Shown here: piece by piece, positions 1 through 64,000 of the stretch | Position numbering within the stretch: position 1 is the first letter of the stretch | Layout of the letters: each line of letters begins with the position of its first letter | Source: a virus | Lineage: Duplodnaviria; Heunggongvirae; Uroviricota; Caudoviricetes | IMG/VR virus record: IMGVR_UViG_3300027734_000034 | DNA length: 64,000 bases | Reading direction: 5' to 3' (one strand) | Translations under genes and position numbers: made by a program | Notes under the pieces: model-generated | What the model saw: the letters and a program-made list of their open reading frames with translations, nothing else | Told to the model about the DNA's origin: nothing | Databases searched by the model: none

Positions 1-955
1 TTGCGAAACGCTTTGAGAATCTCGCCATCTTCGGTAGTGTAAACTAAACTGTTGCCTTCTTTCTTCAAAGCACCGGACTTCTCAAGCATATCAGTTAAGC
101 CACTGTATGGACTCATGCCTGTCTCGTATGGAATCTTGACTTGGATGCTCTCAAAAGGTTTCGCATAGCGAGTTTTCATAATCTTACAAGCAGCACGGAT
201 ACCATTCACTTCAGCAACCTTGTTACCATCCTCATCCTCTTTAAGTTTGAGTTTTTTCATAGCAACAACAATTGAACTTGCGTAAACAAAACCTTGACCA
301 CCACTGATTTTATCATCTGGATCAAACATATCTTGACTTGCGTATGTGTGATTAGTAGCAACTAATCCTACATTGTGACTACCAAACATATTGACACAGT
401 TACGAACAAGTGCTGTTAGTGCTTTGGGCTTGCGACCCATGTCACCTTTCATATCACCTGCTTCAAACTGATTAACGTCAGTTGGAGTCAATAGCATACC
501 AAGACTGTCAATGACAAATAATACTTTTGGTTTGTCATCTTCTGACATTGCTTTATATGACTTCATAAATTCTGATATAGTTTTACCTACATCATCAATC
601 ATAGCCATGTTGAGTTTAAGCAATTTAGTTTCGCTTGTATCTACACCTAATGCGTGTAGCCATTTTTCATCTAAGGCATTTTCGCTGTCAATTAAGACAA
701 CATAGATTCCTTGTTGTTGTGCGTGTCTGACGAGGTTTCCGGAGCAGATGAAACTTTTTCCTGATCCAGACTCTCCGGCAAAGACAGTAACTTTACCAAG
801 AGGTACACCTTTGTTAAAATCACCGCTAATGAGATAATTGAGTCCATAATTTCCTGTAGAGATCCAATCGGTTGGATCATTGTATCCTATGCTAAGTCCC
901 TCAATACTTTTTGTAATCTCTCTACGGAACTTGCTTACATCAAATGGTTTTGCCA
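1..955 (-). CDS. uvsX: RecA-family recombinase (UvsX-like). The start codon is at 955 and the 3' end runs off the window edge.
   Basis: Minus-strand ORF from ATG at 955 reading MAKPFDVSKF...; Walker A VTVFAGESGSGKSF; RecA-like segment VVLIDSENALDEKWLHALGVD (cf. RecA IDAEHALDPIYARKLGVD); not in ORF track because it lacks a stop inside the window. Confidence 0.5.
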
Positions 956-976
956 TTGATAATCTCTCTTTCTTTG

Positions 977-1216
977 TTATCTGTTGTTTGTACCTGTTAA
1001 GTACAGTTTATCATTAAATGATAATTTATCAAGTATATCGGGACATTTTTCAGCCATTGAATCAATTTCCCAATCTTGTGGATAGTGTCTTAGTGCGGCT
1101 CTTGCACGATCTCTGATTAAACTAGGTACTCGTGGAGTACGACCAGGATCACACAATTCCTCTAATAATTTTTTACCTTGCTTCATGGCACGGTATCTTT
1201 CGTCTGGTAATGTCAT
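977..1216 (-). CDS. hypothetical protein (79 aa)
   Basis: ORF with RBS GGAGAAC 7 nt upstream of ATG; no recognisable motif. Confidence 0.4.
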   Translation of the reverse strand: MTLPDERYRAMKQGKKLLEELCDPGRTPRVPSLIRDRARAALRHYPQDWEIDSMAEKCPDILDKLSFNDKLYLTGTNNR

Positions 1217-1230
1217 AGTGTTCTCCTAAG

Positions 1231-1250
1231 ATAGGGGCCGTAGCCCCTAT
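1231..1250. other. GC-rich hairpin ATAGGGGC-CGTA-GCCCCTAT between gene 32 end and next gene RBS
   Basis: 8-bp stem with tetraloop; immediately upstream of GGAGAAC RBS. Confidence 0.35.
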
Positions 1251-1256
1251 ATAGAT

Positions 1257-2258
1257 TTAAGCAGCCTTTTGGCGACTACGAATCATCGCCAAAATATCTT
1301 GTGCTTTGTCACTTGATGTATTTGCTGCTGGAACAACTACTGGAGCACTAGTGAAAGATGCTTCTGCTGCCGCAACATCATCTTCCCATGCGGGAGTATT
1401 AGTTGCTACTGGTGCAGTACGAACTGGCAATGCTGATTCAGTTACTGAACCTGCTGGAGCATCTAAGCCCCATGGGCGAAAGTAGTTACCCCAACGTTCG
1501 TTGTCGTAAGGTTGACCATCTACTGATGCCTCAAACATTTCTTTCATAATGCGTAGTTCAGCTTCACCTGGCTTCTTAGGCAAGAAGTCACTAAGATTAA
1601 ACAATCCATGTGCTTCAATTGCTGCTTGTTCAGCCTCAGTCAATGCTGTTTCTCTACGTGCCCAGTTACTTGTACTGTAATCTGCATATCCACCCTTACT
1701 AGACTTCTTAATATTGAAGTCAAGACCGCGAATATAGTCAGTTGGCAATTCCATGATTTCAGGATCAAGTAATCCACTCTTAACGATTGGGATGATTTGC
1801 GGGCTGATAACGAATCTACGAATTGGATTCGCAGGAGTCTTGTCATCACCCAATGGGTTTTGACGCACAAAGCCTTGAAAAATGTAACTACGCTTTTTCC
1901 AATACTTGTTAGCCATTTCTTTCAATGTCTCATCTTTGTACCAAGGACGAACCTCAGCCAAGATAGGGCATGTAGAACCATCGTTATACATTTCTACGCA
2001 TGGAACTTGTACAACTAATTGTTTTGCTCCACTGTCACCTTTAACTCCATTGAATGGAAGTTTGATGATTTGTTTTTCTACCCAGAAAAATTCGTTCTTG
2101 GAATCACCATCGGGCAAGAAACGAATACTAGCAGTAGTGCCTTCGTCCATGTTCCAGTGGGGGTAGATAGAATTATCTGATTGGGTTGTAGAACCCTTGT
2201 TGTTTGACTTATTGTCTTGCGCTGCGATACGTGCGCGGATATCTGCTAATGATGCCAT
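1257..2258 (-). CDS. 32: gp32-like single-stranded DNA-binding protein
   Basis: ASIRFLPDG resembles T4 gp32 AVIRFLPSK; Cys/His-containing segment CVEMYNDGSTCP at equivalent position of gp32 zinc site; Ala/Asp/Glu-rich acidic C-terminal tail typical of gp32; located next to uvsX-like gene. Confidence 0.5.
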   Translation of the reverse strand: MASLADIRARIAAQDNKSNNKGSTTQSDNSIYPHWNMDEGTTASIRFLPDGDSKNEFFWVEKQIIKLPFNGVKGDSGAKQLVVQVPCVEMYNDGSTCPILAEVRPWYKDETLKEMANKYWKKRSYIFQGFVRQNPLGDDKTPANPIRRFVISPQIIPIVKSGLLDPEIMELPTDYIRGLDFNIKKSSKGGYADYSTSNWARRETALTEAEQAAIEAHGLFNLSDFLPKKPGEAELRIMKEMFEASVDGQPYDNERWGNYFRPWGLDAPAGSVTESALPVRTAPVATNTPAWEDDVAAAEASFTSAPVVVPAANTSSDKAQDILAMIRSRQKAA

Positions 2259-2337
2259 ATAAATATTCCTTATAAATTTGAGATGGTCTCGTTTTTAAAT
2301 TCGCTACTTCACCATGAAGTAACTAACACGATGAGTA

Positions 2338-2365
2338 AGTATAGCATACTTTCTCAACCTGTCAA
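2338..2365 (-). promoter_or_regulatory. sigma70-type promoter TTGACA-N16-TATACT upstream of gene 32
   Basis: Minus strand TTGACAGGTTGAGAAAGTATGCTATACT; a GATAAATAC box lies 3 nt further upstream (2368-2376). Confidence 0.45.
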
Positions 2366-2387
2366 TAGTATTTATCTTTGTTATGGC

Positions 2388-2412
2388 AAACCTCACCTTT
2401 TAAGTGAGGTTT
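2388..2412. other. hairpin AAACCTCAC-N7-GTGAGGTTT between gene 32 promoter region and upstream gene end
   Basis: 9-bp stem seen in sequence; T-run only on plus side. Confidence 0.3.
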
Positions 2413-2430
2413 TTGATAAGTAATTTACCC

Positions 2431-5226
2431 TTATCTTCTGTGATTCATAATCTGTAAGATACGGTCTAAGTCATCTTGACCTTCTTTTACATCTTTCTTG
2501 TCATCTTTTTTAGCCATTGATTTGGTAAGCGTATCTAGCGCGTGTTTGACCATTTTTTCTTTTGATATTGGCTTTGCTTCTTTATCAGGACCAGGACGCG
2601 GATCAGTATCACGACCTGTATACGCGCTTGGTTGGCTCTTGTCCATTTCTTCTAATACGCTACCAATATCAGTATCACGCTTGTCATGTTGTGGTGATTT
2701 TGGTTTTTCTAATCTCTTTAGTATACTTGAGATTTTCTGATGTATTCTATCTGAGCCAGCCTCGATAGGATCTCTGCTCCAGTCTGTGTTGGAACGCTCA
2801 TAATCATTTGGATTCAAATCTCTATCATATTGTGTATGAGTACCTTCATCCATTTCATCTTCAGTTGTAACTGCTTGAGCATCCATGTTGATGAAGTTTT
2901 CTTTCATTTTACGGTCGCCGTATAATTCTTTATCAGTAATCTTATCAGCAGCAGCAACTGCATCTTTGCCAAACTTTTTTTCTACTCTCTTTTCGGTTGC
3001 ATCTGCTTTGCGGTGTGCCTCGTCATCTCCCCATCCATCCATACCATGCGCTCTGCGTTTACCTAAAGTTTTTACTGCTAATTCTTGTGAAATTTCATCT
3101 AGTTGACTTTCATTAGCACCGACTAGTTTACCTACTGCACCTTTTGGGCCTACTTTTTCTGTAGGTCCTAATTGACCTACACGCTTTTGATTAGCATCAA
3201 GACCTTCATCTACTTCTTTTTCTTTTTGACGTTGTTCTAACTCTTTGCCATACTTCTGTACTTTTTCGCGGAAGCTTTTCTCTTGTTCTTTGCTAGTCTC
3301 GCCTTTAGTAGACTTACGTGCATCATATTGACCCATGTCTACTTCTTCAGATACACCTTCTTCTTTGTGACTAAATTTAGCACGAATGTTTTGCATTTTT
3401 TCTTTACCAGCATGTTCACGACCTGCTTTGCGTAATGCGTCCATACCTTTTTCACCGTACTTCTTATTACCTAAGTATGCTTGCAATGCACTTTCTTCAA
3501 CTTCTTCTTCTGGCAATACACCTTTTGGTCCGCCACGCATTGTATATTGACTACTTGCTTTCATGTCACCCATGCGGCCTTTAGTTAGAGTTCCTTTTTT
3601 GCCTGCTTTATCTGTTTTGTACACATCATCTGGTCCAGCTGATTTTTTTAAAGCAAGTGTATCATAGTTAGGTTTCTTACCTGAGTTGTATCTTCTTTGA
3701 GTTGTTATATTTCCAAGGGCATTCATAGCATCACCTATAGAATCAAAGGTCGAATGAATATCATCAGTACCGTAATAACCGTTATTAACATTAAAGTCTA
3801 CTTTAATTTTACCAGTTTTTAAATCTTGTATAACGGTACCGCTAGCATCATATCCATCTTCATCATCATCAAAATCAAATTGTCTTGTATTAGGTTCATC
3901 TGGGTCAACTTCATACCAGCCGTGTAAATTTTCAATTGCTTTACCAAAATCTCCTTTACCTTCAGCGATACCATTCAATGATTGTGTAACTTGCTTGACC
4001 CAACCACTAACATCACTACCGCCAATTTCTTCAACATCACCTACATATTCAGCAACGCTATCAATAGCATCTCCTACTTTTTCAGGGCCATATTTCTGCA
4101 ATAAATCTGGGTGTTGCATTAGTATGCGTCTTGTTATAGCTTGTGTAACCGGACTATACTGGTCTAAACTTTCAGGAATGCCAACTGGGTTATTGCTTGT
4201 AAGGCTTTCTTCTTCGACCAAACTGTCAGCCCACTCTGCTAGCTTGTTCATCTCTTTATCAACCACTGATTCAGAAACTTTTTTATGTATTCTATTCAAT
4301 ATAGGCATTACACTTTCAATACGTGGATCTAATGTTTCTTGTACAAACAATTCATTTAGATTAGATTCATCACCTTCAGTTTCCATCAATGCAGGAGTCC
4401 AGCTTTCAAAGTAAGCATTGTATCCACGCTTACCAGTCATGCGGCTCAATGATTCGCGTAGACTTTGATAGTGTGCGATACCTTCATTGACTAATGATTG
4501 TGCTGATTCATTGAATTGACCATTACGTGTAGCACGAACGAATCCAGCCATCTTGCTATATTCTTCACATAGGCTATGAACATGGTTCCAACGATCATCA
4601 TTGACTTTGCCACCTTCAGCGATATGTCTAGCATATACACGGGCGATACCTGGCTTCTTAGTATCAAGTAGATAGCGTTCGCCTTCTTGATTCTCTAGGA
4701 ATATCCTATTGATGTTACGATAGCGTTGTTCACCTTCTTCAATGACACGGCTGTGTTCAATGACAATCTTGACTGTAGGTATAGCATCGCTATAACTTGC
4801 TTTTCTGCCCATTGGGTAGTAACCCTCTGCTATTTTGTCTTTGTCTCTCATATGTTTCCTTCTTGCCATATCGTCATTAACATGGTCTTTGTTCTTTGTA
4901 TTAAATCCTTTAAGTCCTCTAGTCATTCTAAAAGAACTTAATTGATGTAAAAATCCGCTCCAAGAATCATCATAATCTAATCCCGGGGTTTTATCACCAG
5001 GACTATTAGATACATCATCACCGAAATATACAGTTAATACTCTATCATCATCTAATGTAACAAAGACGGTTCCGTATTCTTCCCCGTCTTTAGTAAATTC
5101 AAACTTGAAAATGTCTGCTTCATCTGGAACTGGAGTAGCTTTACCTGTTGCGTCTAACGGTTTTGGTTTATATTTGGACAACAATTGATAAAGTTGACGG
5201 TTGAGGGTTTCTGTATTAGTTGGCAT
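2431..5226 (-). CDS. large Lys/Glu/Asp-rich hypothetical protein (931 aa)
   Basis: Long uninterrupted ORF; strongly charged low-complexity C-terminal half (KEKE-like); no catalytic motif recognised. Confidence 0.5.
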   Translation of the reverse strand: MPTNTETLNRQLYQLLSKYKPKPLDATGKATPVPDEADIFKFEFTKDGEEYGTVFVTLDDDRVLTVYFGDDVSNSPGDKTPGLDYDDSWSGFLHQLSSFRMTRGLKGFNTKNKDHVNDDMARRKHMRDKDKIAEGYYPMGRKASYSDAIPTVKIVIEHSRVIEEGEQRYRNINRIFLENQEGERYLLDTKKPGIARVYARHIAEGGKVNDDRWNHVHSLCEEYSKMAGFVRATRNGQFNESAQSLVNEGIAHYQSLRESLSRMTGKRGYNAYFESWTPALMETEGDESNLNELFVQETLDPRIESVMPILNRIHKKVSESVVDKEMNKLAEWADSLVEEESLTSNNPVGIPESLDQYSPVTQAITRRILMQHPDLLQKYGPEKVGDAIDSVAEYVGDVEEIGGSDVSGWVKQVTQSLNGIAEGKGDFGKAIENLHGWYEVDPDEPNTRQFDFDDDEDGYDASGTVIQDLKTGKIKVDFNVNNGYYGTDDIHSTFDSIGDAMNALGNITTQRRYNSGKKPNYDTLALKKSAGPDDVYKTDKAGKKGTLTKGRMGDMKASSQYTMRGGPKGVLPEEEVEESALQAYLGNKKYGEKGMDALRKAGREHAGKEKMQNIRAKFSHKEEGVSEEVDMGQYDARKSTKGETSKEQEKSFREKVQKYGKELEQRQKEKEVDEGLDANQKRVGQLGPTEKVGPKGAVGKLVGANESQLDEISQELAVKTLGKRRAHGMDGWGDDEAHRKADATEKRVEKKFGKDAVAAADKITDKELYGDRKMKENFINMDAQAVTTEDEMDEGTHTQYDRDLNPNDYERSNTDWSRDPIEAGSDRIHQKISSILKRLEKPKSPQHDKRDTDIGSVLEEMDKSQPSAYTGRDTDPRPGPDKEAKPISKEKMVKHALDTLTKSMAKKDDKKDVKEGQDDLDRILQIMNHRR

Positions 5227-5230
5227 AATT

Positions 5231-5239
5231 GTATTTATC
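5231..5239 (-). promoter_or_regulatory. GATAAATAC motif 5 nt upstream of ATG of 931-aa gene
   Basis: Minus strand AAGATAAATACAATTATG. Confidence 0.3.
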
Positions 5240-5245
5240 TTAATC

Positions 5246-6799
5246 TCAACTTAGTACGGCAAAGAATGGTAGTGGAGCAATGAATTCCTCGTGGTCCTTA
5301 ACATAACTGTCTAATTCAAAGTGATATGAACCTAATTCCTGTATCATTCTGACAGATAATAAGCTGGCCATAATCAAGTCGTCCGTATCCCCAACTTTAG
5401 CAGCATAACTACCCGCATGTGCTACAAACGCTTTTAATTCGCTGATAAGACTACGACTATTTACGGTTAGTTTCTTGCTTTCAAGCAATGTCTTAAACTT
5501 AGCGCAAGCAGTTAATTTGCTCTTATTTGTTGTATTGAAACCTTTACGCTTCTTTCCAGGTTCACTGATAAAAATTCCTGGAATATTATTCTCTCCATAT
5601 TCGTTTAATGATACCAATGCTGCTTCGCCAATACTATTGTTCTCTACACTATAATAGACATTGTTTGGTTCATTTGTACATTCAACAATATACTTGTTTA
5701 TCTGAGCCATTAGTTTAATCTGTGTTGGGATATCAGTTTTATTGTGCTTCCATTCACCAACTTGTGTAACTGTATTTGCCTCATATATTTGTATAGCAGC
5801 TGGGTCATTGCCTGTGCCAATACTAGGGTCTAATGCTACTGTATAGATATTGCCTTTGACTGGTTTCTGATACCAACGAACTTGCCCCATTCTACTTACT
5901 GGTTCTATACCCTGTAAATCAAGCAATGTGTTTGGATTAATAAGTGTTTCATCTGCAATAATGAATTCACAACCAATTTCACGACGGAATCTATCTTCAC
6001 CTAATTGTGCTTTCATTTCATCAGCCCACTTTTGGTCTCTGCCAGGTTGTTCTTGCCAGTCTGCTCTATATGCTTTGAATCCGTTGATACCTAGTTCTGT
6101 TGTGTTACCAAATTCATCTTCAGTTTTGTTAGCACCTTTCCAGATGAAAGCAAATTGATCCTCATCACTATTTGGGGTACTTGTGATAATTGCTTTACCA
6201 CCAGTACTTAATGTTGGTGTAATGGCTGTCCAGAATTCTTTAGCGATACTTGGTCTAACGAACGCAAACTCGTCTAGGTATAACAATGTAATAGACATAC
6301 CACGACCTGTATTTTCAGTAGTAGTTGCAGAAACAATACGACTACCATTTTCAAAGTCTAATGAGCCTTTGTTATAAGTTGTTACACCTGCTTTGATATA
6401 GTCTGGGCAGTTTTCATATGCATAACGAACACGCTGCATAATTTCTTGTGCGCCTGTGTATTTGTGTGCTGCTATAAGAATAGTACTGTCTGGTACAAAC
6501 ATAGCATACCAAAGTAAGTACCCAGCTGCACTAGTTGATTTGCCTGATTGTCGAGGCATTAAACTGATACTGTAGCGATAGTTATGATATGTGTTAATTA
6601 ATCGTTTCTGATAGTCATAGGGATGATACACCATACTTCCCTTAGTAGGGTGTTGTATCATAAAGAAGTTATCCATGAAGTATAGATAACCTGTGTCAGG
6701 GTCGCAACACTTTATAAAGTCCTGTAATTCCTTATCGTTCTTAAATTTTGTTTTAGTATAAGGATCTTTTACTAGAGATGCTTGACCTGTTTTATTCAT
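5246..6799 (-). CDS. 17: terminase large subunit (gp17-like)
   Basis: Walker A MPRQSGKST, Walker B LLYLDEFAFV, overall colinearity with T4 gp17 ATPase region (YHPYDYQ..., IAAHK, KGS..NGS). Confidence 0.8.
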   Translation of the reverse strand: MNKTGQASLVKDPYTKTKFKNDKELQDFIKCCDPDTGYLYFMDNFFMIQHPTKGSMVYHPYDYQKRLINTYHNYRYSISLMPRQSGKSTSAAGYLLWYAMFVPDSTILIAAHKYTGAQEIMQRVRYAYENCPDYIKAGVTTYNKGSLDFENGSRIVSATTTENTGRGMSITLLYLDEFAFVRPSIAKEFWTAITPTLSTGGKAIITSTPNSDEDQFAFIWKGANKTEDEFGNTTELGINGFKAYRADWQEQPGRDQKWADEMKAQLGEDRFRREIGCEFIIADETLINPNTLLDLQGIEPVSRMGQVRWYQKPVKGNIYTVALDPSIGTGNDPAAIQIYEANTVTQVGEWKHNKTDIPTQIKLMAQINKYIVECTNEPNNVYYSVENNSIGEAALVSLNEYGENNIPGIFISEPGKKRKGFNTTNKSKLTACAKFKTLLESKKLTVNSRSLISELKAFVAHAGSYAAKVGDTDDLIMASLLSVRMIQELGSYHFELDSYVKDHEEFIAPLPFFAVLS

Positions 6800-6843
6800 A
6801 ACTTTATTTATGTGGATAACTACCCAATTATATAATTAGGTAA

Positions 6844-11610
<4,767 letters not shown>

Positions 11611-11625
11611 CTATCTATTTAACTG

Positions 11626-13344
11626 TTAAAGAGTAATGTAACCCCAATTTACTACTTGTGATGTTCCGCTATTGTTTGTAATACCAAATGTAAACACATT
11701 AGCAGTTGTAGTACTAACCACAGCATTACTAATATTGTTCACAGTTCCAACAATCTGCGTGGGTATCGCTGTAAGTACTAATGCATTACCTGCTGCATAA
11801 TACCAACCATAACTACTACCTACTACCGGAACATTGGTATTTGTAACAACCACTGTAGCAGTATATGTAACAATACCATTTGGAATATTTCCTCTAACCC
11901 ATAATGAGTAAGTACCGTTTATAGGAACCGTAATACTTACTGTGTTAGTACCTGCTGATAATGTCCAACTACCAGTTGTTGAGCCTGCACCCACACCAGT
12001 AGCACCTGTAATGCCTGTACTACCAGTTGCGCCAGTTGGTCCTGTAGCACCACTAGCGCCAGTTGTACCTACACCAGTAGCACCTGTGGCGCCCGGGCCA
12101 GTAGCACCGGTCGAACCATTGTATCCAGTAGCACCAGTTGCGCCTGTACTTCCTACTCCTTGTACTCCTGCGATACTAGTATCAAGCCACAATATATTAT
12201 GATCGACAGGAGCAGTAGATTGAGCAATTAAACCTTGCTCACCTGTTGCACCTGTGCTACCTAAACCAGTTGCTCCAATGGCACCTGTTGCACCTGTGCT
12301 ACCTAAACCAGTTGCGCCCGTAGCGCCTGTTGTACCTATATAACCAGTTGCGCCAGTAGCACCTGTTGTGCCTATATAACCAGTTGCGCCAGTAGCACCT
12401 GTTGTGCCTACAAAACCGGTTGCTCCTGTTGCACCTGTACTACCAATATAACCCGTAGCACCCGTTGCTCCAGTTGTACCTACAACGCCGGTGGCGCCAG
12501 TAGTGCCTGTGGCGCCAGTGGTACCAATCTCGCCTGTTGCACCTGTTGCGCCTATCCCAGTAGCGCCAGTGGAGCCTTCATTGCCTATATTACCAGTAGC
12601 ACCTGTTGCACCATTGTAGCCGGTAGCACCAGTAGACCCAGCCCCGGCTGGTCCGGTTGCACCTGTTGATCCTGTACCAGATGGTCCGGTTGCTCCTGTA
12701 CTACCTATTGCACCTGTTGCACCAGTAGAACCACCAGCTCCCCCACCGCCACCAGCGAAAGGGGTGCCATTAGCATAGAAATAGTTGTCAGTATAAATTG
12801 CGTTTGGTACTACATTGCCACTTGCATTTAAATTTATCGTATCAACATTGCCATATATCAATGCATATGATGCTGAAAAATTTGTAGTGTTAAGTGCAGC
12901 ATTTGCTTGATCCCAAGTTAAACTAGGACTACCATCAAAGTTACCTGTATTGTTAAATTGAATCTGTCCATTGCCACCGCCTACTTCGCCGTTACCGGAT
13001 CCACCACCTGTAACCCAAGTAAGATTACCGGCTCCATCTGTTACTAAATATTGACCGCTATTGCCACCGGTGACTTTGAATGTACCTATACTTAAAGTAC
13101 CAACTCGTGTGATATTGGGTTGTGCTGCATTTACTACAGAATATGCTAAATTAGCTAATGCTGCCGGTGCAAAATTTGCACCTCCTGCACCGGATAATAT
13201 TAAATTTCCTGCAACTTGCATGTTAGCTTTTTGTGTTACAGGGTCTCCGGACATGTTAACAACCGGAAATAACGAATTAGCCGCTATATTGCTACCTATA
13301 TTAGGTAACTCTGTTATTTTAATTGTTAAATTAGACGTAGCCAT
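11626..13344 (-). CDS. collagen-like repeat fibre protein. The track start at 13374 is a TTG codon; the likely true ATG is at 13344 with RBS AAAGGA.
   Basis: Long G-X-Y tract ([19 protein letters not shown]...), Gly-rich N-terminal region; ATG GCT ACG at 13344 preceded by AAAGGATATTTA. Confidence 0.6.
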
Positions 13345-13364
13345 TAAATATCCTTTTATTCTTG

Positions 13365-13372
13365 TATTTATC
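13365..13372 (-). promoter_or_regulatory. late-promoter-like box GATAAATA (T4 late consensus TATAAATA) upstream of fibre gene
   Basis: Minus-strand GTTGATAAATACAAG 21 nt upstream of ATG at 13344; same 9-mer GATAAATAC recurs at 2368, 5231, 15505, 59412. Confidence 0.35.
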
Positions 13373-13386
13373 AACAGTGGACATGG

Positions 13387-13410
13387 AAAGACCGAGCATG
13401 CTCGGTCTTT
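13387..13410. terminator. perfect 24-bp palindrome AAAGACCGAGCATGCTCGGTCTTT (bidirectional terminator-like hairpin)
   Basis: Seen directly; lies between the end of the methyltransferase gene (13427) and the start of the fibre gene; stem flanked by A-run on one side and T-run on the other. Confidence 0.45.
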
Positions 13411-13426
13411 GATAGGTTAAATACAA

Positions 13427-14128
13427 TTATTTGATATCTAGAGGTCTTTGCTTAGTAGCAACGATACAGTAAAAATGTTCTTTTGCTTTTTTCTTTTCAC
13501 CTTCTGGATCTGCATCATTCGGAAATTCAATATCAAATTCAAAGTTTTGAAACAAGTCAATGTTGAATCCAGTGCGTGTAATCAATGCTGCTAGTTGATT
13601 CTTACCTAAAATACTATAGTGATTTAGGTTAAATTCATGCTGTCTTTCAGTATCTGGGGCAGGAACTTCAATGTAAATCTTGCCAAACTGTTTAAGAATA
13701 CGATTATATTCCATTAAGCTAAAGATAGGGTATGGACTATGTTCCAATGCATGACGCAAAAAGATAAAGTCTACACTTTCATCATGGTATCCATCTTTTT
13801 GTGGGATAAAACTCAAGTCATATTTCTTAATCTTGTGACCTTTATCTTCACAGATTTTAATGTCTCCCGGGCTTAATGTTACACCAGTTAAATCAGTATA
13901 GCCTCTAGATTTCATTTGATCTAAGAAATAGCCTGGGCCACATCCTAAGTCTAAAATCTTGCTATCTTTTTTTAGATTTAATGGGTCGATATATTGTTCA
14001 ACCACTGATTTAGTCAATGACGAATGCATTTGACTATCGCCCTCATCATAGATGTGAGCAGTATACAACCATTCGTTGTAGAATTTTAACTTGATTAAGT
14101 CAAGTGTTTGGTTAATATCGATTATCAT
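13427..14128 (-). CDS. class I SAM-dependent methyltransferase
   Basis: Motif I ILDLGCGPGYFLD; downstream acidic residue pattern typical of Rossmann MTases. Confidence 0.55.
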   Translation of the reverse strand: MIIDINQTLDLIKLKFYNEWLYTAHIYDEGDSQMHSSLTKSVVEQYIDPLNLKKDSKILDLGCGPGYFLDQMKSRGYTDLTGVTLSPGDIKICEDKGHKIKKYDLSFIPQKDGYHDESVDFIFLRHALEHSPYPIFSLMEYNRILKQFGKIYIEVPAPDTERQHEFNLNHYSILGKNQLAALITRTGFNIDLFQNFEFDIEFPNDADPEGEKKKAKEHFYCIVATKQRPLDIK

Positions 14129-14180
14129 TAAGGTTCCTATAATTTGATATAATTACTTATTCTAGGAATATGATGATTGA

Positions 14181-14558
14181 TTATTTTCTTTTGTAACCTT
14201 TGAATGGTTTCACAATACTTTGCGTATTGGTATCAGGCAATTCTATACTTTCATCATCTCCATGATTCAAGTCCACAATATCACTACCCACTGCTTTATA
14301 TGCTTGCTTGAGCATTTTTGATTCTATATCAGTATATGGATGTGCTGTATTATAACGACCACTCCATGTTTCTGCATCTATCTCTAATGGAGTAGTTCCA
14401 TCTGCGCTAGCAACTGCCATCATAATACGATTCAATTCATAAGTACGGTCATACCCACCCGGATCACGAAACTTATGTAACCCACGCATGGCAAAGGATT
14501 GTCTTTTGGTAGGTGTACCGATCGTTCGTTGCTCAGTTAAAAACTCACTTGCTCTCAT
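14181..14558 (-). CDS. small protein with N-terminal T4 internal-protein-like capsid targeting sequence (MRASEFLTE)
   Basis: N-terminus MRASEFLTEQR cf. T4 IPI/IPII/IPIII CTS MKTYQEFIAE with L/I-x-E protease site; paralog of adjacent gene; C-terminus FKGYKRK. Confidence 0.45.
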   Translation of the reverse strand: MRASEFLTEQRTIGTPTKRQSFAMRGLHKFRDPGGYDRTYELNRIMMAVASADGTTPLEIDAETWSGRYNTAHPYTDIESKMLKQAYKAVGSDIVDLNHGDDESIELPDTNTQSIVKPFKGYKRK

Positions 14559-14947
14559 TTTGGATAACCTTTAAATGCTTTAACTGGACTGACCTTAACT
14601 ACATCAGTTGCTTCTTCACTTTTGTTAGTACTGATTAGTACTTTCTTACCTGGAACACCTGTTTCTTTCATTGCATAGTCAATATCTTTTTCAATATCAC
14701 CATCCATATATGAACTTACAATCATATTCTCTCCCCATGGAGTTTCTTTTTCAAAATTATAAGCTGGAATACTATCTTGCACTCTTTCTAGTTGCCCACG
14801 AGCACCGGCCAATGCTACACCAAACCGATATTGTTTATAGAAATCACTGTTGGGCAATCCTGGAATAGTATATGTGCCCGACAATGCTCTAGCAACATCA
14901 ACTGATAATGCAGCACGATTTTCCGTTATGAATTCTTTTGCTCTCAT
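14555..14947 (-). CDS. small protein with N-terminal T4 internal-protein-like capsid targeting sequence (MRAKEFITE)
   Basis: N-terminus MRAKEFITENR; C-terminus FKGYPK shared with neighbour; 4-nt overlap with downstream gene. Confidence 0.45.
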   Translation of the reverse strand: MRAKEFITENRAALSVDVARALSGTYTIPGLPNSDFYKQYRFGVALAGARGQLERVQDSIPAYNFEKETPWGENMIVSSYMDGDIEKDIDYAMKETGVPGKKVLISTNKSEEATDVVKVSPVKAFKGYPK

Positions 14948-15483
14948 ACTGTTATTTCGTTTTCCGTCTGTATGTTGAAATTGTTTTCAGTATCAATTAA
15001 GTCACTAGTTGTTTCTGTTTGTAAATCTAAGCCCGGTACAGGAACACCTGTCCATGTAATCTGTGCTGATATAAAATGAAACATGGTTGTATTTACTAAC
15101 GGATTAACTAATATGCGAACATTTGACGCAAAAATATCCATATTATAACCGGTCAACGCATTGCCATTGAAAATAGTACTATGTCCACTCCATTTGATAT
15201 TACTACCATCTGTTAATATAGTAGCAGTTAATGTGATATTTTCACTATCATTACTAGAAACATCATTGGAATTAATTTGAAAAACACCTTGCGTAAATGA
15301 TGTAGCAGGTGTTTGAAATATTACTTGATTAGGAATAGCTCCTGTTGAATATGCACTTGAAGTAAAAAATCCTGTACTGAATAATTGTGTGAAATTGTTG
15401 TTAATCTTCTGAAAGGCCGTACGTAACGGATCACCTTCACCGTCGTTAGGTTGAGCACCTACATTAATTATTTCTTGTGTCAT
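14944..15483 (-). CDS. hypothetical protein (179 aa)
   Basis: ORF with RBS AGGAT; preceded by GATAAATAC box. Confidence 0.45.
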   Translation of the reverse strand: MTQEIINVGAQPNDGEGDPLRTAFQKINNNFTQLFSTGFFTSSAYSTGAIPNQVIFQTPATSFTQGVFQINSNDVSSNDSENITLTATILTDGSNIKWSGHSTIFNGNALTGYNMDIFASNVRILVNPLVNTTMFHFISAQITWTGVPVPGLDLQTETTSDLIDTENNFNIQTENEITV

Positions 15484-15505
15484 ATCTAAATCCTAAACTA
15501 TAGTG

Positions 15506-15513
15506 TATTTATC
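15506..15513 (-). promoter_or_regulatory. late-promoter-like box GATAAATA
   Basis: Minus-strand GTGATAAATACACTATAGTTTAGGATTTAGATATG; box 22 nt upstream of ATG at 15483. Confidence 0.35.
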
Positions 15514-15524
15514 ACTATTTTGGA

Positions 15525-15794
15525 TTAGTTAGCTTCATCCCATAACTTCTTCTGAGTCAGGTACCACTCAATCCAGCTGTCATATTTACTTGCACATTCG
15601 TGGTATGTGCCGTAGTTTTTAATGACGGATTTAGTAAAATCTACGATTGTGACGGTATCACCTTCAATAGTTTCTAGTTGCTTAGGGCAACCTTTTAATA
15701 AAGTAGCAGGAGCCTCAGGGAATTTAGGAGTTAATGGAACAGGAGTGCTGCAAGATGTTAGGAAAACAGCGGCTAGTATAATTAAGTATTTCAT
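15525..15794 (-). CDS. small lipoprotein, candidate o-spanin
   Basis: Signal peptide with lipobox LTSC (MKYLIILAAVFLTSC); 89 aa; start overlaps the stop of the upstream membrane/coiled-coil gene (ATGA), as in the T4 pseT.3/pseT.2 spanin pair. Confidence 0.4.
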   Translation of the reverse strand: MKYLIILAAVFLTSCSTPVPLTPKFPEAPATLLKGCPKQLETIEGDTVTIVDFTKSVIKNYGTYHECASKYDSWIEWYLTQKKLWDEAN

Positions 15795-16252
15795 TTTGTT
15801 ATTTCGTGTGGTATTGTTGCTGCTTCATTCACAGATTTTAATATAACTTGAGGAATCGCAGGACAGTTCTCAATATATTTGATTACCTCGTTGTCTTTGA
15901 CTACTTCCTTGTCAATATATTTTATAATATCTTGACCTTTTGTTCTGATGTATTCTGTTTTGGTGACTACTTTTTCTACAATTTTTACATTTTCTTCTTG
16001 TGAAACTGCTTCTTTTGTCGCTAGTTTAGCTTCAACCTCTTTGACTTTTAGTTGCCAAGATTCTTCGTTAGCTAACCCGCCTTCTATATAAAGTCCAAAA
16101 CTCAATAATAATAAACTGATTATCTGTATGGGTAGTTGATATGTTCTGATGAAGGGGATGAAACCTAGAATAAATCCAGCGATAGTTCCTAATATTCCCG
16201 CTATTAATATTAGATGAGTTACTAAATCAGGAAGAAAGTGTAGTATGAACAT
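15791..16252 (-). CDS. membrane protein with coiled-coil periplasmic domain, candidate i-spanin
   Basis: N-terminal hydrophobic segment(s) (residues about 5-55) followed by Lys/Glu-rich helical region; immediately upstream of lipoprotein gene. Confidence 0.4.
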   Translation of the reverse strand: MFILHFLPDLVTHLILIAGILGTIAGFILGFIPFIRTYQLPIQIISLLLLSFGLYIEGGLANEESWQLKVKEVEAKLATKEAVSQEENVKIVEKVVTKTEYIRTKGQDIIKYIDKEVVKDNEVIKYIENCPAIPQVILKSVNEAATIPHEITK

Positions 16253-16260
16253 GCATATAT

Positions 16261-17220
16261 TTATCTATAATAGTCTGAGTTTTTCAACCAGTTGTAGTAG
16301 TTTTGAAAGCCTTCTTCCACATCAGTTTTAGGATTGAATCCAAAGTCTTGTCTAGCTGCATCAATATTCAATGCTCCGCGACTTGGAAAATCAATATCTT
16401 TTGCGCCAACTTCTAAATGACCGCCACCAGCTAATTCTAGTGCCATCTGTGCAGCCTTGAGTAGGGTGACGCTGTGGCTCTTTGTGATGTTGTATGTCTT
16501 GTTCTCTGTATTGTCGCTTAATGCTGCTGCTACAATACCATCAGCCGCATCATCTACATAAGTGAAGTCTAGTTTTTCATGCTCACCATTGACTTTCAGT
16601 ACTTTGCCCCGCATTGCTGTGAGTAAGAATTTGCTGATGACACGATCCTCTACATCGAATGGTCCATAAACAGCACTGGGGCGAATAATAGTATGAACAA
16701 GATTAGTACGGCGAGTATAGTCTTTAACAAGCCATTCACCCGCGAGTTTGAGTATTCCATATTGTCCTTGTGGTTTGCATTCATAATCTTCCTTTACATC
16801 ATCTTTAAAATCACCATATACCATAGACGAACTAATATAGATGAACTTACGAACATCGTAATTGTTACTAGATTCTAATAGATTGAGTAATCCTTCGCTC
16901 ATAGTACGGCTACCTAATGCTGGATTACTATTGACAACTTTCTGTCTAGGAAAGCTAGCCATGTGAATCACGATCTCCGGTTCTTCAATTCTAAAAATGT
17001 TATCTATTTCTTTAGCGTATGTGATATCTGTCACATACTGAAAACTCGTATCACCAATCTTCTTTTGTCGTTCAGCCATGAGATAATCAATCTCACTTTG
17101 AGGGATGATACCATAGTTAGTCTTGTTATCAATTATTGATACTGTATGTCCTTGATCCTGTAATCGTTTTACTACATTGTGACCGATTAGGCCCATACCG
17201 CCTGTTACTAATATGTTCAT
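16261..17220 (-). CDS. NAD-dependent epimerase/dehydratase (SDR family)
   Basis: N-terminal Rossmann motif ILVTGGMGLIGHNVV; catalytic YxxxK (YGILK). Confidence 0.6.
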   Translation of the reverse strand: MNILVTGGMGLIGHNVVKRLQDQGHTVSIIDNKTNYGIIPQSEIDYLMAERQKKIGDTSFQYVTDITYAKEIDNIFRIEEPEIVIHMASFPRQKVVNSNPALGSRTMSEGLLNLLESSNNYDVRKFIYISSSMVYGDFKDDVKEDYECKPQGQYGILKLAGEWLVKDYTRRTNLVHTIIRPSAVYGPFDVEDRVISKFLLTAMRGKVLKVNGEHEKLDFTYVDDAADGIVAAALSDNTENKTYNITKSHSVTLLKAAQMALELAGGGHLEVGAKDIDFPSRGALNIDAARQDFGFNPKTDVEEGFQNYYNWLKNSDYYR

Positions 17221-17462
17221 TGGAATTTTAATTTAAAATAAGTGTGGTCGATAGCTTTGAGTTTTGCTGTTATAGTATATACATGCCCATAATTGAATTG
17301 ATCAGAAGTTCTATTCCACATTGGAACATCTACTGCATTATCCATGACCCATCTACCTGCTTCTGATTGTTGCCATTCCCATAATGGATGTGCTATATAC
17401 AAATCGGGATCTTCTACATCTCCCATTTTTATTGTATGTACTACGCACTCTACTATATTCAT
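17217..17462 (-). CDS. hypothetical protein (81 aa)
   Basis: ORF, overlapping start/stop with neighbours. Confidence 0.4.
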   Translation of the reverse strand: MNIVECVVHTIKMGDVEDPDLYIAHPLWEWQQSEAGRWVMDNAVDVPMWNRTSDQFNYGHVYTITAKLKAIDHTYFKLKFQ

Positions 17463-18367
17463 ACTGCCATATCAGCTTTGATAGCAGTATGGCATTTATA
17501 ATCAACTAACTCAATATCATCCATCGTGAATTCTTCAATAGTTTTTATATCCTTATTGAGTTTCAATACTGGTAATGGTAATGGATCACGGCTCAACTGC
17601 TCTTTAACTTGTTCAACATGATTAGTATAGATATGTGTGTCACCAGTACTGATGACTAATTCACCAACACCTAACTCGCATACTTGTGCTATTAAATGAG
17701 TGAGTAACGCATAGCTACTAATGTTAAAAGGTAAACCAAGAAACACATCCACACTACGCTGGTACATATGGCAAGATAATTCTTTATTCTTGTTGACATA
17801 GAATTGACATAAGACATGACACGGTGGCAAAGCCATCTGGTCTAACTCACCCGGGTTCCATGCAGTAAGTATGTGTCTACGACCATTAGGGTCTTTTTGT
17901 ATACCCTCTATTAGAATTTTTAACTGGTCTACTTCTTTATGATGTATACTACCTTGACGATTGTAATGATTGCCAAAGTCATCTTTAAAAACTTCAGTTT
18001 TATGTGATACAGGAGTAAGCCAATGTCTCCATTGTACTCCATATACACGACCTAAGTCCCCATGGAACTTTGCTTTATCTTTCCAGTAAGGAGCATAAGC
18101 ATTTGGTGTCCATATGGTAACTGCCCCTGTTCCACCATGTGTAATTTCTGCTAATCTGCGTTCATCTCCGCTTCCTTCGATGAACCAAAGTAGTTCTCCT
18201 ACACACGCTTTCCAAGCAAGTTTTTTAGTAGTGACGGCTGGAAAACCCCTACGCAAATCAAAGCGAAGGTGATGTCCAAACATACTAATAGTCCCAGTGC
18301 CAGTTCTATCATCTTTTGTTTCTCCATTAGTTAGAATATCTTGTAATAATTCTAAATATTGTTTCAT
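17459..18367 (-). CDS. thyA: thymidylate synthase
   Basis: Near-identical ThyA motifs: MKQYLELLQDIL..DRTGTGT.S.FGHQ.RF, catalytic PPCH (ALPPCHVLCQFYV), YQRS.DVFLGLPFNI.SYALL. Confidence 0.9.
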   Translation of the reverse strand: MKQYLELLQDILTNGETKDDRTGTGTISMFGHHLRFDLRRGFPAVTTKKLAWKACVGELLWFIEGSGDERRLAEITHGGTGAVTIWTPNAYAPYWKDKAKFHGDLGRVYGVQWRHWLTPVSHKTEVFKDDFGNHYNRQGSIHHKEVDQLKILIEGIQKDPNGRRHILTAWNPGELDQMALPPCHVLCQFYVNKNKELSCHMYQRSVDVFLGLPFNISSYALLTHLIAQVCELGVGELVISTGDTHIYTNHVEQVKEQLSRDPLPLPVLKLNKDIKTIEEFTMDDIELVDYKCHTAIKADMAV

Positions 18368-18660
18368 AGGTTACCTAGTATCTTATCTGTTTCTGGTTGG
18401 ACAGTATCAGCAATACTTTGTACATTAAGTAGAAATTCTACACCAACCACAGAGTCATCTAACTCTTGTAGTTTTCTACTTACCACTTCTTCTATCTGGT
18501 CTGCGTCCAATCCTTGATTTAAAAATTTTTCAATGTTTAATGTTTGTTGTCTCTTACCTTCTAATTTAATTATTAATTTCTTAATGAATTGAACGGGTAT
18601 TTTATTTTTCTCAACATCTTCAAGGATATGTTCCCACTTTTCGATGAATTCTGGGCTCAT
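18364..18660 (-). CDS. hypothetical protein (98 aa)
   Basis: ORF overlapping thyA start by 4 nt. Confidence 0.4.
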   Translation of the reverse strand: MSPEFIEKWEHILEDVEKNKIPVQFIKKLIIKLEGKRQQTLNIEKFLNQGLDADQIEEVVSRKLQELDDSVVGVEFLLNVQSIADTVQPETDKILGNL

Positions 18661-19388
18661 TATGCACTAACTTTTGCTCTTGTTTTCTTTACTTTAGGTG
18701 CAGGTGTAGCAACTGGTGCTTCAACTACAACTGCTTTCTTACTTGCTCTTGGCTTTTTCTCCATTACAGGAGGATCCATCTCTGCTGCTTGTTTCAATAG
18801 ATCAGCACTTTCAGCCATCAATCCTTTGGCCTCTGCTGCCATTCTAGCTGCTTGTTGACGCAAGTTATTTGCTATTGCACTATCACCCAATGCATCATTG
18901 CTGCTAGCAACCAATGGTGGTTGTTGAACCTTAGCATCACGGGTTTTGTTTTCACGCTGTCTACGTGCTACCTCTGCGGGAGTTTGCATTCCTCTGCTTT
19001 GGTCAATGTCAGCCATGCGTTTAACAGCATCTTCTCCCTGTTTCATCTCAGTCAAAATTTTATTGAGTTCATTCAATTTAATTTTAGTCTGTGGATTTGG
19101 TGTGACAACGATATTCTCTGTATTAACTTTCTTTAGTAAACCTTCACGGTGTAATACTTGTAGTATTGGCTTACCATCTAAACCCAAGGTGCGGTTTAAA
19201 GCATCCGACAGCGATTCGCTATGTTGTCCAATATCACTTTCAATACAACGAATCAATGGATCGTGTATATGCTGATTTAGTGTTTCAGTGTATGTTACCA
19301 GACACATGTGAGATTCACCTGGAACCTCACGAAAAATGATAGCAACCTTACGATCACCGTGTTTACCGACATGTTTTAAAAAACTCAT
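18660..19388 (-). CDS. hypothetical protein with basic Ala/Lys/Pro-rich C-terminal tail (histone-H1-like)
   Basis: RBS AAGGAG; C-terminus KKPRASKKAVVVEAPVATPAPKVKKTRAKVSA. Confidence 0.45.
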   Translation of the reverse strand: MSFLKHVGKHGDRKVAIIFREVPGESHMCLVTYTETLNQHIHDPLIRCIESDIGQHSESLSDALNRTLGLDGKPILQVLHREGLLKKVNTENIVVTPNPQTKIKLNELNKILTEMKQGEDAVKRMADIDQSRGMQTPAEVARRQRENKTRDAKVQQPPLVASSNDALGDSAIANNLRQQAARMAAEAKGLMAESADLLKQAAEMDPPVMEKKPRASKKAVVVEAPVATPAPKVKKTRAKVSA

Positions 19389-19455
19389 AAATTATTCTCC
19401 TTGAGTACATAGATATTTAATATCTAATGTATACAAGTAAATATTTTTATGAGTG

Positions 19456-19866
19456 TTATTGGGTCAATGAGTCAAGCAGTTTATAATGCTCGTATGCTTG
19501 CACGACCGCAGGTGTACTGTTGCGGCTCTTAGGAGATACTTCTACCCAAATATCTTGGCTCAAATTAGGATGAATGAACTGACTGCCTAGGCTTGCAAAA
19601 TTCCGTGGCTGGTGAATCTTACCACCATGATATAACTGTGTTGCAAGTTCTTCTACCTCATTCCATGGCTTGACCGCAAGATCATATTCTTCAGGGCGGC
19701 TTGAAGAAAAATTACTATCCTCGTAGTATTCTTTTACCACAAAAAGAAATTGTTCAAGGTCTTTAGCCTTAGTGCGAGTGATAATCAATAGTACATCATC
19801 CACGGACACTTCGTCCATTAACAGACTACGCAAGCACCTACCTAAACTTGTACCAATATACATCAT
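19456..19866 (-). CDS. hypothetical protein (136 aa)
   Basis: ORF only. Confidence 0.4.
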   Translation of the reverse strand: MMYIGTSLGRCLRSLLMDEVSVDDVLLIITRTKAKDLEQFLFVVKEYYEDSNFSSSRPEEYDLAVKPWNEVEELATQLYHGGKIHQPRNFASLGSQFIHPNLSQDIWVEVSPKSRNSTPAVVQAYEHYKLLDSLTQ

Positions 19867-20234
19867 ACAATCACCTGCTGTTTCTTATTTGCTCTATCGC
19901 TATAAAATTTATGTCCTACATTACGAATACAATCAGCTATTACCTGTGGACTATTTTCAAATGTTTCTCTAATATCTTCTTCGGATAACTCTGAATCAAA
20001 GGCATAGATTTCATAATGCCGTTGAGTATTTGCCCTAGCCCTCATTATCATCATATCTAATGGAACATATGCTGGCTTAAGTGTTTGATTTTGTTCTTTG
20101 AGAATACGAAAGATATTTTCTTTTTCCCATTGTTCATGTTCTTTTTCTATTTTTGTGACATTGATGAGGCACTCAAGCCCAGTCATGTCCCACATGGCAA
20201 CGAATCTAGTTGTTTTCTTCTTTGAGTAACGCAT
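19863..20234 (-). CDS. hypothetical protein (123 aa)
   Basis: ORF only. Confidence 0.4.
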   Translation of the reverse strand: MRYSKKKTTRFVAMWDMTGLECLINVTKIEKEHEQWEKENIFRILKEQNQTLKPAYVPLDMMIMRARANTQRHYEIYAFDSELSEEDIRETFENSPQVIADCIRNVGHKFYSDRANKKQQVIV

Positions 20235-20454
20235 AAACTGTTTCAGCTTTTTCTACTAAATCACGCAAGCTAGGTTCTGTTTCAGATAACTTGAGTATGT
20301 CTTTCCAAGTAAACCATCTTTGAGTAACTTTTGTTAAAGGGTCCTCTTGTAACAAAGTACGGACAGACGATCCACTCTCTCGGGAGTAGATCGTCTTACC
20401 ATGATCAGGGCTTTCTAATACTTTACCTTTATACTCATCAATTTGTTTCATCAT
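20206..20454 (-). CDS. hypothetical protein. The track ORF extends to 20559 and overlaps the upstream gene; the likely start is MKQIDEY at 20454.
   Basis: Internal ATG pair at 20454/20451 just after upstream stop. Confidence 0.35.
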   Translation of the reverse strand: MMKQIDEYKGKVLESPDHGKTIYSRESGSSVRTLLQEDPLTKVTQRWFTWKDILKLSETEPSLRDLVEKAETVYALLKEENN

Positions 20455-21733
20455 ATAGTGCAAAAGTACCGAATGGGGGATTCGGATTTTTGTCACCATG
20501 AATGATCCAAGTTGTATCACAATAATCAGGGTCGCCCCAGCTACCACAGGGATATCCATCAGTGAATACGATCAATCGTTTAGGATCAATTGCATTTTCT
20601 TTCAAGTATTCAAAGATACAATCAAAGTCAGTACCACCACCACCTTGTGGTTCATACTCATCAATAGTATCCATGCTATCGCTATTGAAGTCTTGTGGAT
20701 TGTAAGTATTAGTATCAAAGCAGAATACATGGACCTTGTATCCATCAAACGCATCCATCATGCCACCGATCTCACCCAAGAATGCTTGTGCTTGACTGTT
20801 GCTAATACTACCACTCATATCAAGTGATACAACAACATCAATTTCTTCACCGGGGTTCATGCCGGGCATGATAGCATCCATGTGCCAACCTCTGCGAGAA
20901 GGGCGCATCCAAGAATAATCTGCACGGATAGCACTAATCAGATTAGTCTGAATCAGTTCGCGCCAGGGCATGACTGGGTCAGTATGTTGTTTGATTAAAC
21001 GCTCGACACCTAAGGGCAACTGACCGGCTTCGCAAGTACTTGCGGCGCTGATGATTGCTTGTTTCATTTCTTGACGCAAACGCTCACGCTCTTCGGGAGA
21101 CATTTTAGGACGACCTTTGCCATTGGCTTCTTTGTCGCCATCACCATCTCCATCGTTATCTCCCTCACCTTCATCTTCAAGGTGATCGTCAATCATTTGA
21201 TCCAGCAAACTATCAATATCAATATGCTTGACATTCTTCATCAAGTCATCATAGATTTCCTCGCTGGGCTTACCATCATACTTGCGTTCGTACAAGCATG
21301 GGACACTTGTAATAAATGTGCCGACACCGTGTCGTTTCAAGTCTGCGTTAACTGCATAGTCATTGGCGATGTTAAACATCTGAGGGTCACGATTGCCGAT
21401 ACGACCCATATGATCATACACTACATGCAATACTTCATGTCCAACTAGAAACTCAACCTCTTTGGGTTTCAATAGCATAATGAAACGGCTATTGTAATAG
21501 AATTTTTGACCATCAGTAGCCGCTGTAGCGCACCACTCGTCAGCATTAGTTAATTTGAGGCGTGTAGCAAGATTGCCAAAGAATGAATGACGCAATAGCA
21601 AACCCACACGTGCCGAAATCAATCGTTCACGGGCTTGTGCATCAATCTTAGGGTCAGTAGGTCCAACAAGTTTATCAAACTTGTCGCTACGCTTTTTCTT
21701 TTTTGTTGGGGCAATTACGCTACTCATATACAA
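20438..21733 (-). CDS. VWA-domain protein with N-terminal HExxH metallopeptidase-like domain (CobT/NorD-like partner of AAA+ ATPase)
   Basis: HEVLHVVYDH motif; MIDAS motif DVVVSLDMSGSIS; adjacent to MoxR-like ATPase. Confidence 0.55.
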   Translation of the reverse strand: MYMSSVIAPTKKKKRSDKFDKLVGPTDPKIDAQARERLISARVGLLLRHSFFGNLATRLKLTNADEWCATAATDGQKFYYNSRFIMLLKPKEVEFLVGHEVLHVVYDHMGRIGNRDPQMFNIANDYAVNADLKRHGVGTFITSVPCLYERKYDGKPSEEIYDDLMKNVKHIDIDSLLDQMIDDHLEDEGEGDNDGDGDGDKEANGKGRPKMSPEERERLRQEMKQAIISAASTCEAGQLPLGVERLIKQHTDPVMPWRELIQTNLISAIRADYSWMRPSRRGWHMDAIMPGMNPGEEIDVVVSLDMSGSISNSQAQAFLGEIGGMMDAFDGYKVHVFCFDTNTYNPQDFNSDSMDTIDEYEPQGGGGTDFDCIFEYLKENAIDPKRLIVFTDGYPCGSWGDPDYCDTTWIIHGDKNPNPPFGTFALYDETN

Positions 21734-21754
21734 TCCTTTATCAAATATGCTGTA

Positions 21755-21783
21755 TTATAGCATACAAATTATTTTATAGCAAG
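21755..21783 (-). promoter_or_regulatory. sigma70-type promoter TTGCTA-N17-TGcTATAAT (extended -10)
   Basis: Minus strand cTTGCTATAAAATAATTTGTATGCTATAATacagc; 22 nt upstream of ATG at 21733 with RBS AAGGA. Confidence 0.5.
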
Positions 21784-21817
21784 TAAAAAGAGTGAGAATG
21801 TTCACACCATTCTCACC
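21784..21817 (-). terminator. rho-independent terminator after AAA+ ATPase gene
   Basis: 8-bp stem GTGAGAAT/ATTCTCAC with 9-nt loop, followed on minus-strand RNA by UCUUUUUAC. Confidence 0.5.
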
Positions 21818-21825
21818 CATAAACT

Positions 21826-22932
21826 TTAGTTACCTGCGTCTACAATGTACTTGCCGTACTTCTTGTGGAAGTCATCAAAGTGTTTTAGTTGACTAGGCTC
21901 AATCGGCAACTTGTAAGTCTTAAGCGCAATCTTAGCACCCATCACAACCAATTCAGTTTCAAAGTTCTTCATCATGTAAGACAAGAAATTGTCAGACATT
22001 TCATGGAACTTCTTCATAGTTACCTTTTGATGTTCCAATGCATCACGCAATTCATAGCACAATGAAATTGTTAGTGAATACATTGCAGAGATTTCCTTAA
22101 CATTCAAGTCAGTAACTTTACCTGACAAGATATCGCTCGGCTCGGGCAACTTGCCAGAAATCTTGCGGTGTGCAGAAAACTTAACAGCAAGCCCTTCACC
22201 GACACTACCTGCAATCAGATTGAACAGTGTATCAGTATCAGTGTCTGCCTCGTCATCCAACAAGTCAGACACAAAGCACCAGCTACGTGGGGTAGCAAAT
22301 GCACGGCTTGAAGATTTGCTATTGAAATCGTACAAGTCCTGTTTTGCAAAACTCAAGTAACCAACCACGTCCTTATGAATGCCTTTGTTGACTGCCCATG
22401 TCTGCCATGAAGTAAAGTCAGGGCGCATTTCCAAGTGCAAGAAACGATTAGCAAGGGGCATCGGCATACGATAAGTAACACCTTTGTCACTATCACGATT
22501 ACCTGCTGCCACGATAACAACATTGTCAGGCAACTTGTACTTACCAACACGGCGATTCAAAATTAGTTGATAGCCAGCAGCCTGTACAGCAGGCATTGCA
22601 CTATTCATTTCATCTAAGAAAAGAACAATGATAGGATATTGTGATGCGAGTTCCTCGTCAGGCAAGTCGATTGGAGCAGCCCAATCCATCTTATTGAGGT
22701 CCTTGTTGAAGTATGGGATACCGCGAATGTCAGTGGGTTCCATTTGAGCCATACGCAAGTCAATCATATGACCACCAAGTTCGGCAGTAATGTCTGCTAC
22801 AACTTCGGATTTACCGATACCGGGAGGGCCCCAGAGAAACAAGGGACGCTTTGCTTTGAATGCTTTCAGAATAGCTTTGCGGGCTTGTACTGATGTTACT
22901 GTGAGATTGTCAGAGACTTGAGGTGATGCCAT
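21826..22932 (-). CDS. MoxR/CobS-like AAA+ ATPase
   Basis: Walker A LWGPPGIGKSEV; Walker B IVLFLDEMN; size 368 aa; paired with VWA protein. Confidence 0.6.
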   Translation of the reverse strand: MASPQVSDNLTVTSVQARKAILKAFKAKRPLFLWGPPGIGKSEVVADITAELGGHMIDLRMAQMEPTDIRGIPYFNKDLNKMDWAAPIDLPDEELASQYPIIVLFLDEMNSAMPAVQAAGYQLILNRRVGKYKLPDNVVIVAAGNRDSDKGVTYRMPMPLANRFLHLEMRPDFTSWQTWAVNKGIHKDVVGYLSFAKQDLYDFNSKSSSRAFATPRSWCFVSDLLDDEADTDTDTLFNLIAGSVGEGLAVKFSAHRKISGKLPEPSDILSGKVTDLNVKEISAMYSLTISLCYELRDALEHQKVTMKKFHEMSDNFLSYMMKNFETELVVMGAKIALKTYKLPIEPSQLKHFDDFHKKYGKYIVDAGN

Positions 22933-22975
22933 TATTAACTCCTATATGTTAGTGGCTTGCTTGAAAAGAAATTCT

Positions 22976-23004
22976 ATTATATACGAAAACTGATTTGTTG
23001 TCAA
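22976..23004 (-). promoter_or_regulatory. sigma70 consensus promoter TTGACA-N17-TATAAT
   Basis: Minus strand TTGACAACAAATCAGTTTTCGTATATAATA; the -10-proximal part TATTATATAC matches the 24-kb promoter repeat. Confidence 0.5.
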
Positions 23005-23030
23005 TCGTGATTGAATGTTTTGGGTAAACA

Positions 23031-23450
23031 TTATTCCTCAAACGCGCGGCGCAGAATCAACTCTTGGCGACTGAAGGCTTCAATCTCCCAGGGTTGGTCC
23101 AAGTAAGGTGTTTTCTTGCTGTACTTTTTACCTGCCCATGTATGACCATGCTTACCTTGTTTCAATGTACCTTTTGCAAACTGTTTCACATGGACCAATT
23201 CATGCGCTAGGGTGAGGCCAATTTGATACAGACTACGATGGGGTTTGATGACTACCAGATATGCACCAGTGTACTGTGATAGGTCGAGTGTCAAGCCTGC
23301 ATTGTCACCTTCGCATTCATCATATACACGGATAAGCAATGCTTTGCGGCAACGCTCAAGACCAAGCTGGGTAATCATTGAAGGAAGTAGTGCCTCAACA
23401 AATTTTTTATTACGGCGACTACCTTCAACTTTGATTTCCATCATAATCAT
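23031..23450 (-). CDS. small HExxH protein (SprT-like zinc-metallopeptidase motif)
   Basis: LAHELVHVKQF motif in 139-aa protein. Confidence 0.35.
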   Translation of the reverse strand: MIMMEIKVEGSRRNKKFVEALLPSMITQLGLERCRKALLIRVYDECEGDNAGLTLDLSQYTGAYLVVIKPHRSLYQIGLTLAHELVHVKQFAKGTLKQGKHGHTWAGKKYSKKTPYLDQPWEIEAFSRQELILRRAFEE

Positions 23451-23474
23451 ATATTTATTTCCTAGAGTAATTTA

Positions 23475-23690
23475 TTACTCAATCAATTCCGACAATTTAC
23501 CAATGTATGTTAATTCGCTAGGTTCGTACCATGCAGCCTTTTGTGTAGAATTGTCAGGCAATACAATGCTAACCTCACCTCTACTGTTAACACTGTCTAC
23601 AACTGTTATTGTTTTAAATTTTGTCATAACCACATCAAGCGGTTTAAATTTAAACTTTTCCGTTTTCATTACATGCTCCAGTAAATTCAT
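23475..23690 (-). CDS. hypothetical early protein (71 aa)
   Basis: ORF only. Confidence 0.4.
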   Translation of the reverse strand: MNLLEHVMKTEKFKFKPLDVVMTKFKTITVVDSVNSRGEVSIVLPDNSTQKAAWYEPSELTYIGKLSELIE

Positions 23691-23706
23691 TGAAAATGAT
23701 TAAATC

Positions 23707-23985
23707 TTAAGAGGACCAAAAAGTTTCGCTAGCAGGGGAACAGCACAGGGGAGTGTTAACATCTTCCTGATATTCGATACCGCTCATGAGGTTCTTGCGA
23801 GTTACCATGTTAGGCTTGTAATGCTGAGTGTTTACGATACTCAGTTCACCGGCAGACCAACCTGACTTGTTGCACAGACGGGTGCGAGTAGCACGGGCTG
23901 CCGCAAAAGTTTTGTATGCACGGGTACGATTAGAACCGTCAGTAACGATAAGACCAGTACCACGGGCGATAACATAATAAGACAT
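23707..23985 (-). CDS. hypothetical early protein (92 aa)
   Basis: ORF immediately downstream of consensus promoter P1. Confidence 0.45.
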   Translation of the reverse strand: MSYYVIARGTGLIVTDGSNRTRAYKTFAAARATRTRLCNKSGWSAGELSIVNTQHYKPNMVTRKNLMSGIEYQEDVNTPLCCSPASETFWSS

Positions 23986-24019
23986 TTAGAAATTCCTTTA
24001 ACTAACTGATTAAGACTCT

Positions 24020-24048
24020 ATTATATACCCAAAACCATTTAATGTCAA
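24020..24048 (-). promoter_or_regulatory. consensus sigma70 promoter TTGACA-N17-TATAAT (repeat copy 1)
   Basis: Minus strand GTTGACATTAAATGGTTTTGGGTATATAATA; the 31-bp plus-strand core TATTATATACCCAAAACCATTTAATGTCAAC is found three times. Confidence 0.6.
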
Positions 24049-24052
24049 CTGT

Positions 24053-24280
24053 TTACGCACAGATTTCAAACAACATTTCGCTACTGGAACCGTTGACTAC
24101 ACGGACTTTTTTGTCATTAACCATGATGTAGCCATAGTTGCCGTTATCATAGATACCGTGAGGGCAGGGTTCAATCGTCACTTTACGGATAATTTCACAA
24201 AAACCCCAACGCTTAGTAGGCAACTTACCTTGAAACAATCGCATGTTTTCAAGGGAAGTAATGAGAATTTTTGCTTTCAT
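24053..24280 (-). CDS. hypothetical early protein (75 aa)
   Basis: ORF downstream of promoter repeat copy 2. Confidence 0.45.
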   Translation of the reverse strand: MKAKILITSLENMRLFQGKLPTKRWGFCEIIRKVTIEPCPHGIYDNGNYGYIMVNDKKVRVVNGSSSEMLFEICA

Positions 24281-24313
24281 AATCTACTCTGTTCGTTGAC
24301 TGTCTAAGTATGT

Positions 24314-24342
24314 ATTATATACCCAAAACCATTTAATGTCAA
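24314..24342 (-). promoter_or_regulatory. consensus sigma70 promoter TTGACA-N17-TATAAT (repeat copy 2)
   Basis: Identical 31-bp core; extended 50-bp similarity with copy 3 (TTGACTGTCTAAG...). Confidence 0.6.
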
Positions 24343-24425
24343 CCGAAATATTGAGTGTGTACGATTACCAAAATGGCTATATATGCTCCGACCACGATCC
24401 CAACTAGCATTCCAAGAAAAAACAT
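24339..24425 (-). CDS. possible 28-aa hydrophobic peptide (MFFLGMLVGIVVGAYIAILVIVHTQYFG)
   Basis: Strong RBS AAGGAGTAGGAG before ATG at 24425; single predicted TM; stop overlaps promoter -35. Confidence 0.3.
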   Translation of the reverse strand: MFFLGMLVGIVVGAYIAILVIVHTQYFG

Positions 24426-24435
24426 CTCCTACTCC

Positions 24436-24693
24436 TTACGCAAATTCGTAGAATTTAACAGTAGGATCCAACTTTTGTAGTTCTTTTGCAGCCTGTGACA
24501 ATGCACGATGCTTGGCCTGAACCTGACTACGGGGCAGTTCACCGTCACAGGTCAAGTTCTCAGGGCTGAGGTCGCTGTCCAGACAAGCAGCAACTACCTG
24601 ACGACCTTTAGCAGTCTGTATCTCATACTGAGGACCTTTGAACAATTTGTTCCATTTGTTCTTTTGATCAATGTATTTTTGCAATGCTGACAT
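24436..24693 (-). CDS. hypothetical early protein (85 aa)
   Basis: ORF downstream of promoter repeat copy 3. Confidence 0.45.
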   Translation of the reverse strand: MSALQKYIDQKNKWNKLFKGPQYEIQTAKGRQVVAACLDSDLSPENLTCDGELPRSQVQAKHRALSQAAKELQKLDPTVKFYEFA

Positions 24694-24726
24694 AATTAAC
24701 TCCGTTTGTTGACTGTCTAAGCCTCT

Positions 24727-24755
24727 ATTATAGACCCAAAACCATTTAATGTCAA
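24727..24755 (-). promoter_or_regulatory. consensus sigma70 promoter TTGACA-N17-TATAAT (repeat copy 3)
   Basis: Minus strand GTTGACATTAAATGGTTTTGGGTCTATAATAG. Confidence 0.6.
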
Positions 24756-24757
24756 CC

Positions 24758-25549
24758 TTACGGGGCTAGCCCTTCCCTAGTTTTTGCACGTTTTACATTC
24801 GCATAAAGTACAACTTGAGTTGGAACCGGTGCTAAATATCTCTTTACCCAAGACCTGTAAACACCATATTTAAAATATATCCCATTGCCTTCAGTTGTTT
24901 TTCCTTTGAAACTATATTTCAAAATTCCATTTGCATAGACTTCAAAAAAGCCATCGTCCAAATTAGACCATTTTGCATGGACTTCAATTTTGTTCCAATT
25001 TCCAAGTAACTCCTTATCAGTTAGTATGGTTACATATTCTTGTGTTGCACATCTATGGTGTCTATCTATAGTTAGCCCACCTCGCAATGCTCCCCATCCT
25101 GCACTATTTTGAAACATGAATGATGAGCAAGTGGGACTGTCAATAGCCCCATCAATATTATAAAATTGTCCTAAGGTGACATTGACGGGCCACACATTGA
25201 TATGGTCTTTGGGTACAAAAATAGACCATCCATACCAGTATTCAGAGTTTGAGTAATTATTTCTATCTGTTGATATCTCAGAACGTTCCCTACTTCCAAC
25301 CCTAGATCCAGTTTGACCTTCAATAGAACAATCTCCCCCTGAACATTCTCCGCTTCTGACTTCAAATCTTTCAACCATTTTCAATGGTGCAGAGCCCGTT
25401 GGATCAGATACTATTTGATATCCGTGCGGTGTTGTACTATTTGATCTAGTGAACTCCTTAAGGTTTCCATGATCAAGTGAATTAGCGGAATTAGTAGCAC
25501 AGCCACCAATCAATAATATTAAAATAATTGATATAAAAAGTTTTTTCAT
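24758..25549 (-). CDS. secreted lipoprotein, PL7 alginate/polysaccharide-lyase-like
   Basis: Lipoprotein signal MKKLFISIILILLIGGC; RSEISTD (cf. PL7 RSELR) and IYFKYGVYRSW (cf. PL7 YFKAGVYNQ). Confidence 0.4.
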   Translation of the reverse strand: MKKLFISIILILLIGGCATNSANSLDHGNLKEFTRSNSTTPHGYQIVSDPTGSAPLKMVERFEVRSGECSGGDCSIEGQTGSRVGSRERSEISTDRNNYSNSEYWYGWSIFVPKDHINVWPVNVTLGQFYNIDGAIDSPTCSSFMFQNSAGWGALRGGLTIDRHHRCATQEYVTILTDKELLGNWNKIEVHAKWSNLDDGFFEVYANGILKYSFKGKTTEGNGIYFKYGVYRSWVKRYLAPVPTQVVLYANVKRAKTREGLAP

Positions 25550-25576
25550 AATAACTACATCAGGAAATAAAAACTT

Positions 25577-25605
25577 AGTATAGCATTGAATGTATTTATT
25601 GTCAA
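25577..25605 (-). promoter_or_regulatory. sigma70-type promoter TTGACA-N17-TATACT
   Basis: Minus strand TTGACAATAAATACATTCAATGCTATACT upstream of lipoprotein gene. Confidence 0.5.
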
Positions 25606-25611
25606 GGTAGG

Positions 25612-25635
25612 AATGCCCTAAATCAATAGGGCATT
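25612..25635 (-). other. hairpin AATGCCCTA-N6-TAGGGCATT immediately upstream of promoter -35 (possible terminator/insulator)
   Basis: 9-bp perfect stem seen in sequence; no U tract on minus strand. Confidence 0.3.
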
Positions 25636-25648
25636 ATTTGAGTAAGAA

Positions 25649-25918
25649 TTACTTCTTAGGTGTGTTTTGATTTACAAAAGCATACATCTTTTCAGCAGTG
25701 TCCAAAACTTTTTCAAGTCCTGGAAATTCAGGCATGTCTACTTTGGTTATGATCTGACCAGTAGCACTATCCTTGGAAGCAGTCATCTGCCATCCTGAAA
25801 ACTTCATATGGAAATCTTCCATGACTAATGATTTAGCCATGTCCAAGATATCTGTACGAATCTCGTAGCCGTTCTTGTTGAATTTTACTTCGGGTAATTT
25901 TGGTGTGAAATCTGACAT
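25649..25918 (-). CDS. hypothetical protein (89 aa)
   Basis: ORF only. Confidence 0.4.
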   Translation of the reverse strand: MSDFTPKLPEVKFNKNGYEIRTDILDMAKSLVMEDFHMKFSGWQMTASKDSATGQIITKVDMPEFPGLEKVLDTAEKMYAFVNQNTPKK

Positions 25919-25955
25919 AATAATCTCCTTGTGTTAATGTCGGTGTGTGAATAGC

Positions 25956-26201
25956 TTATTTTTTCGCAGTCTTTGCCTTGACTGTTTCATCCTCACCTTG
26001 AGAATAAATCGTTTTGTTCATACTGTCAACAGTATAAGACAACATCTCTATTGTATTCTTTGCCATCATCTTTGCAAAGATCGTTTGGGCATCTATAAAG
26101 TCGTTGGCGACCTTATTCAATCTCTCGTCTTTGAAAATCTGATTGGTTGCCATCCTTTTTGAAGTCTGGAACATCTCTATATAAAAATCTGGTGTAAACA
26201 T
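25956..26201 (-). CDS. hypothetical protein (81 aa)
   Basis: ORF only. Confidence 0.4.
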   Translation of the reverse strand: MFTPDFYIEMFQTSKRMATNQIFKDERLNKVANDFIDAQTIFAKMMAKNTIEMLSYTVDSMNKTIYSQGEDETVKAKTAKK

Positions 26202-26334
26202 AATTATCCTTTAAATATCACTTGTCATTAGTTTTTGTGCAGCAGCATATTGTCCTCTACGGGCAAGGTACGATGCTGCACGGACGCGACCCACTTCTTT
26301 TAGAAAATTGTAAATTGATTTAAAGATGTTCATA

Positions 26335-26520
26335 TTACACCATCCAACTCTTATTACGTGCTGAATACAATAATTCAAATTGACGCTCTAATTGTTCAAC
26401 TTGTGCGGTACTCGTGGGATTGTGTGATACGATGTATCGTTCTAGTGCTGAACCGTATGACTGGGGTTCACTGAATTTTTCTAATAGGCTATAAAGATAG
26501 CCGGTAAATCGTTTTAACAT
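26335..26520 (-). CDS. hypothetical protein (61 aa)
   Basis: ORF preceded at about 50 nt by perfect TATAAATAC box (26571-26579). Confidence 0.35.
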   Translation of the reverse strand: MLKRFTGYLYSLLEKFSEPQSYGSALERYIVSHNPTSTAQVEQLERQFELLYSARNKSWMV

Positions 26521-26571
26521 ATATTTTCCTGTGTAAGTGTGTTAAAGAGTTTTATACAGAACTCTTAACTG

Positions 26572-26579
26572 TATTTATA
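26572..26579 (-). promoter_or_regulatory. perfect T4-type late promoter box TATAAATA
   Basis: Minus strand GTATAAATACAG about 50 nt upstream of 61-aa gene; adjacent 7-bp hairpin AAGAGTT/AACTCTT. Confidence 0.3.
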
Positions 26580-26779
26580 CTTCCTTATAGATTTCTCTAT
26601 ATTTCTGCATGGCCTTTGCCCTCGCAACAGCTAACCTAACGGTCACATAATCTGATAATGGTTCATCATCAAAATCAGTAACCTTTTCTTCTACCTTGTG
26701 TACTTTAGGACGACTGTATGCACGATGATAATCTTGTTCTCCTGAATCATCATCGTCATCACTATCGTCAAATATAGTA

Positions 26780-26989
26780 TTACTTAGTAGCGGCTTTTGC
26801 AGGCTCAGTTTTAGTTGTAGCTTTTTTGTCTTTGACAGTTTTAGAACTTTTGGTAGAGTCCTGTTTGGAACCCTCCTTTTTCTTAGCCAACTTCATTTCT
26901 TCCTTAGCTGGAGCAGCAGGTTTGGCAGGCTCAGTAGCAAAAGCAATAGTTGTAGCCAAAGTAGCGATAAGAATAGCGAGAATTTTCAT
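26780..26989 (-). CDS. secreted Lys/Ala-rich small protein (69 aa)
   Basis: Signal peptide MKILAILIATLATTIAFA; KPAAPAKEE / KKATTKTEPAKAATK low-complexity. Confidence 0.4.
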   Translation of the reverse strand: MKILAILIATLATTIAFATEPAKPAAPAKEEMKLAKKKEGSKQDSTKSSKTVKDKKATTKTEPAKAATK

Positions 26990-27254
26990 TTAAGTTTCCT
27001 TTAAAGTTAATGATATTTATGTTTGATATATTCATCCTTCAATCTACATGGTCCAATACGCTTTTCATCACAATTGGATTTTCTCCAATCATAACCAGTG
27101 GGCAAATATTGTTCCTGATACGATTCAGTTTTATCCGTTTTCGTAACATCGTAGCATTCAGTTTGATTTTTATCTTGCATACATATATAACGACCCTCAG
27201 GATAAAACCGTTGACAAGATACAAAACTCTTTTCCCATTTACGCTAAATAGTTG

Positions 27255-27743
27255 ATGCAATACATATCTTACCAAGGAATTTATGACGGAACCAACTTTG
27301 AGGATGCTGCTACGCCCAAACAAATAACCAAATCCATGAATGCTGGGTTTAGCACTATGGTAAATGTTTGGCGAATTAGCGGAAAACTCTATTTAGGTGT
27401 TACCCAACCCATAACCGAAGTGACCGAAAAGTATCTACAAGGTCCTAGGTTTTGGTTGAATGCTATGAATACTGATATGCAATCATGGATAGTAACTCAA
27501 CCAATTAAGTCATATCCAAATTACTTTTGGTTTCCTACTGATACAGAAAGTACCCCAGTGACCGCAAGTAATGGAAAAATTATTACTCCTGGAACAGTTG
27601 CTATAAACAACACCAGTGTTATATTTCTGCCTGAGATACAGGATAGAGGAATGTTTAGTACAGTACACCTAAAATGTTTCGGTGTATGTAGTAACTACTT
27701 GTCTTTTATTAAACGAATGCGTAACGAAGGTGAGTGGTATTAA
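27255..27743 (+). CDS. hypothetical protein (about 162 aa), lone plus-strand gene in minus-strand region
   Basis: Non-repetitive ORF; track start 27252 is TTG, ATG at 27255; weak RBS. Confidence 0.35.
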   Translation: MQYISYQGIYDGTNFEDAATPKQITKSMNAGFSTMVNVWRISGKLYLGVTQPITEVTEKYLQGPRFWLNAMNTDMQSWIVTQPIKSYPNYFWFPTDTESTPVTASNGKIITPGTVAINNTSVIFLPEIQDRGMFSTVHLKCFGVCSNYLSFIKRMRNEGEWY

Positions 27744-27909
27744 CCACCGCGCCCTGCTCTACGCACAACACTAGCCCCACCAAATCCTTTACTATTAGCT
27801 TTAGGACCTTTACTTTTAGGAGCCTTACCTAATCCAGAATTTGCCATTGCGTTTTTCTTTTTAGCTTCTAATGCCATTGCTATTGGATTCTTTTTCTTTT
27901 CTTCGGTCA
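27742..27909 (-). CDS. possible small basic protein (55 aa, MTEEKKKNPIAMALEAKKKNAMANSGLGKAPKSK...)
   Basis: ORF below 60-aa cutoff found by hand; start overlaps upstream stop. Confidence 0.3.
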
Positions 27910-28296
27910 TTGTCTTATCCTCACTGATTCTAAATAACTTTCTATATCACCATATAGTGCTAGCATCATTGCTATCTTACTATCATAAAGTCTGATGAAA
28001 GGTTCTTTTGACTCTGCATCCTTATTTACACTAAAATAATATGGACATTTAATTTTCTTATTACATTCAGTTAAAAATTTATACCAATTAGTTTTCTTAA
28101 CTTTAACAGGAAGATCAAAGAATTCTATTTGCGCCTGTCTAAAATTTATATCACCTTGTGGTGTCAGACGCAGGCTATCACCTGATTTGGTGAACCACCA
28201 ATCACTTATGATTGTTTCAAATGGAATATTATTGCTAGGCAGTTGATCCATAACTGCCTTAGTGATAGTGTATTTTAGTTTTTTTCTGTCACTCAT
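27907..28296 (-). CDS. hypothetical protein (129 aa)
   Basis: ORF in tightly packed small-gene array. Confidence 0.4.
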   Translation of the reverse strand: MSDRKKLKYTITKAVMDQLPSNNIPFETIISDWWFTKSGDSLRLTPQGDINFRQAQIEFFDLPVKVKKTNWYKFLTECNKKIKCPYYFSVNKDAESKEPFIRLYDSKIAMMLALYGDIESYLESVRIRQ

Positions 28297-28582
28297 CCGG
28301 GTACACAGTAGTACCGTTGTTCATAAAAACGACAGTAAACTTATCTGTCTTGAATTGATTGTTTAGTTTACGACAGAGGTTTCGTGCATGACCAGGATTA
28401 CTGAAACTTGTTTTCTTATACTTAGGTGTAGCCTCATTGTCTAAGTAATGCTGAGATTTTAAGTTGATAGGTTGTCTATCATAGAATACAGCCCATATGC
28501 CACTTGCTTCTACAATTTGGTCGCACTTATAGGTAGTTTTATCTACTAGTTCTAATAATACTTTTGGTTGTGTTCTACTCAT
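28289..28582 (-). CDS. hypothetical protein (97 aa)
   Basis: ORF only. Confidence 0.4.
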   Translation of the reverse strand: MSRTQPKVLLELVDKTTYKCDQIVEASGIWAVFYDRQPINLKSQHYLDNEATPKYKKTSFSNPGHARNLCRKLNNQFKTDKFTVVFMNNGTTVYPDE

Positions 28583-28782
28583 TAAAATTTACCTCCGATG
28601 ACTTCTATTTCAATCACTTCGGAAGTGTTCTTCTTTCCTTCAGTAACTTCATAGTGATCTATCAATAATTTAGCCAATTCATCACGCAAACTTCTAGCAT
28701 CTGATAATGGAATTACCACATCTTTACCTTGTCTACCTTCGATAACAGCTACTCTATCAATAAATCTTTTTATATGAAACAT
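28582..28782 (-). CDS. hypothetical protein (66 aa)
   Basis: ORF only. Confidence 0.35.
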   Translation of the reverse strand: MFHIKRFIDRVAVIEGRQGKDVVIPLSDARSLRDELAKLLIDHYEVTEGKKNTSEVIEIEVIGGKF

Positions 28783-29240
28783 CAGATATTTATCAACTTT
28801 TTAGCTTCGTCCTCAGTTTTGTACGGACCCTCATACTCATAACGCTGTATAAAGATGTATTTAGGGCAAAAAACTACTGTAGGTTCTTCACTTTGATACA
28901 TAACATACCATCCTGCCGCATGATAACACTTGCTTTTAGTTGTTTTAGTGAATAAATGTATTTTGCGCTTGATGTCCAACATAGAATTGTAGACCTTCTT
29001 TGTTGTTGGATATTCATTAAAAGGTATTTCTTTTTTAATCTTTTCTGCTTTTGTTTGTTGAAACTCTATGCTAGTTTGTTTTTTAATAGCACTAGTGTTT
29101 TTAAAATGAGTTTTACTGCCGTTGAGTTTTACTTCAAAGCCTGAACCATCAGCAATAACATTTCCTACCTTTGATGTACCATCAGTAACAATCCAGAATT
29201 GATTCTTAACTACGGGTTTTGCGATTAGTGGTTTTGACAT
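28782..29240 (-). CDS. hypothetical protein (152 aa)
   Basis: ORF only. Confidence 0.4.
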   Translation of the reverse strand: MSKPLIAKPVVKNQFWIVTDGTSKVGNVIADGSGFEVKLNGSKTHFKNTSAIKKQTSIEFQQTKAEKIKKEIPFNEYPTTKKVYNSMLDIKRKIHLFTKTTKSKCYHAAGWYVMYQSEEPTVVFCPKYIFIQRYEYEGPYKTEDEAKKLINI

Positions 29241-29511
29241 TTTCTTCCATTTCTATTAATTTTGTAATCTTTTTAAAACTACTTTGTTTATCTACTATAA
29301 CATTATAAGTAGAATTCTCATAACGAATTGGTAAATCTAAATGAATACTGTACTGTGGTCCAATTGTTTCATTGATTACAGTATCATTTCCAACTGTACC
29401 GACAAATGGAATATTATTCCAGTATCCAAATATCCGTTGACCAAATTCATATTTAGCCACATGGCGATTCTTCTCAAAATATTCTGCTTGATTCATTTGT
29501 AACTTTCCCAA
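29206..29511 (-). CDS. hypothetical protein (101 aa)
   Basis: ORF only. Confidence 0.4.
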   Translation of the reverse strand: MGKLQMNQAEYFEKNRHVAKYEFGQRIFGYWNNIPFVGTVGNDTVINETIGPQYSIHLDLPIRYENSTYNVIVDKQSSFKKITKLIEMEENVKTTNRKTRS

Positions 29512-29801
29512 GTGTTTTGATCATAATTCCAATGCCGGGTGTCGTAGAAGTCTAATTCAACTTCGTACCCAAACAATCCGAGCATTAATCTAGCACCTGC
29601 GTGGTCACTTTGGAATGTTAATTGAAACTCTATATTGATGATATGTCCAGTACGATATCCGTTAAACTCCCATGCTTTGTTCTTTGTGATAGATCCATAT
29701 TTACTCCACAGGATATTCCAAACTTTATTGGTTCTACGTGGGTTGACTATGTTAAAGTTTAGCTGTATCATTTTTTCCTTTAGGGTTTTGTATCTTAGCA
29801 T
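29493..29801 (-). CDS. hypothetical protein (102 aa)
   Basis: ORF only. Confidence 0.4.
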   Translation of the reverse strand: MLRYKTLKEKMIQLNFNIVNPRRTNKVWNILWSKYGSITKNKAWEFNGYRTGHIINIEFQLTFQSDHAGARLMLGLFGYEVELDFYDTRHWNYDQNTWESYK

Positions 29802-29991
29802 TGATACAAGTACCTTCTAATACTTCAACTTTACCTTGATTAGATTTTTCCGCTATCTCAGTCAAATGAATTTTTTGTTTATCGACTGAATCTCTGCATC
29901 GTTCTTCAATTGTATAATAGGACTGTGCTTGCATGAAATTACAATTGCCATTAAAGCACATAAACAATACAGGTATAAAAATCTCAATCAT
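29752..29991 (-). CDS. hypothetical Cys-containing small protein (79 aa)
   Basis: ORF only. Confidence 0.35.
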   Translation of the reverse strand: MIEIFIPVLFMCFNGNCNFMQAQSYYTIEERCRDSVDKQKIHLTEIAEKSNQGKVEVLEGTCINAKIQNPKGKNDTAKL

Positions 29992-30206
29992 TCTTCGACT
30001 CCGTATTCTTTTTTAAGGGCTTCTAATGCTTTGCGAACCTGTTCGGCTACGGGACGATACTTCACAGGGTCTATAGGGTGATATGTATATTCAAACCCTG
30101 ACCAAGTTTTGTCACCATCCAACAACTTATCAACCACCGCTAGCATTTGAAATCTAGGATCACACCACATCTTGATTAGACTGTCGGGCGCTATGGGCGT
30201 GTTCAT
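29988..30206 (-). CDS. small protein ending EYGVEE (C-terminal motif shared with MNERI family)
   Basis: C-terminus ...KKEYGVEE. Confidence 0.4.
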   Translation of the reverse strand: MNTPIAPDSLIKMWCDPRFQMLAVVDKLLDGDKTWSGFEYTYHPIDPVKYRPVAEQVRKALEALKKEYGVEE

Positions 30207-30421
30207 TTTTCAACTCCAAAATGTTCTCTAATGTCATCACCCATAGTTCCGCCACCATCCTTTTTCTCACGCAGGATATTATCTACCTTGCTGGCACATT
30301 CCTCTACAATCAACTCGGCGAACTTTTCTATACCTTGTCGAGAATAGTCATCAAGTTCGTCCCAACATCCTTGTGCTGTGAGTCCTGCCTGGTATAAACA
30401 ATGTTCAATTCGTTCGTTCAT
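30203..30421 (-). CDS. MNERI/HFGVE small-protein family member
   Basis: MNERIEH..., central GIEKFAELIVEEC, C-terminus REHFGVEK. Confidence 0.5.
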   Translation of the reverse strand: MNERIEHCLYQAGLTAQGCWDELDDYSRQGIEKFAELIVEECASKVDNILREKKDGGGTMGDDIREHFGVEK

Positions 30422-30612
30422 TTAACTCCCCAGAAAGGTGTGTTGCGAACAAATGGTCGCATAGGCACTAACACCGGAATCATCAACACTAGAATCCAAA
30501 CCATTTGAATATATTCTGATTCAGTAAAACGATACACAAAGATATTGAACATACCTACAATAAAGTAGATAAGTCCTGTATAGAACATATATTGTCCTGG
30601 GCTAATCATCAT
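30418..30612 (-). CDS. small membrane protein (64 aa, two hydrophobic segments)
   Basis: Hydrophobic composition YFIVGMFNIFVY..WILVLMIPVLV. Confidence 0.4.
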   Translation of the reverse strand: MMISPGQYMFYTGLIYFIVGMFNIFVYRFTESEYIQMVWILVLMIPVLVPMRPFVRNTPFWGVK

Positions 30613-30863
30613 TCAACTCCGAAATGTTGTAATAGACCATTCGCACAATCACCAACAGCATCATTATAAGTCAGTTCATTTGTATCGGCAACCTCTTTGT
30701 CAAGAATCTGCCCTTTACAATGTTCATAACATTCCTTAACAATCAACTCGGCAAACTTTTCAGGACTAAAAGTCTTGGGCGGGGTAAACGCAAATTGTCC
30801 ACTGCGTTCTACCGGTGGCTGAATATGTGCCTGTTCAAAAAGTAGTCGAATCTTCTCGTTCAT
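30609..30863 (-). CDS. MNERI/HFGVE small-protein family member
   Basis: MNEKIRLL..., SPEKFAELIVKEC, C-terminus LLQHFGVE. Confidence 0.5.
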   Translation of the reverse strand: MNEKIRLLFEQAHIQPPVERSGQFAFTPPKTFSPEKFAELIVKECYEHCKGQILDKEVADTNELTYNDAVGDCANGLLQHFGVE

Positions 30864-31156
30864 TCTTCAACTCCGAAATGTTGTTTAATCTCTAGTATAG
30901 GATGTAAGTATTCTTCACCGGGTCTGCTCATTCTAACAGTATATGGGGCAATGATATCAATACATTCCTGAACAATCAACTCGGCGAACTTTTCTATATC
31001 TTCTACTGATTCTATCCAGTAAAAACTAAAGTCTTTTTGACTCAAAGATAAACCAGCCTGAATTGCAAGTTGTCGAATTCGTTCGTTCATTTTAAATATC
31101 CCAATCCACCTAACACAAGATAACAGAACACAATGCCAACAATAAAGTGCAGCCAA
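30860..31156 (-). CDS. MNERI/HFGVE small-protein family member (likely true start at internal MNERIRQ)
   Basis: MNERIRQLAIQAG, DIEKFAELIVQEC, C-terminus IKQHFGVEE. Confidence 0.5.
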   Translation of the reverse strand: MAALYCWHCVLLSCVRWIGIFKMNERIRQLAIQAGLSLSQKDFSFYWIESVEDIEKFAELIVQECIDIIAPYTVRMSRPGEEYLHPILEIKQHFGVEE

Positions 31157-31172
31157 TCACGAACGGTATCTG

Positions 31173-31409
31173 TCATTCTTCAACTCCGAAATGTTTTTTA
31201 ATCTGGTATTCCACAGAATAGGGGTGTGCCAAATGAAACTTTACCGCAACATCGGCACATTCCCTAACAATCAACTGGGCGAACTTTTCAATTTTCTCTA
31301 AATCTTCTTGTTCCGAGTCTGTCAGGGCATCAATCTTACCCCAGTGATGTAGCAGTAGTGCTGGACCAAGTTTAGCCTCTAGGGCGAGTTGTTTAATTCG
31401 TTCGTTCAT
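31173..31409 (-). CDS. MNERI/HFGVE small-protein family member
   Basis: MNERIKQLALEAK, KIEKFAQLIVREC, C-terminus IKKHFGVEE. Confidence 0.5.
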   Translation of the reverse strand: MNERIKQLALEAKLGPALLLHHWGKIDALTDSEQEDLEKIEKFAQLIVRECADVAVKFHLAHPYSVEYQIKKHFGVEE

Positions 31410-31535
31410 GCTACCTCCACCACACGATATTGACTGAATGGATAATTCTCATTGAGCCATTCAATCATACCTTCTTCGTAAGGAAGAAACACGCTATTGA
31501 ATTTGTTAGTGATATACTTACGCACAGTCAATCCT

Positions 31536-32393
31536 TTACTTACTGATGTTCATCAAGGTCTTTGAATCACCGCCCAACACAGTAGTAGGCAGCTTACCGT
31601 CCCACTTTTCGATCCATTGCAGTTGCACATAGTTTGCACCACCGTTAGATTGAATAGCAGCCGCTTGAATCGCAATAGCTTTAGCTTCACCATCTGCCTG
31701 TGCGATACGACTGTTTGCTTCAACTTTGATACGCTCCAGGTCTTGCTGTGCCTTAGCAGTTTTCTGTGCAGAAATAACTTTATCTTCAATTGCTTGTTGA
31801 TATGCTTGACTAAATCCAAAGTTTACCAAGCTGATATTACTTACAGCAATATTGAACGGAGCCATCTTAGTAATCAAGTGTTGCAATATCTCTTGACTAA
31901 CCAAATCACGCTTAGTAACCAATTCTTCACTTGTATAGTGACCTGTCACACTCTTAAAAGCCTCATTGATTCCAGGACCAAGAACTTTTTCATCTACATT
32001 GAGACCATACTCTTTGTAGATATGCGGTACTTTGAGCGGGTCAAGACGATAGTTCACTACGATATCAGTATGCACAACCTGCAAGTCTTTAGTACCTGCG
32101 TTAGCACCTTTTAGTTCTGCTTTCTGTAGACGAACATCTACATCCTTGATTGAACTGATTGGATTCACAAAGTGAACACCTTCAGTCAAGGGCAAGGGAT
32201 TGACTTCACCCAATGTAACTTGTACACCAGTATGCCCTGCACTAATTACAGTGAATGCCGAAATTCCAATTGATATAAGAATGATTGCTACACCTGTAAG
32301 TACGCCCAACGCAATCTTTTTAAATTCTGACACAAAAATAATAGCACCTGCTACTAGCAAACCTACAAAAATACCCACGAGAATTATAAACAT
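31536..32393 (-). CDS. SPFH/band-7 (prohibitin/HflKC-like) membrane protein
   Basis: N-terminal TM segment(s) followed by SPFH-like core (DLQVVHTDIVVNYRLDP...) and Ala/Gln-rich coiled-coil C-terminus typical of prohibitins. Confidence 0.55.
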   Translation of the reverse strand: MFIILVGIFVGLLVAGAIIFVSEFKKIALGVLTGVAIILISIGISAFTVISAGHTGVQVTLGEVNPLPLTEGVHFVNPISSIKDVDVRLQKAELKGANAGTKDLQVVHTDIVVNYRLDPLKVPHIYKEYGLNVDEKVLGPGINEAFKSVTGHYTSEELVTKRDLVSQEILQHLITKMAPFNIAVSNISLVNFGFSQAYQQAIEDKVISAQKTAKAQQDLERIKVEANSRIAQADGEAKAIAIQAAAIQSNGGANYVQLQWIEKWDGKLPTTVLGGDSKTLMNISK

Positions 32394-32458
32394 AAAAAGT
32401 CCTTTGTTAAAAAATACAGTATAACAGAAAATGCAATAGTTGTCTATTGTTTTGGCTA

Positions 32459-32905
32459 TTACTTAGTCAGTTCAGCAACTAGCAAGAAATGATCATAAGC
32501 CTTTTTTACAGCAGGGTTAGTCAATATCTTAGCTGCTTCACCTTCTAAAGCCTTGAGTCCTGCTTGAGCAATGTCGTATGATGAGGCACCACTTAGAGTA
32601 GCAAGTTCATCACCAAACTCTTTGGCCAGTTTCTTCCATGCCTTACGTTGACCTTCAGTGATAGGAGTTTGCTTTGGTTGCAATTCACTGGCCTTTTGCA
32701 TGGCTTGCATCATAGCATCTTCGGCCACCCGAGCAGCAGCAATCAGTGCAGCATAATCAGGATCAATGTTGTATCTACGGCTCTGCCCACCTGGATAGCA
32801 TATCACAAGATGACTACCTTTTGGAAAACTATCTAGCAAGTCATTGTCGTATTCAGCAACAGGAACATATTTCCTGCCGATCTTTTCGTAGTAAATTTTT
32901 TTCAT
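32459..32905 (-). CDS. hypothetical protein (148 aa)
   Basis: ORF only. Confidence 0.4.
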   Translation of the reverse strand: MKKIYYEKIGRKYVPVAEYDNDLLDSFPKGSHLVICYPGGQSRRYNIDPDYAALIAAARVAEDAMMQAMQKASELQPKQTPITEGQRKAWKKLAKEFGDELATLSGASSYDIAQAGLKALEGEAAKILTNPAVKKAYDHFLLVAELTK

Positions 32906-32906
32906 A

Positions 32907-33746
32907 TTATGTCCACAAACTGTCTCTAATCTTAATTAAACGAATCATCATTTCAGTATCTTCTTTATCGTAGGCTTTTTCAATCTTGTCTAACAACTTA
33001 TGAGCCTTATCACGAGATTTTATTTCATCAGGTGCTTTTGCACTCATACCAAGCCAAGTATCACCGTGCTTGTTACGTAAACTTTCACAGTATTCACTCC
33101 AGCCACTTGCTTTATATGGGTCAGGACGATTGCGATATGTAACTGTCCACCATGTGTAAAGTTCCTTAATCTCTTTAGCATGTAGTGCTTGACTAGTAGG
33201 TTTACCATAGTCGGGATCACTTTTGTCAACCCAATCACTATTAGTAAGAGTCATTGCCCAGTCAAGATGATCGATACCTGCTTGACTGCAACGCCAAGTG
33301 CGCCAACGCCACCAACCACTAGCATAGAAAGGAGGATCATATTTAGCACGATCTTCCTTGCTTCCCCACGCAATGTGGCTCCAGGCTTGTTCGACCTCGA
33401 CAAAATCAACCAACTCATTAAATAAGCATGGAAGGAACCTACTGCCAACATCACTCCAAGAACCAGGCTTAATATCACGATGATGTGCGGTAAGAGCATG
33501 AGTACGAGTAACATATCGGTTATTAATGTAATACTTGACATCATAAATCTTTCTAATAGGATAAGTTACAAAATCTTGAAGTTTACCAAGACCTTCCTCA
33601 GCTAACCAAAAACGAATAGGGTTATAACCTTTGGTGTTGTTAGCCCAATCATTCCATTCTTCACTAGTGCCTGACTTGAGTTTGGGAGTTCCACGAACCC
33701 AATCAGCGAAAGGGGTGCAACTCCAGTAATTACTATGTTGTGCCAT
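32907..33746 (-). CDS. hypothetical Trp-rich protein (279 aa)
   Basis: ORF only. Confidence 0.4.
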   Translation of the reverse strand: MAQHSNYWSCTPFADWVRGTPKLKSGTSEEWNDWANNTKGYNPIRFWLAEEGLGKLQDFVTYPIRKIYDVKYYINNRYVTRTHALTAHHRDIKPGSWSDVGSRFLPCLFNELVDFVEVEQAWSHIAWGSKEDRAKYDPPFYASGWWRWRTWRCSQAGIDHLDWAMTLTNSDWVDKSDPDYGKPTSQALHAKEIKELYTWWTVTYRNRPDPYKASGWSEYCESLRNKHGDTWLGMSAKAPDEIKSRDKAHKLLDKIEKAYDKEDTEMMIRLIKIRDSLWT

Positions 33747-34014
33747 TACTAAATACCTCTGGATTATCTTCTACTAATGCAATCAATGCGTGAGTTTGAA
33801 ACTTAACCTGTTCTTCTGTCATCTTTAGATTGTAGGCATGGTCCAGTATATGCAATACTTCATGCCACAATGCAATCTTTTTAGTTTGTTCAGTAAAGGT
33901 TTCGTTAATCCAAATCTCTTGACTATTGAATAATGCAAGGCCAATATTACCTTGCATTTCCTCAGGTGTCTTGTACAGTACTTCGTATGTTATTCCACAA
34001 ATTTTCAGTTTCAT
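33733..34014 (-). CDS. small protein with HEVLH motif (93 aa)
   Basis: ALWHEVLHILDH. Confidence 0.35.
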   Translation of the reverse strand: MKLKICGITYEVLYKTPEEMQGNIGLALFNSQEIWINETFTEQTKKIALWHEVLHILDHAYNLKMTEEQVKFQTHALIALVEDNPEVFSNGTT

Positions 34015-34015
34015 T

Positions 34016-34273
34016 TTATTCTCCTAATTTTTCCCATATCCACTCTGACTCTTTCATATGTGCTACTGGTATCAACCATTTGTACTGTATGCATTCAAGT
34101 ATAACACGCTTAAAATTGTCAGGGCATTCACGACTGATTTCAAAGCCAGCCCTTGGGATAGTGCTGAAACCTCGTTCATCATACATAATGAAGCCTGGAT
34201 CACCGAATCGTATTGATTTAATACGAAACTTTGGATCACTATTTTGGTAAGTTATTTTCATCTTCAAAATCAA
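34016..34273 (-). CDS. hypothetical protein (85 aa)
   Basis: ORF only. Confidence 0.35.
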   Translation of the reverse strand: MILKMKITYQNSDPKFRIKSIRFGDPGFIMYDERGFSTIPRAGFEISRECPDNFKRVILECIQYKWLIPVAHMKESEWIWEKLGE

Positions 34274-34487
34274 ACATTTCTCTAATAGATTTTATATACT
34301 GTGTTGGTAATACGCTAAATGTAGAAGCCTGCATAATTATAGCACAACAATCATTAATAATCAACTGTGCAAATTTATTATCTACTTTAGTTTGGTAACT
34401 TTTATAGGTAGGTTTTAGATTAGGGAAATTGTCCTTAACATATTGCTCGGCTGCTTTCTTATGCTCTTGTATTCTTTTCTCAATCAT
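34239..34487 (-). CDS. distant MNERI-family-like small protein
   Basis: MIEKRIQE..., NKFAQLIINDC resembles EKFAELIVxEC. Confidence 0.4.
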   Translation of the reverse strand: MIEKRIQEHKKAAEQYVKDNFPNLKPTYKSYQTKVDNKFAQLIINDCCAIIMQASTFSVLPTQYIKSIREMFDFEDENNLPK

Positions 34488-34635
34488 TACTTCCCGGGTA
34501 TAATTGCATCTGCAACTGCACCCACTGCCTTTGCTGTAACTTTCACTCCTGTCGCTACTACAGTAACACCTGCATCAGCAACTGCTACTACCGCACAACC
34601 ATGCAATAGTAAGCAACATATAATTAAAATCTTAT

Positions 34636-35637
34636 TCACGCTAGTACACCCACGTAAGGACTGTTCAACCATTTTGCGTATGTCTCTGCATTATCACTAA
34701 TTTTATTCAACTCATACTTGCCACAGAATTTCATCAAGTGTATTCCCACTTGTGGAATAGTAGTTCTGCGAACACCCTCACGAATGTTTGTATCTACTGA
34801 TAGTTTAACATCATCGGGCTGTGCTGTCAAGTCAATTAGGGTGCGGTTGCGTTCATAATCGTCACGCACACGATGTTCAACCCCTTCGTGATCGGACCAG
34901 CGTTGCAACATCAGATTGTTCCACTGGTAGCCTTGTTTATTTCTATCAGCATATGCCTCAATCAATCCAACTTTGTTCTTACTACCTTTCTCACGCACAC
35001 CGGGAAAGGCACTGAAAATATTGTCGGTTGCGTCACCGCGCATGGTCTTCTTGAATAGCAGATATTGTGGGTCCTCAAGTAGTTTAGGTTCTTTAGTTTT
35101 CTTATCTTTTACTGAACGACCCTTATCATCAAAGTATCCCTCAAGTGTAATTAGTTCACCACTTACGCCATTGTACTGTTTGACTTTGGGTGAAATCAAT
35201 TGTACGAAATCCGTGTCCGAACTGATGATAAAAATTTCATCCTCAGGATGCAAGTGAATGAAACGTGCAATCAAGTCATCAGCCTCAGCCTTAGGATCAC
35301 GCAATACACTACAGTTTGTGCGGTCTTTAAGGTAAGAGCAAAATGTATCATACGTTTGCCAAAACATGGTGTTTTCTTCAACCTCTGCCTCTGTTTGAGA
35401 CATTGTATCTACTACGCGGTTCTTCTTATACGGAGCGTACAAGTCCTTACGAAAGCTGCGACCTTCTAAACAGAACACTACATGATCAATTCCAAAACGT
35501 TTAACGATTTGATTAGTGCTAGCCAATGTAAGATGTAAGGCCATACCCACCTTCTCGTCAACTGTACTATTGCGTGATGCAATGTGCCGAGCGCGGAAGA
35601 ACGTATTTGCGGTATCAATGAGTGCGTATTTGGTCAT
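34636..35637 (-). CDS. rnh: RNase H / 5'-3' flap exonuclease (T4 rnh-like)
   Basis: YALIDTANTFFRARH N-terminus; DDLIARFIHLHPEDEIFIISSDTDFVQL matches T4 RNase H DDHIAVLV...ILIISSDGDFTQL. Confidence 0.6.
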   Translation of the reverse strand: MTKYALIDTANTFFRARHIASRNSTVDEKVGMALHLTLASTNQIVKRFGIDHVVFCLEGRSFRKDLYAPYKKNRVVDTMSQTEAEVEENTMFWQTYDTFCSYLKDRTNCSVLRDPKAEADDLIARFIHLHPEDEIFIISSDTDFVQLISPKVKQYNGVSGELITLEGYFDDKGRSVKDKKTKEPKLLEDPQYLLFKKTMRGDATDNIFSAFPGVREKGSKNKVGLIEAYADRNKQGYQWNNLMLQRWSDHEGVEHRVRDDYERNRTLIDLTAQPDDVKLSVDTNIREGVRRTTIPQVGIHLMKFCGKYELNKISDNAETYAKWLNSPYVGVLA

Positions 35638-35654
35638 GTGTGTATTATAGTCTA

Positions 35655-36113
35655 CTATTTAGTTTTTGTCAACTTGACTTCTTCCAAAAACATATCAGGA
35701 TTGGAATTGATGTTAGAGAATAGTAGTGGGTTATTAATAGTAAACGGGAGAAACTTTGACTTTACTTTTCTGATAGTATCATATGGGTAATTGACAATTC
35801 TATCAGCAACAAACTTTTCTAGGTCCTTGAGGTTAATTCCATGTACTGGATCTAACCATTCTAGTTTTTCATTGCTTAGTTCAAGCCTATATTCTGCCCA
35901 TTCTTTTTTAACGTATCGTTCTAAATCTTTAATCTGATGAATATCACCATAATATAGATTACAAAACTGTTGTGCAGCCGCAACGTGGTTAGAATATTCT
36001 AACAGTCTGTCAACGGGTAGATCCCTGAGTGTAATACCATATCCAAGCACAAGAGTTTGTGCTTGGATAATGTTATAGAACCACCCGTGATTAGAGAGTG
36101 TAGTTACCGACAT
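35655..36113 (-). CDS. hypothetical protein (152 aa)
   Basis: ORF only. Confidence 0.4.
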   Translation of the reverse strand: MSVTTLSNHGWFYNIIQAQTLVLGYGITLRDLPVDRLLEYSNHVAAAQQFCNLYYGDIHQIKDLERYVKKEWAEYRLELSNEKLEWLDPVHGINLKDLEKFVADRIVNYPYDTIRKVKSKFLPFTINNPLLFSNINSNPDMFLEEVKLTKTK

Positions 36114-37404
36114 TCTGACGAATATTCAGCGGAAGAGAATCATAGATATCATGCGTGATTCCCGGCGCTGGTGTGTAAATGAAATCACTTACATCAGTAG
36201 TAACCAAGTGCTTGCCGTGCATTTTCTTGTACATTTTAAGTACCAATGCCAATGCACAGTTATAAGGTGGAGTCTTGGCATCTTTGCCTTGAATCTTCAA
36301 CCATGCCTTGTGTGTTTCTGCGGTGATGCTACGCAACTCAGGGAAACCAACAAAGAAAGTTTTAACGATAGCATGAATGTCCTTCATGAATTCATCAAAC
36401 GCTTTGCCCTTCATTGGTACGTTGCCATTCATCAGTCCTGCATACAAGTGACCATAGAAACCAAATGCTTGCGAGTCCACTTCTGAACCATGCCAGAATT
36501 TATTGTTCATTGAAATAATGAACTTAAACTTATCCATGTCATCATCAGTAAAACTAGACAATGCCTTGATATGAGTCAGTGTACCAGCACGACCTGCATG
36601 AGCATGATTGGGTGCCATTGGAATTGTATCTTCACTTTCACAATGAGTTTGTTTCTCGGCAGCTAGTTTGTATTTGTCATTAGGACCATTGTCACCGTAC
36701 AACCGAAAGCTACGAACATGAACACGATGGTAGTCAAATTCATCCCAAGGCTTAGAACCTTCACCATTGCGATAGAGACCAGCTAACAGAGAAAAACTTT
36801 CTTGGTCAGTATCTACTACCCAGCATGGATATTCAAAATCAAGCCAATCTTCGGGGACGTTATCCCAGATACCTTCTTTTGCGAACGAACCAACTACAGT
36901 TAGTGTATGCATACTGTCGATAACCAATAGTTGATTAGTTCCTCGTAGTCGCACGATAAAGATAGGGCTTAGTAAGCGAGGATCAAACCCACTGCTAATT
37001 TTAGCACAATGAGGTTTATCCAGTAGACGTTGTACTTCCTCAGGGATAATTAAAGCACGGAGTTTGTGATTCTCAAATTTAGGAATGTCTATAATTTTAA
37101 ATTGAATGTTGTTTGCCTGTAAGAAAGCAATAACATTTTGAAACTTCTTGTAACCTGAAAGTTCATTAGTCAAATCAATTACATTCTTGTTTTTCAATTG
37201 AGATTTAGTCTTAGCCAAAACATTATCTAATTGACTAATATTTACCTTCTGACGATTTGGACGCCATACTAGTTTAGTCTTTGTAGAGGGGACCGTCGCA
37301 ATTACCACAGCGGCAGATTGACCATTCAATGCTGTCACGGAAGTTTTATTAGCGGTTGTTTTTGCTGTTGCTGTTTTTACAGCGGTTGCTTTTACTGTTG
37401 CCAT
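36091..37404 (-). CDS. hypothetical protein. The track start at 37488 is extended; the likely ATG is at 37404 with RBS AAGGAA.
   Basis: TAAGGAAAATAAA ATG GCA ACA; N-terminal Ala/Thr/Lys-rich low-complexity MATVKATAVKTATAKTTANK. Confidence 0.45.
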   Translation of the reverse strand: MATVKATAVKTATAKTTANKTSVTALNGQSAAVVIATVPSTKTKLVWRPNRQKVNISQLDNVLAKTKSQLKNKNVIDLTNELSGYKKFQNVIAFLQANNIQFKIIDIPKFENHKLRALIIPEEVQRLLDKPHCAKISSGFDPRLLSPIFIVRLRGTNQLLVIDSMHTLTVVGSFAKEGIWDNVPEDWLDFEYPCWVVDTDQESFSLLAGLYRNGEGSKPWDEFDYHRVHVRSFRLYGDNGPNDKYKLAAEKQTHCESEDTIPMAPNHAHAGRAGTLTHIKALSSFTDDDMDKFKFIISMNNKFWHGSEVDSQAFGFYGHLYAGLMNGNVPMKGKAFDEFMKDIHAIVKTFFVGFPELRSITAETHKAWLKIQGKDAKTPPYNCALALVLKMYKKMHGKHLVTTDVSDFIYTPAPGITHDIYDSLPLNIRQNVGNYTL

Positions 37405-37516
37405 TTTATTTTCCTTAAAAAAGTTTATATTGCTAAACACCATGTCTAGCAATAACTGCATTATACACGATTTTTTCTTTATTGTCAATAACTTTTTGGT
37501 TTATTTAACCAAATTG

Positions 37517-38035
37517 TTAGCTGACTTCTGTCCTCCCATCTCCTAGGTCCTTAGCACGGACCACTCTCATTTCTGAGGCCATTGCTCTATTTTCCGGATC
37601 AGCCTGTTGCTGTTCATAGAGTTCAAGTGCTACATTGCGACATACCGATTGAAACCAGCGTTCGGCAATGATAGTGTCTGTATCATCATCACGAATCTTA
37701 TATCCTGCACGAATTAGATTCAGAATGAATTTATCATTCCAATCAAGTTCAAACGCCCCAGTGTTAATATCATATGGATCAAGTTCCATCTTTAGTATAT
37801 TAACATACGGCAAACCAAGTTCATCTGCTTTTGCTTTGTCAGATACAGTTGGTTGTTCCTTCTGTACCTTAGGTGCCTTAGGTTTGCGAGGTTTCTTTAC
37901 CTTAGGCACTGCTGGGGGAGGAGCCAATAATTCCTCTAATGCTTTTTCTTTGCTACCAAAAAATCTATCAAATAGTCCCATTTTTATATCTCTCAAATAA
38001 TTTAAAGCTGGCAAGATTCTTTGCCTTTGATTCAC
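37517..38035 (-). CDS. hypothetical protein with Pro/Lys-rich linker (172 aa)
   Basis: ORF; PPAVPKVKKPRKPKAPKVQKEQP segment; overlaps UvdE 3' end. Confidence 0.4.
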   Translation of the reverse strand: MNQRQRILPALNYLRDIKMGLFDRFFGSKEKALEELLAPPPAVPKVKKPRKPKAPKVQKEQPTVSDKAKADELGLPYVNILKMELDPYDINTGAFELDWNDKFILNLIRAGYKIRDDDTDTIIAERWFQSVCRNVALELYEQQQADPENRAMASEMRVVRAKDLGDGRTEVS

Positions 38036-39023
38036 ACATTATATCAAAGTTATCACAGAATGTCAATGCCCAATCGTTCACAGCATCGTTCCAATAGTAG
38101 TCGCTATGTGCCCTAAGTTTCTGTTTGCTATGTCCATTTTCTAGCAAACGCTCCAACTCTGGGCGATCAGTAACGGAAAAGTCTCCGAGTACATCTTCGC
38201 GGCTAACACTGTAATGCATAGTAGGGCGAACACCCCGCCAACTGTCAATAACCCTTTTAACCCTGTCATCAGATGGGTCAATGTATTCTCCTTCACGTAT
38301 CCAATTATGGTGTATGTCCATGACCGTAGGCACGAGGTCAGATAGTGATAAGCAGTCAAGTAGTCCATGTGTATATTCCTCATTCTCTAGTGTAAGTGTG
38401 TTTCGGGCTTCGGGTGACAAACGATTGTACACATCACGAATGCCCTGTGGACCTTTACGACCACTGATGTGTACATTAACTTTGAAGTCTTGAAATGTTT
38501 TGCCATAGCCCATCCAACGAACCATGTCACAATGATATTCAAATTCTTCAATACTCTTATTTACTACTTCTTCACGGTCACTCGCTAAAACTACAAATTG
38601 GTCAGGGTGAAAACTAAGACGGACATCATTAGCCCGTGCAGTCTCGCCGATGGGACTGAACCATCGTGCTAGACTATCTTGCATTGTTTTATCTTGCCAA
38701 AAGTCTTGCCAACCATCCATTGTATAGAAGGGAAGCATGTCCGATGTAAGACGAACCATACGCAATGATGGTTCTAGTGATGACACTTTTTTAACTAGTG
38801 CATGAGTATTGAGAATGTTTTGCTTTGATACCTCAAGTATCTTTTCTTCTGCGGTGCTACGAGATTGTCTATTGATCCATGCACGGGTTGTACCGCCGGT
38901 GGTTAGTTCTCTGACAGAACAGACTTCACCTTTACTGTTTAGTTCACTAAATTTACAAGCAAAGCCTATGCGTTTGATAGATTGATTTGTCAAGATAAAA
39001 GTCCAAAGTGATAAATAATACAT
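37968..39023 (-). CDS. uvdE: UV damage endonuclease (UvdE/UvsE family)
   Basis: SFHPDQFVVLAS, NVHISG, LTLENEEYTHG, DIHHNW align with B. subtilis UvsE motifs SFHPNQFTLFTS, NIHVGG, MTLENDD, DYHHH. Confidence 0.6.
   Translation of the reverse strand: MYYLSLWTFILTNQSIKRIGFACKFSELNSKGEVCSVRELTTGGTTRAWINRQSRSTAEEKILEVSKQNILNTHALVKKVSSLEPSLRMVRLTSDMLPFYTMDGWQDFWQDKTMQDSLARWFSPIGETARANDVRLSFHPDQFVVLASDREEVVNKSIEEFEYHCDMVRWMGYGKTFQDFKVNVHISGRKGPQGIRDVYNRLSPEARNTLTLENEEYTHGLLDCLSLSDLVPTVMDIHHNWIREGEYIDPSDDRVKRVIDSWRGVRPTMHYSVSREDVLGDFSVTDRPELERLLENGHSKQKLRAHSDYYWNDAVNDWALTFCDNFDIMCESKAKNLASFKLFERYKNGTI
39010..39017 (+). promoter_or_regulatory. late-promoter-like box GATAAATA on plus strand 56 nt upstream of plus-strand gene cluster
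   Basis: GTGATAAATAATAC; same motif as minus-strand boxes. Confidence 0.3.
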
Positions 39024-39072
39024 ATAGTGTAACAGAATTACGCAATAAAGTCAACTATTTACGGACAACAAC

Positions 39073-40755
39073 ATGAGATTTACCGAATTTATATCTGAGA
39101 ACGAAAAGCCAGGATTATGGGCAAACATCCATGCCAAACGTGACCGAATCAAACATGGATCCGGTGAGCGTATGCGTAAGCCCGGAAGCAAGGGTGCTCC
39201 AACAGCAGATGCATTGAGAAAGTCAGCAACTGATGAAGCAGCTAATCCAGCACAGCAAGCAGCTATCGCTATCAATATGAAGAAGCATCATCAGAAGCCA
39301 AAAGGTGTGGCGGAAAGCGAGTTGGATAAATTTAAAAAGTATACCAGACCAGTTGTAAAGACTGAACCAAAGATCGAAAGAACAACTAATCCTGCAGGAA
39401 GAACAACTGACCATGTTGAATGGAAAGTTACAAGTCCGACGGGCGAGATTCACAGATATAAATCTAAAAAACAAGCACAAGAGCATTTTGATTCTTTTGG
39501 TCAGCAAGGTGTGGCGGAAGGCGACATGTATGGCGATCAAGAAGTAAGTTGGGAAAAAGGTGGTCGTAGAGCCCCAACTGGTGCATTTAAAAATCCTCAT
39601 ACCAGCGCATTAGGTCGAGCATTATATCGTGACCTCAGCAAGCAACCTAAATTAAGCCCGCAACAAGTCCAACGCAACAAAGAGCGTTGGGCACAGCGTC
39701 AAGCGGAGCGTGAGCAAGGTGTGGCGGAAGGCTCTGAAACACCACAACAGCAACAAGTTCGTGCTGCAATTACTAAAGGCATGGAAAAATGGGATAGTAA
39801 TAATAAGGCTACATATCAGAGTCAACCAACTAAAACTAATTATATGCCACCCAGCGGTTACGCTAGCGATTCATTGACAGGAGTAGATTCCATTGATCCT
39901 GATGGTACCGTGGTCATATCTCTTGGAAATACTGGTGCCGAAGCCACAATTAAAAAATTAGCAACATTAGGTGGTATGCCCGGCATTAAAACTAGACAAC
40001 TGCAATCACCAACCGTTTCATCTAGAGGTGTGGCGGAAGGCAGAAAGCCATTTCGTGATTTAAAATCTTGGGCTGACCACGCAAAATCACAAGGATTGAA
40101 AGTAAGCCCATCTGATCACATTGATTGGACACACGATGCTACTGATAAAGAAGGTAAGGTGCGTGGTAGATTTGTGACTACTAGTGTCCCACAAAATAGT
40201 CGAGGATTCATCCACCAGCAAGGTGTGGCGGAGGGAGAGAGTACTATTCTTTCTCCTGGAACACAAGTTACAGTACCTCACAAGGGAAAAATGGTTTCAG
40301 GTAAAATCGTTAGATATGATTCAGGCAAAGGTATAGAGTCCCCAGCATATATTGTTGATATCAGCGAATACGAATCACTCATCGTTCCAGTTTCTAGAGT
40401 GAAGCAAGACATGGATGAAGGCGAGAATTGGTCAAAGCACAATAACAAACGTGCAGGCGGGATGAGTAAAAAGAGTGTAGCCAGTTATCGCCGCAGTCAT
40501 CCTGGAAGCAAGATTCAAACAGCAGTCACAACTAAGCCTAGTAAATTAAAGAAGGGCAGTAAGGCAGCAAAACGCCGTGCTAGCTTCTGTGCTAGAATGC
40601 GTGGCATGAAGAAACATCGTACTGGTGCGAAAACAGCACACGATCCAAACAGCAACATAAATAAAAGTTTGCGTAGATGGCATTGCGAAAGTATTGAAGA
40701 ACTACACGAATTAGTAATGCTTGCCGAACAATTTATTAGGAACAATAAGAAATGA
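39073..40755 (+). CDS. CTS-bearing protein (N-terminus MRFTEFISE) with five QGVAEG repeats and basic C-terminus. Candidate internal head polyprotein.
   Basis: N-terminus resembles T4 IP capsid targeting sequence; repeats KGVAESE, QQGVAEGD, EQGVAEGS, SRGVAEGR, QQGVAEGE at about 70-100 aa intervals. Confidence 0.5.
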   Translation: MRFTEFISENEKPGLWANIHAKRDRIKHGSGERMRKPGSKGAPTADALRKSATDEAANPAQQAAIAINMKKHHQKPKGVAESELDKFKKYTRPVVKTEPKIERTTNPAGRTTDHVEWKVTSPTGEIHRYKSKKQAQEHFDSFGQQGVAEGDMYGDQEVSWEKGGRRAPTGAFKNPHTSALGRALYRDLSKQPKLSPQQVQRNKERWAQRQAEREQGVAEGSETPQQQQVRAAITKGMEKWDSNNKATYQSQPTKTNYMPPSGYASDSLTGVDSIDPDGTVVISLGNTGAEATIKKLATLGGMPGIKTRQLQSPTVSSRGVAEGRKPFRDLKSWADHAKSQGLKVSPSDHIDWTHDATDKEGKVRGRFVTTSVPQNSRGFIHQQGVAEGESTILSPGTQVTVPHKGKMVSGKIVRYDSGKGIESPAYIVDISEYESLIVPVSRVKQDMDEGENWSKHNNKRAGGMSKKSVASYRRSHPGSKIQTAVTTKPSKLKKGSKAAKRRASFCARMRGMKKHRTGAKTAHDPNSNINKSLRRWHCESIEELHELVMLAEQFIRNNKK

Positions 40756-41330
40756 AAAAACTACTAACGATACTTGCATTGACCTTCTTTGGTTCTGCAT
40801 TTGCCGGAGAGATTACAGTATGTGATGGACAGTATGCATTATGTGCTGCTAGTACTTGCAAACCAACTAACAAAACAATTACTGGTAATAACGGCGTAGC
40901 ATACCCAGAAGTAGAATGCCGTTGCCCAATACTTAAAGGTCGTGCTATCGCTGATACATCAGCAGGTAACATGCAAGGTTCATGTGCTGCAACTGATGAT
41001 AAACATGTTTGGAGTTTGTTTGCTCCTAAACTTTACTACCCACAAGAGGCTAGCAATTTTAGCAACAAACCAAAAGATAAAAAAGTAACTATACAAAAGT
41101 GTGATGCTAGTTTGAATCTAGGTGCAAAGTCTAGCAATTGCTTTAGTTGGAATTGTACGATAGGTAGTGATGGTATTGCACTATGCTCATGCCCAACTGG
41201 TCAAGTACCGGCAAATACTGCATTTTTAACAGAAGCAGGTCAAGGTAACCCAGAAGCATGTTCACAATACCCAGTAAGTTTACCAATCAAAGCGCAAGAT
41301 AAGGCTGAAGCTAAGGAAGCAAAAAAATGA
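40752..41330 (+). CDS. secreted Cys-rich protein (192 aa)
   Basis: Signal peptide MKKLLTILALTFFGSAFA; 14 Cys; start overlaps upstream stop. Confidence 0.45.
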   Translation: MKKLLTILALTFFGSAFAGEITVCDGQYALCAASTCKPTNKTITGNNGVAYPEVECRCPILKGRAIADTSAGNMQGSCAATDDKHVWSLFAPKLYYPQEASNFSNKPKDKKVTIQKCDASLNLGAKSSNCFSWNCTIGSDGIALCSCPTGQVPANTAFLTEAGQGNPEACSQYPVSLPIKAQDKAEAKEAKK

Positions 41331-43072
41331 ACTTTAAAGAATTACACGAAGGCGCAGAGCCAAATATGCCTGGTGCCCCTAGTGGCATCAAGATTATGAC
41401 ACCTCAGCAGTTCGTTGCTAGTGCAGGTGATTCAAAATCTGATGAAGAGGTATCAGAAGGCGGTAATGCATTCATGCCAGGCATACAAAATACGGCAGAA
41501 TACAAAGCAGGTTTTGCAACAGGCAAGTTACCAGTTCCATATCCTGAAGGTACACAACAATATGCTAGCTATTACAAAGGAGTGATTGATAAGTCTACCC
41601 CTAATTTAAATAAAGGTACAGCAGGAAATTCGTTGACTGAATTTGCCCCTAGTGATGACGGTGATGATGGATTTAGTGAAGAAACACTAAAAGGTCTTGC
41701 AGCGCAATGGTGGAATGGTGATGAAGATCCTCGTGTAGAAAAATTATTGATGGCTGCAGGTTGGGAGATTGGTCAAGATGATGGGTATGACAACGGTGGT
41801 GTGTTTGTGGTGCGAGCCGGTGATGACAGTGGTCATAGTTATCTCAGTTGGCCAGCAGAAGAACTAAATCCTAATTTATCAGAAACACATTTAAATAGAA
41901 TTCGTAGCTTATCTGGATTAGTTGAAGCAACTAAACTACCAGCACAAACTCGTGATTTGGATAGTCAAGAATTTCAAGACTATATGAAGCGTATCGTTGG
42001 TACACCTGATTTAGACAAAGAAGGTAATGTTAAAGTAGATAAAAAAGGTAACGAAAAGTATACTACTGGCAAGACCAAAGGTGACAAATACAAGATGCCT
42101 TACATCCATCGTAGTAGTGTAGTTACATACTTAAGCCCAGATGGTAAAACATATGATGAAGATGCAGTTAAACAAACATTAGCAATTCGTCCTAAATCAT
42201 TATTAAAGCAAAATGAAAAGATGAAACATAGCAATGGTGAGTTTGAACAATTCTTCAATGTTGGATTTGCAGCATTAGTAGGAATTGCATTAGATGAACA
42301 AACTAATAAATTAATCATTGTTAATACTTGTCCAGGCGCTGGCTCTTGTAAAGTAGAGTGCTTTGCTATGAAAGGCGGCAAGATTCAATTCAAGGCTGCA
42401 TGGCAAAGTGACGGAAGAATACTAACATATCTATTAAATGATCCTGATGGTTTCTTCAATCAACTAAGTAGTGAAATATCTGCTGAGGCACAAGCAGCAG
42501 CAAAGGGTGATAAGAAATTCCCTAATGGTTGGCAAACAACAGTTCGCTGGCATGATGCTGGTGACTTCTTTAGTCCAGAATATTTAGACATGGCATTGAA
42601 GATGGCTGCTAAACATCCTGATGTTAAGTTCTATGCTTATACTAAAATGGCTGGAGCAGCATTAGCGGATAAGCCAGACAACTTCATTATCAATTGGAGT
42701 GAAGGTGCTAACACTGCACAAGAGAAACAAATCAAAGCACAAGATCCTAAGTTAGATAAAACAAAGAACAGTCGCATCGTTCCAGAGAAACTATTCTATG
42801 ACTTATTGGCTAAGGACGAGAAGGGCAATTTAGCAAAGACTCCAGATGGTGCATGGCAACCTGCAGGGCCGCAAGAATTACAACAAATGAAACAGCGTAT
42901 TGCAACAGAATACGGTATTAGTGCTAACTCTATTTTGAGTTATACTGAGTACATGGCTAAGAGAAATTCAATCCCAGCTGGAATGAAGTACAATGTTATT
43001 GTTGCACCAGGTGAAGGTGATGTTAGTGCTAACGACCCAGGCGTACTAAGTACCTTATTGCTAAGACATTAA
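41327..43072 (+). CDS. large hypothetical protein (581 aa) with CTS-like N-terminus MNFKELHE
   Basis: ORF with overlapping start; weak similarity of N-terminus to MRxxEFxxE leaders. Confidence 0.45.
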   Translation: MNFKELHEGAEPNMPGAPSGIKIMTPQQFVASAGDSKSDEEVSEGGNAFMPGIQNTAEYKAGFATGKLPVPYPEGTQQYASYYKGVIDKSTPNLNKGTAGNSLTEFAPSDDGDDGFSEETLKGLAAQWWNGDEDPRVEKLLMAAGWEIGQDDGYDNGGVFVVRAGDDSGHSYLSWPAEELNPNLSETHLNRIRSLSGLVEATKLPAQTRDLDSQEFQDYMKRIVGTPDLDKEGNVKVDKKGNEKYTTGKTKGDKYKMPYIHRSSVVTYLSPDGKTYDEDAVKQTLAIRPKSLLKQNEKMKHSNGEFEQFFNVGFAALVGIALDEQTNKLIIVNTCPGAGSCKVECFAMKGGKIQFKAAWQSDGRILTYLLNDPDGFFNQLSSEISAEAQAAAKGDKKFPNGWQTTVRWHDAGDFFSPEYLDMALKMAAKHPDVKFYAYTKMAGAALADKPDNFIINWSEGANTAQEKQIKAQDPKLDKTKNSRIVPEKLFYDLLAKDEKGNLAKTPDGAWQPAGPQELQQMKQRIATEYGISANSILSYTEYMAKRNSIPAGMKYNVIVAPGEGDVSANDPGVLSTLLLRH

Positions 43073-43893
43073 ACTTTAAGTATTTCTTCCAAAGAGTATA
43101 ACTCTTTCATATAGGGTGACACATTATCTAATACAGATATTGTTAAGTCACCCTTTCTTCTTGGGCCGTGTTTTACATCAAAGTCAGCATCATTGACCTT
43201 CTTGTATAGATCAACAATCTGTCTAACTGAACGACCTATACCGTGACCTAATGATTCTATTTGATTGCTTGGTTTCTCAATTGCAGTATGTAATGCATCA
43301 CATATCTCATTAACATGCACATAGTCACGAATGCAAGTTCCATCAAATGTATTATAATCTGTACCAAAGATAGTAAACTCACCCTTGTCTTTTGCCTGCA
43401 TTAAATTGTGCATCAATCCATCTGGATTGGTTGGCGCAAATCCATCGCTACCAATTACATTGTAGAATCTAAAGATAGTATATGGTGTAGGTCTATGCTG
43501 TGTACAATATTCACGCACAACATCTTCTGCGGCACGTTTACTTATACCATATGCACTAGCACAACCTTCTGCTGCACCAGTACTAGCAAATATAAAGTTC
43601 TTTGTTTTTATCTTGTTGATGACATTCATTGTGCCATTTAAGTTAGTGATGTAATATTGAATAGGAATTTGTTCACTTTCACCTACATTAACTAATGCAG
43701 CCAAATGAATTATTGCGTCAAATTCAATTGATAAGTCAATTAGTTTGCGTATATCATGTTGATAGAATTCACGCAATCCGTCAGCTTGTGGAATATTGAT
43801 ATCTAGTCCATGCACTTCATACTTGTCAGCTAACATCTTAATTAGATGACTACCAATATATCCTGAACAACCTGTTATTAATATTTTTTTCAT
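43069..43893 (-). CDS. NAD-dependent epimerase/dehydratase (SDR family)
   Basis: ILITGCSGYIGSHL Rossmann motif; YGISK catalytic YxxxK. Confidence 0.55.
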   Translation of the reverse strand: MKKILITGCSGYIGSHLIKMLADKYEVHGLDINIPQADGLREFYQHDIRKLIDLSIEFDAIIHLAALVNVGESEQIPIQYYITNLNGTMNVINKIKTKNFIFASTGAAEGCASAYGISKRAAEDVVREYCTQHRPTPYTIFRFYNVIGSDGFAPTNPDGLMHNLMQAKDKGEFTIFGTDYNTFDGTCIRDYVHVNEICDALHTAIEKPSNQIESLGHGIGRSVRQIVDLYKKVNDADFDVKHGPRRKGDLTISVLDNVSPYMKELYSLEEILKV

Positions 43894-45260
43894 GTAAATG
43901 AAAACAGACTTTCGCCTGTCTCTTCCTCTGTTGGTTTGTATGTTGGGTCTTTACTTAGATAACTATTATCATCTGTGTATATATTAACAATAAATTTGTA
44001 ACGGTTAGCCAACACACTTTCAAAATCTTCACGGGCTAAATGACTACGATTCAATTCTTTGATATAGTCACGGTAGCATATTGTATCATAATTATTAATC
44101 TTTGCTGCATTTGTATTGCTGCGTTTTGCTACAAAATCATCTAAGAACTTTATCCAACCTTGTGCAGTATCATCATCTAGTTTTTTGATATAGTCTAATG
44201 CACCAGTATTGTAATAGTTGTCAACAATATATAACATACTAATTAGATTGCTAGCGTTTGCTAGTTTCTCTTTATAGAAATATTTTTCATCAAAGTTATC
44301 AGACCATTCTTGATTGTCTAATACAACGCATGGCATATGACCAAGACATTCACTAAACGCAAAAGGATAATTTTCACCTAATGCTGGCATAAAGAATACT
44401 TTACAACTCTTAATGAAGTCTACCTTTTCTTGTCCTACAATAGCTACTTTAATTTCATAGTCTGTAATACCTGCTTCACTAAATGCTTTCTCAAACTTCT
44501 TAGCACCAGTACTATTAGTCATTACTTTGCAAGGTAAACCTGTTTCTTTCATTACTTTAATATAAGCGGACGGGTTCTTGCGTTCTTCCCATCGTCCAAT
44601 AAACAATACACCACTACGAGGTCCATTGTTAGGTTCAAGCAATTTTCTCTCACTTAATGGCATACGCAATAGTGATACATTCTTTGCACCATACTTAGTC
44701 ATCTCATCAACATTCTTTTGACTTTGTGTTCCTACAAAACTATGTGATAGTTCCATATGCTTGTTAAAGAAGTTATGATATTCATCTAAGCATACATCAC
44801 TAAAGTCTTGTTCATCACGGAACACCATGCTATATGAATGAGTATAGAATACAACTGGAATATACTTACCTATTCCCATTGCATAAGCAGCACTCATTGC
44901 CTCTTGCGTGTTACACACTAGCATATCATAGATATTAGACTCAAAAGCAAGCATGAGACTTTTTCTAAAGTTAACCATCTTTTCAAAATTGATACTATCA
45001 CTAAATGCAAATGTACCTGTATGATCTGAATAGCGTATACCAGAATCTGTATATATGATATTTGCACCCAATGACTTAACCAATGTAGCTAAATCGTTTG
45101 TTGGTTCTTTATCTAATATGATATCAACTTTCCAGTTGATACGATCTCCTAGTTCAGTAAATCCCTTAGCAAATTGACCTATACCACCATGTGTTATAAA
45201 GTGCTGATCACTAATTAAAAATCCAATACGTTTATTATATATCCGCATTCCATACCTCAT
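43890..45260 (-). CDS. GT-B glycosyltransferase (GT4-like)
   Basis: E-x7-E motif ENYPFAFSECLGHMPCVV in C-terminal domain; two-domain size 456 aa. Confidence 0.4.
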   Translation of the reverse strand: MRYGMRIYNKRIGFLISDQHFITHGGIGQFAKGFTELGDRINWKVDIILDKEPTNDLATLVKSLGANIIYTDSGIRYSDHTGTFAFSDSINFEKMVNFRKSLMLAFESNIYDMLVCNTQEAMSAAYAMGIGKYIPVVFYTHSYSMVFRDEQDFSDVCLDEYHNFFNKHMELSHSFVGTQSQKNVDEMTKYGAKNVSLLRMPLSERKLLEPNNGPRSGVLFIGRWEERKNPSAYIKVMKETGLPCKVMTNSTGAKKFEKAFSEAGITDYEIKVAIVGQEKVDFIKSCKVFFMPALGENYPFAFSECLGHMPCVVLDNQEWSDNFDEKYFYKEKLANASNLISMLYIVDNYYNTGALDYIKKLDDDTAQGWIKFLDDFVAKRSNTNAAKINNYDTICYRDYIKELNRSHLAREDFESVLANRYKFIVNIYTDDNSYLSKDPTYKPTEEETGESLFSFT

Positions 45261-45432
45261 CTACAGCCGGGACAGTAATCCATTCAGTTAATTCTTTTCT
45301 AATTAGAAATGAACCTGTTCTTGGATTTGTTATGCTGTAATCTGTTATTTCACGTTCATAACGATATTGCAATATCTTCTCTGGACCTTCTTCCCAATTG
45401 GGTGTAACAAGCCAACGCATCTCAAATTTCAT
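45235..45432 (-). CDS. hypothetical protein (65 aa)
   Basis: ORF only. Confidence 0.35.
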   Translation of the reverse strand: MKFEMRWLVTPNWEEGPEKILQYRYEREITDYSITNPRTGSFLIRKELTEWITVPAVDEVWNADI

Positions 45433-45674
45433 ATTAAATCCTTTAATCTTGCTATTAAATATTCATCTTTATCGTACCAACGATGTTCATACAACCAATC
45501 TGTATCACCTGCTCTGTATCCTGCGGTAATACAATATGCATTCTCTAACCACATTGTACGCTTTGTTATATGGCATTGTCTAGGCAATAGGGTAAACTTT
45601 AATTTTCTACCCATAATACATTTTTTAAAATGATAATCACCGGCTGTTTGTGTAGTCCAATCACTTGAGGGCAT
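45429..45674 (-). CDS. hypothetical protein (81 aa)
   Basis: ORF only. Confidence 0.35.
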   Translation of the reverse strand: MPSSDWTTQTAGDYHFKKCIMGRKLKFTLLPRQCHITKRTMWLENAYCITAGYRAGDTDWLYEHRWYDKDEYLIARLKDLI

Positions 45675-45769
45675 TATTCTCTATCCACTCTAGCATTTAC
45701 ATTAGCACGATGTGCCATATAGAATACCGCTACTATGTATCCAAGTAAGAATCCCCAGAAGAATGTCAT
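45674..45769 (-). CDS. possible 31-aa single-TM peptide (MTFFWGFLLGYIVAVFYMAHRANVNARVDRE)
   Basis: Found by hand; stop TAA overlaps ATG of next gene (TAATG). Confidence 0.3.
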   Translation of the reverse strand: MTFFWGFLLGYIVAVFYMAHRANVNARVDRE

Positions 45770-46612
45770 TTAAGTGCCCCATTCGTTTTTGAATAACGGC
45801 ACTTGTAGTCTATCACTGTACCGCCATCCTTTTCGCATTGCCATTTCTGCAACCGCCCTATTATTAAGATTGTACACCCGCTCAACGCCACCACAAGGCA
45901 TAAGATAGACATGACCACGAAAACCCCTCTTACGATACGCATTTACTGCCTCCTCAGCTTCTTCCATATCCTCGTTAGTAGCTACTACAAATTTGAGATA
46001 TGTATGCCCAACTTGGCTATATTCATAGATTATGTCTGGGCAGATAGCATCATCCCACTTCTCACCACTGATGCTGAGTTTAGGACTGACGCTGAATGTG
46101 ATAGAACCCATGCTACGACTTGTACACCATTTATTCAAGAAGAATCGTAGATCCTGATGTAATGATTGTGTACCATTAGTCTCAAAAGTTAGTTCTTGTA
46201 AGCTACGCATCTTCTCGTTTGAAAGTAAATCAACAAAACTACGCTGCCAACCTAGTAGTGGCTCACCACCAGTGATGACAAGATGCTCATCTAACCAACG
46301 CTTCTCTGGCAACATATCCATGATACTACTAACAATACTATCAGTTTCAAGCATTGGACTTAAGTCTTTGAATCTGGGATCCCAACTCGCATAGCTATCA
46401 CATCCTGTACTGACAAGTGGTAACATTTTGTAATCAGTATACTTTGTCGGGTCGATATTATTTGCTTCCTCGCTTAGTTTACCTTTCGGCATACCAAAGC
46501 CTGCACATTTGAAGTTACATCCGAATGTTCGTAGAAATACTGAGGGGACACCCATGTATCTACCTTCACCTTGAATGCTATAGAATAGTTCTGCTATTTT
46601 TAATTTTGCCAT
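45770..46612 (-). CDS. queE: 7-carboxy-7-deazaguanine synthase (QueE-like radical SAM)
   Basis: N-terminus AELFYSIQGEGRYMGVPSVFLRTFGCNFKC matches QueE E.FxSxQGEG...G.P.xFxRxxGC; Cys cluster spacing atypical (CxxxC...C). Confidence 0.6.
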   Translation of the reverse strand: MAKLKIAELFYSIQGEGRYMGVPSVFLRTFGCNFKCAGFGMPKGKLSEEANNIDPTKYTDYKMLPLVSTGCDSYASWDPRFKDLSPMLETDSIVSSIMDMLPEKRWLDEHLVITGGEPLLGWQRSFVDLLSNEKMRSLQELTFETNGTQSLHQDLRFFLNKWCTSRSMGSITFSVSPKLSISGEKWDDAICPDIIYEYSQVGHTYLKFVVATNEDMEEAEEAVNAYRKRGFRGHVYLMPCGGVERVYNLNNRAVAEMAMRKGWRYSDRLQVPLFKNEWGT

Positions 46613-46615
46613 GTT

Positions 46616-47713
46616 TTATTGCCTGAATGAATTTATGTCACCTAAATATACTTTTTTGTTTTTAAAAATATCATCTTTTAATATTTCTTTTAGTAAAATT
46701 TTATCTTCTGCGTTTAAATTTAATCTATCGTACATAATGTTATCTAAATGTCCCCACTGCCGTATACTATTAAAATATATACCTGTCAAGTTTTCATATG
46801 ATAATTGCCAATTAATATAGTCTTTAATTTCTTTATAATTACCTTTTTGGACAGTAAAAGAAGTACTCCAGCCAATAAAATTTTTAAAACTGTTACTTAT
46901 AATCATTTCATTAAGAAATTTTAAATTTTCATCTAATTTATCTTTAGATCCATTTATTCTTATCTTTGAATAAGTTTCATTTGAAAATGCATCGATACTT
47001 ACTGTAATATGTGTGATATTATTCCATAATGGTTTTATTTGATTCCAGCGTGATTCTGTCATTAAAATACCGTTGGTCATTAGTTTTATTGTTAAATTTT
47101 CATTTAGATTTTTTGTTGACAATGTTTTTAAGTAATTCCAATAAGTAGGACTTGCAAAAGCATCTCCACTACCAGTAATGTTTATACTAACCTTTTCACC
47201 TTGTTCTAATAAATAATCAACAAGTTTTTCAACTTTGTCATTGATATTATCTATTTGTTTATTTTCTCCCAATTTATGAAGTATTAAATTATTACGACAA
47301 CTAGGACATTGCAAATTACATGATAAATCATAACAAAAATGAATTATGATTGAATTAGAATTTTTATAAAAATCTAATAATTGCAAAGGTACAATTGTAT
47401 TACCAGGCATTACTTTATCATTTAACATTTGACTAATAAAAGGACAATAGTCATTGCAGTTTGTGAATTTACCCTCACTCATATCTGATATCATAGCTAG
47501 TCGTTCTGAATTATTAATGATATCTTCTATTGAATCTGTAATAATATTGCCGCAAAATTTTGGTAACCAAGAAAAACAACATATAGTAATATCACCATTG
47601 TGGTGAATTTCTAAATGTTTTGATATTTTATAACAGCCGAAATTTTTTAAATATTCCTGTGTTCTTGCATACTCATTTTCTGATTTCATTAAAAAATTCA
47701 TGTTATGATTCAA
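46616..47713 (-). CDS. radical SAM domain protein of unknown function
   Basis: CNLQCPSC (CxxxCxxC) motif about 130 aa from N-terminus; additional Cys pairs near N-terminus; 365 aa. Confidence 0.55.
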   Translation of the reverse strand: MNHNMNFLMKSENEYARTQEYLKNFGCYKISKHLEIHHNGDITICCFSWLPKFCGNIITDSIEDIINNSERLAMISDMSEGKFTNCNDYCPFISQMLNDKVMPGNTIVPLQLLDFYKNSNSIIIHFCYDLSCNLQCPSCRNNLILHKLGENKQIDNINDKVEKLVDYLLEQGEKVSINITGSGDAFASPTYWNYLKTLSTKNLNENLTIKLMTNGILMTESRWNQIKPLWNNITHITVSIDAFSNETYSKIRINGSKDKLDENLKFLNEMIISNSFKNFIGWSTSFTVQKGNYKEIKDYINWQLSYENLTGIYFNSIRQWGHLDNIMYDRLNLNAEDKILLKEILKDDIFKNKKVYLGDINSFRQ

Positions 47714-48192
47714 TCTTTAAATTCATTATCTTCTCTGTGTCCTTGACGACCTGCCATGTTTGAATCAGTCTCACGTACTTCTACTTTACAGCACCAAACA
47801 CGTTTGGCTTCTTCACTGCCGCAGTTGGGTAAGAAGATAGTGTTCACATATTCATATAAGAAATCACTGATACCTTCACATCCTGTCTTTTCAACCTCTG
47901 TAATTTTTGCTAGTTTAAGTTTACCTAGATTCAATAGATGTTCACGCATCGGGTCATCTTGTGCGACTAGTAATGTATGATCGAACCATTCTTCTAATTT
48001 TTCTTTGAGTGGTTTCAAGCCACCAAAGTCAGTCACCCAGTTTCGTGCATCTAATGTATCCGCTTCAAATTCAAAATGAAACGACATTGCGTAACCATGA
48101 ATCATGTTACAATGACTATCTGCACGCCATTGACGATAAGCTACTGGACCTATCTGTTTGTACGTTTTTGTACTGAAATATTTTTTTGCCAT
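47710..48192 (-). CDS. queD: QueD/PTPS-family protein (6-carboxytetrahydropterin synthase-like), divergent metal site
   Basis: SHCNMIHGYAMSFHFEFE vs QueD HKCGRLHGHSFMVRLEI; WFDHTLLV vs LDHHYLN; third His replaced by Tyr. Confidence 0.5.
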   Translation of the reverse strand: MAKKYFSTKTYKQIGPVAYRQWRADSHCNMIHGYAMSFHFEFEADTLDARNWVTDFGGLKPLKEKLEEWFDHTLLVAQDDPMREHLLNLGKLKLAKITEVEKTGCEGISDFLYEYVNTIFLPNCGSEEAKRVWCCKVEVRETDSNMAGRQGHREDNEFKD

Positions 48193-48266
48193 GTTGTTCT
48201 CCTATGTTAATTATAGCATAGGCAGCAGAATTTGTAAAGCGGGATGATGACCGAAGACCGCTATCT

Positions 48267-48728
48267 TTATTTATCCTTTGATTCAGCTTGTACTACACGC
48301 TTACGCAAACTACTGCTACTGAAACTATGGTCACGGCTATTGAATACTAATTCAATCTTACGCTTCTCGCAGATTGCTCTACCAGTAAAGTCTTTCTCCA
48401 TGTACTCAACCCCTAGTATACGCACATCTACTGGCAATGTCAACAGTATGTCTTCCAAATCTTTTTCTGTATTGTAAACAACAATTTCATCTACAAAACG
48501 GACAGCACTTAAACTGATTTGGCGTTCAACAATACTTTGAATGGGAGCATTCTTATCTGGTCTATCCCATTGTGCATTATTTTGTAACCCAGCAATGAGG
48601 TAATCGCAATGATTCTTAGCTTCACTAAGCATTGCGATATGTCCTGCATGTAATATATCAAATTGCGAGAACACGATACCTATCTTTAGGCCTTGTAATT
48701 TTAGTTCTTTGATACGGTTGAATATCAT
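48267..48728 (-). CDS. cytidylyltransferase-family nucleotidyltransferase (TagD/RfaE-II-like, HxGH motif)
   Basis: IGIVFSQFDILHAGHIAMLSEAKNHCDYLIAG aligns with TagD [30 protein letters not shown]. Confidence 0.6.
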   Translation of the reverse strand: MIFNRIKELKLQGLKIGIVFSQFDILHAGHIAMLSEAKNHCDYLIAGLQNNAQWDRPDKNAPIQSIVERQISLSAVRFVDEIVVYNTEKDLEDILLTLPVDVRILGVEYMEKDFTGRAICEKRKIELVFNSRDHSFSSSSLRKRVVQAESKDK

Positions 48729-48997
48729 TCTTCAACTCCAAAAAAGTGTTCTTTAATTGCTACATAACTGTCAACACCACATTGAACATAACCATCCCAA
48801 TGTGTGTCCTTCATCATAAGTTCATCTTCCAGCACAGGCAGATATTGTTCTCTTACTTGATTCATACATTCAGCTATAATCAATTCAGCAAGATTTTCTA
48901 AGTTTTGTTTGTCATCATCATGCCCGTATAAGCTAGACCGTTTTAATGCCCAATCAAATCCAGCCTGTTCAGCAAGTTGTTGAATTCGTTCGTTCAT
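48725..48997 (-). CDS. MNERI/HFGVE small-protein family member
   Basis: MNERIQQLAEQAG, NLENLAELIIAEC, C-terminus KEHFFGVEE. Confidence 0.5.
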   Translation of the reverse strand: MNERIQQLAEQAGFDWALKRSSLYGHDDDKQNLENLAELIIAECMNQVREQYLPVLEDELMMKDTHWDGYVQCGVDSYVAIKEHFFGVEE

Positions 48998-49677
48998 TTC
49001 CCACCCCGAGCCAATTGATAGAATTCTGCTCTTGCTGCTGGATCACTTTTGAATCCACCACCTAATTTACTTGTAACAGTACTAGAGCCAGTATCTTCTA
49101 CACCTCTTGATTTAACACAATAATGTTGTGCATCAATCATGACCGCAACATCTTCTGTCTCAAGGATATATTGCAATGCGTGAAAGATTTGTTCTGTCAA
49201 TCGTTCTTGTATTTGTGGACGCTTGCTAAAGTATTCTACGATACGATTGATTTTACTCAATCCAAGTACTTTCTGATTGGGAACGTATGCCACAGTTGCT
49301 AGTCCATCGATGACTACAAAGTGATGTTCGCAATTGCTTTGTACATTGATATTGCGTTCGCATACCATTTCGTTGTACTTCATCTTGTTATCAACTGCTG
49401 TACATTTAGGAAATGCCTCATAATCTAATCCCCAAAAGATTTCATTGACATACATCTTTGCTACACGTTTTGGGGTGTCAATCAGACTATCATCTGTTAA
49501 GTCAAGACCTAATGCTGTCATAATATCAGCAAATAATACTTCAATGACTTCAATCTTGCCTTTACGGTCGATGATTTGACCTGTCTCTTTGATAGGAGTT
49601 TCAACTCCCATCTTAACCAAATGTTCGTGTACTTTTTGACCCAACTCTGGATCTGTTTTTGTTTTATTATAACTCAT
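48994..49677 (-). CDS. folE: GTP cyclohydrolase I
   Basis: CEHH motif (NCEHHFVV), C-terminal QHYCVKSRGVEDTGSSTVTS region typical of FolE; strong RBS AAGGAAGG. Confidence 0.8.
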   Translation of the reverse strand: MSYNKTKTDPELGQKVHEHLVKMGVETPIKETGQIIDRKGKIEVIEVLFADIMTALGLDLTDDSLIDTPKRVAKMYVNEIFWGLDYEAFPKCTAVDNKMKYNEMVCERNINVQSNCEHHFVVIDGLATVAYVPNQKVLGLSKINRIVEYFSKRPQIQERLTEQIFHALQYILETEDVAVMIDAQHYCVKSRGVEDTGSSTVTSKLGGGFKSDPAARAEFYQLARGGK

Positions 49678-49713
49678 AGATAACCTTCCTTTGTGATGGT
49701 TTTTGTTTTGAAA

Positions 49714-49739
49714 TGTAAGCTACCGTTGTGTAGCTTACA
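49714..49739 (-). other. 10-bp perfect hairpin TGTAAGCTAC-N6-GTAGCTTACA in folE 5' region, downstream of GATAAATAA box (49743-49751)
   Basis: Seen in sequence; followed on minus RNA by UUUCAAAAC; either terminator of upstream small gene or 5'-UTR structure. Confidence 0.4.
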
Positions 49740-49756
49740 TATTTATTTATCACAGA

Positions 49757-49945
49757 TTAAGCCTTAGCTTCTTTTCTTGCTGCTTTTTCAGCGGTGATTT
49801 CATTACGGCGAGCCTTGACTGCTTTAGCTAGTTCACCCAATGCTTTACGGGCACGAGTTCCTGCTGCTGCATTACCTTTTTCAAATTTTTCATGTTCGGC
49901 TTCGTATGCTGCCAATTGTGTTTTAATATCATTATGTGCGTTCAT
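49757..49945 (-). CDS. small Ala/Lys-rich helical protein (62 aa)
   Basis: ORF only. Confidence 0.35.
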   Translation of the reverse strand: MNAHNDIKTQLAAYEAEHEKFEKGNAAAGTRARKALGELAKAVKARRNEITAEKAARKEAKA

Positions 49946-49970
49946 TTTATTTCCTTTTTAAAATTTTTTT

Positions 49971-50354
49971 TTATTCGTCAAGTCTGGTGATTTCTAAATC
50001 ACAATCAATAATCATTTCGCATTCGTCTTGACTCCAGCCGTGTTCTTCTAAGTCAAGCCAAGAATTACCTTCTTCAAAGAATTCTTCTATCCAAGCTGTA
50101 GTTTCTTCATCACAGTCATCTGTGTCAACTTCTTCCCAGCAACCATCGCTAGTTTCAACTAGTTCAGCTTCATATCCGCAGTCGTACATATCTACTCCTG
50201 CTTCAATATCAGGGGGATTATCATCTTCTGTTTCTACAGTAAATTCTCCCCAACGCCATCCTGTTTCAACCATGACCTTATTACCATCTTTAGTAAGATA
50301 GTTACGTTCAATGATTGATTTCTTCCATGTTGGTTTTACACTCCATATTGCCAT
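49971..50354 (-). CDS. highly acidic small protein (127 aa)
   Basis: Asp/Glu-rich: EVDTDDCDEETTAWIEEFFEEGNSWLDLEEHGW. Confidence 0.45.
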   Translation of the reverse strand: MAIWSVKPTWKKSIIERNYLTKDGNKVMVETGWRWGEFTVETEDDNPPDIEAGVDMYDCGYEAELVETSDGCWEEVDTDDCDEETTAWIEEFFEEGNSWLDLEEHGWSQDECEMIIDCDLEITRLDE

Positions 50355-50355
50355 T

Positions 50356-51555
50356 TTAATATTTCCTTTCTTTAGTGTGTTTTCTGTAATCAGTACTCAT
50401 GCGTAGCATATCATCGCCCTTGCCCTCTAATATATCACAGATTCTATCAATCGTGCTATCGTTACGGTCACTTATCTTTCCCATGTTCTTATGAGGCTCT
50501 TGTAGAAGCCTACGTAACTTACCAATAGCATTATCAATGCTCCAAGGGATATACAAACGGTCAGGATCGTTAGCGAAAGTTTCAGGGAAGCTACGATAAG
50601 CAGGATAGAGAACATTGCATCCGAGTGCATCAGCCTCACTGACTGTGTTCGAAACCCAATCTTGTAACGCACAGTTAAATACAACCCGACTATCATTAAC
50701 AATGTTGTAGTATTCATTCTTTTCTAAATCCTCATGTATTGTCAATAGTCCACGACTCACCAAGTCGCGGGTTCGTTGCATATAGCTGTCGCTATTAGAT
50801 TTAAGTTTACCCCCGCTACACACGCAGAATTTAATATCAGTGTCTGGGTTTTCAGTGTACCATTGTTCAATGAGGTCCATATAGAAATCAGGTTGTTTCT
50901 CCTGATCCCAACGGGCACTGAATACTACACGATTCTTTCGTTCATTAAATGGCTTGATACTAGCGACACGACCTTGTACTTCACTCTTGCCAAATGCTAA
51001 TCCACTGATATTGTAGATTGGAGCACGCCAACCTGCAATCTTCATATGCATTACCATTTCTTCATTAGTTGCTAGTACACCGTCTACGAACGAATCAACC
51101 ATCTTTTCATAATGCCCCATAAATTCTGACATATTCCAAACATGTACAAAATCATCAGGATCAATAGACTGGGCAAGACAGCGAACAAAAATACGAGGAC
51201 GGTGCTCACTACTGATTTGATTGAGTATATAAGGTAGGCTCTCAATACCGGGCTGAAACATGTCCTCAAAGTAGATAACATCTTCATTGTTCAGTTCTCC
51301 TGCTTTCATCATCTTGATTAGATTCATCAGTTGACTCATACCGTAGTATGTGCGACCATGTGCATCTAATACTTGACCCGTTACTATTGCTTGGTCATTA
51401 CTAAGTGTTTCCCCGGGTACTACAACATAGTTGATACCTCTAAGATCAAACACCGTAGTATTCCACTCTTGCAATTGCAGAGTGTACCTTGCTTTGTAGG
51501 GCTCAAGCCCCATGTAATATAGCTTACGCATTATGGACGAGCGTTTTCTTGCCAC
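50356..51555 (-). CDS. GT-B glycosyltransferase-like protein
   Basis: C-terminal NTVSEADALGCNVLYPAY resembles GT1/GT4 E-x7-E region; 399 aa. Confidence 0.35.
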   Translation of the reverse strand: MARKRSSIMRKLYYMGLEPYKARYTLQLQEWNTTVFDLRGINYVVVPGETLSNDQAIVTGQVLDAHGRTYYGMSQLMNLIKMMKAGELNNEDVIYFEDMFQPGIESLPYILNQISSEHRPRIFVRCLAQSIDPDDFVHVWNMSEFMGHYEKMVDSFVDGVLATNEEMVMHMKIAGWRAPIYNISGLAFGKSEVQGRVASIKPFNERKNRVVFSARWDQEKQPDFYMDLIEQWYTENPDTDIKFCVCSGGKLKSNSDSYMQRTRDLVSRGLLTIHEDLEKNEYYNIVNDSRVVFNCALQDWVSNTVSEADALGCNVLYPAYRSFPETFANDPDRLYIPWSIDNAIGKLRRLLQEPHKNMGKISDRNDSTIDRICDILEGKGDDMLRMSTDYRKHTKERKY

Positions 51556-51737
51556 TGATCTCTCGCAACTTTTCCAGTTGCGAATTTTGTATACTGACGA
51601 TAGACATAACTACGTTGGTCGTAGAGTTCTGCTTCGTTGTACTTATAACCAAAATCCACGCAGAATTCTAGATATTTCTCTAGGTCCTCAAAGATTTGTT
51701 GAACACGTGGGTTTGATTGAAAAGTTTGTTTTGCCAT
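51531..51737 (-). CDS. hypothetical protein (68 aa)
   Basis: ORF only. Confidence 0.35.
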   Translation of the reverse strand: MAKQTFQSNPRVQQIFEDLEKYLEFCVDFGYKYNEAELYDQRSYVYRQYTKFATGKVARDQWQENARP

Positions 51738-51746
51738 TTTATTTCC

Positions 51747-52199
51747 TTAGATAGCGAGGTTAGTTAAAGGTTTAGTTACATTATAAAAAATCGTAGCACC
51801 ATTCTCATTGTCCTCTGAGACAGTGATAGTGATATTACGATCTGGATACCGAGTTGCAATAACCTCATAAAGATCATCACTAATCATTTCACAACTTTTG
51901 TAATACAATGCAAGAATGCCTTGAGAATATTGATTCTCTAACCATCGTTTGAATTGAATAAACTCAATATCACGGTCGTTGTGAAATACTTCAATCGTCA
52001 CCTCAAAGTGAAAGATGTGACGATGTGGAGTTGCTAAAAAGCTAACATCATACTCATCACCTGTTGCCAAGTTAGGGTCTGTTGCTGCTGCGGGGTATTT
52101 ATGAATACCTTCTTTTTGAAAACGTACAAAAATTGTACGCATTGCTTTATCTTTAATTCGTTGACGTTTTTCAGCCAATACTTGCGTTTGTTGTTCCAT
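51747..52199 (-). CDS. hypothetical protein (150 aa)
   Basis: ORF only. Confidence 0.4.
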   Translation of the reverse strand: MEQQTQVLAEKRQRIKDKAMRTIFVRFQKEGIHKYPAAATDPNLATGDEYDVSFLATPHRHIFHFEVTIEVFHNDRDIEFIQFKRWLENQYSQGILALYYKSCEMISDDLYEVIATRYPDRNITITVSEDNENGATIFYNVTKPLTNLAI

Positions 52200-52408
52200 T
52201 ATCTATCATCCTCAAAATTAACTCGTTCATGGTCTTCATCCCATTGAAGTCTTGTATATCTTCTTAACTCTAAGTATACATCAAGCCTATCTATTTTCAT
52301 ATCTTTAAGGGCATCTACAGTAAAGTCTTTATCCTGTTCTGCTGCTAGTATTTTAGCATCAAGGTCCTTGAGTTGTTGTTCTAATCTTGCAATTCGTTGT
52401 CTATACAT
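52199..52408 (-). CDS. small coiled-coil protein (69 aa)
   Basis: ORF only. Confidence 0.35.
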   Translation of the reverse strand: MYRQRIARLEQQLKDLDAKILAAEQDKDFTVDALKDMKIDRLDVYLELRRYTRLQWDEDHERVNFEDDR

Positions 52409-52412
52409 ATTA

Positions 52413-54008
52413 TTACTCCAAAACTAATGACATAGCGTCATCGCTATCTTCTATTTCCTCAATTGGTTCTTCATCTACAGTAAACAATTCATTAAACATA
52501 GTCATAGCATTAACTGTTTTTTTACCACTAATACCTTGGCTACCTGATTGGAATTGTTTCCAATAACTACTATGATAGTCAATCAACTCCCATGCTTCAT
52601 CTTTAGTTTTCTTTGAAAAGATTTCATCAACTAATGTAGTGAAGAATCTATCACCTTCAAACTTATGAACAATCATCTTAGGAATCACACCTTGTTCATA
52701 TTGCCGATTAGCCTCTTGAACTGCATTCATATGCATCCAAACATTGTGACTTTGAATCAATGTGTAACTCAATGTATCCCAACTTGTTTTAGTTTCTTTG
52801 CCATGTTGTCCTAAGAATCCTACCCCACGATAACACATATCTTTGAGTGTAAGTAAATCAGTTACTGGACTATCCGTAAATGTTTTATGTATTCCTTCAG
52901 CTAACACCGCATCACGAAACTTGCGAGTATCACTAGCATATGATTTCTTCTCGGCAGTCTTTTCCATTTGATAAGACCACTTCTTATTATGTTGAATAGT
53001 TGTATTAAAATATGCCAATCCTTTAGCTGCACTATAAAATGGACTTGCACAGTCAAAAGTAATTTGAAGTTTAGGATTATGATATTTACGAATAGCTTTT
53101 TGAATATCAGTAAACAATACTGCATATTCTAATATACTTGTACCCAAACAATGTACTAAATCATGCTTATCTTCACGCAATAACCCGTCGTGAATTATTT
53201 CAGTCAATCTACGCAATGTCAAATGAATGTCAATTTTATTTTGTCCACCGAACGCCCATCCGTTAAAATGATTATCTGGATAGATATTTGGGTCACAGTA
53301 TTTTTTCATTTCAGTATACCATGTATCGCTGGCTGTATGATTACGACCCTGCAACACATTTAAAAACTTGCATTTCCCTGAGCGATTTTTTATAAAATAT
53401 TCATTATTGATATGAGTAGCTGTTATAGCTTCTTCAACATTTTTGATACCATGCAGACTTTTTCCAGTACCTGGAATAGTGTTACCATCACTATCTTTTT
53501 CTACTGTCTTAGGGTCTTTCATATGAAAAGTAAGTTCAGACTGACTTGGTATATCTAAACACATACCATAGTCCATGTATGTGTCCATCCATGTTAATAC
53601 TGCTTTGCGTTTTTTCATAGCACGAGGACAGTTAGGATCCTTCCAGTCTGCGGGCCATTGACCTTTTAAAATTTGAAAGCCACCACTGTCACCCAACATG
53701 AATGTACCTTGCTCACGCTCACGTATGATACTCTCATTGTTATCGTTCACAGTGGTATCTAAGTTAGCATGACCGGCAGAGTATAGTCCCCACTTGTAAT
53801 AGTAAAGACCTTCTTTGCTGTTTAAGAAGTTTAATTTCTCAACATCGCCCTTGAACCCTGCAGGGATGCGAGCCTGATCAAAGTATGGTTCACCCTTGCG
53901 TTGCTTACCCAAACCAGCAATATAGAAACTGCTGACTGCGGGTAAGAACAATGCCCATTCAGGGTCTTGTTTTAGTGATAGATTATCCTGGACCATATGG
54001 TAAATCAT
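52413..54008 (-). CDS. dpdA: tRNA-guanine transglycosylase superfamily protein (DpdA-like DNA-guanine transglycosylase candidate)
   Basis: FMLGDSGGFQILKG matches TGT catalytic LTDSGGFQVFSL; GWAFGG cf. TGT GYAVGG; located in 7-deazaguanine gene cluster. Confidence 0.5.
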   Translation of the reverse strand: MIYHMVQDNLSLKQDPEWALFLPAVSSFYIAGLGKQRKGEPYFDQARIPAGFKGDVEKLNFLNSKEGLYYYKWGLYSAGHANLDTTVNDNNESIIREREQGTFMLGDSGGFQILKGQWPADWKDPNCPRAMKKRKAVLTWMDTYMDYGMCLDIPSQSELTFHMKDPKTVEKDSDGNTIPGTGKSLHGIKNVEEAITATHINNEYFIKNRSGKCKFLNVLQGRNHTASDTWYTEMKKYCDPNIYPDNHFNGWAFGGQNKIDIHLTLRRLTEIIHDGLLREDKHDLVHCLGTSILEYAVLFTDIQKAIRKYHNPKLQITFDCASPFYSAAKGLAYFNTTIQHNKKWSYQMEKTAEKKSYASDTRKFRDAVLAEGIHKTFTDSPVTDLLTLKDMCYRGVGFLGQHGKETKTSWDTLSYTLIQSHNVWMHMNAVQEANRQYEQGVIPKMIVHKFEGDRFFTTLVDEIFSKKTKDEAWELIDYHSSYWKQFQSGSQGISGKKTVNAMTMFNELFTVDEEPIEEIEDSDDAMSLVLE

Positions 54009-54369
54009 TAACCTCTTCTTTTTTAATTAAAGTTCTGACAATACGTATCTGTTCTTCTTTTTGCTTGATAGTGTCTAGTAAATCTTTGATAGTGGGATTA
54101 GTTTCTGCTAATGCTGATAATTCCATTTCTTCATCACGCTTTTTTCTAGCCCAATCAAGTAATGATTCTGCATCAGATGATAACCCAATACTTGCATAGC
54201 TAGTATTCATTGTCATCCAAGTACTTCCGTCAAACACTTGCGTATCAGTACCATTAATACGTATCATCCCTTGAATAGGATTGTTTATATTCTGATTGAT
54301 ATAGGGAACACTAGTGTTCCCTGCGGAAACAACGGTGTACTTACCCATTGGAGCTATACCCTTGATCAT
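53983..54369 (-). CDS. hypothetical protein (128 aa)
   Basis: ORF only. Confidence 0.4.
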   Translation of the reverse strand: MIKGIAPMGKYTVVSAGNTSVPYINQNINNPIQGMIRINGTDTQVFDGSTWMTMNTSYASIGLSSDAESLLDWARKKRDEEMELSALAETNPTIKDLLDTIKQKEEQIRIVRTLIKKEEVNDLPYGPG

Positions 54370-55097
54370 TTTTTGTTCGCTGGAAGCAAGTAAACATATG
54401 TTGCGATACCACTATCAACTGTAATCTCAGTCGCACCTTGTTCGCTAATCTTGACTTTCTTGTCACCAACTTGATCCATGATACTCAAGAATTCTTTAAC
54501 GGGCCACTTATGTGTACCAGCTAGTGTACCAGTCACTGGGGTGTTGAACACAAAGTTACCACTGTGAGTTGATGCATCACCAAAGTATATCTTCAAATCA
54601 CTGCCATCAGTTTTGAATACAAAATGTTCTTCTTCGCTATTAGCATTTGCTTGCTTTTTAAGACGTTGAATACCTGCAACTGTCGGCTCAAATTCAACAT
54701 TCCATTTAGCACCTTTGAATGATACACTCTTAACTTTTTCATCGACTACGCTTTTAAGCATAAGACGATAGTCATTAACAAAATCACCGTTCTTTGTTTC
54801 GAAATGAATAGTAGATGGAACATCTACACCATCACGCTGAGTACGAACAACATTGATTTTAGCATCTTTGTCATATTCGTCAAACCCGATAATTGTCTTG
54901 AGTTTACTCAAGTTAGGCATACCAAACACACCGATAAAGTCAGCTAGTGGGTCTTTGAATGTACCACTTACGATAACATTTTTGTTTTCAGCTACTGCAT
55001 TGATAGTAGTCTCTGTATCAGTACCAGTAACTTTAACAAGTTCAATTGTACCAAGACCATGCGTATGGTCAATTAAGTCTTTTAAATAATCTTTCAT
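54366..55097 (-). CDS. hypothetical protein (243 aa) immediately downstream of DNA polymerase
   Basis: ORF only; no convincing match to T4 gp45 clamp. Confidence 0.4.
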   Translation of the reverse strand: MKDYLKDLIDHTHGLGTIELVKVTGTDTETTINAVAENKNVIVSGTFKDPLADFIGVFGMPNLSKLKTIIGFDEYDKDAKINVVRTQRDGVDVPSTIHFETKNGDFVNDYRLMLKSVVDEKVKSVSFKGAKWNVEFEPTVAGIQRLKKQANANSEEEHFVFKTDGSDLKIYFGDASTHSGNFVFNTPVTGTLAGTHKWPVKEFLSIMDQVGDKKVKISEQGATEITVDSGIATYVYLLPANKK

Positions 55098-55175
55098 TTT
55101 GTTTCCTTTGTTTAAAATATTTAGGAGTTCCTATCACGTATTATAGTGGAATATATTGCAATAGTCAACACCAGT

Positions 55176-57881
55176 TTAACCGAATGTGAATAAATCATCA
55201 AATGTTGAATTAACATCGGTGTTGCTTCTGATATCCCAATCTAATACACCAAGCAAGTTGTCTATCTTTTCATCAACCAATGTTGATTCCATTAGTAAAT
55301 CATCAAATGGCAATTCTTTGAACCAACTTGGCAATCTCAATTCATCAACCGGATATGCGATACTAGTGAAACCTAATGCATTATCTTTGAGTTTACATAC
55401 AACAATCTTCATACCATCTATAATCTTCTGGCTGTAGTTATCACCGTATACTCTGCGTAGATAGTTCCAGTTGATTGCTGCCCGTGCATGACCGACACCA
55501 CACTTACCAGTCTTTTCAAACTCAATGGTATGCTTAGTCAAATTGTTAACACTCTTTGGACTACCCTTAGTCCAGCTGTCTTGTTCAGACAATTTGTTTT
55601 TGAATTCTTTGACCATTTCAATAACTTTATCCCTTTGAGCACCGGCAAGTACTTTTGTAAGTACATCCATTAAGAATTCTTGTATGTACTTTGGAGTATC
55701 AGCACGTTTCAAGTCAAGACCCATAGCTTTGATATCACCATTCTTGCCGTTTGTGTCTTTACGCTTGCCTTCTTTATCAAAGATATTAATAGCATAACGC
55801 TTCTTAGTAATAAAGATAGCACGATCACCAATCAATTCACGCCCAGCTTTAATGATTAAACCATTCTTTCTTGGAGCATGAAATGCTCGTTCCATGAATG
55901 CAGGGAATGATTCGTTTGCTTGTTCAGCAATACTATCATATAGTCCGATACAAGTTTCTTTGTTCCACTCTAGTTCCCCGTTCGCTATTTGCGAATTGAG
56001 AATAGGATATGCAGTAAAGTAACATGAGTCAGTATCACCATACACAATAGCATTACCATCGTGTGCATATTCACCTGCAATTGTTTCGTTGATTGTACTC
56101 ATCATATGTTTAACAATCTGACGACCACTTAATGTAACTGATTGCCCGATACGCTTATCATAGAATCTGCAATGTTCATTCAATAGTGCGCCATACGCAG
56201 AGTTCAACAAAATCTTACGAACAAGTTGACGTTTATCATAATATTCATATTGGTCAGTGCCATAAGCTGCTTTTGCTTTAGCTTGCATTTCTTTACGTTC
56301 ACTATACCAGCGAGACAATAGTCCTGGGACTACGCCCTCTTTCTCATAAGTAAAGATTGTACCATTCGCAGATAGCATCCATGGGCGATTGCTATCAAAT
56401 ATAATCTTCCATATTTCAGCAGCACTATATTCTTCACTGCGACCATCTTCATAATCTAATGTAAGCATTACTCCACGGTCTTGATTCATAATAGCTGTAT
56501 ACTCTAATACACTAAACAAGTTTTCCCATAGAATAGCACCAGTAACATCATCGTCACCTTCTTTGAATCGTTTCTTAAGGCTAGCAAGTTGCTTGCCCTT
56601 ATCGTCCATATACTTGTCAGTTAATGTCTGACGGACTTGACCAACGATGGTTTCTCCTGCCATGTTGAGGGCACGAATAACCGAGGGATAGAGCGAGTTA
56701 ATGTCAACTGCTCCGACATATTCGTGCATGCCTTTTTTGGGCGTAGCAACGAAGGCACCTGCTGCTGGCGTTGTTTCTTCTGCATTTTCATTCTTTCGTT
56801 TTTTGTCTGGCACTACTAAACCGCGTTCATGCGCTTCATTGAAAATTGCCATTTCAATCATAGCTACAGAACCCATTACTGTTGGCAGTAATACTGTATT
56901 CTCATGTGCTAGCTGATTAGCTAGTTCTAAGAATTGAAGTTTGTTGTGAATCTTCACTAACAACATGGTATCTTGACGATTATATTCAATAAACTTTTTA
57001 AAGTCTTTGTTATACAACTGGTCAAGAGTACCTTCATATTGAGTTTTGTTCTCTCCTACTTCCATCTCACCAATAGCATCTAACTTATATGAATGTCGTG
57101 ATTCATAGTTATACTTTTTGTAGAGTTGTAAATAGTCCAAATGAATACGACCTACTAAATCGTATGTAGTTTCACTTTTGCCAAATCTTTCGTATTCTCT
57201 TGCTTTAGGAAGTTGACCCATCAAGCAAAACTTGCGTGTATCATCCTTACTCATTACTCTTGTGACACGATTAACCATATAAGGTATATCATATCCTTCA
57301 CTGTTCCAGCCAGTCATTACATCAGCATCTTCAATGAGTTGAAAGAAAACATCAAACATATCCTTCTCGTTAGTGAAAAGCATACAGTTCTCAAACTCAT
57401 TACATATTTCTTGCGCTGTTTCTGGACTCATGTGCTTAGGAGCAATGACCAATGTAACTAATGTATCTTGCCAATCCAAATATAATGAGATAGCAGTCAC
57501 TGGATTGAATGGGTCAGTCGTAGGACTAAAACCTTTCTCAGGGTCAAAGTCTACCTCAATGTCAAAGAAGCAAGTATGTAGTTTAGGAACATCTGCCTTA
57601 AGATAGTTTTCACTAAGGCAACGAAAAATTACTGGCACATCACTTTCAAATAATTTCTTACCTGAATGTATACGTTTTTCTTTTTCAAACTCTTGTCGTT
57701 TGCGTGTACTGAAACGATTTACAGGGTCACCATATATACTGCGATACTTTCCCTTATGATCGGGATAGTAGAGTACATAGTTTGTGGGATATTCTTTGTA
57801 TTGACGCTTTCCGTTCTGGTCTCGTTCCACCACATAGATACGATCCTCATCCCTTGAGTGTATTGCATCCACATAGGACAT
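55176..57881 (-). CDS. 43: family-B DNA polymerase (T4 gp43-like)
   Basis: ExoI FFDIEVD; ITGWNSEGYDIPYMVNRV (T4 FTGWNIEGFDVPYIMNRV); motif A VDINSLYPS; motif B KILLNSAYGAL; motif C YGDTDS; C-terminus STFDDLFTFG (T4 ASLDFLFG). Confidence 0.9.
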   Translation of the reverse strand: MSYVDAIHSRDEDRIYVVERDQNGKRQYKEYPTNYVLYYPDHKGKYRSIYGDPVNRFSTRKRQEFEKEKRIHSGKKLFESDVPVIFRCLSENYLKADVPKLHTCFFDIEVDFDPEKGFSPTTDPFNPVTAISLYLDWQDTLVTLVIAPKHMSPETAQEICNEFENCMLFTNEKDMFDVFFQLIEDADVMTGWNSEGYDIPYMVNRVTRVMSKDDTRKFCLMGQLPKAREYERFGKSETTYDLVGRIHLDYLQLYKKYNYESRHSYKLDAIGEMEVGENKTQYEGTLDQLYNKDFKKFIEYNRQDTMLLVKIHNKLQFLELANQLAHENTVLLPTVMGSVAMIEMAIFNEAHERGLVVPDKKRKNENAEETTPAAGAFVATPKKGMHEYVGAVDINSLYPSVIRALNMAGETIVGQVRQTLTDKYMDDKGKQLASLKKRFKEGDDDVTGAILWENLFSVLEYTAIMNQDRGVMLTLDYEDGRSEEYSAAEIWKIIFDSNRPWMLSANGTIFTYEKEGVVPGLLSRWYSERKEMQAKAKAAYGTDQYEYYDKRQLVRKILLNSAYGALLNEHCRFYDKRIGQSVTLSGRQIVKHMMSTINETIAGEYAHDGNAIVYGDTDSCYFTAYPILNSQIANGELEWNKETCIGLYDSIAEQANESFPAFMERAFHAPRKNGLIIKAGRELIGDRAIFITKKRYAINIFDKEGKRKDTNGKNGDIKAMGLDLKRADTPKYIQEFLMDVLTKVLAGAQRDKVIEMVKEFKNKLSEQDSWTKGSPKSVNNLTKHTIEFEKTGKCGVGHARAAINWNYLRRVYGDNYSQKIIDGMKIVVCKLKDNALGFTSIAYPVDELRLPSWFKELPFDDLLMESTLVDEKIDNLLGVLDWDIRSNTDVNSTFDDLFTFG

Positions 57882-58192
57882 TACAGTGTTTTACCCACAG
57901 TTTCCAAGATAGTATTTAATTCCTCGTGGTCGGCATTTGTTTGACCAAGACTTGCTTTGTGTGCGACAGATATTGCCTTCTTAAGAATGCTAGGCTTTAC
58001 TTCTAGTTCTTCTGCAATAGCCTTGACAGTATCACTTAGACCCTCGCGTAGGGTATCGATCTCGTGTAATACTACCATGCCCTCGTTGATAAGTTGAGTC
58101 AACTTAATCTTTTGCTCTCCGGTAAACATTTTATCACTCATAGTTTCTCCTTGTAAAGTAATTAGTATACATGCCTTGTGTAGAAAAGTCAA
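57881..58192 (-). CDS. hypothetical protein (103 aa), stop overlaps polymerase ATG (TAATG)
   Basis: ORF; translational coupling. Confidence 0.4.
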   Translation of the reverse strand: MTFLHKACILITLQGETMSDKMFTGEQKIKLTQLINEGMVVLHEIDTLREGLSDTVKAIAEELEVKPSILKKAISVAHKASLGQTNADHEELNTILETVGKTL

Positions 58193-58797
58193 ACATTTTG
58201 CTGTTTTTCTACAATCTTTTTAACCACAGTATTCAGTCCTGGGTTAATATGTAATGCGTGTGGCATTAAATGTGTTCTTACATAGTTACGCATATACTTC
58301 GTGTCATCATTGCTATTATCGTGACACCAATCAATTGATTTCTGTTCGCACCATTTTGTGAATTCGATTTTGTTTGTAGTTAGAAATGGGCGAACAACAT
58401 TGTTTCTTTTTGCTGGGATAACTTTGGCTTGTCCATGCATTGCTGACCAAAGATATGTTTCTACGCAATCATCTAAGTGATGACCAGTTATCACTGGACC
58501 CAATGAATTGCCAATACTATCCAAAAAATCATAGCGTTCATTACGCCAATGTTCTTCCATGCTAAGTTCTTTGGGTTTACTCTTTTTAATCATCCCAATC
58601 ATCAATGGAAGTTTTCGTTCTGTGCAGAAATTAGCAACAAATTGTAAGGCTCGTTCGCTATTCTCTGTTCCATGATGGAAGAAAGCGCAACCTACCTTAT
58701 GCTTGTGTGAAAGGAAATCAGTGATGGCAACAGAGTCAACACCGCCACTAAGTGCGACAACAACTTCTTTTGGTAATGGAAAGAGTAGTTTTAGCAT
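58189..58797 (-). CDS. PP-loop ATP pyrophosphatase, TilS N-terminal-domain-like (not a canonical QueC)
   Basis: PP-loop VVALSGGVDSVAI; TilS-type motifs VITGHHLDDCVETYL (AHHxDDQxET) and RNYVRTHLMP (RNRIRHELLP); lacks QueC Zn-ribbon Cys cluster and TilS C-terminal domains. Confidence 0.5.
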   Translation of the reverse strand: MLKLLFPLPKEVVVALSGGVDSVAITDFLSHKHKVGCAFFHHGTENSERALQFVANFCTERKLPLMIGMIKKSKPKELSMEEHWRNERYDFLDSIGNSLGPVITGHHLDDCVETYLWSAMHGQAKVIPAKRNNVVRPFLTTNKIEFTKWCEQKSIDWCHDNSNDDTKYMRNYVRTHLMPHALHINPGLNTVVKKIVEKQQNV

Positions 58798-58823
58798 CTA
58801 CGCATTATAGCATAGAAACGATT

Positions 58824-59408
58824 TTATTGAAAGATTTCTGGGTGACTTTTGCCAAATATTTTCATGGCTTTGCCCGCAGTCATATCTGCTAGCATTTCAA
58901 TTGGGCTACCAGGATAACTATCGCCCGGTTCGATCATATTCAATTCACCTTGACGTACATGGGTTAGTTCGTGATAAACGGTACGCATAATGTCAACCAT
59001 GTTACGATTAGCAACATATACCCAAACACTGTTATCGTTTTCTGAATGACGACCGGTGTGATGTCCTTGTTGTGCTTCTTCGGTATTGTAACTGAATTCA
59101 AATTTAGGTGTAGATTGTAGATGTAATTCTTTACTAGCCCACTGGATGAATTTTTGCATTATTGGATTGTCTTCCAAGAAGTTTGGTTCATCGCTTGCTT
59201 CATCTAATTTACCCTTGACCCATTCATCTGGTGATCTTTTGAATTTGTGAACGAACAAATCATGTAATGCTTTACCAGTGATACGATGTTTACTTGCAAT
59301 ATTTTGCATCAACTTGTCAATAGTATTATAGTCATATTTTTGCAATGACGGTAGTCTTTTTGATAATTCAATTGCAGCGGATTCAACAATGATGTGTTTT
59401 GTGAGCAT
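58824..59408 (-). CDS. hypothetical protein with C-terminal HExxH motif. The track start at 59432 is GTG; ATG is at 59408.
   Basis: VYHELTHVRQG; GATAAATAC box ends 3 nt upstream of ATG. Confidence 0.4.
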   Translation of the reverse strand: MLTKHIIVESAAIELSKRLPSLQKYDYNTIDKLMQNIASKHRITGKALHDLFVHKFKRSPDEWVKGKLDEASDEPNFLEDNPIMQKFIQWASKELHLQSTPKFEFSYNTEEAQQGHHTGRHSENDNSVWVYVANRNMVDIMRTVYHELTHVRQGELNMIEPGDSYPGSPIEMLADMTAGKAMKIFGKSHPEIFQ

Positions 59409-59411
59409 TAT

Positions 59412-59420
59412 GTATTTATC
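59412..59420 (-). promoter_or_regulatory. GATAAATAC motif 3 nt upstream of ATG at 59408
   Basis: Minus strand GATAAATACATAATG. Confidence 0.3.
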
Positions 59421-59504
59421 AATGGTGCTCACTTTAACGAACTAAATGGGTAGCGATTCCTATTCGTTGGCCAGCAGCCGGCCACACGGCCCTAAGGTGT
59501 GTTC

Positions 59505-60188
59505 TTACCAAGAATTTTCTTTTAATTCTAAGGTGTATGTATCAAATCTTTTCAATCTAGCTAAAAACTCATTAGTTTGTTCAGTAACAATTCCAGTCAT
59601 TTGAAATGTAACTCGTGGAACATGTCCTGCATTTGCAGTAGAGTGCGGAACATTCTTCCAATCAAATGTACTGACATCGCCGGCTTTCCATCCAGTGTGA
59701 TTATAATTACCATAACTCCAAAAATGTCCCATCTGCCAATCTGTTAATTGAACAACGATTCTAGTAACTAAGTATGGTTGTTCTGGATTCCATTTTTCAA
59801 GTTTGTCTAAATGCAAGTTCCAAACTTCACCCGGCATCTGCACATGTACACGATTCATGCAATCTTTCAATCCAAACAAATCACTAATCTTTTGCAGATT
59901 GGGAGATATCTTCCATGATAGATGACTGATTATATAATCTTTACCATACCCGGTTTGTTCTAAATCATAATCTTCTGCTGCTAGTTCTTCTTCAGGTCTA
60001 GATTTACCTGCTTGTCCTCGTGTACGCCATGTTGCAGGTTTGCTATTACTAACTGCGTTTTCAACATCACTAGAGTAGTCAGCAATAATTCTTCCTAACT
60101 TAACAACTGTGTCATAGTTTGGGTCCATTTTAGTTGTATCAAAGTGATACTTACTTCTTATTTTTGTATTTTCCCAATTTGAATTCAT
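59505..60188 (-). CDS. hypothetical protein (227 aa)
   Basis: ORF only. Confidence 0.4.
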   Translation of the reverse strand: MNSNWENTKIRSKYHFDTTKMDPNYDTVVKLGRIIADYSSDVENAVSNSKPATWRTRGQAGKSRPEEELAAEDYDLEQTGYGKDYIISHLSWKISPNLQKISDLFGLKDCMNRVHVQMPGEVWNLHLDKLEKWNPEQPYLVTRIVVQLTDWQMGHFWSYGNYNHTGWKAGDVSTFDWKNVPHSTANAGHVPRVTFQMTGIVTEQTNEFLARLKRFDTYTLELKENSW

Positions 60189-60817
60189 ATTACAGTTACC
60201 CTTACATCTGATTCCCCATAATTTTGTTGATATTCAACTGGGGGTTGTTCTATATTTAACATATCACAGAGCATGGTATTATTTAATGGGGTTTTGCCTG
60301 GGTAGTTTAAGGTGCCGTTGACAATACCGATGTTCTGTGCTTCAATAATTTTAGACATTGCACGTAGATTTTTATAATGTTGATAGTTTGGATATGTAAT
60401 ATCAAAATGTCCGCATTTTACCCACCACCCTAAACAAGCGTCATCGGGTCTGTGTACCAATATCAGTGGACATTCTGGCCAGGTCTTTTTTATAAACTCA
60501 ATATGTTGAGTATAGCTGAACCAATGACTTTTGATTATACGAATGCCTTCACCATTAAATGGGCGGTCAAATTCTAATTCGTGTCCTTGTTTGCTGCGTG
60601 TGCCAAGACCATCTCCATCTAAAAACCAATCGCCGAATTCCATGCCCGGATCAAAGTATGCACCCATATGCATGAGTTCTGTGCGACCAGTCGCATCATG
60701 AAAATAGGTGCGCTCAATACTGTGGTCACTGCGATCAATACTGGGACTGTGATAGATGTTCTTCGCTACACTGCTCCATTTACTGCCTGGGGCGCCGGCT
60801 ACAAATATATATTTCAT
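60185..60817 (-). CDS. hypothetical protein (210 aa)
   Basis: ORF only. Confidence 0.4.
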   Translation of the reverse strand: MKYIFVAGAPGSKWSSVAKNIYHSPSIDRSDHSIERTYFHDATGRTELMHMGAYFDPGMEFGDWFLDGDGLGTRSKQGHELEFDRPFNGEGIRIIKSHWFSYTQHIEFIKKTWPECPLILVHRPDDACLGWWVKCGHFDITYPNYQHYKNLRAMSKIIEAQNIGIVNGTLNYPGKTPLNNTMLCDMLNIEQPPVEYQQNYGESDVRVTVI

Positions 60818-61770
60818 TCAGGTTTAAATCGTTGTGCTATTGGTTGCCATTCTTTGCGTAACTTAATCATGCTAGCATTTAGTCCTTGTGCTGTGTGTTC
60901 ATTCGTACTTATGAACATCATGTTCTCCTCAAACTTTTCTTTAGCTTCTTTGCTATTGATAGCAGGGATGAAATTTGTACGATACCAGTCTTGTATATCT
61001 TTTGATGTACCTTTGGGTAGTATAAGATTCCAGCAGCCATATAGATTTAACCCCGGCGCGTAGTCTTTCATTAATGGCACTTTTTCTAATCCATGAATAG
61101 GTACTTCACTTGCTAGACCAATTAACTTTAACTTACCTGCTTGTACATAAGGATAACCAACTGCAACTGGTGTCACACTAAACTCAACATGCCCGCCCAT
61201 AACATCTAATAATGCTTGCGCTGGCCCTTTGTACATAATAGTTTCAACCTTATCACCTGCTACATTCAACTTACTAGTTAGATATTCTACTGCTAGTTTA
61301 TGTCCGCCTCCACCAATAGCAAAATTGATAGGTCTTTGTTTAGATTTAATTTCATTTATCAATTCTTCTGGGGTGTTTACTTTACTACTAGGGTGTGCCC
61401 AGAATGCTAATGGGCTTTTAGCAATATTAGCGATTGGTTCAAATTCAAAAATGTTATATTTAAGCATTTGCGGATACCATATTTCAGCAGTCACCCATTG
61501 ACTATTACATGCTGGCATAGAGATGGTATATCCATCATTAGCTACAGTGTTGAAATAATTTGTAGCAAGATTGCCATCTGCGCCTGGTTTATATTCAGAT
61601 ATAAATTTTGTACCAGTGTTCTTTTCTACAATGTCTGCTACGATTTTAAAACTTATCTCATTGCCAGCACCCGGACCGTTTGGATATATAACAGTAATTG
61701 GTTTAGTTGGTTGCCAAGCTATAGCAGACAATGACACAAGTAAAGTTAGAATAAAGATTATTGATTTCAT
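60814..61770 (-). CDS. TctC/Bug-family periplasmic solute-binding protein. Likely start is MKSIIF at 61770; the track ORF extends to 61800.
   Basis: Signal peptide MKSIIFILTLLVSLSAIA; KPITVIYPNGPGAGNE and YKGPAQALLDVMGGHVEFSV...AGKLKLIGLAS match TctC family conserved blocks. Confidence 0.55.
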   Translation of the reverse strand: MKSIIFILTLLVSLSAIAWQPTKPITVIYPNGPGAGNEISFKIVADIVEKNTGTKFISEYKPGADGNLATNYFNTVANDGYTISMPACNSQWVTAEIWYPQMLKYNIFEFEPIANIAKSPLAFWAHPSSKVNTPEELINEIKSKQRPINFAIGGGGHKLAVEYLTSKLNVAGDKVETIMYKGPAQALLDVMGGHVEFSVTPVAVGYPYVQAGKLKLIGLASEVPIHGLEKVPLMKDYAPGLNLYGCWNLILPKGTSKDIQDWYRTNFIPAINSKEAKEKFEENMMFISTNEHTAQGLNASMIKLRKEWQPIAQRFKPE

Positions 61771-61802
61771 AAGAGTGATTAAATATATATTTAACAGCAT
61801 TT

Positions 61803-62336
61803 ATGACAGTCAATCAAATTTTATTAAACCAATACTTTGGTACCATTTGGCATCAAAATAGCGATCCTTCCAAGAAGGATACTAAATCAGGGAAACAATT
61901 AATAGACAAAATTAATCCCGGTGAATCAGTACTAGATGTAGGGTGTGGAACTAATCCTTTTAAAGGAATCATTCCCAATCTAACTGGAATTGATCCGGCT
62001 TTTGACCAAGCAGATCACAAGATATCAATTGATGATTTTGAAACTAGTGAGAAATATGATGTTGCACTATGTCTGGGTAGTATAAATTTTGGAGGTAGTA
62101 GTGACATTGAGAGACAAATTGCCAAAGTCATTTCATTAATGAAACCAAATGGGAGAATATATTGGCGTTGCAATCCAGGAAGACAAGATCACCCTAGTGA
62201 TGAATGCAAAAATGTGCCTTTTTATGCATGGTCTATACAAGAGCATGAGAGACTAACTGCTATGTTTGAAGCACGACTGATTGAATGTTGTTGGGAAGAT
62301 AATGGTCGTAGAATATACGCTGAATGGAATCTTTAA
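61803..62336 (+). CDS. class I SAM-dependent methyltransferase
   Basis: Motif I SVLDVGCGTNPF. Confidence 0.5.
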   Translation: MTVNQILLNQYFGTIWHQNSDPSKKDTKSGKQLIDKINPGESVLDVGCGTNPFKGIIPNLTGIDPAFDQADHKISIDDFETSEKYDVALCLGSINFGGSSDIERQIAKVISLMKPNGRIYWRCNPGRQDHPSDECKNVPFYAWSIQEHERLTAMFEARLIECCWEDNGRRIYAEWNL

Positions 62337-63145
62337 TCGTCACTCTTACCACACTTAGCACGTTTAGCTTGTGTGAGTTTGCCGAAGTCAACTGGCCATT
62401 CTTGGCCTGGTTGTAATTCTTTAGCCCCTTGAGGGAATCCAAACTTTACACCTGAGGCTTGTTCAATCTGTGTTATAGGTAAACGAAACTTAGTTAAATC
62501 ATTTCCTAAATTAGGATATGGAACAACATGTGGGAAACTCCATCCTGCTACTTCTTTAGTTTGATTGTTAATTACTATTTTATAGAAGCCATGTGGAACG
62601 ATTACTCCATTGCCAATCTTCTTATCAGAAGTGGAATATAATGCTCCAACATATACGGTATATGATTGGTTCCGTTGAACTGACCATCCACGGACAGATG
62701 TTTCCAGTAATTTCCAGATTCCACGATTTAATGAGCCAGCCTGGGGCGCCATGTTTGTCATTAAAAAACTCTCAAATTCTACTTGCGTATCCCAAGACAA
62801 ATCTCCATCAGGAGCCATATGTCCTTTATCGTAATTAGTTCCAATATAATCATCAGGTCTAGCACCATTAGAAATATACTGATTAGCGGCAAAAGCATTA
62901 GTACGAGCCACACAACCCAGTGCATTTTGCGGAAGTAGTTCATAAGTTACAAACCTTGGTAGTTTTGCAGATGCATCATAACCAACTAGATATGCTTGTT
63001 GGCATAGTGGCTGAACACCTTGTGTTTGAGGGAATCCGTATGGTGCATGTACTTGGCATTGTTGAACTGAATTTGGGGGACGTTGTGTCCAAGCAGATAC
63101 GGTGAATGAAGCAGTGACTAATAATAGTGATATTATTTTTTTCAT
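62333..63145 (-). CDS. secreted DNA/RNA non-specific endonuclease (Serratia nuclease / EndoG family)
   Basis: Signal peptide MKKIISLLLVTASFTVSA; active-site motif DKGHMAP (family DRGH). Confidence 0.55.
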   Translation of the reverse strand: MKKIISLLLVTASFTVSAWTQRPPNSVQQCQVHAPYGFPQTQGVQPLCQQAYLVGYDASAKLPRFVTYELLPQNALGCVARTNAFAANQYISNGARPDDYIGTNYDKGHMAPDGDLSWDTQVEFESFLMTNMAPQAGSLNRGIWKLLETSVRGWSVQRNQSYTVYVGALYSTSDKKIGNGVIVPHGFYKIVINNQTKEVAGWSFPHVVPYPNLGNDLTKFRLPITQIEQASGVKFGFPQGAKELQPGQEWPVDFGKLTQAKRAKCGKSDD

Positions 63146-63146
63146 A

Positions 63147-63587
63147 TTACGCTCGGGCTTTCTTTAGAGTACTACGAATCATCCATTGATGTTTTTCGTG
63201 AGCATCTAGCCTCTCAGCGATAAAGTTTGCTATACCTTGTTTGTTTTCTTGTGTAGCTGAAGCAAAGCAATGGTTGAGTAAATCAATCATCTTACTGTTA
63301 TCTTCGAATAATTCAGCAAACATTAATTCAGCACGAGGAATTTTAAGTTGGTCTTGAATGATAGATAATTCAGCGTAGCGTGTTAAACTGCCGGGTGCAT
63401 AACTATCCAATGTACGAATGTATTCAGCAACTTTATCTACTGCACTATATACTTCTTCATAGAAATTACCAAAGAATTCGTGATATTCAGGGAAGTCAGG
63501 TCCTTCAACATTCCAATGAAAGTTCTGTGCTTTGATGGATAGTGAATTAACGCTAGCCAATAATACTTTTAAATCTTCTGCTAACAT
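63147..63587 (-). CDS. dps: Dps-family (ferritin-like) protein
   Basis: QNFHWNVEGPDFPEYHEFFGNFYEEV matches Dps HNFHWNVKGPNFxxLHExFEE.Y; IAERL downstream. Confidence 0.65.
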   Translation of the reverse strand: MLAEDLKVLLASVNSLSIKAQNFHWNVEGPDFPEYHEFFGNFYEEVYSAVDKVAEYIRTLDSYAPGSLTRYAELSIIQDQLKIPRAELMFAELFEDNSKMIDLLNHCFASATQENKQGIANFIAERLDAHEKHQWMIRSTLKKARA

Positions 63588-63994
63588 TATTGCTGTCCTT
63601 GTTGTTGTAGTAACTGTTTTGCCTTTTCTACACTAAGCATTGGGCGAGGATGTGATCCATCTATAATACTTTGTAGATATTCTGCACTATAACCACTTGG
63701 TGCTTTTGCTGCTGGTTGTTCATCTGATGGTGCTACTTGAGTAGCAACTGGTTTACCAGTTAAACGATTAATACCAGGATCTTGATCTGGTAGTACACGA
63801 CCGTGTGCGGCACCGCCTAATGCCATAGCACCTGCTAATGCTGCACTACCTAATGCGCTTTTCCAGCCTTCATCTACTTGGTGTACACCTGAAAGTATTG
63901 CTGATTCTTTTATTGGTACACAGTTATTAACTCTAGTATCACCCTTCATCTTAGTGCCTTGTTTTTTATAACCAGTCCAGCATTTAGGATCCAT
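63587..63994 (-). CDS. hypothetical protein (135 aa)
   Basis: ORF only. Confidence 0.4.
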   Translation of the reverse strand: MDPKCWTGYKKQGTKMKGDTRVNNCVPIKESAILSGVHQVDEGWKSALGSAALAGAMALGGAAHGRVLPDQDPGINRLTGKPVATQVAPSDEQPAAKAPSGYSAEYLQSIIDGSHPRPMLSVEKAKQLLQQQGQQ

Positions 63995-64000
63995 ACGTTG

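Follow-up and report, generated by a model that had tools for sequence, protein, structure and literature searches.

In-Frame GVAEG Linkers Join Exchangeable Modules in a Phage Protein That May Be a Capsid-Targeted Polyprotein

Results

A Multi-Module Gene Punctuated by a Repeated Peptide

The window (the whole 64-kb stretch of viral DNA that was analysed) contains an open frame for a protein of 560 residues and 62 kDa with a pI of about 10; the identical protein is present on four metagenome contigs. An initial annotation had noted GVAE(G/S) motifs near residues 80, 150, 215, 320, and 385, and these were located at residues 78, 146, 216, 319, and 384, in the contexts PKGVAES, QQGVAEG, EQGVAEG, SRGVAEG, and QQGVAEG. 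The Gln or Arg said to precede each copy is found in copies 2 to 5 (Q, Q, R, Q) but is Lys in copy 1, and the spacing described as even is so only roughly (68, 70, 103, and 65 residues). The count of five was incomplete, because a degenerate sixth copy, KQDMDEG at residue 446, had been overlooked. Distances from linker to linker (204, 210, 309, 195, and 186 nt) are all multiples of 3. From the protein's own composition, ~0.014 copies of GVAE are expected, against the five seen (P ~4e-12). At the nucleotide level, the 14-mer GGTGTGGCGGARGG (≤2 mismatches) occurs five times in the window, always inside this gene, compared with 0.18 expected, and 0 of 100 shuffles gave as many as five; a chance origin of the motif was therefore rejected. 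The parts of the gene are as follows.

39073–40755, + strand: gene for the 560-residue multi-cassette protein
39073–39099, + strand: leader MRFTEFISE, resembling a T4 capsid-targeting/propeptide sequence; predicted cut after Glu9
39100–39315, + strand: module M1, residues 10–81; GLWANIHAKR... and QQAAIAINMKK motif; basic (pI 10.3); matches phrog_16028
39304–39318, + strand: linker 1, GVAES (GGTGTGGCGGAAAGC)
39316–39519, + strand: module M2, residues 82–149; predicted small beta-beta-beta-alpha domain, pLDDT about 90
39508–39522, + strand: linker 2, GVAEG, within the exact 18-mer CAAGGTGTGGCGGAAGGC at 39505–39522
39520–39729, + strand: module M3, residues 150–219
39718–39732, + strand: linker 3, GVAEG, within the exact 18-mer at 39715–39732
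39730–40038, + strand: module M4, residues 220–322; block 97.6% nucleotide-identical in relative L134, bounded by linkers 3 and 4
40027–40041, + strand: linker 4, GVAEG
40039–40233, + strand: module M5, residues 323–387
40222–40236, + strand: linker 5, GVAEG (GGTGTGGCGGAGGGA); homology with L132, L133, and L003 restarts here
40234–40419, + strand: module M6, residues 388–449; predicted small beta-barrel-like domain; the sole acidic module
40408–40422, + strand: degenerate linker 6, DMDEG (GACATGGATGAAGGC); Met-x-Glu-Gly retained
40420–40752, + strand: module M7, residues 450–560; DUF6321 domain and C-terminal helix; very basic (net +21)

The seven modules are 62 to 111 residues long (6.7 to 12.6 kDa), and six of the seven are basic. 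Pairwise comparison revealed no significant similarity between them except for two weak pairs, M2/M5 (E = 0.001) and M1/M7 (E = 0.04). Only the linker repeats, so a tandem-repeat protein was rejected; judged from these comparisons, the GVAE motifs are linkers joining seven unrelated modules. An AlphaFold model built from real homologs has a mean pLDDT of 59 and is useful for the pattern of domains and linkers only; in it, each of the six linkers falls in a segment of pLDDT below 50, amid more confident small domains. The one Pfam match in the 560-residue protein is to DUF6321 (PF19846) in M7 (residues 460–536; 38.3 bits against a gathering cut-off of 28.5), with no known effector or enzymatic domain and no embedded peptidase. 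Foldseek against BFVD yielded nothing at E ≤ 0.001, even the best hit of a PDB sequence search was not significant (E = 0.56), and PADLOC gave zero hits. The literature search found no paper mentioning DUF6321, nor the peptide GVAEG together with "phage."

Modules Are Exchanged at the Linkers

Each module has its own matches in other proteins, irrespective of position or order, and these matches end at the linkers. In five related genomes, blocks of nucleotide homology start and stop within a few nucleotides of the leader end or a linker. In L132, M2 is joined directly to M6 and the two blocks overlap by the 23-nt linker; in L134, M4 is joined to M7. The leader end is itself a breakpoint (at 39098) in comparisons with L003 and L134. 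At the syntenic locus the neighbors are constant, including a flanking UvdE gene of 1056 nt that is about 88% identical, and the cassette gene encodes 560, 826, 891, 686, or 523 residues. M7, 92 to 98% identical across the orthologous group, is its conserved anchor. The locus is therefore hypervariable between close relatives, a feature shared with the internal protein (IP) loci of T4-type phages. The same module junctions recur in independent samples, which makes assembly chimeras unlikely. Collectively, these results show that cassette shuffling is mediated by the linker. A megablast search of 20 kb of the window against a phage collection found nothing, indicating that there is no close cultured relative.

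Two further leader-bearing genes were found in the window.

41327–43072, + strand: neighboring gene of the same class for a GP88-domain protein, with leader MNFKELHE|G
14181–14558, − strand: third leader-bearing ORF, 125 residues, beginning MRASEFLTE|Q

The cassette region of the GP88-domain protein varies between related genomes (461 to 581 residues), and homologs of the 125-residue ORF are found in 13 of 120 IMG/VR loci.

The Linker Is Conserved as DNA

The linker has a DNA consensus, (CAA)GGTGTGGCGGAAGG(C), that includes rare GTG and GCG codons. Its exact 18-mer was found in >120 IMG/VR viral contig stretches, with 153 of 154 occurrences in frame, and within genes it keeps to one reading frame and one orientation. 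Val at GVAE sites is encoded by GTG in 81 to 82% of cases (background 15 to 20%) and Ala by GCG in 78 to 95% (background 5 to 7%), figures that hold in 22 protein-ascertained and 166 non-ascertained sites; for Val and Ala, no codons are rarer in these genomes. Synonymous positions of the linker are conserved as much as nonsynonymous ones, which shows that a DNA-level process maintains it, and part of the peptide conservation could be hitchhiking on that process. In cellular genomes, the exact 18-mer was encountered only 58 times in 596 Gb, 53 of these in DNA of at least 50% GC. Lack of conservation of the repeats in homologs had been named at the outset as evidence against a processed polyprotein; QGVAEG proved to be conserved, with 429 occurrences across 260 relatives. 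Both the nucleotide-level conservation with its rare codons and the role of the linker as a breakpoint were missing from the initial annotation.

Such conservation could arise if the 18-mer acted in RNA or translation, with the rare GTG-GCG codons or a Shine-Dalgarno-like AAGGUG...GGAAGG pausing ribosomes for cotranslational folding of modules. The rarest Val and Ala codons do occupy about 80 to 95% of linker sites, and the motif always falls exactly between modules. We nevertheless think this explanation improbable: an Rfam search of the linker gave no match, the unrelated flanks make a conserved RNA structure impossible, and degenerate linkers such as linker 6 lose the rare codons yet keep Met-x-Glu-Gly. 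Pausing also leaves the homology breakpoints and the leader unexplained. Alternatively, the 18-mer might be more than a patch of homology and serve a dedicated machine as its DNA signal, either as a Chi-like hotspot or as the target of a site-specific recombinase or nuclease. The extreme conservation of one exact sequence across so many contigs would fit, as would its G-rich composition, which includes a GGTGTGG that may loosely resemble Chi-type sequences. No recombinase consistently adjoins the gene, however, and the fixed frame and orientation fit a coding constraint. Short homology suffices for recombination of the T4 type (PMC2839356), and a dedicated signal is in our estimation extremely improbable.

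Diverged Junctions Retain a Putative Protease Site

The peptide was followed at junctions where the DNA has diverged. Among 134 distinct junction windows without an exact GVAE, 94% retain [FILVM]-x-E, compared with 8.6% of 502 interior windows, and [FILVM]-x-D is found in 10% of both, so Asp is not enriched. P2 and P4 vary freely in these junctions, P1′ is mostly Gly, and P3 is V, I, L, or M, mostly Val. In the T4 capsid-targeting sequence (CTS), processing is controlled by residues 8 and 10 (Ile and Glu) and does not take place when position 10 is Asp. Judged by these residue preferences, the retention of aliphatic-x-Glu with no enrichment of Asp matches the specificity of the T4 gp21 protease, although the T4 cleavage sites read here have Leu or Ile at P3, unlike the mostly-Val linkers.

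The CTS-like N terminus proposed earlier was confirmed: the leader MRFTEFISE resembles the CTS of T4 IPII and IPIII, MKTYQEFIAE (read from the T4 genome), with T4 positions 4, 7, 8, and 10 (Y, F, I, and E) corresponding to F3, F6, I7, and E9. The leader also aligns with other T4 propeptides cleaved by gp21, including that of gp24 (MAKINELLRE), and its consensus across the family is MRFTEIISE. Leader and linker are interchangeable by position ahead of the same module.

If the linkers are cut, a different enzyme might be responsible: a host protease, or a papain-like Peptidase_C1, could act outside the capsid and free the small proteins in the cytoplasm. In L003 and L133, a gene for Peptidase_C1/C39_2 precedes the cassette gene by about 5 kb, and phages that have no T4-type protease encode the modules as free-standing small proteins. 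That peptidase gene sits among tail-fiber-like Laminin_G genes, however, and there was no Peptidase_C1 match among the subset of window ORFs scanned against Pfam. The aliphatic P3, Glu at P1, exclusion of Asp, and leader together constitute a gp21-type signature, and we regard cleavage by another protease as very improbable.

Phage Background and Head Genes

The DNA polymerase and TerL encoded in the window are 46 to 50% identical to those of T4-related jumbo phages such as Phosso, Atu_ph07, and PA5oct, and by these markers the phage belongs to that group. The phiKZ-type site (S/A/G-x-E) offered in the initial annotation did not fit the Val at P3. Processing of the phiKZ type was rejected on this account (P3 is V/I/L/M across junctions) and because TerL and DNA polymerase have their matches in T4-related jumbo phages and not in phiKZ.

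The window contains no gene for a prohead protease or major capsid protein (MCP), and the 10 kb beyond its left end carry no head genes: a RecA-like gene and a helicase gene are accompanied there by nothing but small ORFs. The connection to a protease rests on related contigs and cultured relatives. Contigs L020, L033, and L125 carry T4-like portal, gp21 protease, and/or MCP genes beside linker genes; the L033 MCP shares 65.6% identity with its counterpart in PA5oct, a cultured relative that also has a gp21-type prohead protease. A conserved site, (Y/F)L(K/V)E|NASAG, is common to the MCPs of L020, L033, and PA5oct. A leader scan of 65 kb of the PA5oct genome gave one match, gp333, which starts MKINDIITE and sits between the portal and the protease; gp333 is a virion protein by mass spectrometry. 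The published omics study of PA5oct contains no information on cleavage sites. In L002, the same island encodes an ART-PolyVal ADP-ribosyltransferase that begins MRAREFIAE and can be compared with T4 Alt. The C-terminal motif (K/R)xL(S/A)GL is common to gp22-like scaffolds and 6 of 161 linker ORFs, compared with 3 of 2468 other ORFs. The earlier idea that the motifs are prohead protease sites thus gained from their position at module boundaries, their conservation, the aliphatic P3 and Glu P1, the leader, the kinship with T4, and the gp21-type protease of related contigs; the window without a protease gene counts against it.

The cassette gene sits among repair and nucleotide-metabolism genes, outside any head module, and the T4 ip genes are likewise outside the head module. 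The T4 late promoter motif (TATAAATA) was absent upstream of the cassette gene and was not enriched in the window. The phage also carries genes for 7-deazaguanine DNA modification; traits of this kind draw modification-dependent restriction.

These observations bear on an alternative in which the product is an uncleaved, unpackaged multi-domain protein of the cytoplasm (for example, a DNA-binding factor) and the linker is a flexible spacer kept as a DNA joint only. It would account for the conserved synonymous positions and the homology breakpoints, and it agrees with the gene's location, the window lacking a protease gene, and the multi-module cyanophage relatives that have no GVAEG linker. 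A pure DNA joint or flexible spacer does not, however, predict the retention of aliphatic-x-Glu in linkers whose DNA has diverged, where Asp is not tolerated and P2 and P4 are free. The leader, moreover, matches the cleaved propeptides of T4 and replaces the linker positionally, and a leader-bearing small protein is found in the PA5oct virion. A cytoplasmic protein therefore appears unlikely, although it deserves serious consideration.

Discussion

A Model for a Diced and Shuffled Precursor

On balance, we lean toward a capsid-targeted polyprotein that is diced by a protease into small, mostly basic cargo peptides and owes its diversity to linker-based recombination; the recombination is demonstrated here, and packaging and cleavage are inferences. 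The precursor would resemble beads on a string, with a 9-residue leader of the T4 type followed by seven small modules joined by (Q)GVAE|G. At the DNA level, the linker, an 18- to 23-nt direct repeat (CAAGGTGTGGCGGAAGGC), serves as a homology patch for in-frame deletion, insertion, and exchange of modules. The recombination-proficient T4-like phage uses this homology, and close relatives thus differ in their module sets at the same locus. At the peptide level, the linker (aliphatic-x-Glu, then Gly) would be the recognition site of a gp21-type prohead protease. The leader would bring the precursor into the prohead core, the protease would cut after each linker Glu, and the freed basic peptides would remain with the DNA in the capsid and accompany it into the host, as T4 internal proteins do. 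Since the recombination joint would also be the cleavage site, any recombinant would automatically be processed correctly. The modules themselves need no capsid delivery intrinsically, because podoviruses, and multi-module proteins of cyanophages without leader and linker, also contain DUF6321 and related modules.

A broader proposal is possible and is advanced tentatively: a large group of freshwater T4-related phages may share a pool of cassettes, joined at the 18-nt linker/cleavage site into capsid-delivered polyproteins, in an integron-like re-assortment, at the protein level, of injected and probably anti-defense proteins. If true, new in-frame combinations would automatically be packaged via the leader, diced, and injected, and one short sequence would couple diversity (as the recombination joint) with function (as the cleavage site, with the leader for capsid delivery). 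This would explain how jumbo T4-like phages quickly re-assort injected proteins in arms races with host defenses. It would also yield hundreds of candidate injected effectors or anti-defense modules, bounded precisely by linkers, and a natural, portable design (leader plus QGVAEG linkers) for loading several small proteins into capsids. Even if cleavage is wrong, an in-frame 18-nt cassette joint with rare codons in >120 viral contigs is notable.

Comparison with Known Systems

Relatives of M7 (DUF6321) and M1 (phrog_16028) are stand-alone small proteins in cyanophages and pelagiphages, phages of marine and freshwater origin. DUF6321, a family without known function, covers one of the seven modules and leaves the architecture unaccounted for.

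In phiKZ, 201phi2-1, and SPN3US, head and inner-body proteins are cleaved after the Glu of short motifs, several times per precursor, as is proposed here, and much of the processed cargo is ejected into the host. Those proteins are cut at S/A/G-x-E and no shared repeated linker or cassette exchange has been described for them, whereas P3 is Val here and the phage is not phiKZ-like.

Polyvalent proteins of phages and conjugative elements combine unrelated domains in mosaic architectures, are predicted to be packaged and delivered with DNA, and have been likened to polyproteins (Iyer, Burroughs, Anand, de Souza, and Aravind 2017, PMC5512222). Their two to fifteen unrelated domains are paralleled by the seven unrelated modules of the cassette protein, which are recombined freely in its homologs, and the ART-PolyVal gene of the L002 island has the same type of leader. 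Polyvalent proteins contain large enzymatic effector domains, which, in cases where a release has been proposed, are freed by embedded peptidases; here, the modules are only 60 to 110 residues long and have no recognized catalytic domain, the linker is uniform, and cutting by the prohead protease is proposed to occur in trans.

Repoila et al. are said to have described, in 1994, repeats at the IP locus of T4-type phages. PeSL cassettes of T4-type genomes provide a case of motif-mediated modular shuffling (PMC2839356, PMC4122927). In both, as here, short conserved joints flank variable units that are deleted, inserted, or replaced between near-identical genomes. PeSLs are intergenic promoter/stem-loop elements of about 50 to 60 nt that move whole genes, in contrast to an 18- to 23-nt in-frame repeat that moves domains. 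A PeSL-type regulatory cassette was rejected because the repeats are in frame inside an ORF; only the role as a recombination joint is common to both.

Close parallels are also seen with T4 IPI, IPII, and IPIII, which are injected anti-restriction proteins. In both systems a short leader at the N terminus ends in aliphatic-small-Glu (MKTYQEFIAE|A in T4 and MRFTEFISE|N here), the cargo is small and mostly basic with no other sequence conservation between members, and the locus is hypervariable in T4-related phages. Beyond the leader, the cassette protein has no sequence homology to IPI, IPII, or IPIII. Each T4 protein has its own gene, with a single leader and a single cleavage, whereas up to seven or more modules are fused here with repeated putative internal sites, and the joints at which they are shuffled lie inside the coding sequence.

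A Linker Repeated in Frame Separates Unlike Modules

The open reading frame at 39073–40755 (plus strand) encodes a 560-residue protein. The initial annotation described five GVAE repeats in it, and these were confirmed at residues 78, 146, 216, 319, and 384 (in order, PKGVAES, QQGVAEG, EQGVAEG, SRGVAEG, and QQGVAEG), and KQDMDEG at residue 446 is a degenerate sixth copy. Only ~0.014 occurrences of GVAE were expected from the protein's own composition, so the five copies are not due to chance. All five read GGTGTGGCGGA(A/G)(G/A)G as DNA, and three of the five lie in the wider context (G)CAAGGTGTGGCGGA(A/G)GG. The 14-mer is confined to this gene within the 64-kb window, where 0.18 copies were expected, and this DNA-motif count excluded a chance origin. 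Every spacing between linkers is a multiple of three nucleotides. Pairwise comparison of the intervening segments revealed no mutual similarity; the repeating element is therefore the linker and not a unit, and a tandem-repeat protein was excluded.

Cutting after every linker Glu defined a leader, MRFTEFISE, and seven modules (M1, residues 10–81; M2, 82–149; M3, 150–219; M4, 220–322; M5, 323–387; M6, 388–449; M7, 450–560). The sole Pfam match is a C-terminal DUF6321 (residues 460–536), and a PHROGs match identified a 50-residue family at residues 11–52; in cyanophages and pelagiphages, both occur as stand-alone small proteins or as parts of others. A search of 5.8 billion proteins returned 2,800 relatives of 300–1,600 residues, which match the query piecewise only. 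When the central 374 residues were run without a profile against 1.8 billion representatives, match extents were module-sized and ended at linkers. M1–M7 each recur independently in relatives, in any order and at any position, flanked by the same linker, a linker variant, or an N-terminal leader. Among these relatives, M2 is fused straight to M6–M7 in P0003 and M4 to M7 in P0007, M6 occurs apart from M7 in P0019, and P0047 contains M5 twice. Conservation of the repeat in homologs was checked: QGVAEG occurs 429 times in 260 retrieved relatives, whose N-terminal consensus is M(R/K)(F/I)x(E/D)(I/F)I(S/T)E. In the AlphaFold model (mean pLDDT 59), all six linkers fall in segments with pLDDT <50 flanked by more confident small domains, and the predicted architecture fits beads on a string. 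The seven predicted pieces range from 6.7 to 12.6 kDa, and all but one are basic.

The Linker Is Maintained at the DNA Level and Marks Exchange Between Genomes

In codon use across the genome, GTG accounts for 13% of Val and GCG for 6% of Ala; GTG-GCG is used in 5/5 linkers. The same codons prevail in related sequences.

Codon use at GVAE sites and in the background
Syntenic loci found via protein, 22 GVAE sites: Val = GTG 82%, Ala = GCG 95%
Further sites on viral contigs, leaving out those that served to find the contigs, 166 sites: Val = GTG 81%, Ala = GCG 78%
Background, same ORFs: Val = GTG 15–20%, Ala = GCG 5–7%

More than 120 stretches from viral contigs in IMG/VR contain the exact 18-mer CAAGGTGTGGCGGAAGGC. 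Of 154 occurrences among the matches listed, 153 read in the QGVAEG frame, and the ORFs bearing the 18-mer are long with very different termini. A control scan of bacterial and archaeal genomes (596 Gb) yielded only 58 copies, 53 of them in DNA of ≥50% GC; the remaining five lie in low-GC DNA on three contigs. One of these three, a short contig from a metagenome-assembled genome (L183), carries three of the five copies in a single 510-residue ORF with four GVAE motifs. A role of the 18-mer as a specialized DNA signal, for example a Chi-like site, is highly improbable.

The cassette gene lies among the following features.

37968–39023, minus: UvdE (UV-damage endonuclease), adjoining the leader-gene island
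40752–41330, plus: 192-residue Cys-rich protein with a signal-peptide-like N terminus
41327–43072, plus: GP88-domain protein, two genes downstream of the cassette gene, with leader MNFKELHE↓G (arrow, cut site)

Gene order is the same in five genomes: UvdE on the minus strand, the cassette gene, the GP88 gene, and an epimerase on the minus strand. UvdE is a constant 1,056 nt and ~88% identical; the cassette gene encodes 560, 826, 891, 686, and 523 residues. Nucleotide homology with the window begins or ends at the end of the leader (39098) or at a linker. The related locus L132 matches 39302–39524 at 98.7% and 40216–40756 at 95.2%, and in L132 these blocks overlap by 23 nt, the linker itself. 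M3–M5 have here been lost or gained cleanly between linkers 2 and 5. Another locus, L134, matches M4 (39712–40045) at 97.6% and then M7 from 40412. Short homology suffices for T4-type recombination (PMC2839356), and linker-mediated, in-frame cassette exchange is very likely, demonstrated as far as comparative sequence allows. Translational pausing, caused by rare codons or a Shine-Dalgarno-like stretch in the linker, is a very improbable reason for its conservation and leaves the breakpoints, the leader, and the degenerate linkers unaccounted for.

Leader and Linker Resemble Prohead Protease Sites

In 134 distinct junction windows there is no exact GVAE; [FILVM]-x-E occurs in 94% of these, versus 8.6% of 502 intra-module windows, and [FILVM]-x-D is found in 10% of each. 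At junctions, P3 is occupied by V, I, L, or M and P2 by A, D, E, T, S, N, or others; P4 is unconstrained and Gly predominates at P1′, with variants including DVAEG, GVSEG, SILEG, LDEG, MMAEG, and DMDEG. An aliphatic P3 and Glu at P1 correspond to the specificity of T4 gp21, and the linker looks like a prohead-protease site. An uncleaved multidomain protein, its linker kept merely as a DNA joint, would fit the synonymous-site conservation but is unlikely, because drifted copies keep aliphatic-x-Glu instead of losing the residue pattern; it is also at odds with the leader.

Processing of the T4 capsid-targeting sequence depends on Ile at residue 8 and Glu at residue 10, and Asp at 10 blocks it. 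The resemblance to this sequence proposed for the N terminus holds: MRFTEFISE↓N and other family leaders (MKINEIISE, MNFKELLE↓G, and MRAREFIAE↓S) closely match the T4 propeptides.

T4 propeptides and cut sites, taken from the T4 genome sequence
IPII and IPIII: MKTYQEFIAE↓A
gp24: MAKINELLRE↓S
gp22: MLKEQLIAE↓A
gp23: ...FLTE65↓A

Leader and linker also swap in front of the same module (GVAE↓SELDKFKKY in the window versus MRFTEISE↓SYLDKYKKY in P0035), and in P0158 the leader runs directly into a linker, MRAQEFTQGVAE↓G.

The phage is uncultured and of freshwater origin (JGI metagenomes). T4-related jumbo phages, among them Phosso, Atu_ph07, Vibrio 2.275.O, and PA5oct, share 46–50% identity with it in the DNA polymerase and the large terminase. 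No major capsid protein (MCP) or protease gene was found in the window or in the 10 kb to its left. Among the matches listed, 93 of the 120 viral loci found by the 18-mer share other genes with the window and 10 have a T4-like terminase match. In three related contigs (L020, L033, and L125), genes for a T4-like portal, a gp21-type protease, and/or a gp23-type MCP lie within a few kilobases of a linker-bearing ORF. The L033 MCP is 65.6% identical to that of PA5oct. In both of these and in the L020 MCP, (Y/F)L(K/V)E↓NASAG, a likely maturation site, stands at the position of T4 FLTE↓AEIGG. Between the PA5oct portal and protease genes lies gp333, which encodes a 73-residue protein that starts MKINDIITE↓G and whose annotation records mass-spectrometric detection in virions; the leader pattern had no other match in the 65 kb of the PA5oct genome scanned.

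The gp22-like scaffolds of L033 (5430–6518), L020 (790–1887), and PA5oct (gp330) have the motif (K/R)xL(S/A)G(L/M) at their C termini, which resembles the end of T4 gp68 (RRKALGLS). This motif terminates 6 of 161 linker-bearing ORFs versus 3 of 2,468 others, two of those three being the scaffolds themselves, and may be a second prohead-targeting signal. An internal copy is present in the GP88 protein of the window (residues ~190–197, NRIRSLSGL).

In the proposed mechanism, the leader would carry the precursor into the prohead core, a gp21-type protease would cut after the leader Glu and each linker Glu, and the small, mostly basic products would stay with the DNA and be injected. The polyprotein reading of the initial annotation is supported in part, with site logic and leader both strongly consistent; cleavage itself we infer. 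Packaging and cleavage are somewhat favored, and so, to a similar modest degree, is the whole scheme of shuffling at the linker plus packaging and cleavage. Cutting outside the capsid by another protease, such as the Peptidase_C1 near the locus in L003 and L133, is very unlikely. This papain-like Peptidase_C1/C39_2 gene (L003, 3485–4333; L133, 4212–5060) lies ~5 kb upstream of the cassette gene among Laminin_G tail-fibre-like genes, and the family had no match among the part of the window ORFs scanned against Pfam.

Other Genes of the Window and Its Relatives

At least two further leader-bearing genes accompany the cassette gene, 41327–43072 and 14181–14558. In L002, L003, L133, and L134, QGVAEG-type linkers delimit a variable cassette region of the GP88 protein, with resulting lengths of 461–581 residues; by these features the gene belongs to the same leader/linker/cassette class. 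The Cys-rich gene sits between two leader genes, its start and stop overlapping its neighbors; the four other syntenic genomes lack it, and its product had no Pfam or PADLOC match. In T4 (65–66.4 kb), ipII and ipIII adjoin denV, a UV-repair endonuclease gene non-homologous to uvdE, a parallel that may be coincidence. In L002, the same plus-strand island encodes a 128-residue ART-PolyVal ADP-ribosyltransferase (13988–14374, plus) whose leader, MRAREFIAE↓S, is nearly a T4 capsid-targeting sequence ending EFIAE; it recalls T4 Alt, an ADP-ribosyltransferase that is packaged, processed by gp21, and injected.

14181–14558, minus: third leader-bearing ORF, 125 residues, starting MRASEFLTE↓Q
2431–5226, minus: 931-residue protein adjoining the large terminase, its N-terminal third resembling a PA5oct virion structural protein
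63587–63994, minus: 135-residue ORF beginning with a DPKCWTGY...NCVP module
45770–49677 and 58189–58797, minus: 7-deazaguanine (queuosine-precursor) gene set
~49757–49945, minus: Hc1 histone-like gene, 62 residues, near the 7-deazaguanine genes
60814–61800, minus: TctC/Bug-family periplasmic receptor gene

Homologs of the third ORF occur in 13 of the 120 18-mer loci among the matches listed, and it had no match in cultured phages. Aliphatic-x-E↓G sites are numerous in the 931-residue protein as a whole (three copies of IAE↓G, VDE↓G, and VSE↓E), so it may be another processed virion protein. P0206, P0193, and the leader protein of L125 contain the DPKCWTGY...NCVP module as an internal cassette. 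Another cassette locus probably lies near this end of the window, since 50 of 120 linker-bearing viral loci, among the matches listed, are near a DNA polymerase homolog. The 7-deazaguanine set (GTP cyclohydrolase I, PTPS/QueD, two radical-SAM proteins, CTP_transf_like, and a PP-loop QueC-like protein) and the Hc1 gene suggest modified phage DNA. The TctC/Bug family is greatly expanded in Burkholderiales, and its gene may hint at a host from this order.

Comparison with Known Systems

The locus is like that of the T4 internal proteins in its leader, protease site, and hyperplasticity, although the cassette protein is not a sequence member of IPI–III. T4 internal proteins inhibit modification-dependent nucleases. 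By analogy with them and with polyvalent proteins, the released products may, speculatively, be early-acting or anti-defense factors, and modification-dependent nucleases are plausible targets because the phage carries the 7-deazaguanine set. The locus also resembles polyvalent proteins, in which many unrelated domains are predicted to be delivered together (PMC5512222); such delivery is inferred here, and their typical enzymatic and peptidase domains are missing. The earlier comparison with phiKZ was mistaken, as its cleavage motif does not fit the linker. A literature search found no mention of DUF6321 or of the linker peptide together with "phage." Motif-mediated modular shuffling is known in T4-type genomes through PeSLs, intergenic promoter/stem-loop cassettes (PMC2839356), whereas the joints of the cassette gene are coding and in frame. 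The comparisons show a leader followed by seven modules unlike one another, a single linker conserved in both DNA and peptide, and cassette exchange at that linker between close relatives. By sequence, many genes across a large group of T4-related phages use this linker. The cassette gene is not an ordinary finding: its new element would be a single repeated sequence that is both an in-frame recombination joint and a putative cleavage site.

Follow-up and report, generated by a model that had tools for sequence, protein, structure and literature searches.

A putative QueC-independent, DpdL-type 7-deazaguanine DNA-modification island with linked glycosyltransferase genes in an uncultivated jumbo myovirus

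The DNA of phage phiST is fully (100%) substituted with 2'-deoxy-7-deazaguanine (dDG) (Cui et al. 2023, NAR, PMC10516641). The published dDG route is independent of QueC and contains DpdL, a protein with the signature motif LxxxHRHxF (PMC10516641). When dpdL and dpdA of phage ACP17 alone were placed in E. coli, no dDG was obtained, and further enzymes were suggested by the authors (Cui et al., PMC10516641). Glycosyltransferases (GTs) are unmentioned in the main text of PMC10516641, where "glycosyl" has zero occurrences. The DNA of the Pseudomonas jumbo phage PA5oct (Wroclawvirus) resists cleavage at G-containing restriction sites and is attacked by END nucleases sensing modified G (PMC12191111); a published chemical identity of this modification was not found in the literature searched. 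Glycosylation of phage DNA is described for the alpha- and beta-glucosyltransferases of T4, for RB69 and DLP3 (arabinosyl-5-hydroxycytosine) and for RL38J1 (hexosyl-5hoC), and in these systems the sugar acceptor is a pyrimidine hydroxyl from a ThyA homolog (Lee et al. 2026, PMC13326640). In huimycin/dapiramicin biosynthesis, FolE, QueD and QueE work alongside a GT (reported PF13439) that glycosylates 7-deazapurines at their 2-amino group, and the huimycin enzyme HuiG transfers GlcNAc onto this group (N2) (PMC7439116). Huimycin differs from a phage DNA modification in that it is a free actinomycete secondary metabolite, made with QueC (preQ0) and O-methylation, with no transglycosylase and no DNA involved.

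The window analysed here is a stretch of 64 kb from an uncultivated jumbo myovirus whose genome is likely >200 kb. An earlier note had described a nine-gene minus-strand block at 43069-54008 as an island for 7-deazaguanine modification of DNA that includes a DpdA-like transglycosylase. The nine genes are real, all on the minus strand and in the order given there, and the island character is supported. However, an ORF of 150 aa in the stretch from the transglycosylase to the first GT had been missed, and this ORF encodes DpdL (Table 1). The background is not T4 proper, as had been suggested with the term T4-like; the virus instead belongs to a jumbo-phage clade, and its polymerase shares no more than 49% identity with that of any phage in culture (Phosso, Vibrio 2.275.O, Atu_ph07). 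In related loci of sufficient length, the recurrent gene order is polymerase, clamp, DpdA, DpdL, GT399, FolE, NT153, QueD, QueE, GT456 and SDR274. The gene for DNA polymerase adjoins the cluster, an arrangement also seen in phiST and ACP17. Our tentative reading, which falls a little short of an even chance as a whole, is that this is a QueC-independent, DpdL-type 7-deazaguanine DNA-modification island whose product is probably glycosylated further.

Table 1. Genes and ORFs of the island, with the family matches or conservation that characterise them
Feature	Position	Strand	Match or conservation
DpdA-like DNA guanine transglycosylase (putative), 531 aa, divergent family	52413..54008	-	relatives align from residue 5
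Short ORF (69 aa) separating DpdL from DpdA	52199..52408	-	34-74% identity, in part of related loci; variably conserved
DpdL, proposed 7-carboxy-7-deazaguanine decarboxylase (T-fold, QueD-like), 150 aa	51747..52199	-	phrog_17812 5e-31
ORF of 68 aa, always between DpdL and GT399	51531..51737	-	41-96% identity, nearly all related loci
GT399, GT-B, GT4-like nucleotide-sugar glycosyltransferase, 391 aa from ATG at 51531	50356..51531	-	specific DpdL partner
Acidic ORF, 127 aa, variable slot	49971..50354	-	minority of related loci
Hc1-type histone H1-like DNA-binding protein, 62 aa	49757..49945	-	PF07432 1.5e-14
FolE, GTP cyclohydrolase I	48994..49677	-	Pfam 6e-62
MNERI-family small ORF	48725..48997	-	sporadic insertion
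NT153, cytidylyltransferase, glycerol-3-P / ethanolamine-P / choline-P (CDP-alcohol) branch	48267..48728	-	PF01467 5e-10
QueD, 6-carboxytetrahydropterin synthase, phage type with CxxxHGY	47710..48192	-	PTPS 8e-16, phrog_2389 2e-41
Radical SAM with CNLQCPSC and N-terminal SPASM/twitch domain	46616..47713	-	PF04055, PF13186
QueE, 7-carboxy-7-deazaguanine synthase, phage type with C-x3-C-x34-C	45770..46612	-	phrog_2076 1e-50
Pair of short conserved ORFs (81 aa and 65 aa) separating QueE from GT456	45235..45674	-	34-72% identity, full-length related islands
GT456, second, fast-evolving glycosyltransferase, probably GT group-1 (GT4-like)	43890..45260	-	PF00534 below threshold in 11/11 family members
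SDR274, short GalE-like NAD-dependent sugar-nucleotide 4-epimerase	43069..43893	-	PF01370 5e-33

Like the published dDG route (PMC10516641), the island has FolE, QueD, QueE, DpdL with its signature, and a DpdA-family transglycosylase, and it has no QueC. The DpdL motif was found as L-ATP-HRH-I-F. By tblastn, DpdL is 34% identical to that of phiST, 55% to ACP17, 52% to PA5oct-like phages and 70% to Phosso, and it was found as 71 ORFs among the related loci. FolE scored 321.6 bits with the NCBIfam equivalog NF006824 (cutoff 202) and is 63% and 61% identical to the FolE of ACP17 and of the Synechococcus phage BUCT-ZZ01. QueD is 71% identical to ACP17 QueD, and QueE matched the NCBIfam QueE models only in part. 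From this strong homology, FolE, QueD and QueE would convert GTP to 7-carboxy-7-deazaguanine (CDG). DpdL would then act on CDG, as its homology to phiST DpdL suggests, and the published proposal for this step is decarboxylation to 7-deazaguanine. We consider it very likely that the deazaguanine module works via DpdL.

No family match to QueC was found among the about 45 window ORFs scanned, and QueC, or a pyrimidine hydroxylase, could be encoded elsewhere in the genome beyond the window. The absence of QueC reported earlier is confirmed for these ORFs, but it is not a novel departure: with DpdL, the island falls within a QueC-independent route to dDG that is already published (Cui et al. 2023, PMC10516641). 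Since QueC is absent, the base would not be preQ0, which supports the earlier claim on this point.

The earlier note had also proposed that new 7-deazaguanine core chemistry arises from altered QueD metal ligands and a second radical SAM enzyme, and it had counted an atypical Cys spacing in QueE as a further departure. All these features are present, with the extra radical SAM/SPASM gene lying between QueD and QueE. However, HGY is common to every phage QueD compared, including that of the functional, dDG-making phiST, and the C-x3-C-x34-C spacing also exists in the QueE of PA5oct, BUCT-ZZ01 and Vibrio 2.275.O. The radical SAM gene was observed in only 2 of 80 related loci, being absent from the other 78, and in a small sub-lineage. 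It has 251 homologs in total. Where identity is 68% and 54%, the relatives carry the gene at this same QueD-QueE position; at 43% the context is unrelated, and no homolog was found among cultured phages. It is an optional accessory or tailoring gene of a sub-lineage and not a core gene. New core chemistry is hence hardly credible.

The 531-aa protein had no match in Pfam, PHROGs, NCBIfam or PDB sequences, and its family profile found no TGT or DpdA among PDB sequences. The TGT fold expected for it is consistent with its predicted structure: the nearest structures to the model, in which about 200 extra C-terminal residues are of low confidence, were DpdA and TGT, and the named matches in BFVD were viral TGTs. 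Both AF2 models are of only moderate quality (pLDDT 62 and 67), and the TGT and GT assignments alike fall below curated sequence-model thresholds. Like bacterial DpdA (DNA preQ0 insertase, PDB 7ui4) and tRNA-guanine transglycosylase, the family has DSGG from a DSGGFQ-type motif, and its FD(C) Asp is invariant; invariant cysteines for a structural zinc site were not found in it. The hhalign probability against the DpdL-adjacent ACP17 protein was 95.7%. At 531 aa, the protein belongs to a different and much larger family than the transglycosylases of the published dDG route (phiST, 259 aa; ACP17, 425 aa), to which it is related only at the profile level. It is very likely a transglycosylase, and it represents a large unannotated family. 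Judged by fold, motifs and linkage, it would remove guanine from phage DNA and put the deazaguanine base in its place, and its predicted substrate, unlike that of 7ui4, is not preQ0.

Compared with the published dDG route, the island in this window adds two GT4 GTs, a GalE-like SDR, a CDP-alcohol-type cytidylyltransferase, an Hc1-like protein and the radical SAM. GT399 has a GT-B fold with intact donor-binding motifs. Its structural neighbours are 7fg9, 6kih, BH4 glucosyltransferase, 7qsg, PimA and BshA, and the same PDB entries are given as neighbours of phage DNA glycosyltransferases (Lee et al. 2026, PMC13326640). Sequence similarity between GT399 and the GTs of phage DNA glycosylation systems was not detected. 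Among 50,697 phage records, the GT399 family was present in 23. DpdL phages, representing six lineages, account for 18 of the 23, and in every one GT399 lies at most about 3 kb from DpdL. A GT399 relative was found in 18 of 28 DpdL records and was not detectable in the other 10 (Fisher p = 6e-58 for co-occurrence, with non-independent records). When the present clade is counted, GT399 adjoins DpdL in seven unrelated backbones, and the linkage holds across two different DpdA subtypes. A functional tie between the GTs and the deazaguanine module is probable.

The hhalign alignment of GT456 to the GT399 family spans RW(E/D)xEK(N/Q)P and the EX7E region, and membership in GT group-1 is suggested by weak but consistent sequence evidence. 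GT456 and SDR274 are kept in nearly all sufficiently long island relatives, with SDR274 in a conserved position at the island end, and NT153 is kept in most. The sugar-type enzymes pointed out previously are thus a genuine, conserved part of the island. SDR274 matched NCBIfam galE (4e-48, below cutoff) and UDP-glucose 4-epimerases in the PDB (2e-32). In NT153 the HAGH motif is invariant, and its family profile matched ECT (3.5e-24) and TagD (2e-14) in the PDB. The cytidylyltransferase gene and its motif are real as claimed, but the enzyme is TagD/ECT-like, of a kind common in phages without deazaguanine genes, and its nearest cultured-phage homologs have no deazaguanine neighbours.

In PA5oct, whose DNA behaves as G-modified, DNA polymerase and clamp are followed in the same order by counterparts of the 531-aa protein (33%), GT399, DpdL and QueE, which supports the proposed module. 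In contrast, GT456 and NT153 were undetected at its locus, and SDR274 gave one weak match (24.6% identity, E=1e-4). In BUCT-ZZ01 (Kyanoviridae), orthologs of GT399 (62%) and GT456 (43%, adjoining FolE) lie within a QueE/QueD/FolE/DpdA/DpdL cluster. This phage differs by its T4-like cyanophage backbone, its ACP17-type DpdA and a phosphoribosyltransferase in the cluster, and NT153 and SDR274 homologs are absent at the locus. Relatives of GT456 also occur in the DpdL phages BUDD and X1, far from the cluster. The new point is that sugar genes (GT399 and GT456) accompany the deazaguanine genes in unrelated phages, which hints at a sugar on the modified base.

From the gene linkage, GT399 and GT456 would most likely glycosylate the modified base, with one sugar or several, once it has been inserted, SDR274 would interconvert a UDP-hexose donor, and NT153 may supply a CDP-activated group. 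The N2-glycosylation of 7-deazapurines by HuiG is one precedent for such a step. The need for additional enzymes that was suggested from the ACP17 experiment also speaks for this reading. The earlier idea of a glycosylated deazaguanine survives and is strengthened by the comparative linkage, without its altered core chemistry. That a sugar ends up on deazaguanine in DNA is a real but somewhat doubtful possibility on present sequence evidence; if true, it would be a sugar-decorated guanine substitute, never described before.

Plain dDG as in phiST would be the product if GT399, GT456, NT153 and SDR274 were bystanders, for example serving virion or host-surface glycosylation and co-placed through clustering of early or metabolic genes. 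phiST attains its complete dDG substitution with no GT399 homolog, and dDG has no hydroxyl and therefore no obvious O-glycosylation site. The wide distribution of NT153 outside deazaguanine clusters and the distance of the BUDD and X1 GT456 relatives from DpdL agree with this explanation. A second SDR and a methyltransferase beside fibre genes, together with a polysaccharide lyase elsewhere in the window, point to other carbohydrate functions, so the sugar chemistry of the genome need not concern DNA. We nevertheless regard plain dDG as unlikely, because the GT399 family is essentially limited to DpdL phages and stays beside DpdL in unrelated backbones and with both DpdA subtypes, and because BUCT-ZZ01 has both GTs set between FolE, DpdA and DpdL.

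It is less probable still that the DpdL route has its "missing enzyme" in GT399, which would glycosylate free CDG, DG or a pterin intermediate, for example making the true DpdL/DpdA substrate or trapping an intermediate, with a final base that has a sugar or not. Such a role would fit the failure of ACP17 dpdL and dpdA alone, the action of HuiG on a free 7-deazapurine, the phosphoribosyltransferase of BUCT-ZZ01, and the QueC-less tubercidin pathway, which handles CDG with tailoring enzymes that include a decarboxylase and a phosphoribosyltransferase. However, phiST makes dDG without this GT, and TGT-type enzymes require a free N9-H base.

Known phage DNA glycosylation resembles the proposed sugar step in its GT-B/GT4-like transferases and phage-encoded sugar-nucleotide enzymes. 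As in RB69, DLP3 and RL38J1, the sugars might go to a hydroxylated pyrimidine, namely cytosine or uracil with a 5-hydroxy or 5-hydroxymethyl group, whose synthesis would depend on an enzyme encoded outside the window, which covers only part of the genome, and deazaguanine would be a separate second modification. But the GTs here are linked to a purine (deazaguanine) pathway, and GT399 relatives were found only in DpdL phages and in no RB69-, DLP3- or RL38J1-like phage among the records searched. Thymidylate synthase is truly present, as had been claimed: the only ThyA homolog of the window is canonical (L143, C146, D169 and N177 kept) and above the NCBIfam ThyA cutoff. No route to a hydroxylated-pyrimidine acceptor is encoded within the 64-kb window. 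We regard this explanation as very improbable.

For several small ORFs of the island, namely the acidic 127-aa ORF and the 81-aa and 65-aa ORFs, family searches gave no match. The MNERI-family gene has dispersed paralogs, with further copies at 30203-31409; it is missing in most related islands and does not belong to the pathway. The Hc1-type protein is 69-98% identical among those related loci that have the gene.

All the genes that the earlier note had assigned to a 7-deazaguanine DNA-modification island were found on the minus strand at 43069-54008, in the order it gave. FolE was confirmed by Pfam (6e-62) and by an NCBIfam equivalog model (321.6 bits versus a cutoff of 202), QueE by phrog_2076 (1e-50), and the QueD-like protein belongs to the PTPS family (PF01242, 8e-16; phrog_2389, 2e-41). 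One gene was missing from that list. A 150-aa ORF (phrog_17812, "unknown function") is homologous to DpdL of phiST, ACP17, PA5oct-like phages, Phosso and others, and carries the DpdL signature LxxxHRHxF (versus CxxxHGH in QueD) as L-ATP-HRH-I-F. The presence of FolE, QueD, QueE and DpdL together with a TGT-fold enzyme supports the assignment of the island to 7-deazaguanine modification.

DpdL has been proposed as the decarboxylase of 7-carboxy-7-deazaguanine (CDG) in phages that have FolE, QueD, QueE and DpdA without QueC, and in phiST DNA dG is fully replaced by 2'-deoxy-7-deazaguanine (dDG) (Cui et al. 2023, PMC10516641). The window has the same combination of FolE, QueD and QueE without QueC. 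Scans of about 45 window ORFs gave no QueC match, and the Pfam tables for the related loci L090-L092 and L096 gave none either. QueC is absent from the window as claimed, but its absence is not a departure from the known chemistry, because DpdL and the published QueC-independent pathway explain it. The island core belongs to this pathway, the DpdL/dDG route of 2023, which by itself would predict dDG in the virion DNA. The only PP-loop protein encoded in the window was rejected as a QueC substitute, being a TilS N-terminal domain (129 bits, cutoff 93.6).

The other proposed peculiarities of the pathway did not hold. CxxxHGY replaces CxxxHGH in all phage QueDs aligned, phiST included, and the C-x3-C-x34-C spacing of QueE, which had been taken as atypical, runs through the whole clade and recurs in BUCT-ZZ01, PA5oct and Vibrio 2.275.O; both are family traits. 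The extra radical-SAM enzyme (rSAM365), which has an N-terminal SPASM/twitch domain, occurs in 2 of 80 related loci and has 251 database homologs, none in cultured phages. It keeps the slot between QueD and QueE in the sub-lineage carrying it, and is found at 43% identity in an unrelated three-rSAM cluster. Missing from 78 of the 80 loci and from all cultured phages, it was rejected as a core enzyme and does not mark a departure of the pathway. Given the shared HGY motif and this sparse distribution, a new base made by altered-QueD and radical-SAM chemistry is extremely unlikely.

In the relatives L090-L092 and L096, variable slots hold a faint 2OG-Fe(II) oxygenase-like match, an FAD/DAO oxidoreductase, a SAM synthetase, an APS-kinase-like protein and an HNH endonuclease, and a CTP_transf-plus-cupin fusion lies between a 68-aa ORF (s68) and the glycosyltransferase GT399. 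Such swappable tailoring-type genes suggest that the final modification is diversified. The island also encloses a protein of a DNA-compacting kind, a 62-aa Hc1-type histone H1-like protein (PF07432, 1.5e-14), with 69-98% identity across the related loci carrying it. The MNERI family consists of small paralogs starting with MNERI(x)QLA and sharing an 'EKFAELI' core, which are dispersed in the window.

The 531-aa DpdA-like protein gave no match in Pfam (including PF01702, TGT), PHROGs, NCBIfam or PDB sequences (phmmer). According to the earlier note, the lack of a TGT-fold hit would count against its proposal, so the protein was tested by structure. The sequence libraries indeed contain no hit, but the predicted model has a TGT-type (beta/alpha)8 barrel, with low confidence beyond residue 320. 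The missing Pfam match is weak evidence against TGT membership, because the accepted DpdA3 of phiST fails the same scan, as does the ACP17 protein. An HMM built from 74 homologs returned noise only against PDB sequences, so it is structure, motifs and context that carry the TGT assignment.

LGDSGGFQIL, with the DSGGFQ-type catalytic Asp motif, occupies residues 105-114. Conservation among the 74 homologs (25-48% identity) is complete at D107, S108, G110, D152, H286 and D319 and almost complete at G109 and Q112. The nucleophilic Asp of TGTs lies in an 'FDC' motif. D319 sits in ITFDCASPF, an "FD(C)" context, opposite SYDS of the ACP17 protein in the alignment; it is the putative nucleophile by motif resemblance, not by residue-level superposition. 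Structures of TGTs and DpdA contain a structural zinc site, a Cys/His cluster. No cysteine is invariant or nearly invariant in the 74-sequence alignment, which counts against TGT membership.

Over the stretch that begins at DSGG and includes the second Asp, the family profile matches the 425-aa ACP17 protein encoded beside DpdL (hhalign probability 95.7%, E=9e-9). The match to phiST DpdA3 is weak (hhalign probability 52%, E=1.4e-4, 81 columns; Foldseek against M4SLA5, E=0.084, probability 0.80), and the 531-aa protein is twice as long. It was not assigned to DpdA3 (phiST CGPG_00065 type). The protein is probably a transglycosylase with the TGT fold, outside the published subfamilies bDpdA and DpdA1-4, and its predicted activity is base exchange on DNA. 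PA5oct-like phages (33% identity), Phosso (28%) and Vibrio 2.275.O share this type, which looks like a separate subfamily. With more than 6,800 matches in a 90%-clustered database, 818 clusters at 50% identity and thousands of metagenomic copies, the family is abundant and entirely without annotation. Standard HMM annotation is blind to it, and deazaguanine modification is thus under-counted in environmental jumbo phages. A search for further DpdA subfamilies returned nothing relevant, and a large DpdA-like subfamily invisible to sequence models is not described in the literature searched.

The annotated start of the DpdA-like gene is overlapped by 26 nt by a 128-aa ORF (p128), and its relatives align from residue 5, which puts the true start probably at 53996. 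In Vibrio phage 2.275.O (L005, 14797-21823), a transglycosylase of the 531-aa type adjoins an Amidoligase_2-like protein, QueF, a YhhQ-like transporter, QueC, a glutamine-amidotransferase-like protein and FolE. With QueC among these neighbours, the subfamily also serves a pathway that depends on QueC (preQ1 or G+ type) and possibly makes an amide-linked adduct there.

Both island glycosyltransferases, GT399 and GT456, gave only sub-threshold glycosyltransferase signals in the library scans. GT399 scored below the Pfam gathering thresholds for PF13524 (22.6 bits, cutoff 25) and PF00534 (15.9, cutoff 26.4); half of the family members tested (5 of 10) match PF00534 with E down to 5.5e-6, and one matches the GT4-conflict model PF20706. 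Its predicted model has the two Rossmann domains of a GT-B fold, and its PDB structural neighbours are those of phage DNA glycosyltransferases (Lee et al. 2026, PMC13326640). R207, E211, K212, Q213 and Q290...E299 are invariant among the members from the window, BUCT-ZZ01, PA5oct, ACP17 and Phosso. The basic R/K donor-binding motif and the catalytic (D/E)x7E, which is D-x7-E in the window, are kept from the window to PA5oct, ACP17 and Phosso. For GT456, all 11 members match PF00534 below threshold (best 2.7e-5), the profile gives marginal PDB matches to starch synthase, WlaC and TreT, and the alignment with GT399 covers the R/K and EX7E motifs with low confidence (hhalign probability 56%). These signals weakly suggest that GT456 is a less certain but consistent member of GT group 1.

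Three divergent GT399 family members were used as queries against 50,697 phage records. The family was found in 23 of them, and 18 of the 23 are among the 28 DpdL-encoding records: PA5oct-like phages (11), Phosso, ACP17 (2), Xanthomonas X1 and BUDD, Burkholderia BCSR5 and Synechococcus BUCT-ZZ01. GT399 lies within about 3 kb of DpdL in each of the 18. The co-occurrence gives a Fisher p = 6e-58 over records that are not independent, so the lineage count, six lineages and this clade, is more honest. The other five GT399 records form one phage group, where a distant relative (24% identity) lies beside GlmS and a BshB-like deacetylase. The cluster of BUCT-ZZ01, a T4-like freshwater cyanophage, contains in this order QueE, a phosphoribosyltransferase, QueD, FolE, a GT456 ortholog (43%), an ACP17-type DpdA, DpdL and a GT399 ortholog (62%). 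This arrangement indicates that the linkage between GT and DpdL spans unrelated virion backbones and two transglycosylase subfamilies. A GT family specifically coupled to DpdL is not described in the literature searched. Being almost exclusive to DpdL phages, it suggests that guanine hypermodification includes one more step, not yet described.

The BUCT-ZZ01 phosphoribosyltransferase (L087, 7081-7542; PF00156, 3e-13), located between QueE and QueD, recalls the PRT-dependent CDG processing of tubercidin biosynthesis, a hint that the pathway may branch at the nucleotide level. It has no counterpart in the window.

In the related viral loci that are long enough, the gene order is kept as pol, clamp, p128, DpdA, DpdL, s68, GT399, Hc1-like, FolE, NT153, QueD, QueE, two small ORFs, GT456, SDR274 and, on the opposite strand, GP88. 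NT153 is a cytidylyltransferase-like protein (PF01467) with an invariant HAGH, of the HxGH type, at residues 27-30. Its family profile matches ECT (3.5e-24), TagD (2e-14) and CCT (6e-7), which assigns it by homology to the glycerol-3-P/ethanolamine-P/choline-P cytidylyltransferase branch, and it falls below every NCBIfam equivalog cutoff. NT153 was rejected as a pathway-specific partner, because no deazaguanine genes lie next to its best homologs in cultured phages (Ab1-TPeters, Va1). SDR274 is GalE-like and closest to UDP-glucose 4-epimerases.

A composite model can be proposed. By homology, FolE, QueD and QueE would convert GTP to CDG, DpdL would process CDG, and the TGT-fold enzyme would put the product of the DpdL route into DNA. 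By linkage, GT399, here also with GT456, may act in the same pathway and would most likely glycosylate the inserted base, SDR274 may be the source of an epimerised UDP-hexose, and NT153 possibly gives a CDP-activated substituent. We give this reading, a DpdL-type deazaguanine module whose product is further glycosylated, close to an even chance. Plain dDG with unrelated sugar genes is unlikely but keeps an appreciable chance: plain dDG has been measured (PMC10516641) in phiST and kin, which are among the 10 DpdL records with no GT399 relative. Eight 7-deazaguanine DNA bases have been catalogued, none of them sugar-bearing (Cui et al. 2023, PMC10516641).

The main difficulty for glycosylation is the acceptor atom, because dDG has no hydroxyl group. 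The sugar could be placed on N2, on C7 or on a differently processed C7 substituent. Huimycin and dapiramicin offer a chemical precedent: a glycosyltransferase (reported as PF13439) puts a sugar on the 2-amino group of their 7-deazaguanine skeleton (PMC7439116). That the island glycosyltransferase works on a small-molecule intermediate is quite improbable in our estimate.

DNA sugar modifications in the surveyed literature are all on a pyrimidine hydroxyl. Some phage ThyA homologs are 5-hydroxy-dCMP synthases, for which D169N is diagnostic, and their product is then glycosylated (Lee et al. 2026, PMC13326640). The window has kept a thymidylate synthase, as the earlier note stated: its ThyA scores above the NCBIfam thymidylate synthase cutoff and retains L143, C146, D169 and N177, numbered against an approximate E. 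coli reference sequence. N177D confers dCMP specificity. The altered specificity residues of glycosylated hydroxy-pyrimidine systems were not found in this ThyA. The window itself therefore encodes no hydroxylated pyrimidine acceptor, and 5-hydroxy/hydroxymethyl-pyrimidine was rejected as the sugar acceptor for the 64-kb window. With a canonical ThyA, a pyrimidine acceptor encoded outside the window is very unlikely.

It is a serious but somewhat doubtful possibility that the GT399-bearing DpdL-type modules (the freshwater jumbo-phage clade, PA5oct-like phages, ACP17, Phosso, BUDD/X1, BCSR5 and BUCT-ZZ01) make glycosylated 7-deazaguanine in virion DNA. If so, the second GT, the UDP-hexose epimerase and the CDP-alcohol-forming enzyme would diversify the base in this clade, as would the swappable radical SAM, 2OG-Fe(II) oxygenase-like and FAD oxidoreductase proteins. 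To our knowledge no sugar-bearing purine hypermodification was known before, and glycosylated 7-deazaguanine would be the first. The literature search returned nothing relevant on glycosylated deazaguanine in phage DNA or on BUCT-ZZ01 DNA chemistry. Expression of ACP17 dpdL and dpdA in E. coli gave no dDG, and other enzymes may be needed (Cui et al. 2023, PMC10516641). GT399 may be the "unknown enzyme" that this heterologous reconstitution lacked. PA5oct, a therapy candidate, is restricted by END nucleases aimed at G-modified phages, and its G modification is not chemically identified (PMC12191111). The idea can be tested cheaply in the cultured phages PA5oct, ACP17 and BUCT-ZZ01.

Identity of the DNA polymerase to those of cultured phages does not exceed 49%, and it comes closest to the jumbo phages Sinorhizobium Phosso, Vibrio 2.275.O, Agrobacterium Atu_ph07 and the CBB/GAP32 group. 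A megablast search with the island gave no match in the 50,697 phage records. Relatives were found in ENA and JGI metagenomes, on contigs as long as about 350 kb. The source is an uncultivated jumbo myovirus clade. The T4-like background claimed before holds in a broad sense only. The window also has a T4-type large terminase, collagen-like fibre proteins and a MoxR/VWA pair.

Coordinates of individual features in the window
Feature	Position	Strand	Remark
Collagen-repeat fibre-like proteins, 1585 and 582 aa	within 6844-17220	-	
Class I methyltransferase	13427-14128	-	after fibre-like proteins, near ThyA
Second SDR, dTDP-glucose 4,6-dehydratase-like	16261-17220	-	adjoins ThyA
Polysaccharide lyase	24758-25549		
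MNERI-family ORFs, several in tandem	30203-31409 (~30.2-31.4 kb)	-	
SPFH/Band-7 protein	31536-32393		
UvdE UV-endonuclease	37968-39023		
DUF6321 protein; Cys-rich secreted-looking 192-aa protein; 581-aa GP88-domain protein	39073-43072	+	converge on island end
MNERI-family ORF, one	48725-48997	-	in island
Hc1-like protein	49757-49945	-	in island
DpdL	51747-52199	-	
128-aa ORF (p128)	53983-54369	-	
243-aa protein	54366-55097	-	after polymerase; matches 'sliding clamp' (Phosso) and 'structural protein' (PA5oct) genes
TilS-type PP-loop protein	58189-58797	-	just upstream of DNA polymerase
TctC-family periplasmic binding protein	60814-61800		
Non-specific DNA/RNA endonuclease	62333-63145		

The region with the fibre-like proteins, the methyltransferase and the second SDR may serve sugar chemistry of its own, for instance to decorate fibres. 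No Pfam model matches the 243-aa protein after the polymerase. In several related loci, too, the island is bordered at its SDR end by a gene for a GP88-domain protein on the opposite strand. No tRNA gene was found in the window by ARAGORN. The PP-loop protein is a stand-alone TilS N-terminal domain (TIGR02432) with 52-84% identity in related loci. It could act as an enzyme of the tRNA-lysidine type or as an amidotransferase not yet recognised as such.

Follow-up and report, generated by a model that had tools for sequence, protein, structure and literature searches.

The 64,000 nt stretch of Caudoviricetes DNA analysed here (IMG/VR record IMGVR_UViG_3300027734_000034, referred to below as the window) encodes, not far from a DNA polymerase gene and a 7-deazaguanine gene island, a short PP-loop ATPase that resembles only the catalytic part of tRNA(Ile)-lysidine synthetase (TilS). 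The first-pass annotation, made from the sequence alone, had suggested that this protein could take the place of QueC in the island, making preQ0 from 7-carboxy-7-deazaguanine (CDG), or else serve as a tRNA- or DNA-modifying enzyme. The questions raised by this locus are which of these is the more plausible, and what a TilS might do without its tRNA-binding domains.

Nearly all bacteria require TilS for viability, and the enzyme has been considered as a target for antibiotics. With ATP and Mg2+ bound at its PP-loop, it adenylates the wobble residue C34 of the CAU tRNA-Ile2 at the C2 carbonyl; AMP is then displaced by the epsilon-amine of L-lysine. The resulting lysidine changes the specificity of the tRNA from Met/AUG to Ile/AUA. 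Beyond the core, every Type I and Type II enzyme described so far has a domain, CTD1, that contacts the tRNA at the anticodon stem and elbow; Type I enzymes also have CTD2, which recognises the acceptor stem. Residues of both domains contribute strongly to catalysis. To our knowledge no TilS that lacks CTD1 has been characterised, and mechanistic work known to us has always assumed that tRNA binding and the rejection of tRNA-Met require at least one domain appended to the core. The TilS literature describes no enzyme lacking CTD1 and CTD2 together.

A TilS catalytic domain on its own

The ORF is exactly as first annotated (Table 1), and encodes a genuine PP-loop ATPase of the TilS N-domain type, without the C-terminal tRNA-binding domains. 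It matches PF01171 (E = 2.5e-35) and passes the TilS N-terminal domain equivalog TIGR02432, scoring 129 bits where the cut-off is 93.6, with model positions 2–189 of 189 covered. For the full-length TilS equivalog, NF007942, the score of 73 bits falls below the cut-off of 606, with only model positions 18–202 of 439 matched. The only sequence relatives in the PDB below E = 1e-10 are TilS enzymes (1wy5, 3a2k, 1ni5). Identity to Aquifex aeolicus TilS is 29%, in an alignment that spans residues 21–227 of its 317 and ends with the N-terminal domain; the phage C-terminus (residue 202) corresponds to about residue 232 of the A. aeolicus protein. Since alignments to TilS structures end at this domain boundary, CTD1 and CTD2 are absent, as had been said of the substrate-recognition domains in the first-pass annotation. 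The N-terminal PP-loop domain and its motifs are thus shared with both Type II (A. aeolicus; 1WY5, 2E21, 2E89) and Type I TilS (Escherichia coli MesJ, 1NI5; Geobacillus kaustophilus, 3A2K), but the anticodon-stem and elbow contacts of CTD1 and the acceptor-stem readout of CTD2 have no counterpart in the phage protein. No split CTD was found downstream, where the next gene is DsbA-like. That small gene also separates the ORF from the polymerase gene, a minor qualification to the first description of the two as side by side.

Table 1. Features of the window discussed in the text, with coordinates, strand and supporting details.
Feature	Coordinates	Strand	Details
Core-only TilS homolog, 202 aa	58189..58797	minus	ATG start; PP-loop ATP pyrophosphatase corresponding to the TilS N-terminal catalytic domain, without CTD1/CTD2
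PP-loop SGGVDS	58732..58749	minus	Residues 17–22; aligns to S32–S37 of A. aeolicus TilS; ATP and Mg2+ binding by homology
TilS motif HHLDDCVET	58456..58482	minus	Residues 106–114
TilS motif RNYVR	58276..58290	minus	Residues 170–174; with D160 and N163 makes up the D-x-S-N...R-N-x-x-R element
T4 DsbA-like transcription-regulator homolog (g82), 86 aa	57881..58141	minus	phrog_639, 7.9e-8; phrog_12534, 1.3e-18; weak PF11126
Family B DNA polymerase (PolB), T4 gp43-like	55176..57881	minus	PF00136 and PF03104; 49% identity to Sinorhizobium phage Phosso polymerase
202 aa protein (g84)	58824..59432	minus	HExxH-like motif YHELTHV; no Pfam family; neighbour on the upstream side, conserved within the clade
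DpdL homolog (QueD paralog; proposed CDG decarboxylase)	51747..52199	minus	LATPHRHIF; 36% identity, E 1e-13, to phiST gp040 (DpdL)
Putative TGT/DpdA-family DNA transglycosylase (gene 78), 531 aa	52413..54008	minus	GDSGGFQ; keeps synteny with DpdL and PolB both in the window and in PA5oct
FolE, GTP cyclohydrolase I	48994..49677	minus	PF01227, E 1e-60
QueD, 6-carboxytetrahydropterin synthase	47710..48192	minus	CxxxHG motif as CNMIHGY; PF01242, 7.6e-16; phrog_2389, 2e-41
QueE, 7-carboxy-7-deazaguanine synthase (radical SAM)	45770..46612	minus	phrog_2076, 1.2e-50; 32% identity to PA5oct protein annotated as CDG synthase

The three motifs recognised at first pass (SGGxDS, HHxDDxxET and RNxxR) all align to the three crystallised TilS enzymes. 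The second reads HHLNDLLET in A. aeolicus, HHGDDQVET in G. kaustophilus and QHLDDQCET in E. coli, and the third RNRIR, RNRFR and RNFLR, respectively. Further TilS residues aligned in the phage protein are H42, R85, R88 and Y89 (RxxRY), R136-P137, and D160 and N163. Over the six frames of the window [SG]GGxDS occurs nowhere else than in its SGGVDS, and the ORF is the only one with a PP-loop in a tile set of ~264 kb that covers nearly the whole genome.

The predicted structure leads to the same family. An AF2 model (pLDDT 94.7) has TilS as its best Foldseek matches (TMq 0.84–0.86; the top ones from A. aeolicus, including 2e21, at 0.86, with an rmsd of 2.6 Å over the whole protein), while the TM normalised to the target, the longer A. 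aeolicus enzyme, is just 0.57. TtuA, LarE and GMP synthase rank next, and MnmA and NAD synthetase are also among the top 50 PDB matches. A thiolase (TtcA/TtuA-like) role was considered and rejected, as the sequence lacks CxxC Fe-S motifs and scores far better as a TilS.

Conservation across the family

Being under half the length of a typical TilS, the gene could be taken for a decaying, functionless remnant of a captured bacterial tilS. This is effectively refuted, and its probability is negligible. The length of ~200 aa is no truncation artefact, as it recurs in over 1000 clusters when sequences are grouped at 90% identity and in ~147 when they are grouped at 50%. Among 80 relatives the median dN/dS is ~0.11, indicating purifying selection, and 59 of the 202 residues are invariant. 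Neither frameshifts nor premature stops interrupt these genes: what had been flagged as internal stops in four of them are natural stop codons lying 1–4 residues earlier at the C-terminus. The motif residues, SGGVDS among them, are invariant in two diverse family alignments as well as in the 80 close relatives. In the family alignment D110 and E113 do not vary, nor do the arginines R170 and R174, which are likewise invariant across the 80 relatives. Relatives were found by protein search; no near-identical DNA to positions 55000–61000 was found in GenBank phages.

The closest cultured counterparts are from the Pseudomonas jumbo phages PA5oct (EST35_0433) and MIJ3 (gp263), both annotated as putative TilS, with 41% identity over the full length and the same core-only build of ~203 aa. 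The backbone of these phages is also similar, with PolB, DsbA-like, clamp-like, transglycosylase-like, DpdL and QueE genes in synteny. A 2019 paper described theirs as the first phage TilS, with its function not known (PMC6892783). In PA5oct, which has 33% GC in a host with 66%, the gene is transcribed throughout infection (PMC7318152). The missing C-terminal domains and the link to CAU tRNAs described below were not noted in either paper (PMC6892783, PMC7318152).

The MIJ3 authors cite the Bacillus subtilis TilS-HprT complex, which activates ftsH transcription, and both MIJ3 and PA5oct have an FtsH-like protein in addition to the core-only TilS (PMC6892783). A non-catalytic role of this kind, through a protein partner or by sequestering host tRNA-Ile2 or tRNA-Met, would be in keeping with the loss of tRNA-binding domains. 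The ATP-, Mg2+- and substrate-binding residues are, however, invariant and under purifying selection, which points to catalysis, and the Pfam-scanned part of the window has no FtsH or HprT homolog, leaving a regulatory function only a slim chance.

The 7-deazaguanine island and QueC

The observation in the first-pass annotation that the island lacks QueC is borne out, and extends to the whole tiled genome of ~143 kb. [quoted passage not shown] The motif in the window, LATPHRHIF, fits this signature, and homologs are found in Phosso (70%), ACP17 (55%) and PA5oct (52%). With DpdL encoded, no nitrile- or amide-forming step is missing, and because the DpdL route needs no QueC, its absence is explained.

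The phiST pathway consists of FolE, QueD, QueE, DpdL and DpdA3 (Cui et al., 2023; PMC10516641), and the island shares with it the first four of these, proximity to a polymerase gene, and the lack of QueC. It differs in its transglycosylase candidate, gene 78, which is not detectably like DpdA3, and a short TilS is not part of the pathway as described. Gene 78 has no Pfam or PHROG match, and its similarity to phiST DpdA3 is not significant (BLASTP E = 0.33). Its AF2 model (pLDDT 67) is a beta/alpha barrel for which Foldseek ranks the tRNA-guanine transglycosylase 5lpq second or third, at a probability of 0.95–0.98 but a TM of just 0.22–0.30. With profiles blank, BLASTP insignificant and the fold search only hinting at a TGT, an anchored assignment as DpdA3 was dropped in favour of “putative”. 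The pathway from FolE through QueD, QueE and DpdL to the transglycosylase, this last step being putative, needs no QueC, and the core-only TilS is not part of it. The island also holds two glycosyltransferases, a radical SAM/SPASM protein, a cytidylyltransferase-like protein and an epimerase.

As a stand-in for QueC, the phage protein would adenylate the carboxylate of CDG, leading to an amide or nitrile (ADG or preQ0). The two are members of one broad superfamily, the PP-loop ATP pyrophosphatases, with SGGxDS and ATP-dependent adenylation in common, but the phage protein carries TilS-specific motifs instead of any likeness to QueC in profile, sequence or fold. When it was compared with both N-domain and QueC models, as the first-pass annotation had suggested, only TIGR02432 passed; neither Pfam QueC nor TIGR00364 was reported at E ≤ 1. 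QueC is absent from the PDB sequence matches and from the top 50 PDB fold matches, so that the structural comparison sides with TilS (TMq 0.86). The QueC-like phrog_1550 gives a weak match confined to the PP-loop region (residues 10–72, E = 3e-7). The QueC zinc ribbon is absent, as originally noted: five scattered cysteines (C37, C58, C111, C150 and C158) form no CxxC and no zinc-binding cluster. A QueC gene elsewhere in the phage genome, combined with a strong full-length TilS assignment, had been named as evidence against the surrogate; there is no QueC in the genome, and the TilS assignment is strong for the N-terminal domain only.

Position and distribution have also to be weighed. The TilS gene lies 4–13 kb from the deazaguanine genes and encodes the sole PP-loop protein of a genome without QueC, and PA5oct likewise has both a core-only TilS and a DpdL/QueE island, but there the two are 51 kb apart and TilS is next to tRNAs. 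At least ten DpdL phage lineages (Phosso, RHph_I1_18, ACP17, phiST and six or more others) have no core-only TilS homolog, and the huge phages LR745206 and LR756502 have a core-only TilS and neither DpdL nor a gene-78-type transglycosylase. DpdL and DpdA3 were not reconstituted in E. coli, and other enzymes may be needed (Cui et al.; PMC10516641); with DpdL present, the known QueC-free dDG route nevertheless applies. The TilS residues that are conserved across the family are all retained, with no sign that the pocket has shifted, and the characteristic neighbours in the family are tRNA(CAU) genes. It is very unlikely that the core-only TilS is the island's missing QueC, and synthesis of preQ0 from CDG, the more specific suggestion made at first pass, lacks support. 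As a counterpoint, a short TilS and a DpdL island do occur together in the closest cultured or near-complete lineages, this clade and PA5oct, and this co-occurrence leaves a small residual chance of some link between them. For annotation, the lesson is that in a deazaguanine island without QueC, DpdL should be looked for before a surrogate is proposed.

tRNA(CAU) genes beside core-only TilS

Gene neighborhoods were compared in a sample of 78 diverse IMG/VR loci of the core-only TilS family. tRNAs are found within 10 kb of the gene in 68 of them. At 33 loci some tRNA is within 400 bp, and in 27 of these a CAU tRNA is, compared with a CAU share of ~12% among all tRNAs in those loci. The adjacent CAU tRNAs comprise 21 distinct sequences, all on the same strand as the TilS gene. 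They are always of the elongator type, a call made apart from isotype models for Ile2 versus Met, and initiator-like CAU tRNAs are farther off. Dpd genes (DpdA or DpdL) are near the TilS gene at just two loci, with none within 10 kb at the other 76.

Individual genomes show the same association. In LR745206 and LR756502 the homolog is located between tRNA arrays, with 32 and 25 tRNAs within 20 kb, respectively. In PA5oct it is 6–10 kb from a cluster of 12 tRNAs, three of which have a CAU anticodon, two of these with the anticodon stem of E. coli tRNA-Ile2. Core-only TilS is thus linked across the family to tRNA(CAU), the type of tRNA that is the TilS substrate, and in most other phages with this protein the substrate is probably the phage tRNA(CAU) encoded right beside the gene.

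A lineage without tRNA genes

The lineage represented by the window is different. Gene spacing in two concatemeric contigs, together with contigs of 140.9 and 143.7 kb, gives a genome of ~143 kb; a jumbo phage of more than 300 kb, assumed at first from the jumbo-phage relatives of PolB, is ruled out by this size. No tRNA genes were found by ARAGORN in ~600 loci or by Rfam in a genome tiling complete to all but ~0.8 kb, the window included. The pairing of enzyme and substrate genes seen elsewhere in the family is therefore missing, and, in contrast to PA5oct, the TilS gene is near PolB. Because the lineage carries no tRNA genes of its own, the substrate would have to be host tRNA-Ile2.

With these considerations, the protein is probably a lysidine synthetase reduced to its catalytic core and forming lysidine on host tRNA-Ile2; of the possibilities raised at first pass, a tRNA-modifying ligase is the best supported. 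It belongs to the TilS family by sequence and fold, its catalytic motifs are intact, and it is under purifying selection. For the substrate, the product and the use of a host tRNA, we infer by homology with TilS that it would adenylate C34 of tRNA-Ile2(CAU), which lysine would then attack to give lysidine. The phage is AT-rich (~38% GC), and AUA makes up 27% of its isoleucine codons; in the window AUA is used at 18.0 per 1000 codons, compared with 0.6 in Burkholderia cenocepacia and 4.9 in E. coli. The B. cenocepacia TilS is ~1000-fold less efficient than that of E. coli (PMC12514573). Extra lysidine-forming capacity could relieve a bottleneck in AUA decoding, supposing that the host rarely uses this codon. 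Without CTD1 and CTD2, the tRNA would be recognised by its anticodon stem-loop alone, probably with relaxed specificity. Deletion of CTD2 by itself cuts TilS activity “dramatically but not completely” (PMC11947777), and the core-only enzyme may be weak, dependent on a partner, or directed to another target.

Candidates for such a partner were sought among the neighbouring genes. The g84 gene adjoins TilS in 77 of 83 scored loci, but 80 of the 83 are from this clade, and outside it only two of 76 other loci have even weak matches, so it was rejected as clade-restricted. The g82 product was rejected as a stand-in for the tRNA-binding domains, being DsbA-like and, in PA5oct, remaining with PolB at a distance of 51 kb from TilS. 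With g82 linked to PolB and g84 limited to the clade, the search yielded no co-varying partner gene.

The possibility of another target deserves some weight, although it is unlikely. The same chemistry might be applied to a different substrate or nucleophile, with the carbonyl of another nucleic-acid base (a cytidine in host tRNA-Met or other RNA, or a phage DNA base such as 7-deazaguanine) being adenylated and lysine or another amine attached. Loss of the tRNA-specificity domains would relax the choice of substrate, and a CTD2 deletion mutant does accept a non-substrate tRNA variant (PMC11947777). In this clade, which has no tRNA of its own, the gene has moved beside the replication and DNA-modification module. 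Other PP-loop enzymes, such as the fold neighbour GMP synthase, exchange a base carbonyl for an amine, and alternative C34 derivatives occur in nature (ava2C; PMC11938285). The TilS signature residues are, however, kept equally in the tRNA-adjacent members and in this clade, with no sign of a shift, which argues for the same substrate pocket, and there is the lack of a co-varying partner gene already mentioned. TilS-type chemistry on DNA is, as far as is generally known, without precedent. Two specific forms of this idea, that in the tRNA-less lineage the core-only TilS rewrites host elongator tRNA-Met(CAU) into an AUA-reading isoleucine acceptor, or carries out carbonyl-to-amine chemistry on a base of 7-deazaguanine-modified phage DNA, are together improbable. 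Either, if true, would be a new biological use of TilS chemistry, and the first would amount to phage-driven reprogramming of host decoding.

If the reading as a lysidine synthetase is correct, a large and conserved core-only family whose genes usually stand next to a CAU tRNA gene would define the minimal form of this enzyme, and would offer a natural system in which to ask how tRNA-Ile2 is told from tRNA-Met through the anticodon arm alone. It also points to a common strategy of AT-rich phages, that of bringing the modification enzyme for the AUA decoder and not only the tRNA; the lineage of the window apparently supplies the enzyme alone. The family has a cellular member as well, of 208 aa, encoded on a contig of a CPR bacterium (GCA_040879075.1) among housekeeping genes, those for aminoacyl-tRNA synthetases, MreB, PBP2, GreA and DNA polymerase III.

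A TilS catalytic core without C-terminal domains

The first-pass annotation of a 202 aa PP-loop ATPase of the TilS type is borne out by the ORF itself, by its PP-loop SGGVDS (residues 17-22, the only such motif in the window in all six frames), and by matches to PF01171 (Pfam, E 2.5e-35) and to TIGR02432, the NCBIfam model for the TilS N-terminal domain, which is covered whole at 129 bits (cut-off 93.6). No QueC model in Pfam or NCBIfam matched at E<=1. Just three PDB sequences matched below E 1e-10, the TilS proteins of A. aeolicus, G. kaustophilus, and E. coli, and QueC was not among the weaker matches. Alignment to these three confirms the HHxDDxxET and RNxxR motifs noted earlier, with H42, R85/R88/Y89, HHLDDCVET, R136-P137, D160/N163, and R170-N-x-x-R174 all matched, and ends with the N-terminal catalytic domain (A. 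aeolicus residues 21-227 of 317), in agreement with the reported lack of substrate-recognition domains. A confident AlphaFold2 model (57 homologs as input, pLDDT 94.7) was closest to A. aeolicus TilS (TM 0.86, rmsd 2.6 Å), followed by the tRNA thiolase TtuA, LarE, and GMP synthase; QueC was absent from the top 50 fold matches. Both by profile and by predicted fold, the protein sides with TilS and not with QueC.

Known TilS proteins are of Type I (NTD, CTD1, and CTD2) or Type II (NTD and CTD1); catalysis draws on residues of both CTDs, and an enzyme deprived of CTD2 retains a weak activity of lower specificity (PMC11947777). The window protein differs from both types in having neither CTD, an arrangement for which no natural example is described in the TilS literature (PMC11947777); a search for a characterised phage or core-only (catalytic domain without CTD1 and CTD2) TilS also found none. 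Judged from its sequence, it belongs to the TilS catalytic-domain family but falls short of the full-length TilS definition, and so counts as a new architecture for an enzyme already known.

Positions of features
Feature	Position	Strand	Remarks
TilS-like ORF	58189..58797	minus	ATG start, 202 aa
NAD-dependent epimerase	43069-43893		island
Glycosyltransferases, two	43890-45260, 50356-51555		island
QueE	45770-46612		island
Second radical SAM/SPASM protein	46616-47713		island
QueD	47710-48192		island
Cytidylyltransferase-like	48267-48728		island; resembles heptose-phosphate adenylyltransferase
FolE	48994-49677		island, upstream of polymerase
DpdL homolog	51747-52199		LATPHRHIF fits LxxxHRHxF signature
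Candidate transglycosylase	52413-54008		531 aa; GDSGGFQ TGT-like motif, barrel fold
UvdE-type UV damage endonuclease	37968-39023		PF03851, E 1.4e-35; between replication genes and island
GP88-domain protein	41327-43072		PF17338; between replication genes and island
TctC/Bug-family periplasmic solute-binding protein	60814-61800		signal peptide; host-like cluster 60814-63587
Methyltransferase	61803-62336	plus	host-like cluster
Secreted DNA/RNA non-specific endonuclease	62333-63145		host-like cluster
Dps/ferritin-like protein	63147-63587		host-like cluster
PA5oct tRNAs with Ile2-type stem, two	MK797984 267558-267634, 268039-268115		= L085:9559-9635, 10040-10116

Relation to the deazaguanine island

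The gene had been placed beside the DNA polymerase, which is correct as to the neighborhood of PolB, with the proviso that a gene of 86 aa lies in between. The lack of QueC noted for the 7-deazaguanine island extends to the genome as a whole: a 100%-overlapping tiling made up of the window and the genome of a close relative, complete but for a single gap of ~0.8 kb, contains no QueC, and its sole PP-loop ORF is the TilS-like protein. The further suggestion, that this protein replaces QueC in converting CDG to preQ0, found no support. The island encodes a homolog of DpdL, a proposed 7-carboxy-7-deazaguanine decarboxylase, with the signature that separates DpdL from QueD (Cui et al. 2023, PMC10516641). 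Its identity to phiST gp040, to which those authors gave the name DpdL (PMC10516641), is 36% (E 1e-13); with proteins from ACP17, PA5oct, and Phosso it shares 52-70%. In phiST, which carries FolE-QueD-QueE-DpdL-DpdA3, dG is wholly replaced by 2'-deoxy-7-deazaguanine without QueC (PMC10516641). Since this set works without QueC, its absence from the island, likewise of DpdL type, needs no surrogate. A role as QueC surrogate is most improbable, and the idea that the protein fills a gap in deazaguanine biosynthesis is not supported.

Gene order in the freshwater clade is conserved (transglycosylase, g79, g80, PolB, a DsbA-like gene, TilS, and g84, a 202 aa neighbor gene); as it stems from a single lineage, it is not independent evidence for a link with deazaguanine. 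Among cultured phages only PA5oct and MIJ3 have a homolog (41% identity). Both also carry a DpdL/QueE island beside PolB in the same arrangement, and their TilS gene lies 51 kb from it, directly downstream of a tRNA cluster. At least 10 further DpdL-carrying phage lineages are without a homolog, and two metagenomic phages of >630 kb have one while lacking both DpdL and the island's transglycosylase type, so that the association is not obligatory in either direction.

Relative to the phiST pathway, the island (43069-54008) has extra genes, which encode two glycosyltransferases and the radical SAM/SPASM, cytidylyltransferase-like, and epimerase proteins; these could serve to hypermodify the DNA base with sugar-type groups as well, or could make up a glycan pathway of no relevance to it. 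TGT is within the best three fold matches of the candidate transglycosylase, with low TM-scores. This protein has no detectable similarity to phiST DpdA3 and no family in Pfam or PHROG, yet its metagenomic homologs run into the thousands (6808 at E<=0.001); it may represent an undescribed DpdA subfamily. Also within the island, a 62 aa protein (49757-49945) matches the chlamydial histone H1-like Hc1 (PF07432, E 8.6e-13) and may be DNA-compacting.

The core-only family and its tRNA neighbors

The family is large and distinct: around the window protein there are >1000 clusters at 90% identity, and around that of PA5oct 746; at 50% identity (E<1e-30) there are ~147, nearly all of 195-230 aa. A sample of 78 diverse IMG/VR loci was taken, whose members are 40-56% identical to the protein of PA5oct; tRNA genes occur within 10 kb in 68 of the loci, and a tRNA with CAU anticodon in 43. 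In 27 of the 33 loci with a tRNA <=400 bp from the gene, the adjacent one is CAU (21 different sequences, same strand throughout); CAU accounts for 55 of ~470 tRNAs in the sampled loci overall. Many loci have no tRNA besides the CAU one, which lies ~100 bp from the TilS-like gene. Where there are several CAU tRNAs, the adjacent one is of elongator type, with initiator-like ones 0.9-5 kb away, and in two loci with a phage tRNA-Ile(GAU) (L090, L149) it is the one most similar to that tRNA. The two huge phages have the gene between tRNA arrays. Dpd genes are nearby in only two of the 78 loci, both of the window's own clade. The family is a widespread minimal TilS, and its pairing with CAU tRNAs makes function directly testable.

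The PA5oct/MIJ3 homolog is annotated as TilS with function left open, and the papers mention neither architecture nor a tRNA link (PMC6892783, PMC7318152). The three CAU tRNAs of PA5oct are all annotated as Met. One of them is initiator-like; the others, near-identical except in the acceptor stem, share their anticodon stem (GCGA/UCGC, including the C29-G41 pair) with tRNA-Ile2 of E. coli and not with tRNA-Met. The reference sequences for this comparison agree exactly with tRNA-Ile and tRNA-Met genes in E. coli annotation. Judged by this stem, one or both are probably tRNA-Ile2 under a wrong annotation, in which case PA5oct would own an AUA decoder absent from its published tRNA list.

A complete core-only member of 208 aa is found in a Candidatus Spechtbacterales (CPR, Patescibacteria) MAG (L646:10001-10627; GCA_040879075.1, JBBDKY010000029.1). 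Its neighbors include aminoacyl-tRNA synthetase, MreB, PBP2, GreA, and DNA pol III tau/gamma genes, so the form also occurs in a cellular housekeeping setting. It suggests an origin for the phage family; should the organism have no other TilS, a cell can manage with just the catalytic core. A 253 aa member (L647:10001-10762; GCA_002581825.1, BBPE01000624.1) lies on a 428,608 bp contig with the look of a giant or huge virus or else of an atypical genome; next to it are fragments of a peptide chain release factor and genes for an N6/N4 methyltransferase, HNH endonuclease, and dCMP deaminase.

Possible function in a lineage without tRNA genes

No tRNA genes were found in the window, or by ARAGORN and Rfam in ~600 loci of relatives, which between them span practically the entire genome. 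The median dN/dS of the TilS-like gene (0.11, against 61 relatives) and the 59 of 202 residues invariant across 80 relatives, with all catalytic motifs intact, indicate that it is clearly functional here. AUA makes up 27% of the phage's isoleucine codons, or 18.0 per 1000 codons, compared with 4.9 for E. coli and 0.6 for B. cenocepacia; the TilS of the latter is ~1000-fold less efficient than that of E. coli (PMC12514573). On the simplest reading, the phage enzyme would act on host tRNA-Ile2 and raise AUA-decoding capacity. The favored and fairly probable identification is that of a core-only lysidine synthetase with tRNA-Ile2 as its substrate, in this lineage that of the host. Its main rival, the same chemistry with a different target, appears rather unlikely: at all invariant and near-invariant family positions the window protein has the consensus residue, so there is no hint of an altered substrate pocket.

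The phage genome and other genes

The samples come from freshwater lake metagenomes. A near-identical DNA search with 55000-61000 found no close relative among GenBank phages; PolB (family B) is 43-49% identical to polymerases of Phosso, Atu_ph07, Vibrio phage 2.275.O, and Rak2-like jumbo phages. A jumbo genome was considered and rejected, as contigs of 140,919 and 143,665 bp carry the same genes. Two longer IMG/VR contigs, 3300027736_001324 (263,709 bp) and 3300043414_000372 (229,851 bp; loci L017, L196, L039, L181), are apparent concatemers of more than one genome length, their TilS-to-marker spacing fitting only a circularly permuted genome of ~143-145 kb. Such contigs overstate genome size, and the phage would be misclassed as jumbo.

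The TctC family is expanded in Burkholderiales, and its member in the host-like cluster hints at a host from this order. The 39073-43072 block is on the strand opposite to nearly all other genes, with a local GC-skew reversal. At least six tandem copies of ~65-100 aa paralogs (MNERI-x-QLA...EKFAELIV-x-EC...HFGVEE) occupy 29988-31409, with one more inside the island (48725-48997). Outside the window, close relatives have the Rfam freshwater-2 motif (RF02980, 65 bits, gathering score 49.9; L249:18781-18857 = L398:9927-10003 = L485:1404-1480) directly upstream of a 424 aa ORF, which places this orphan motif in a phage genome.
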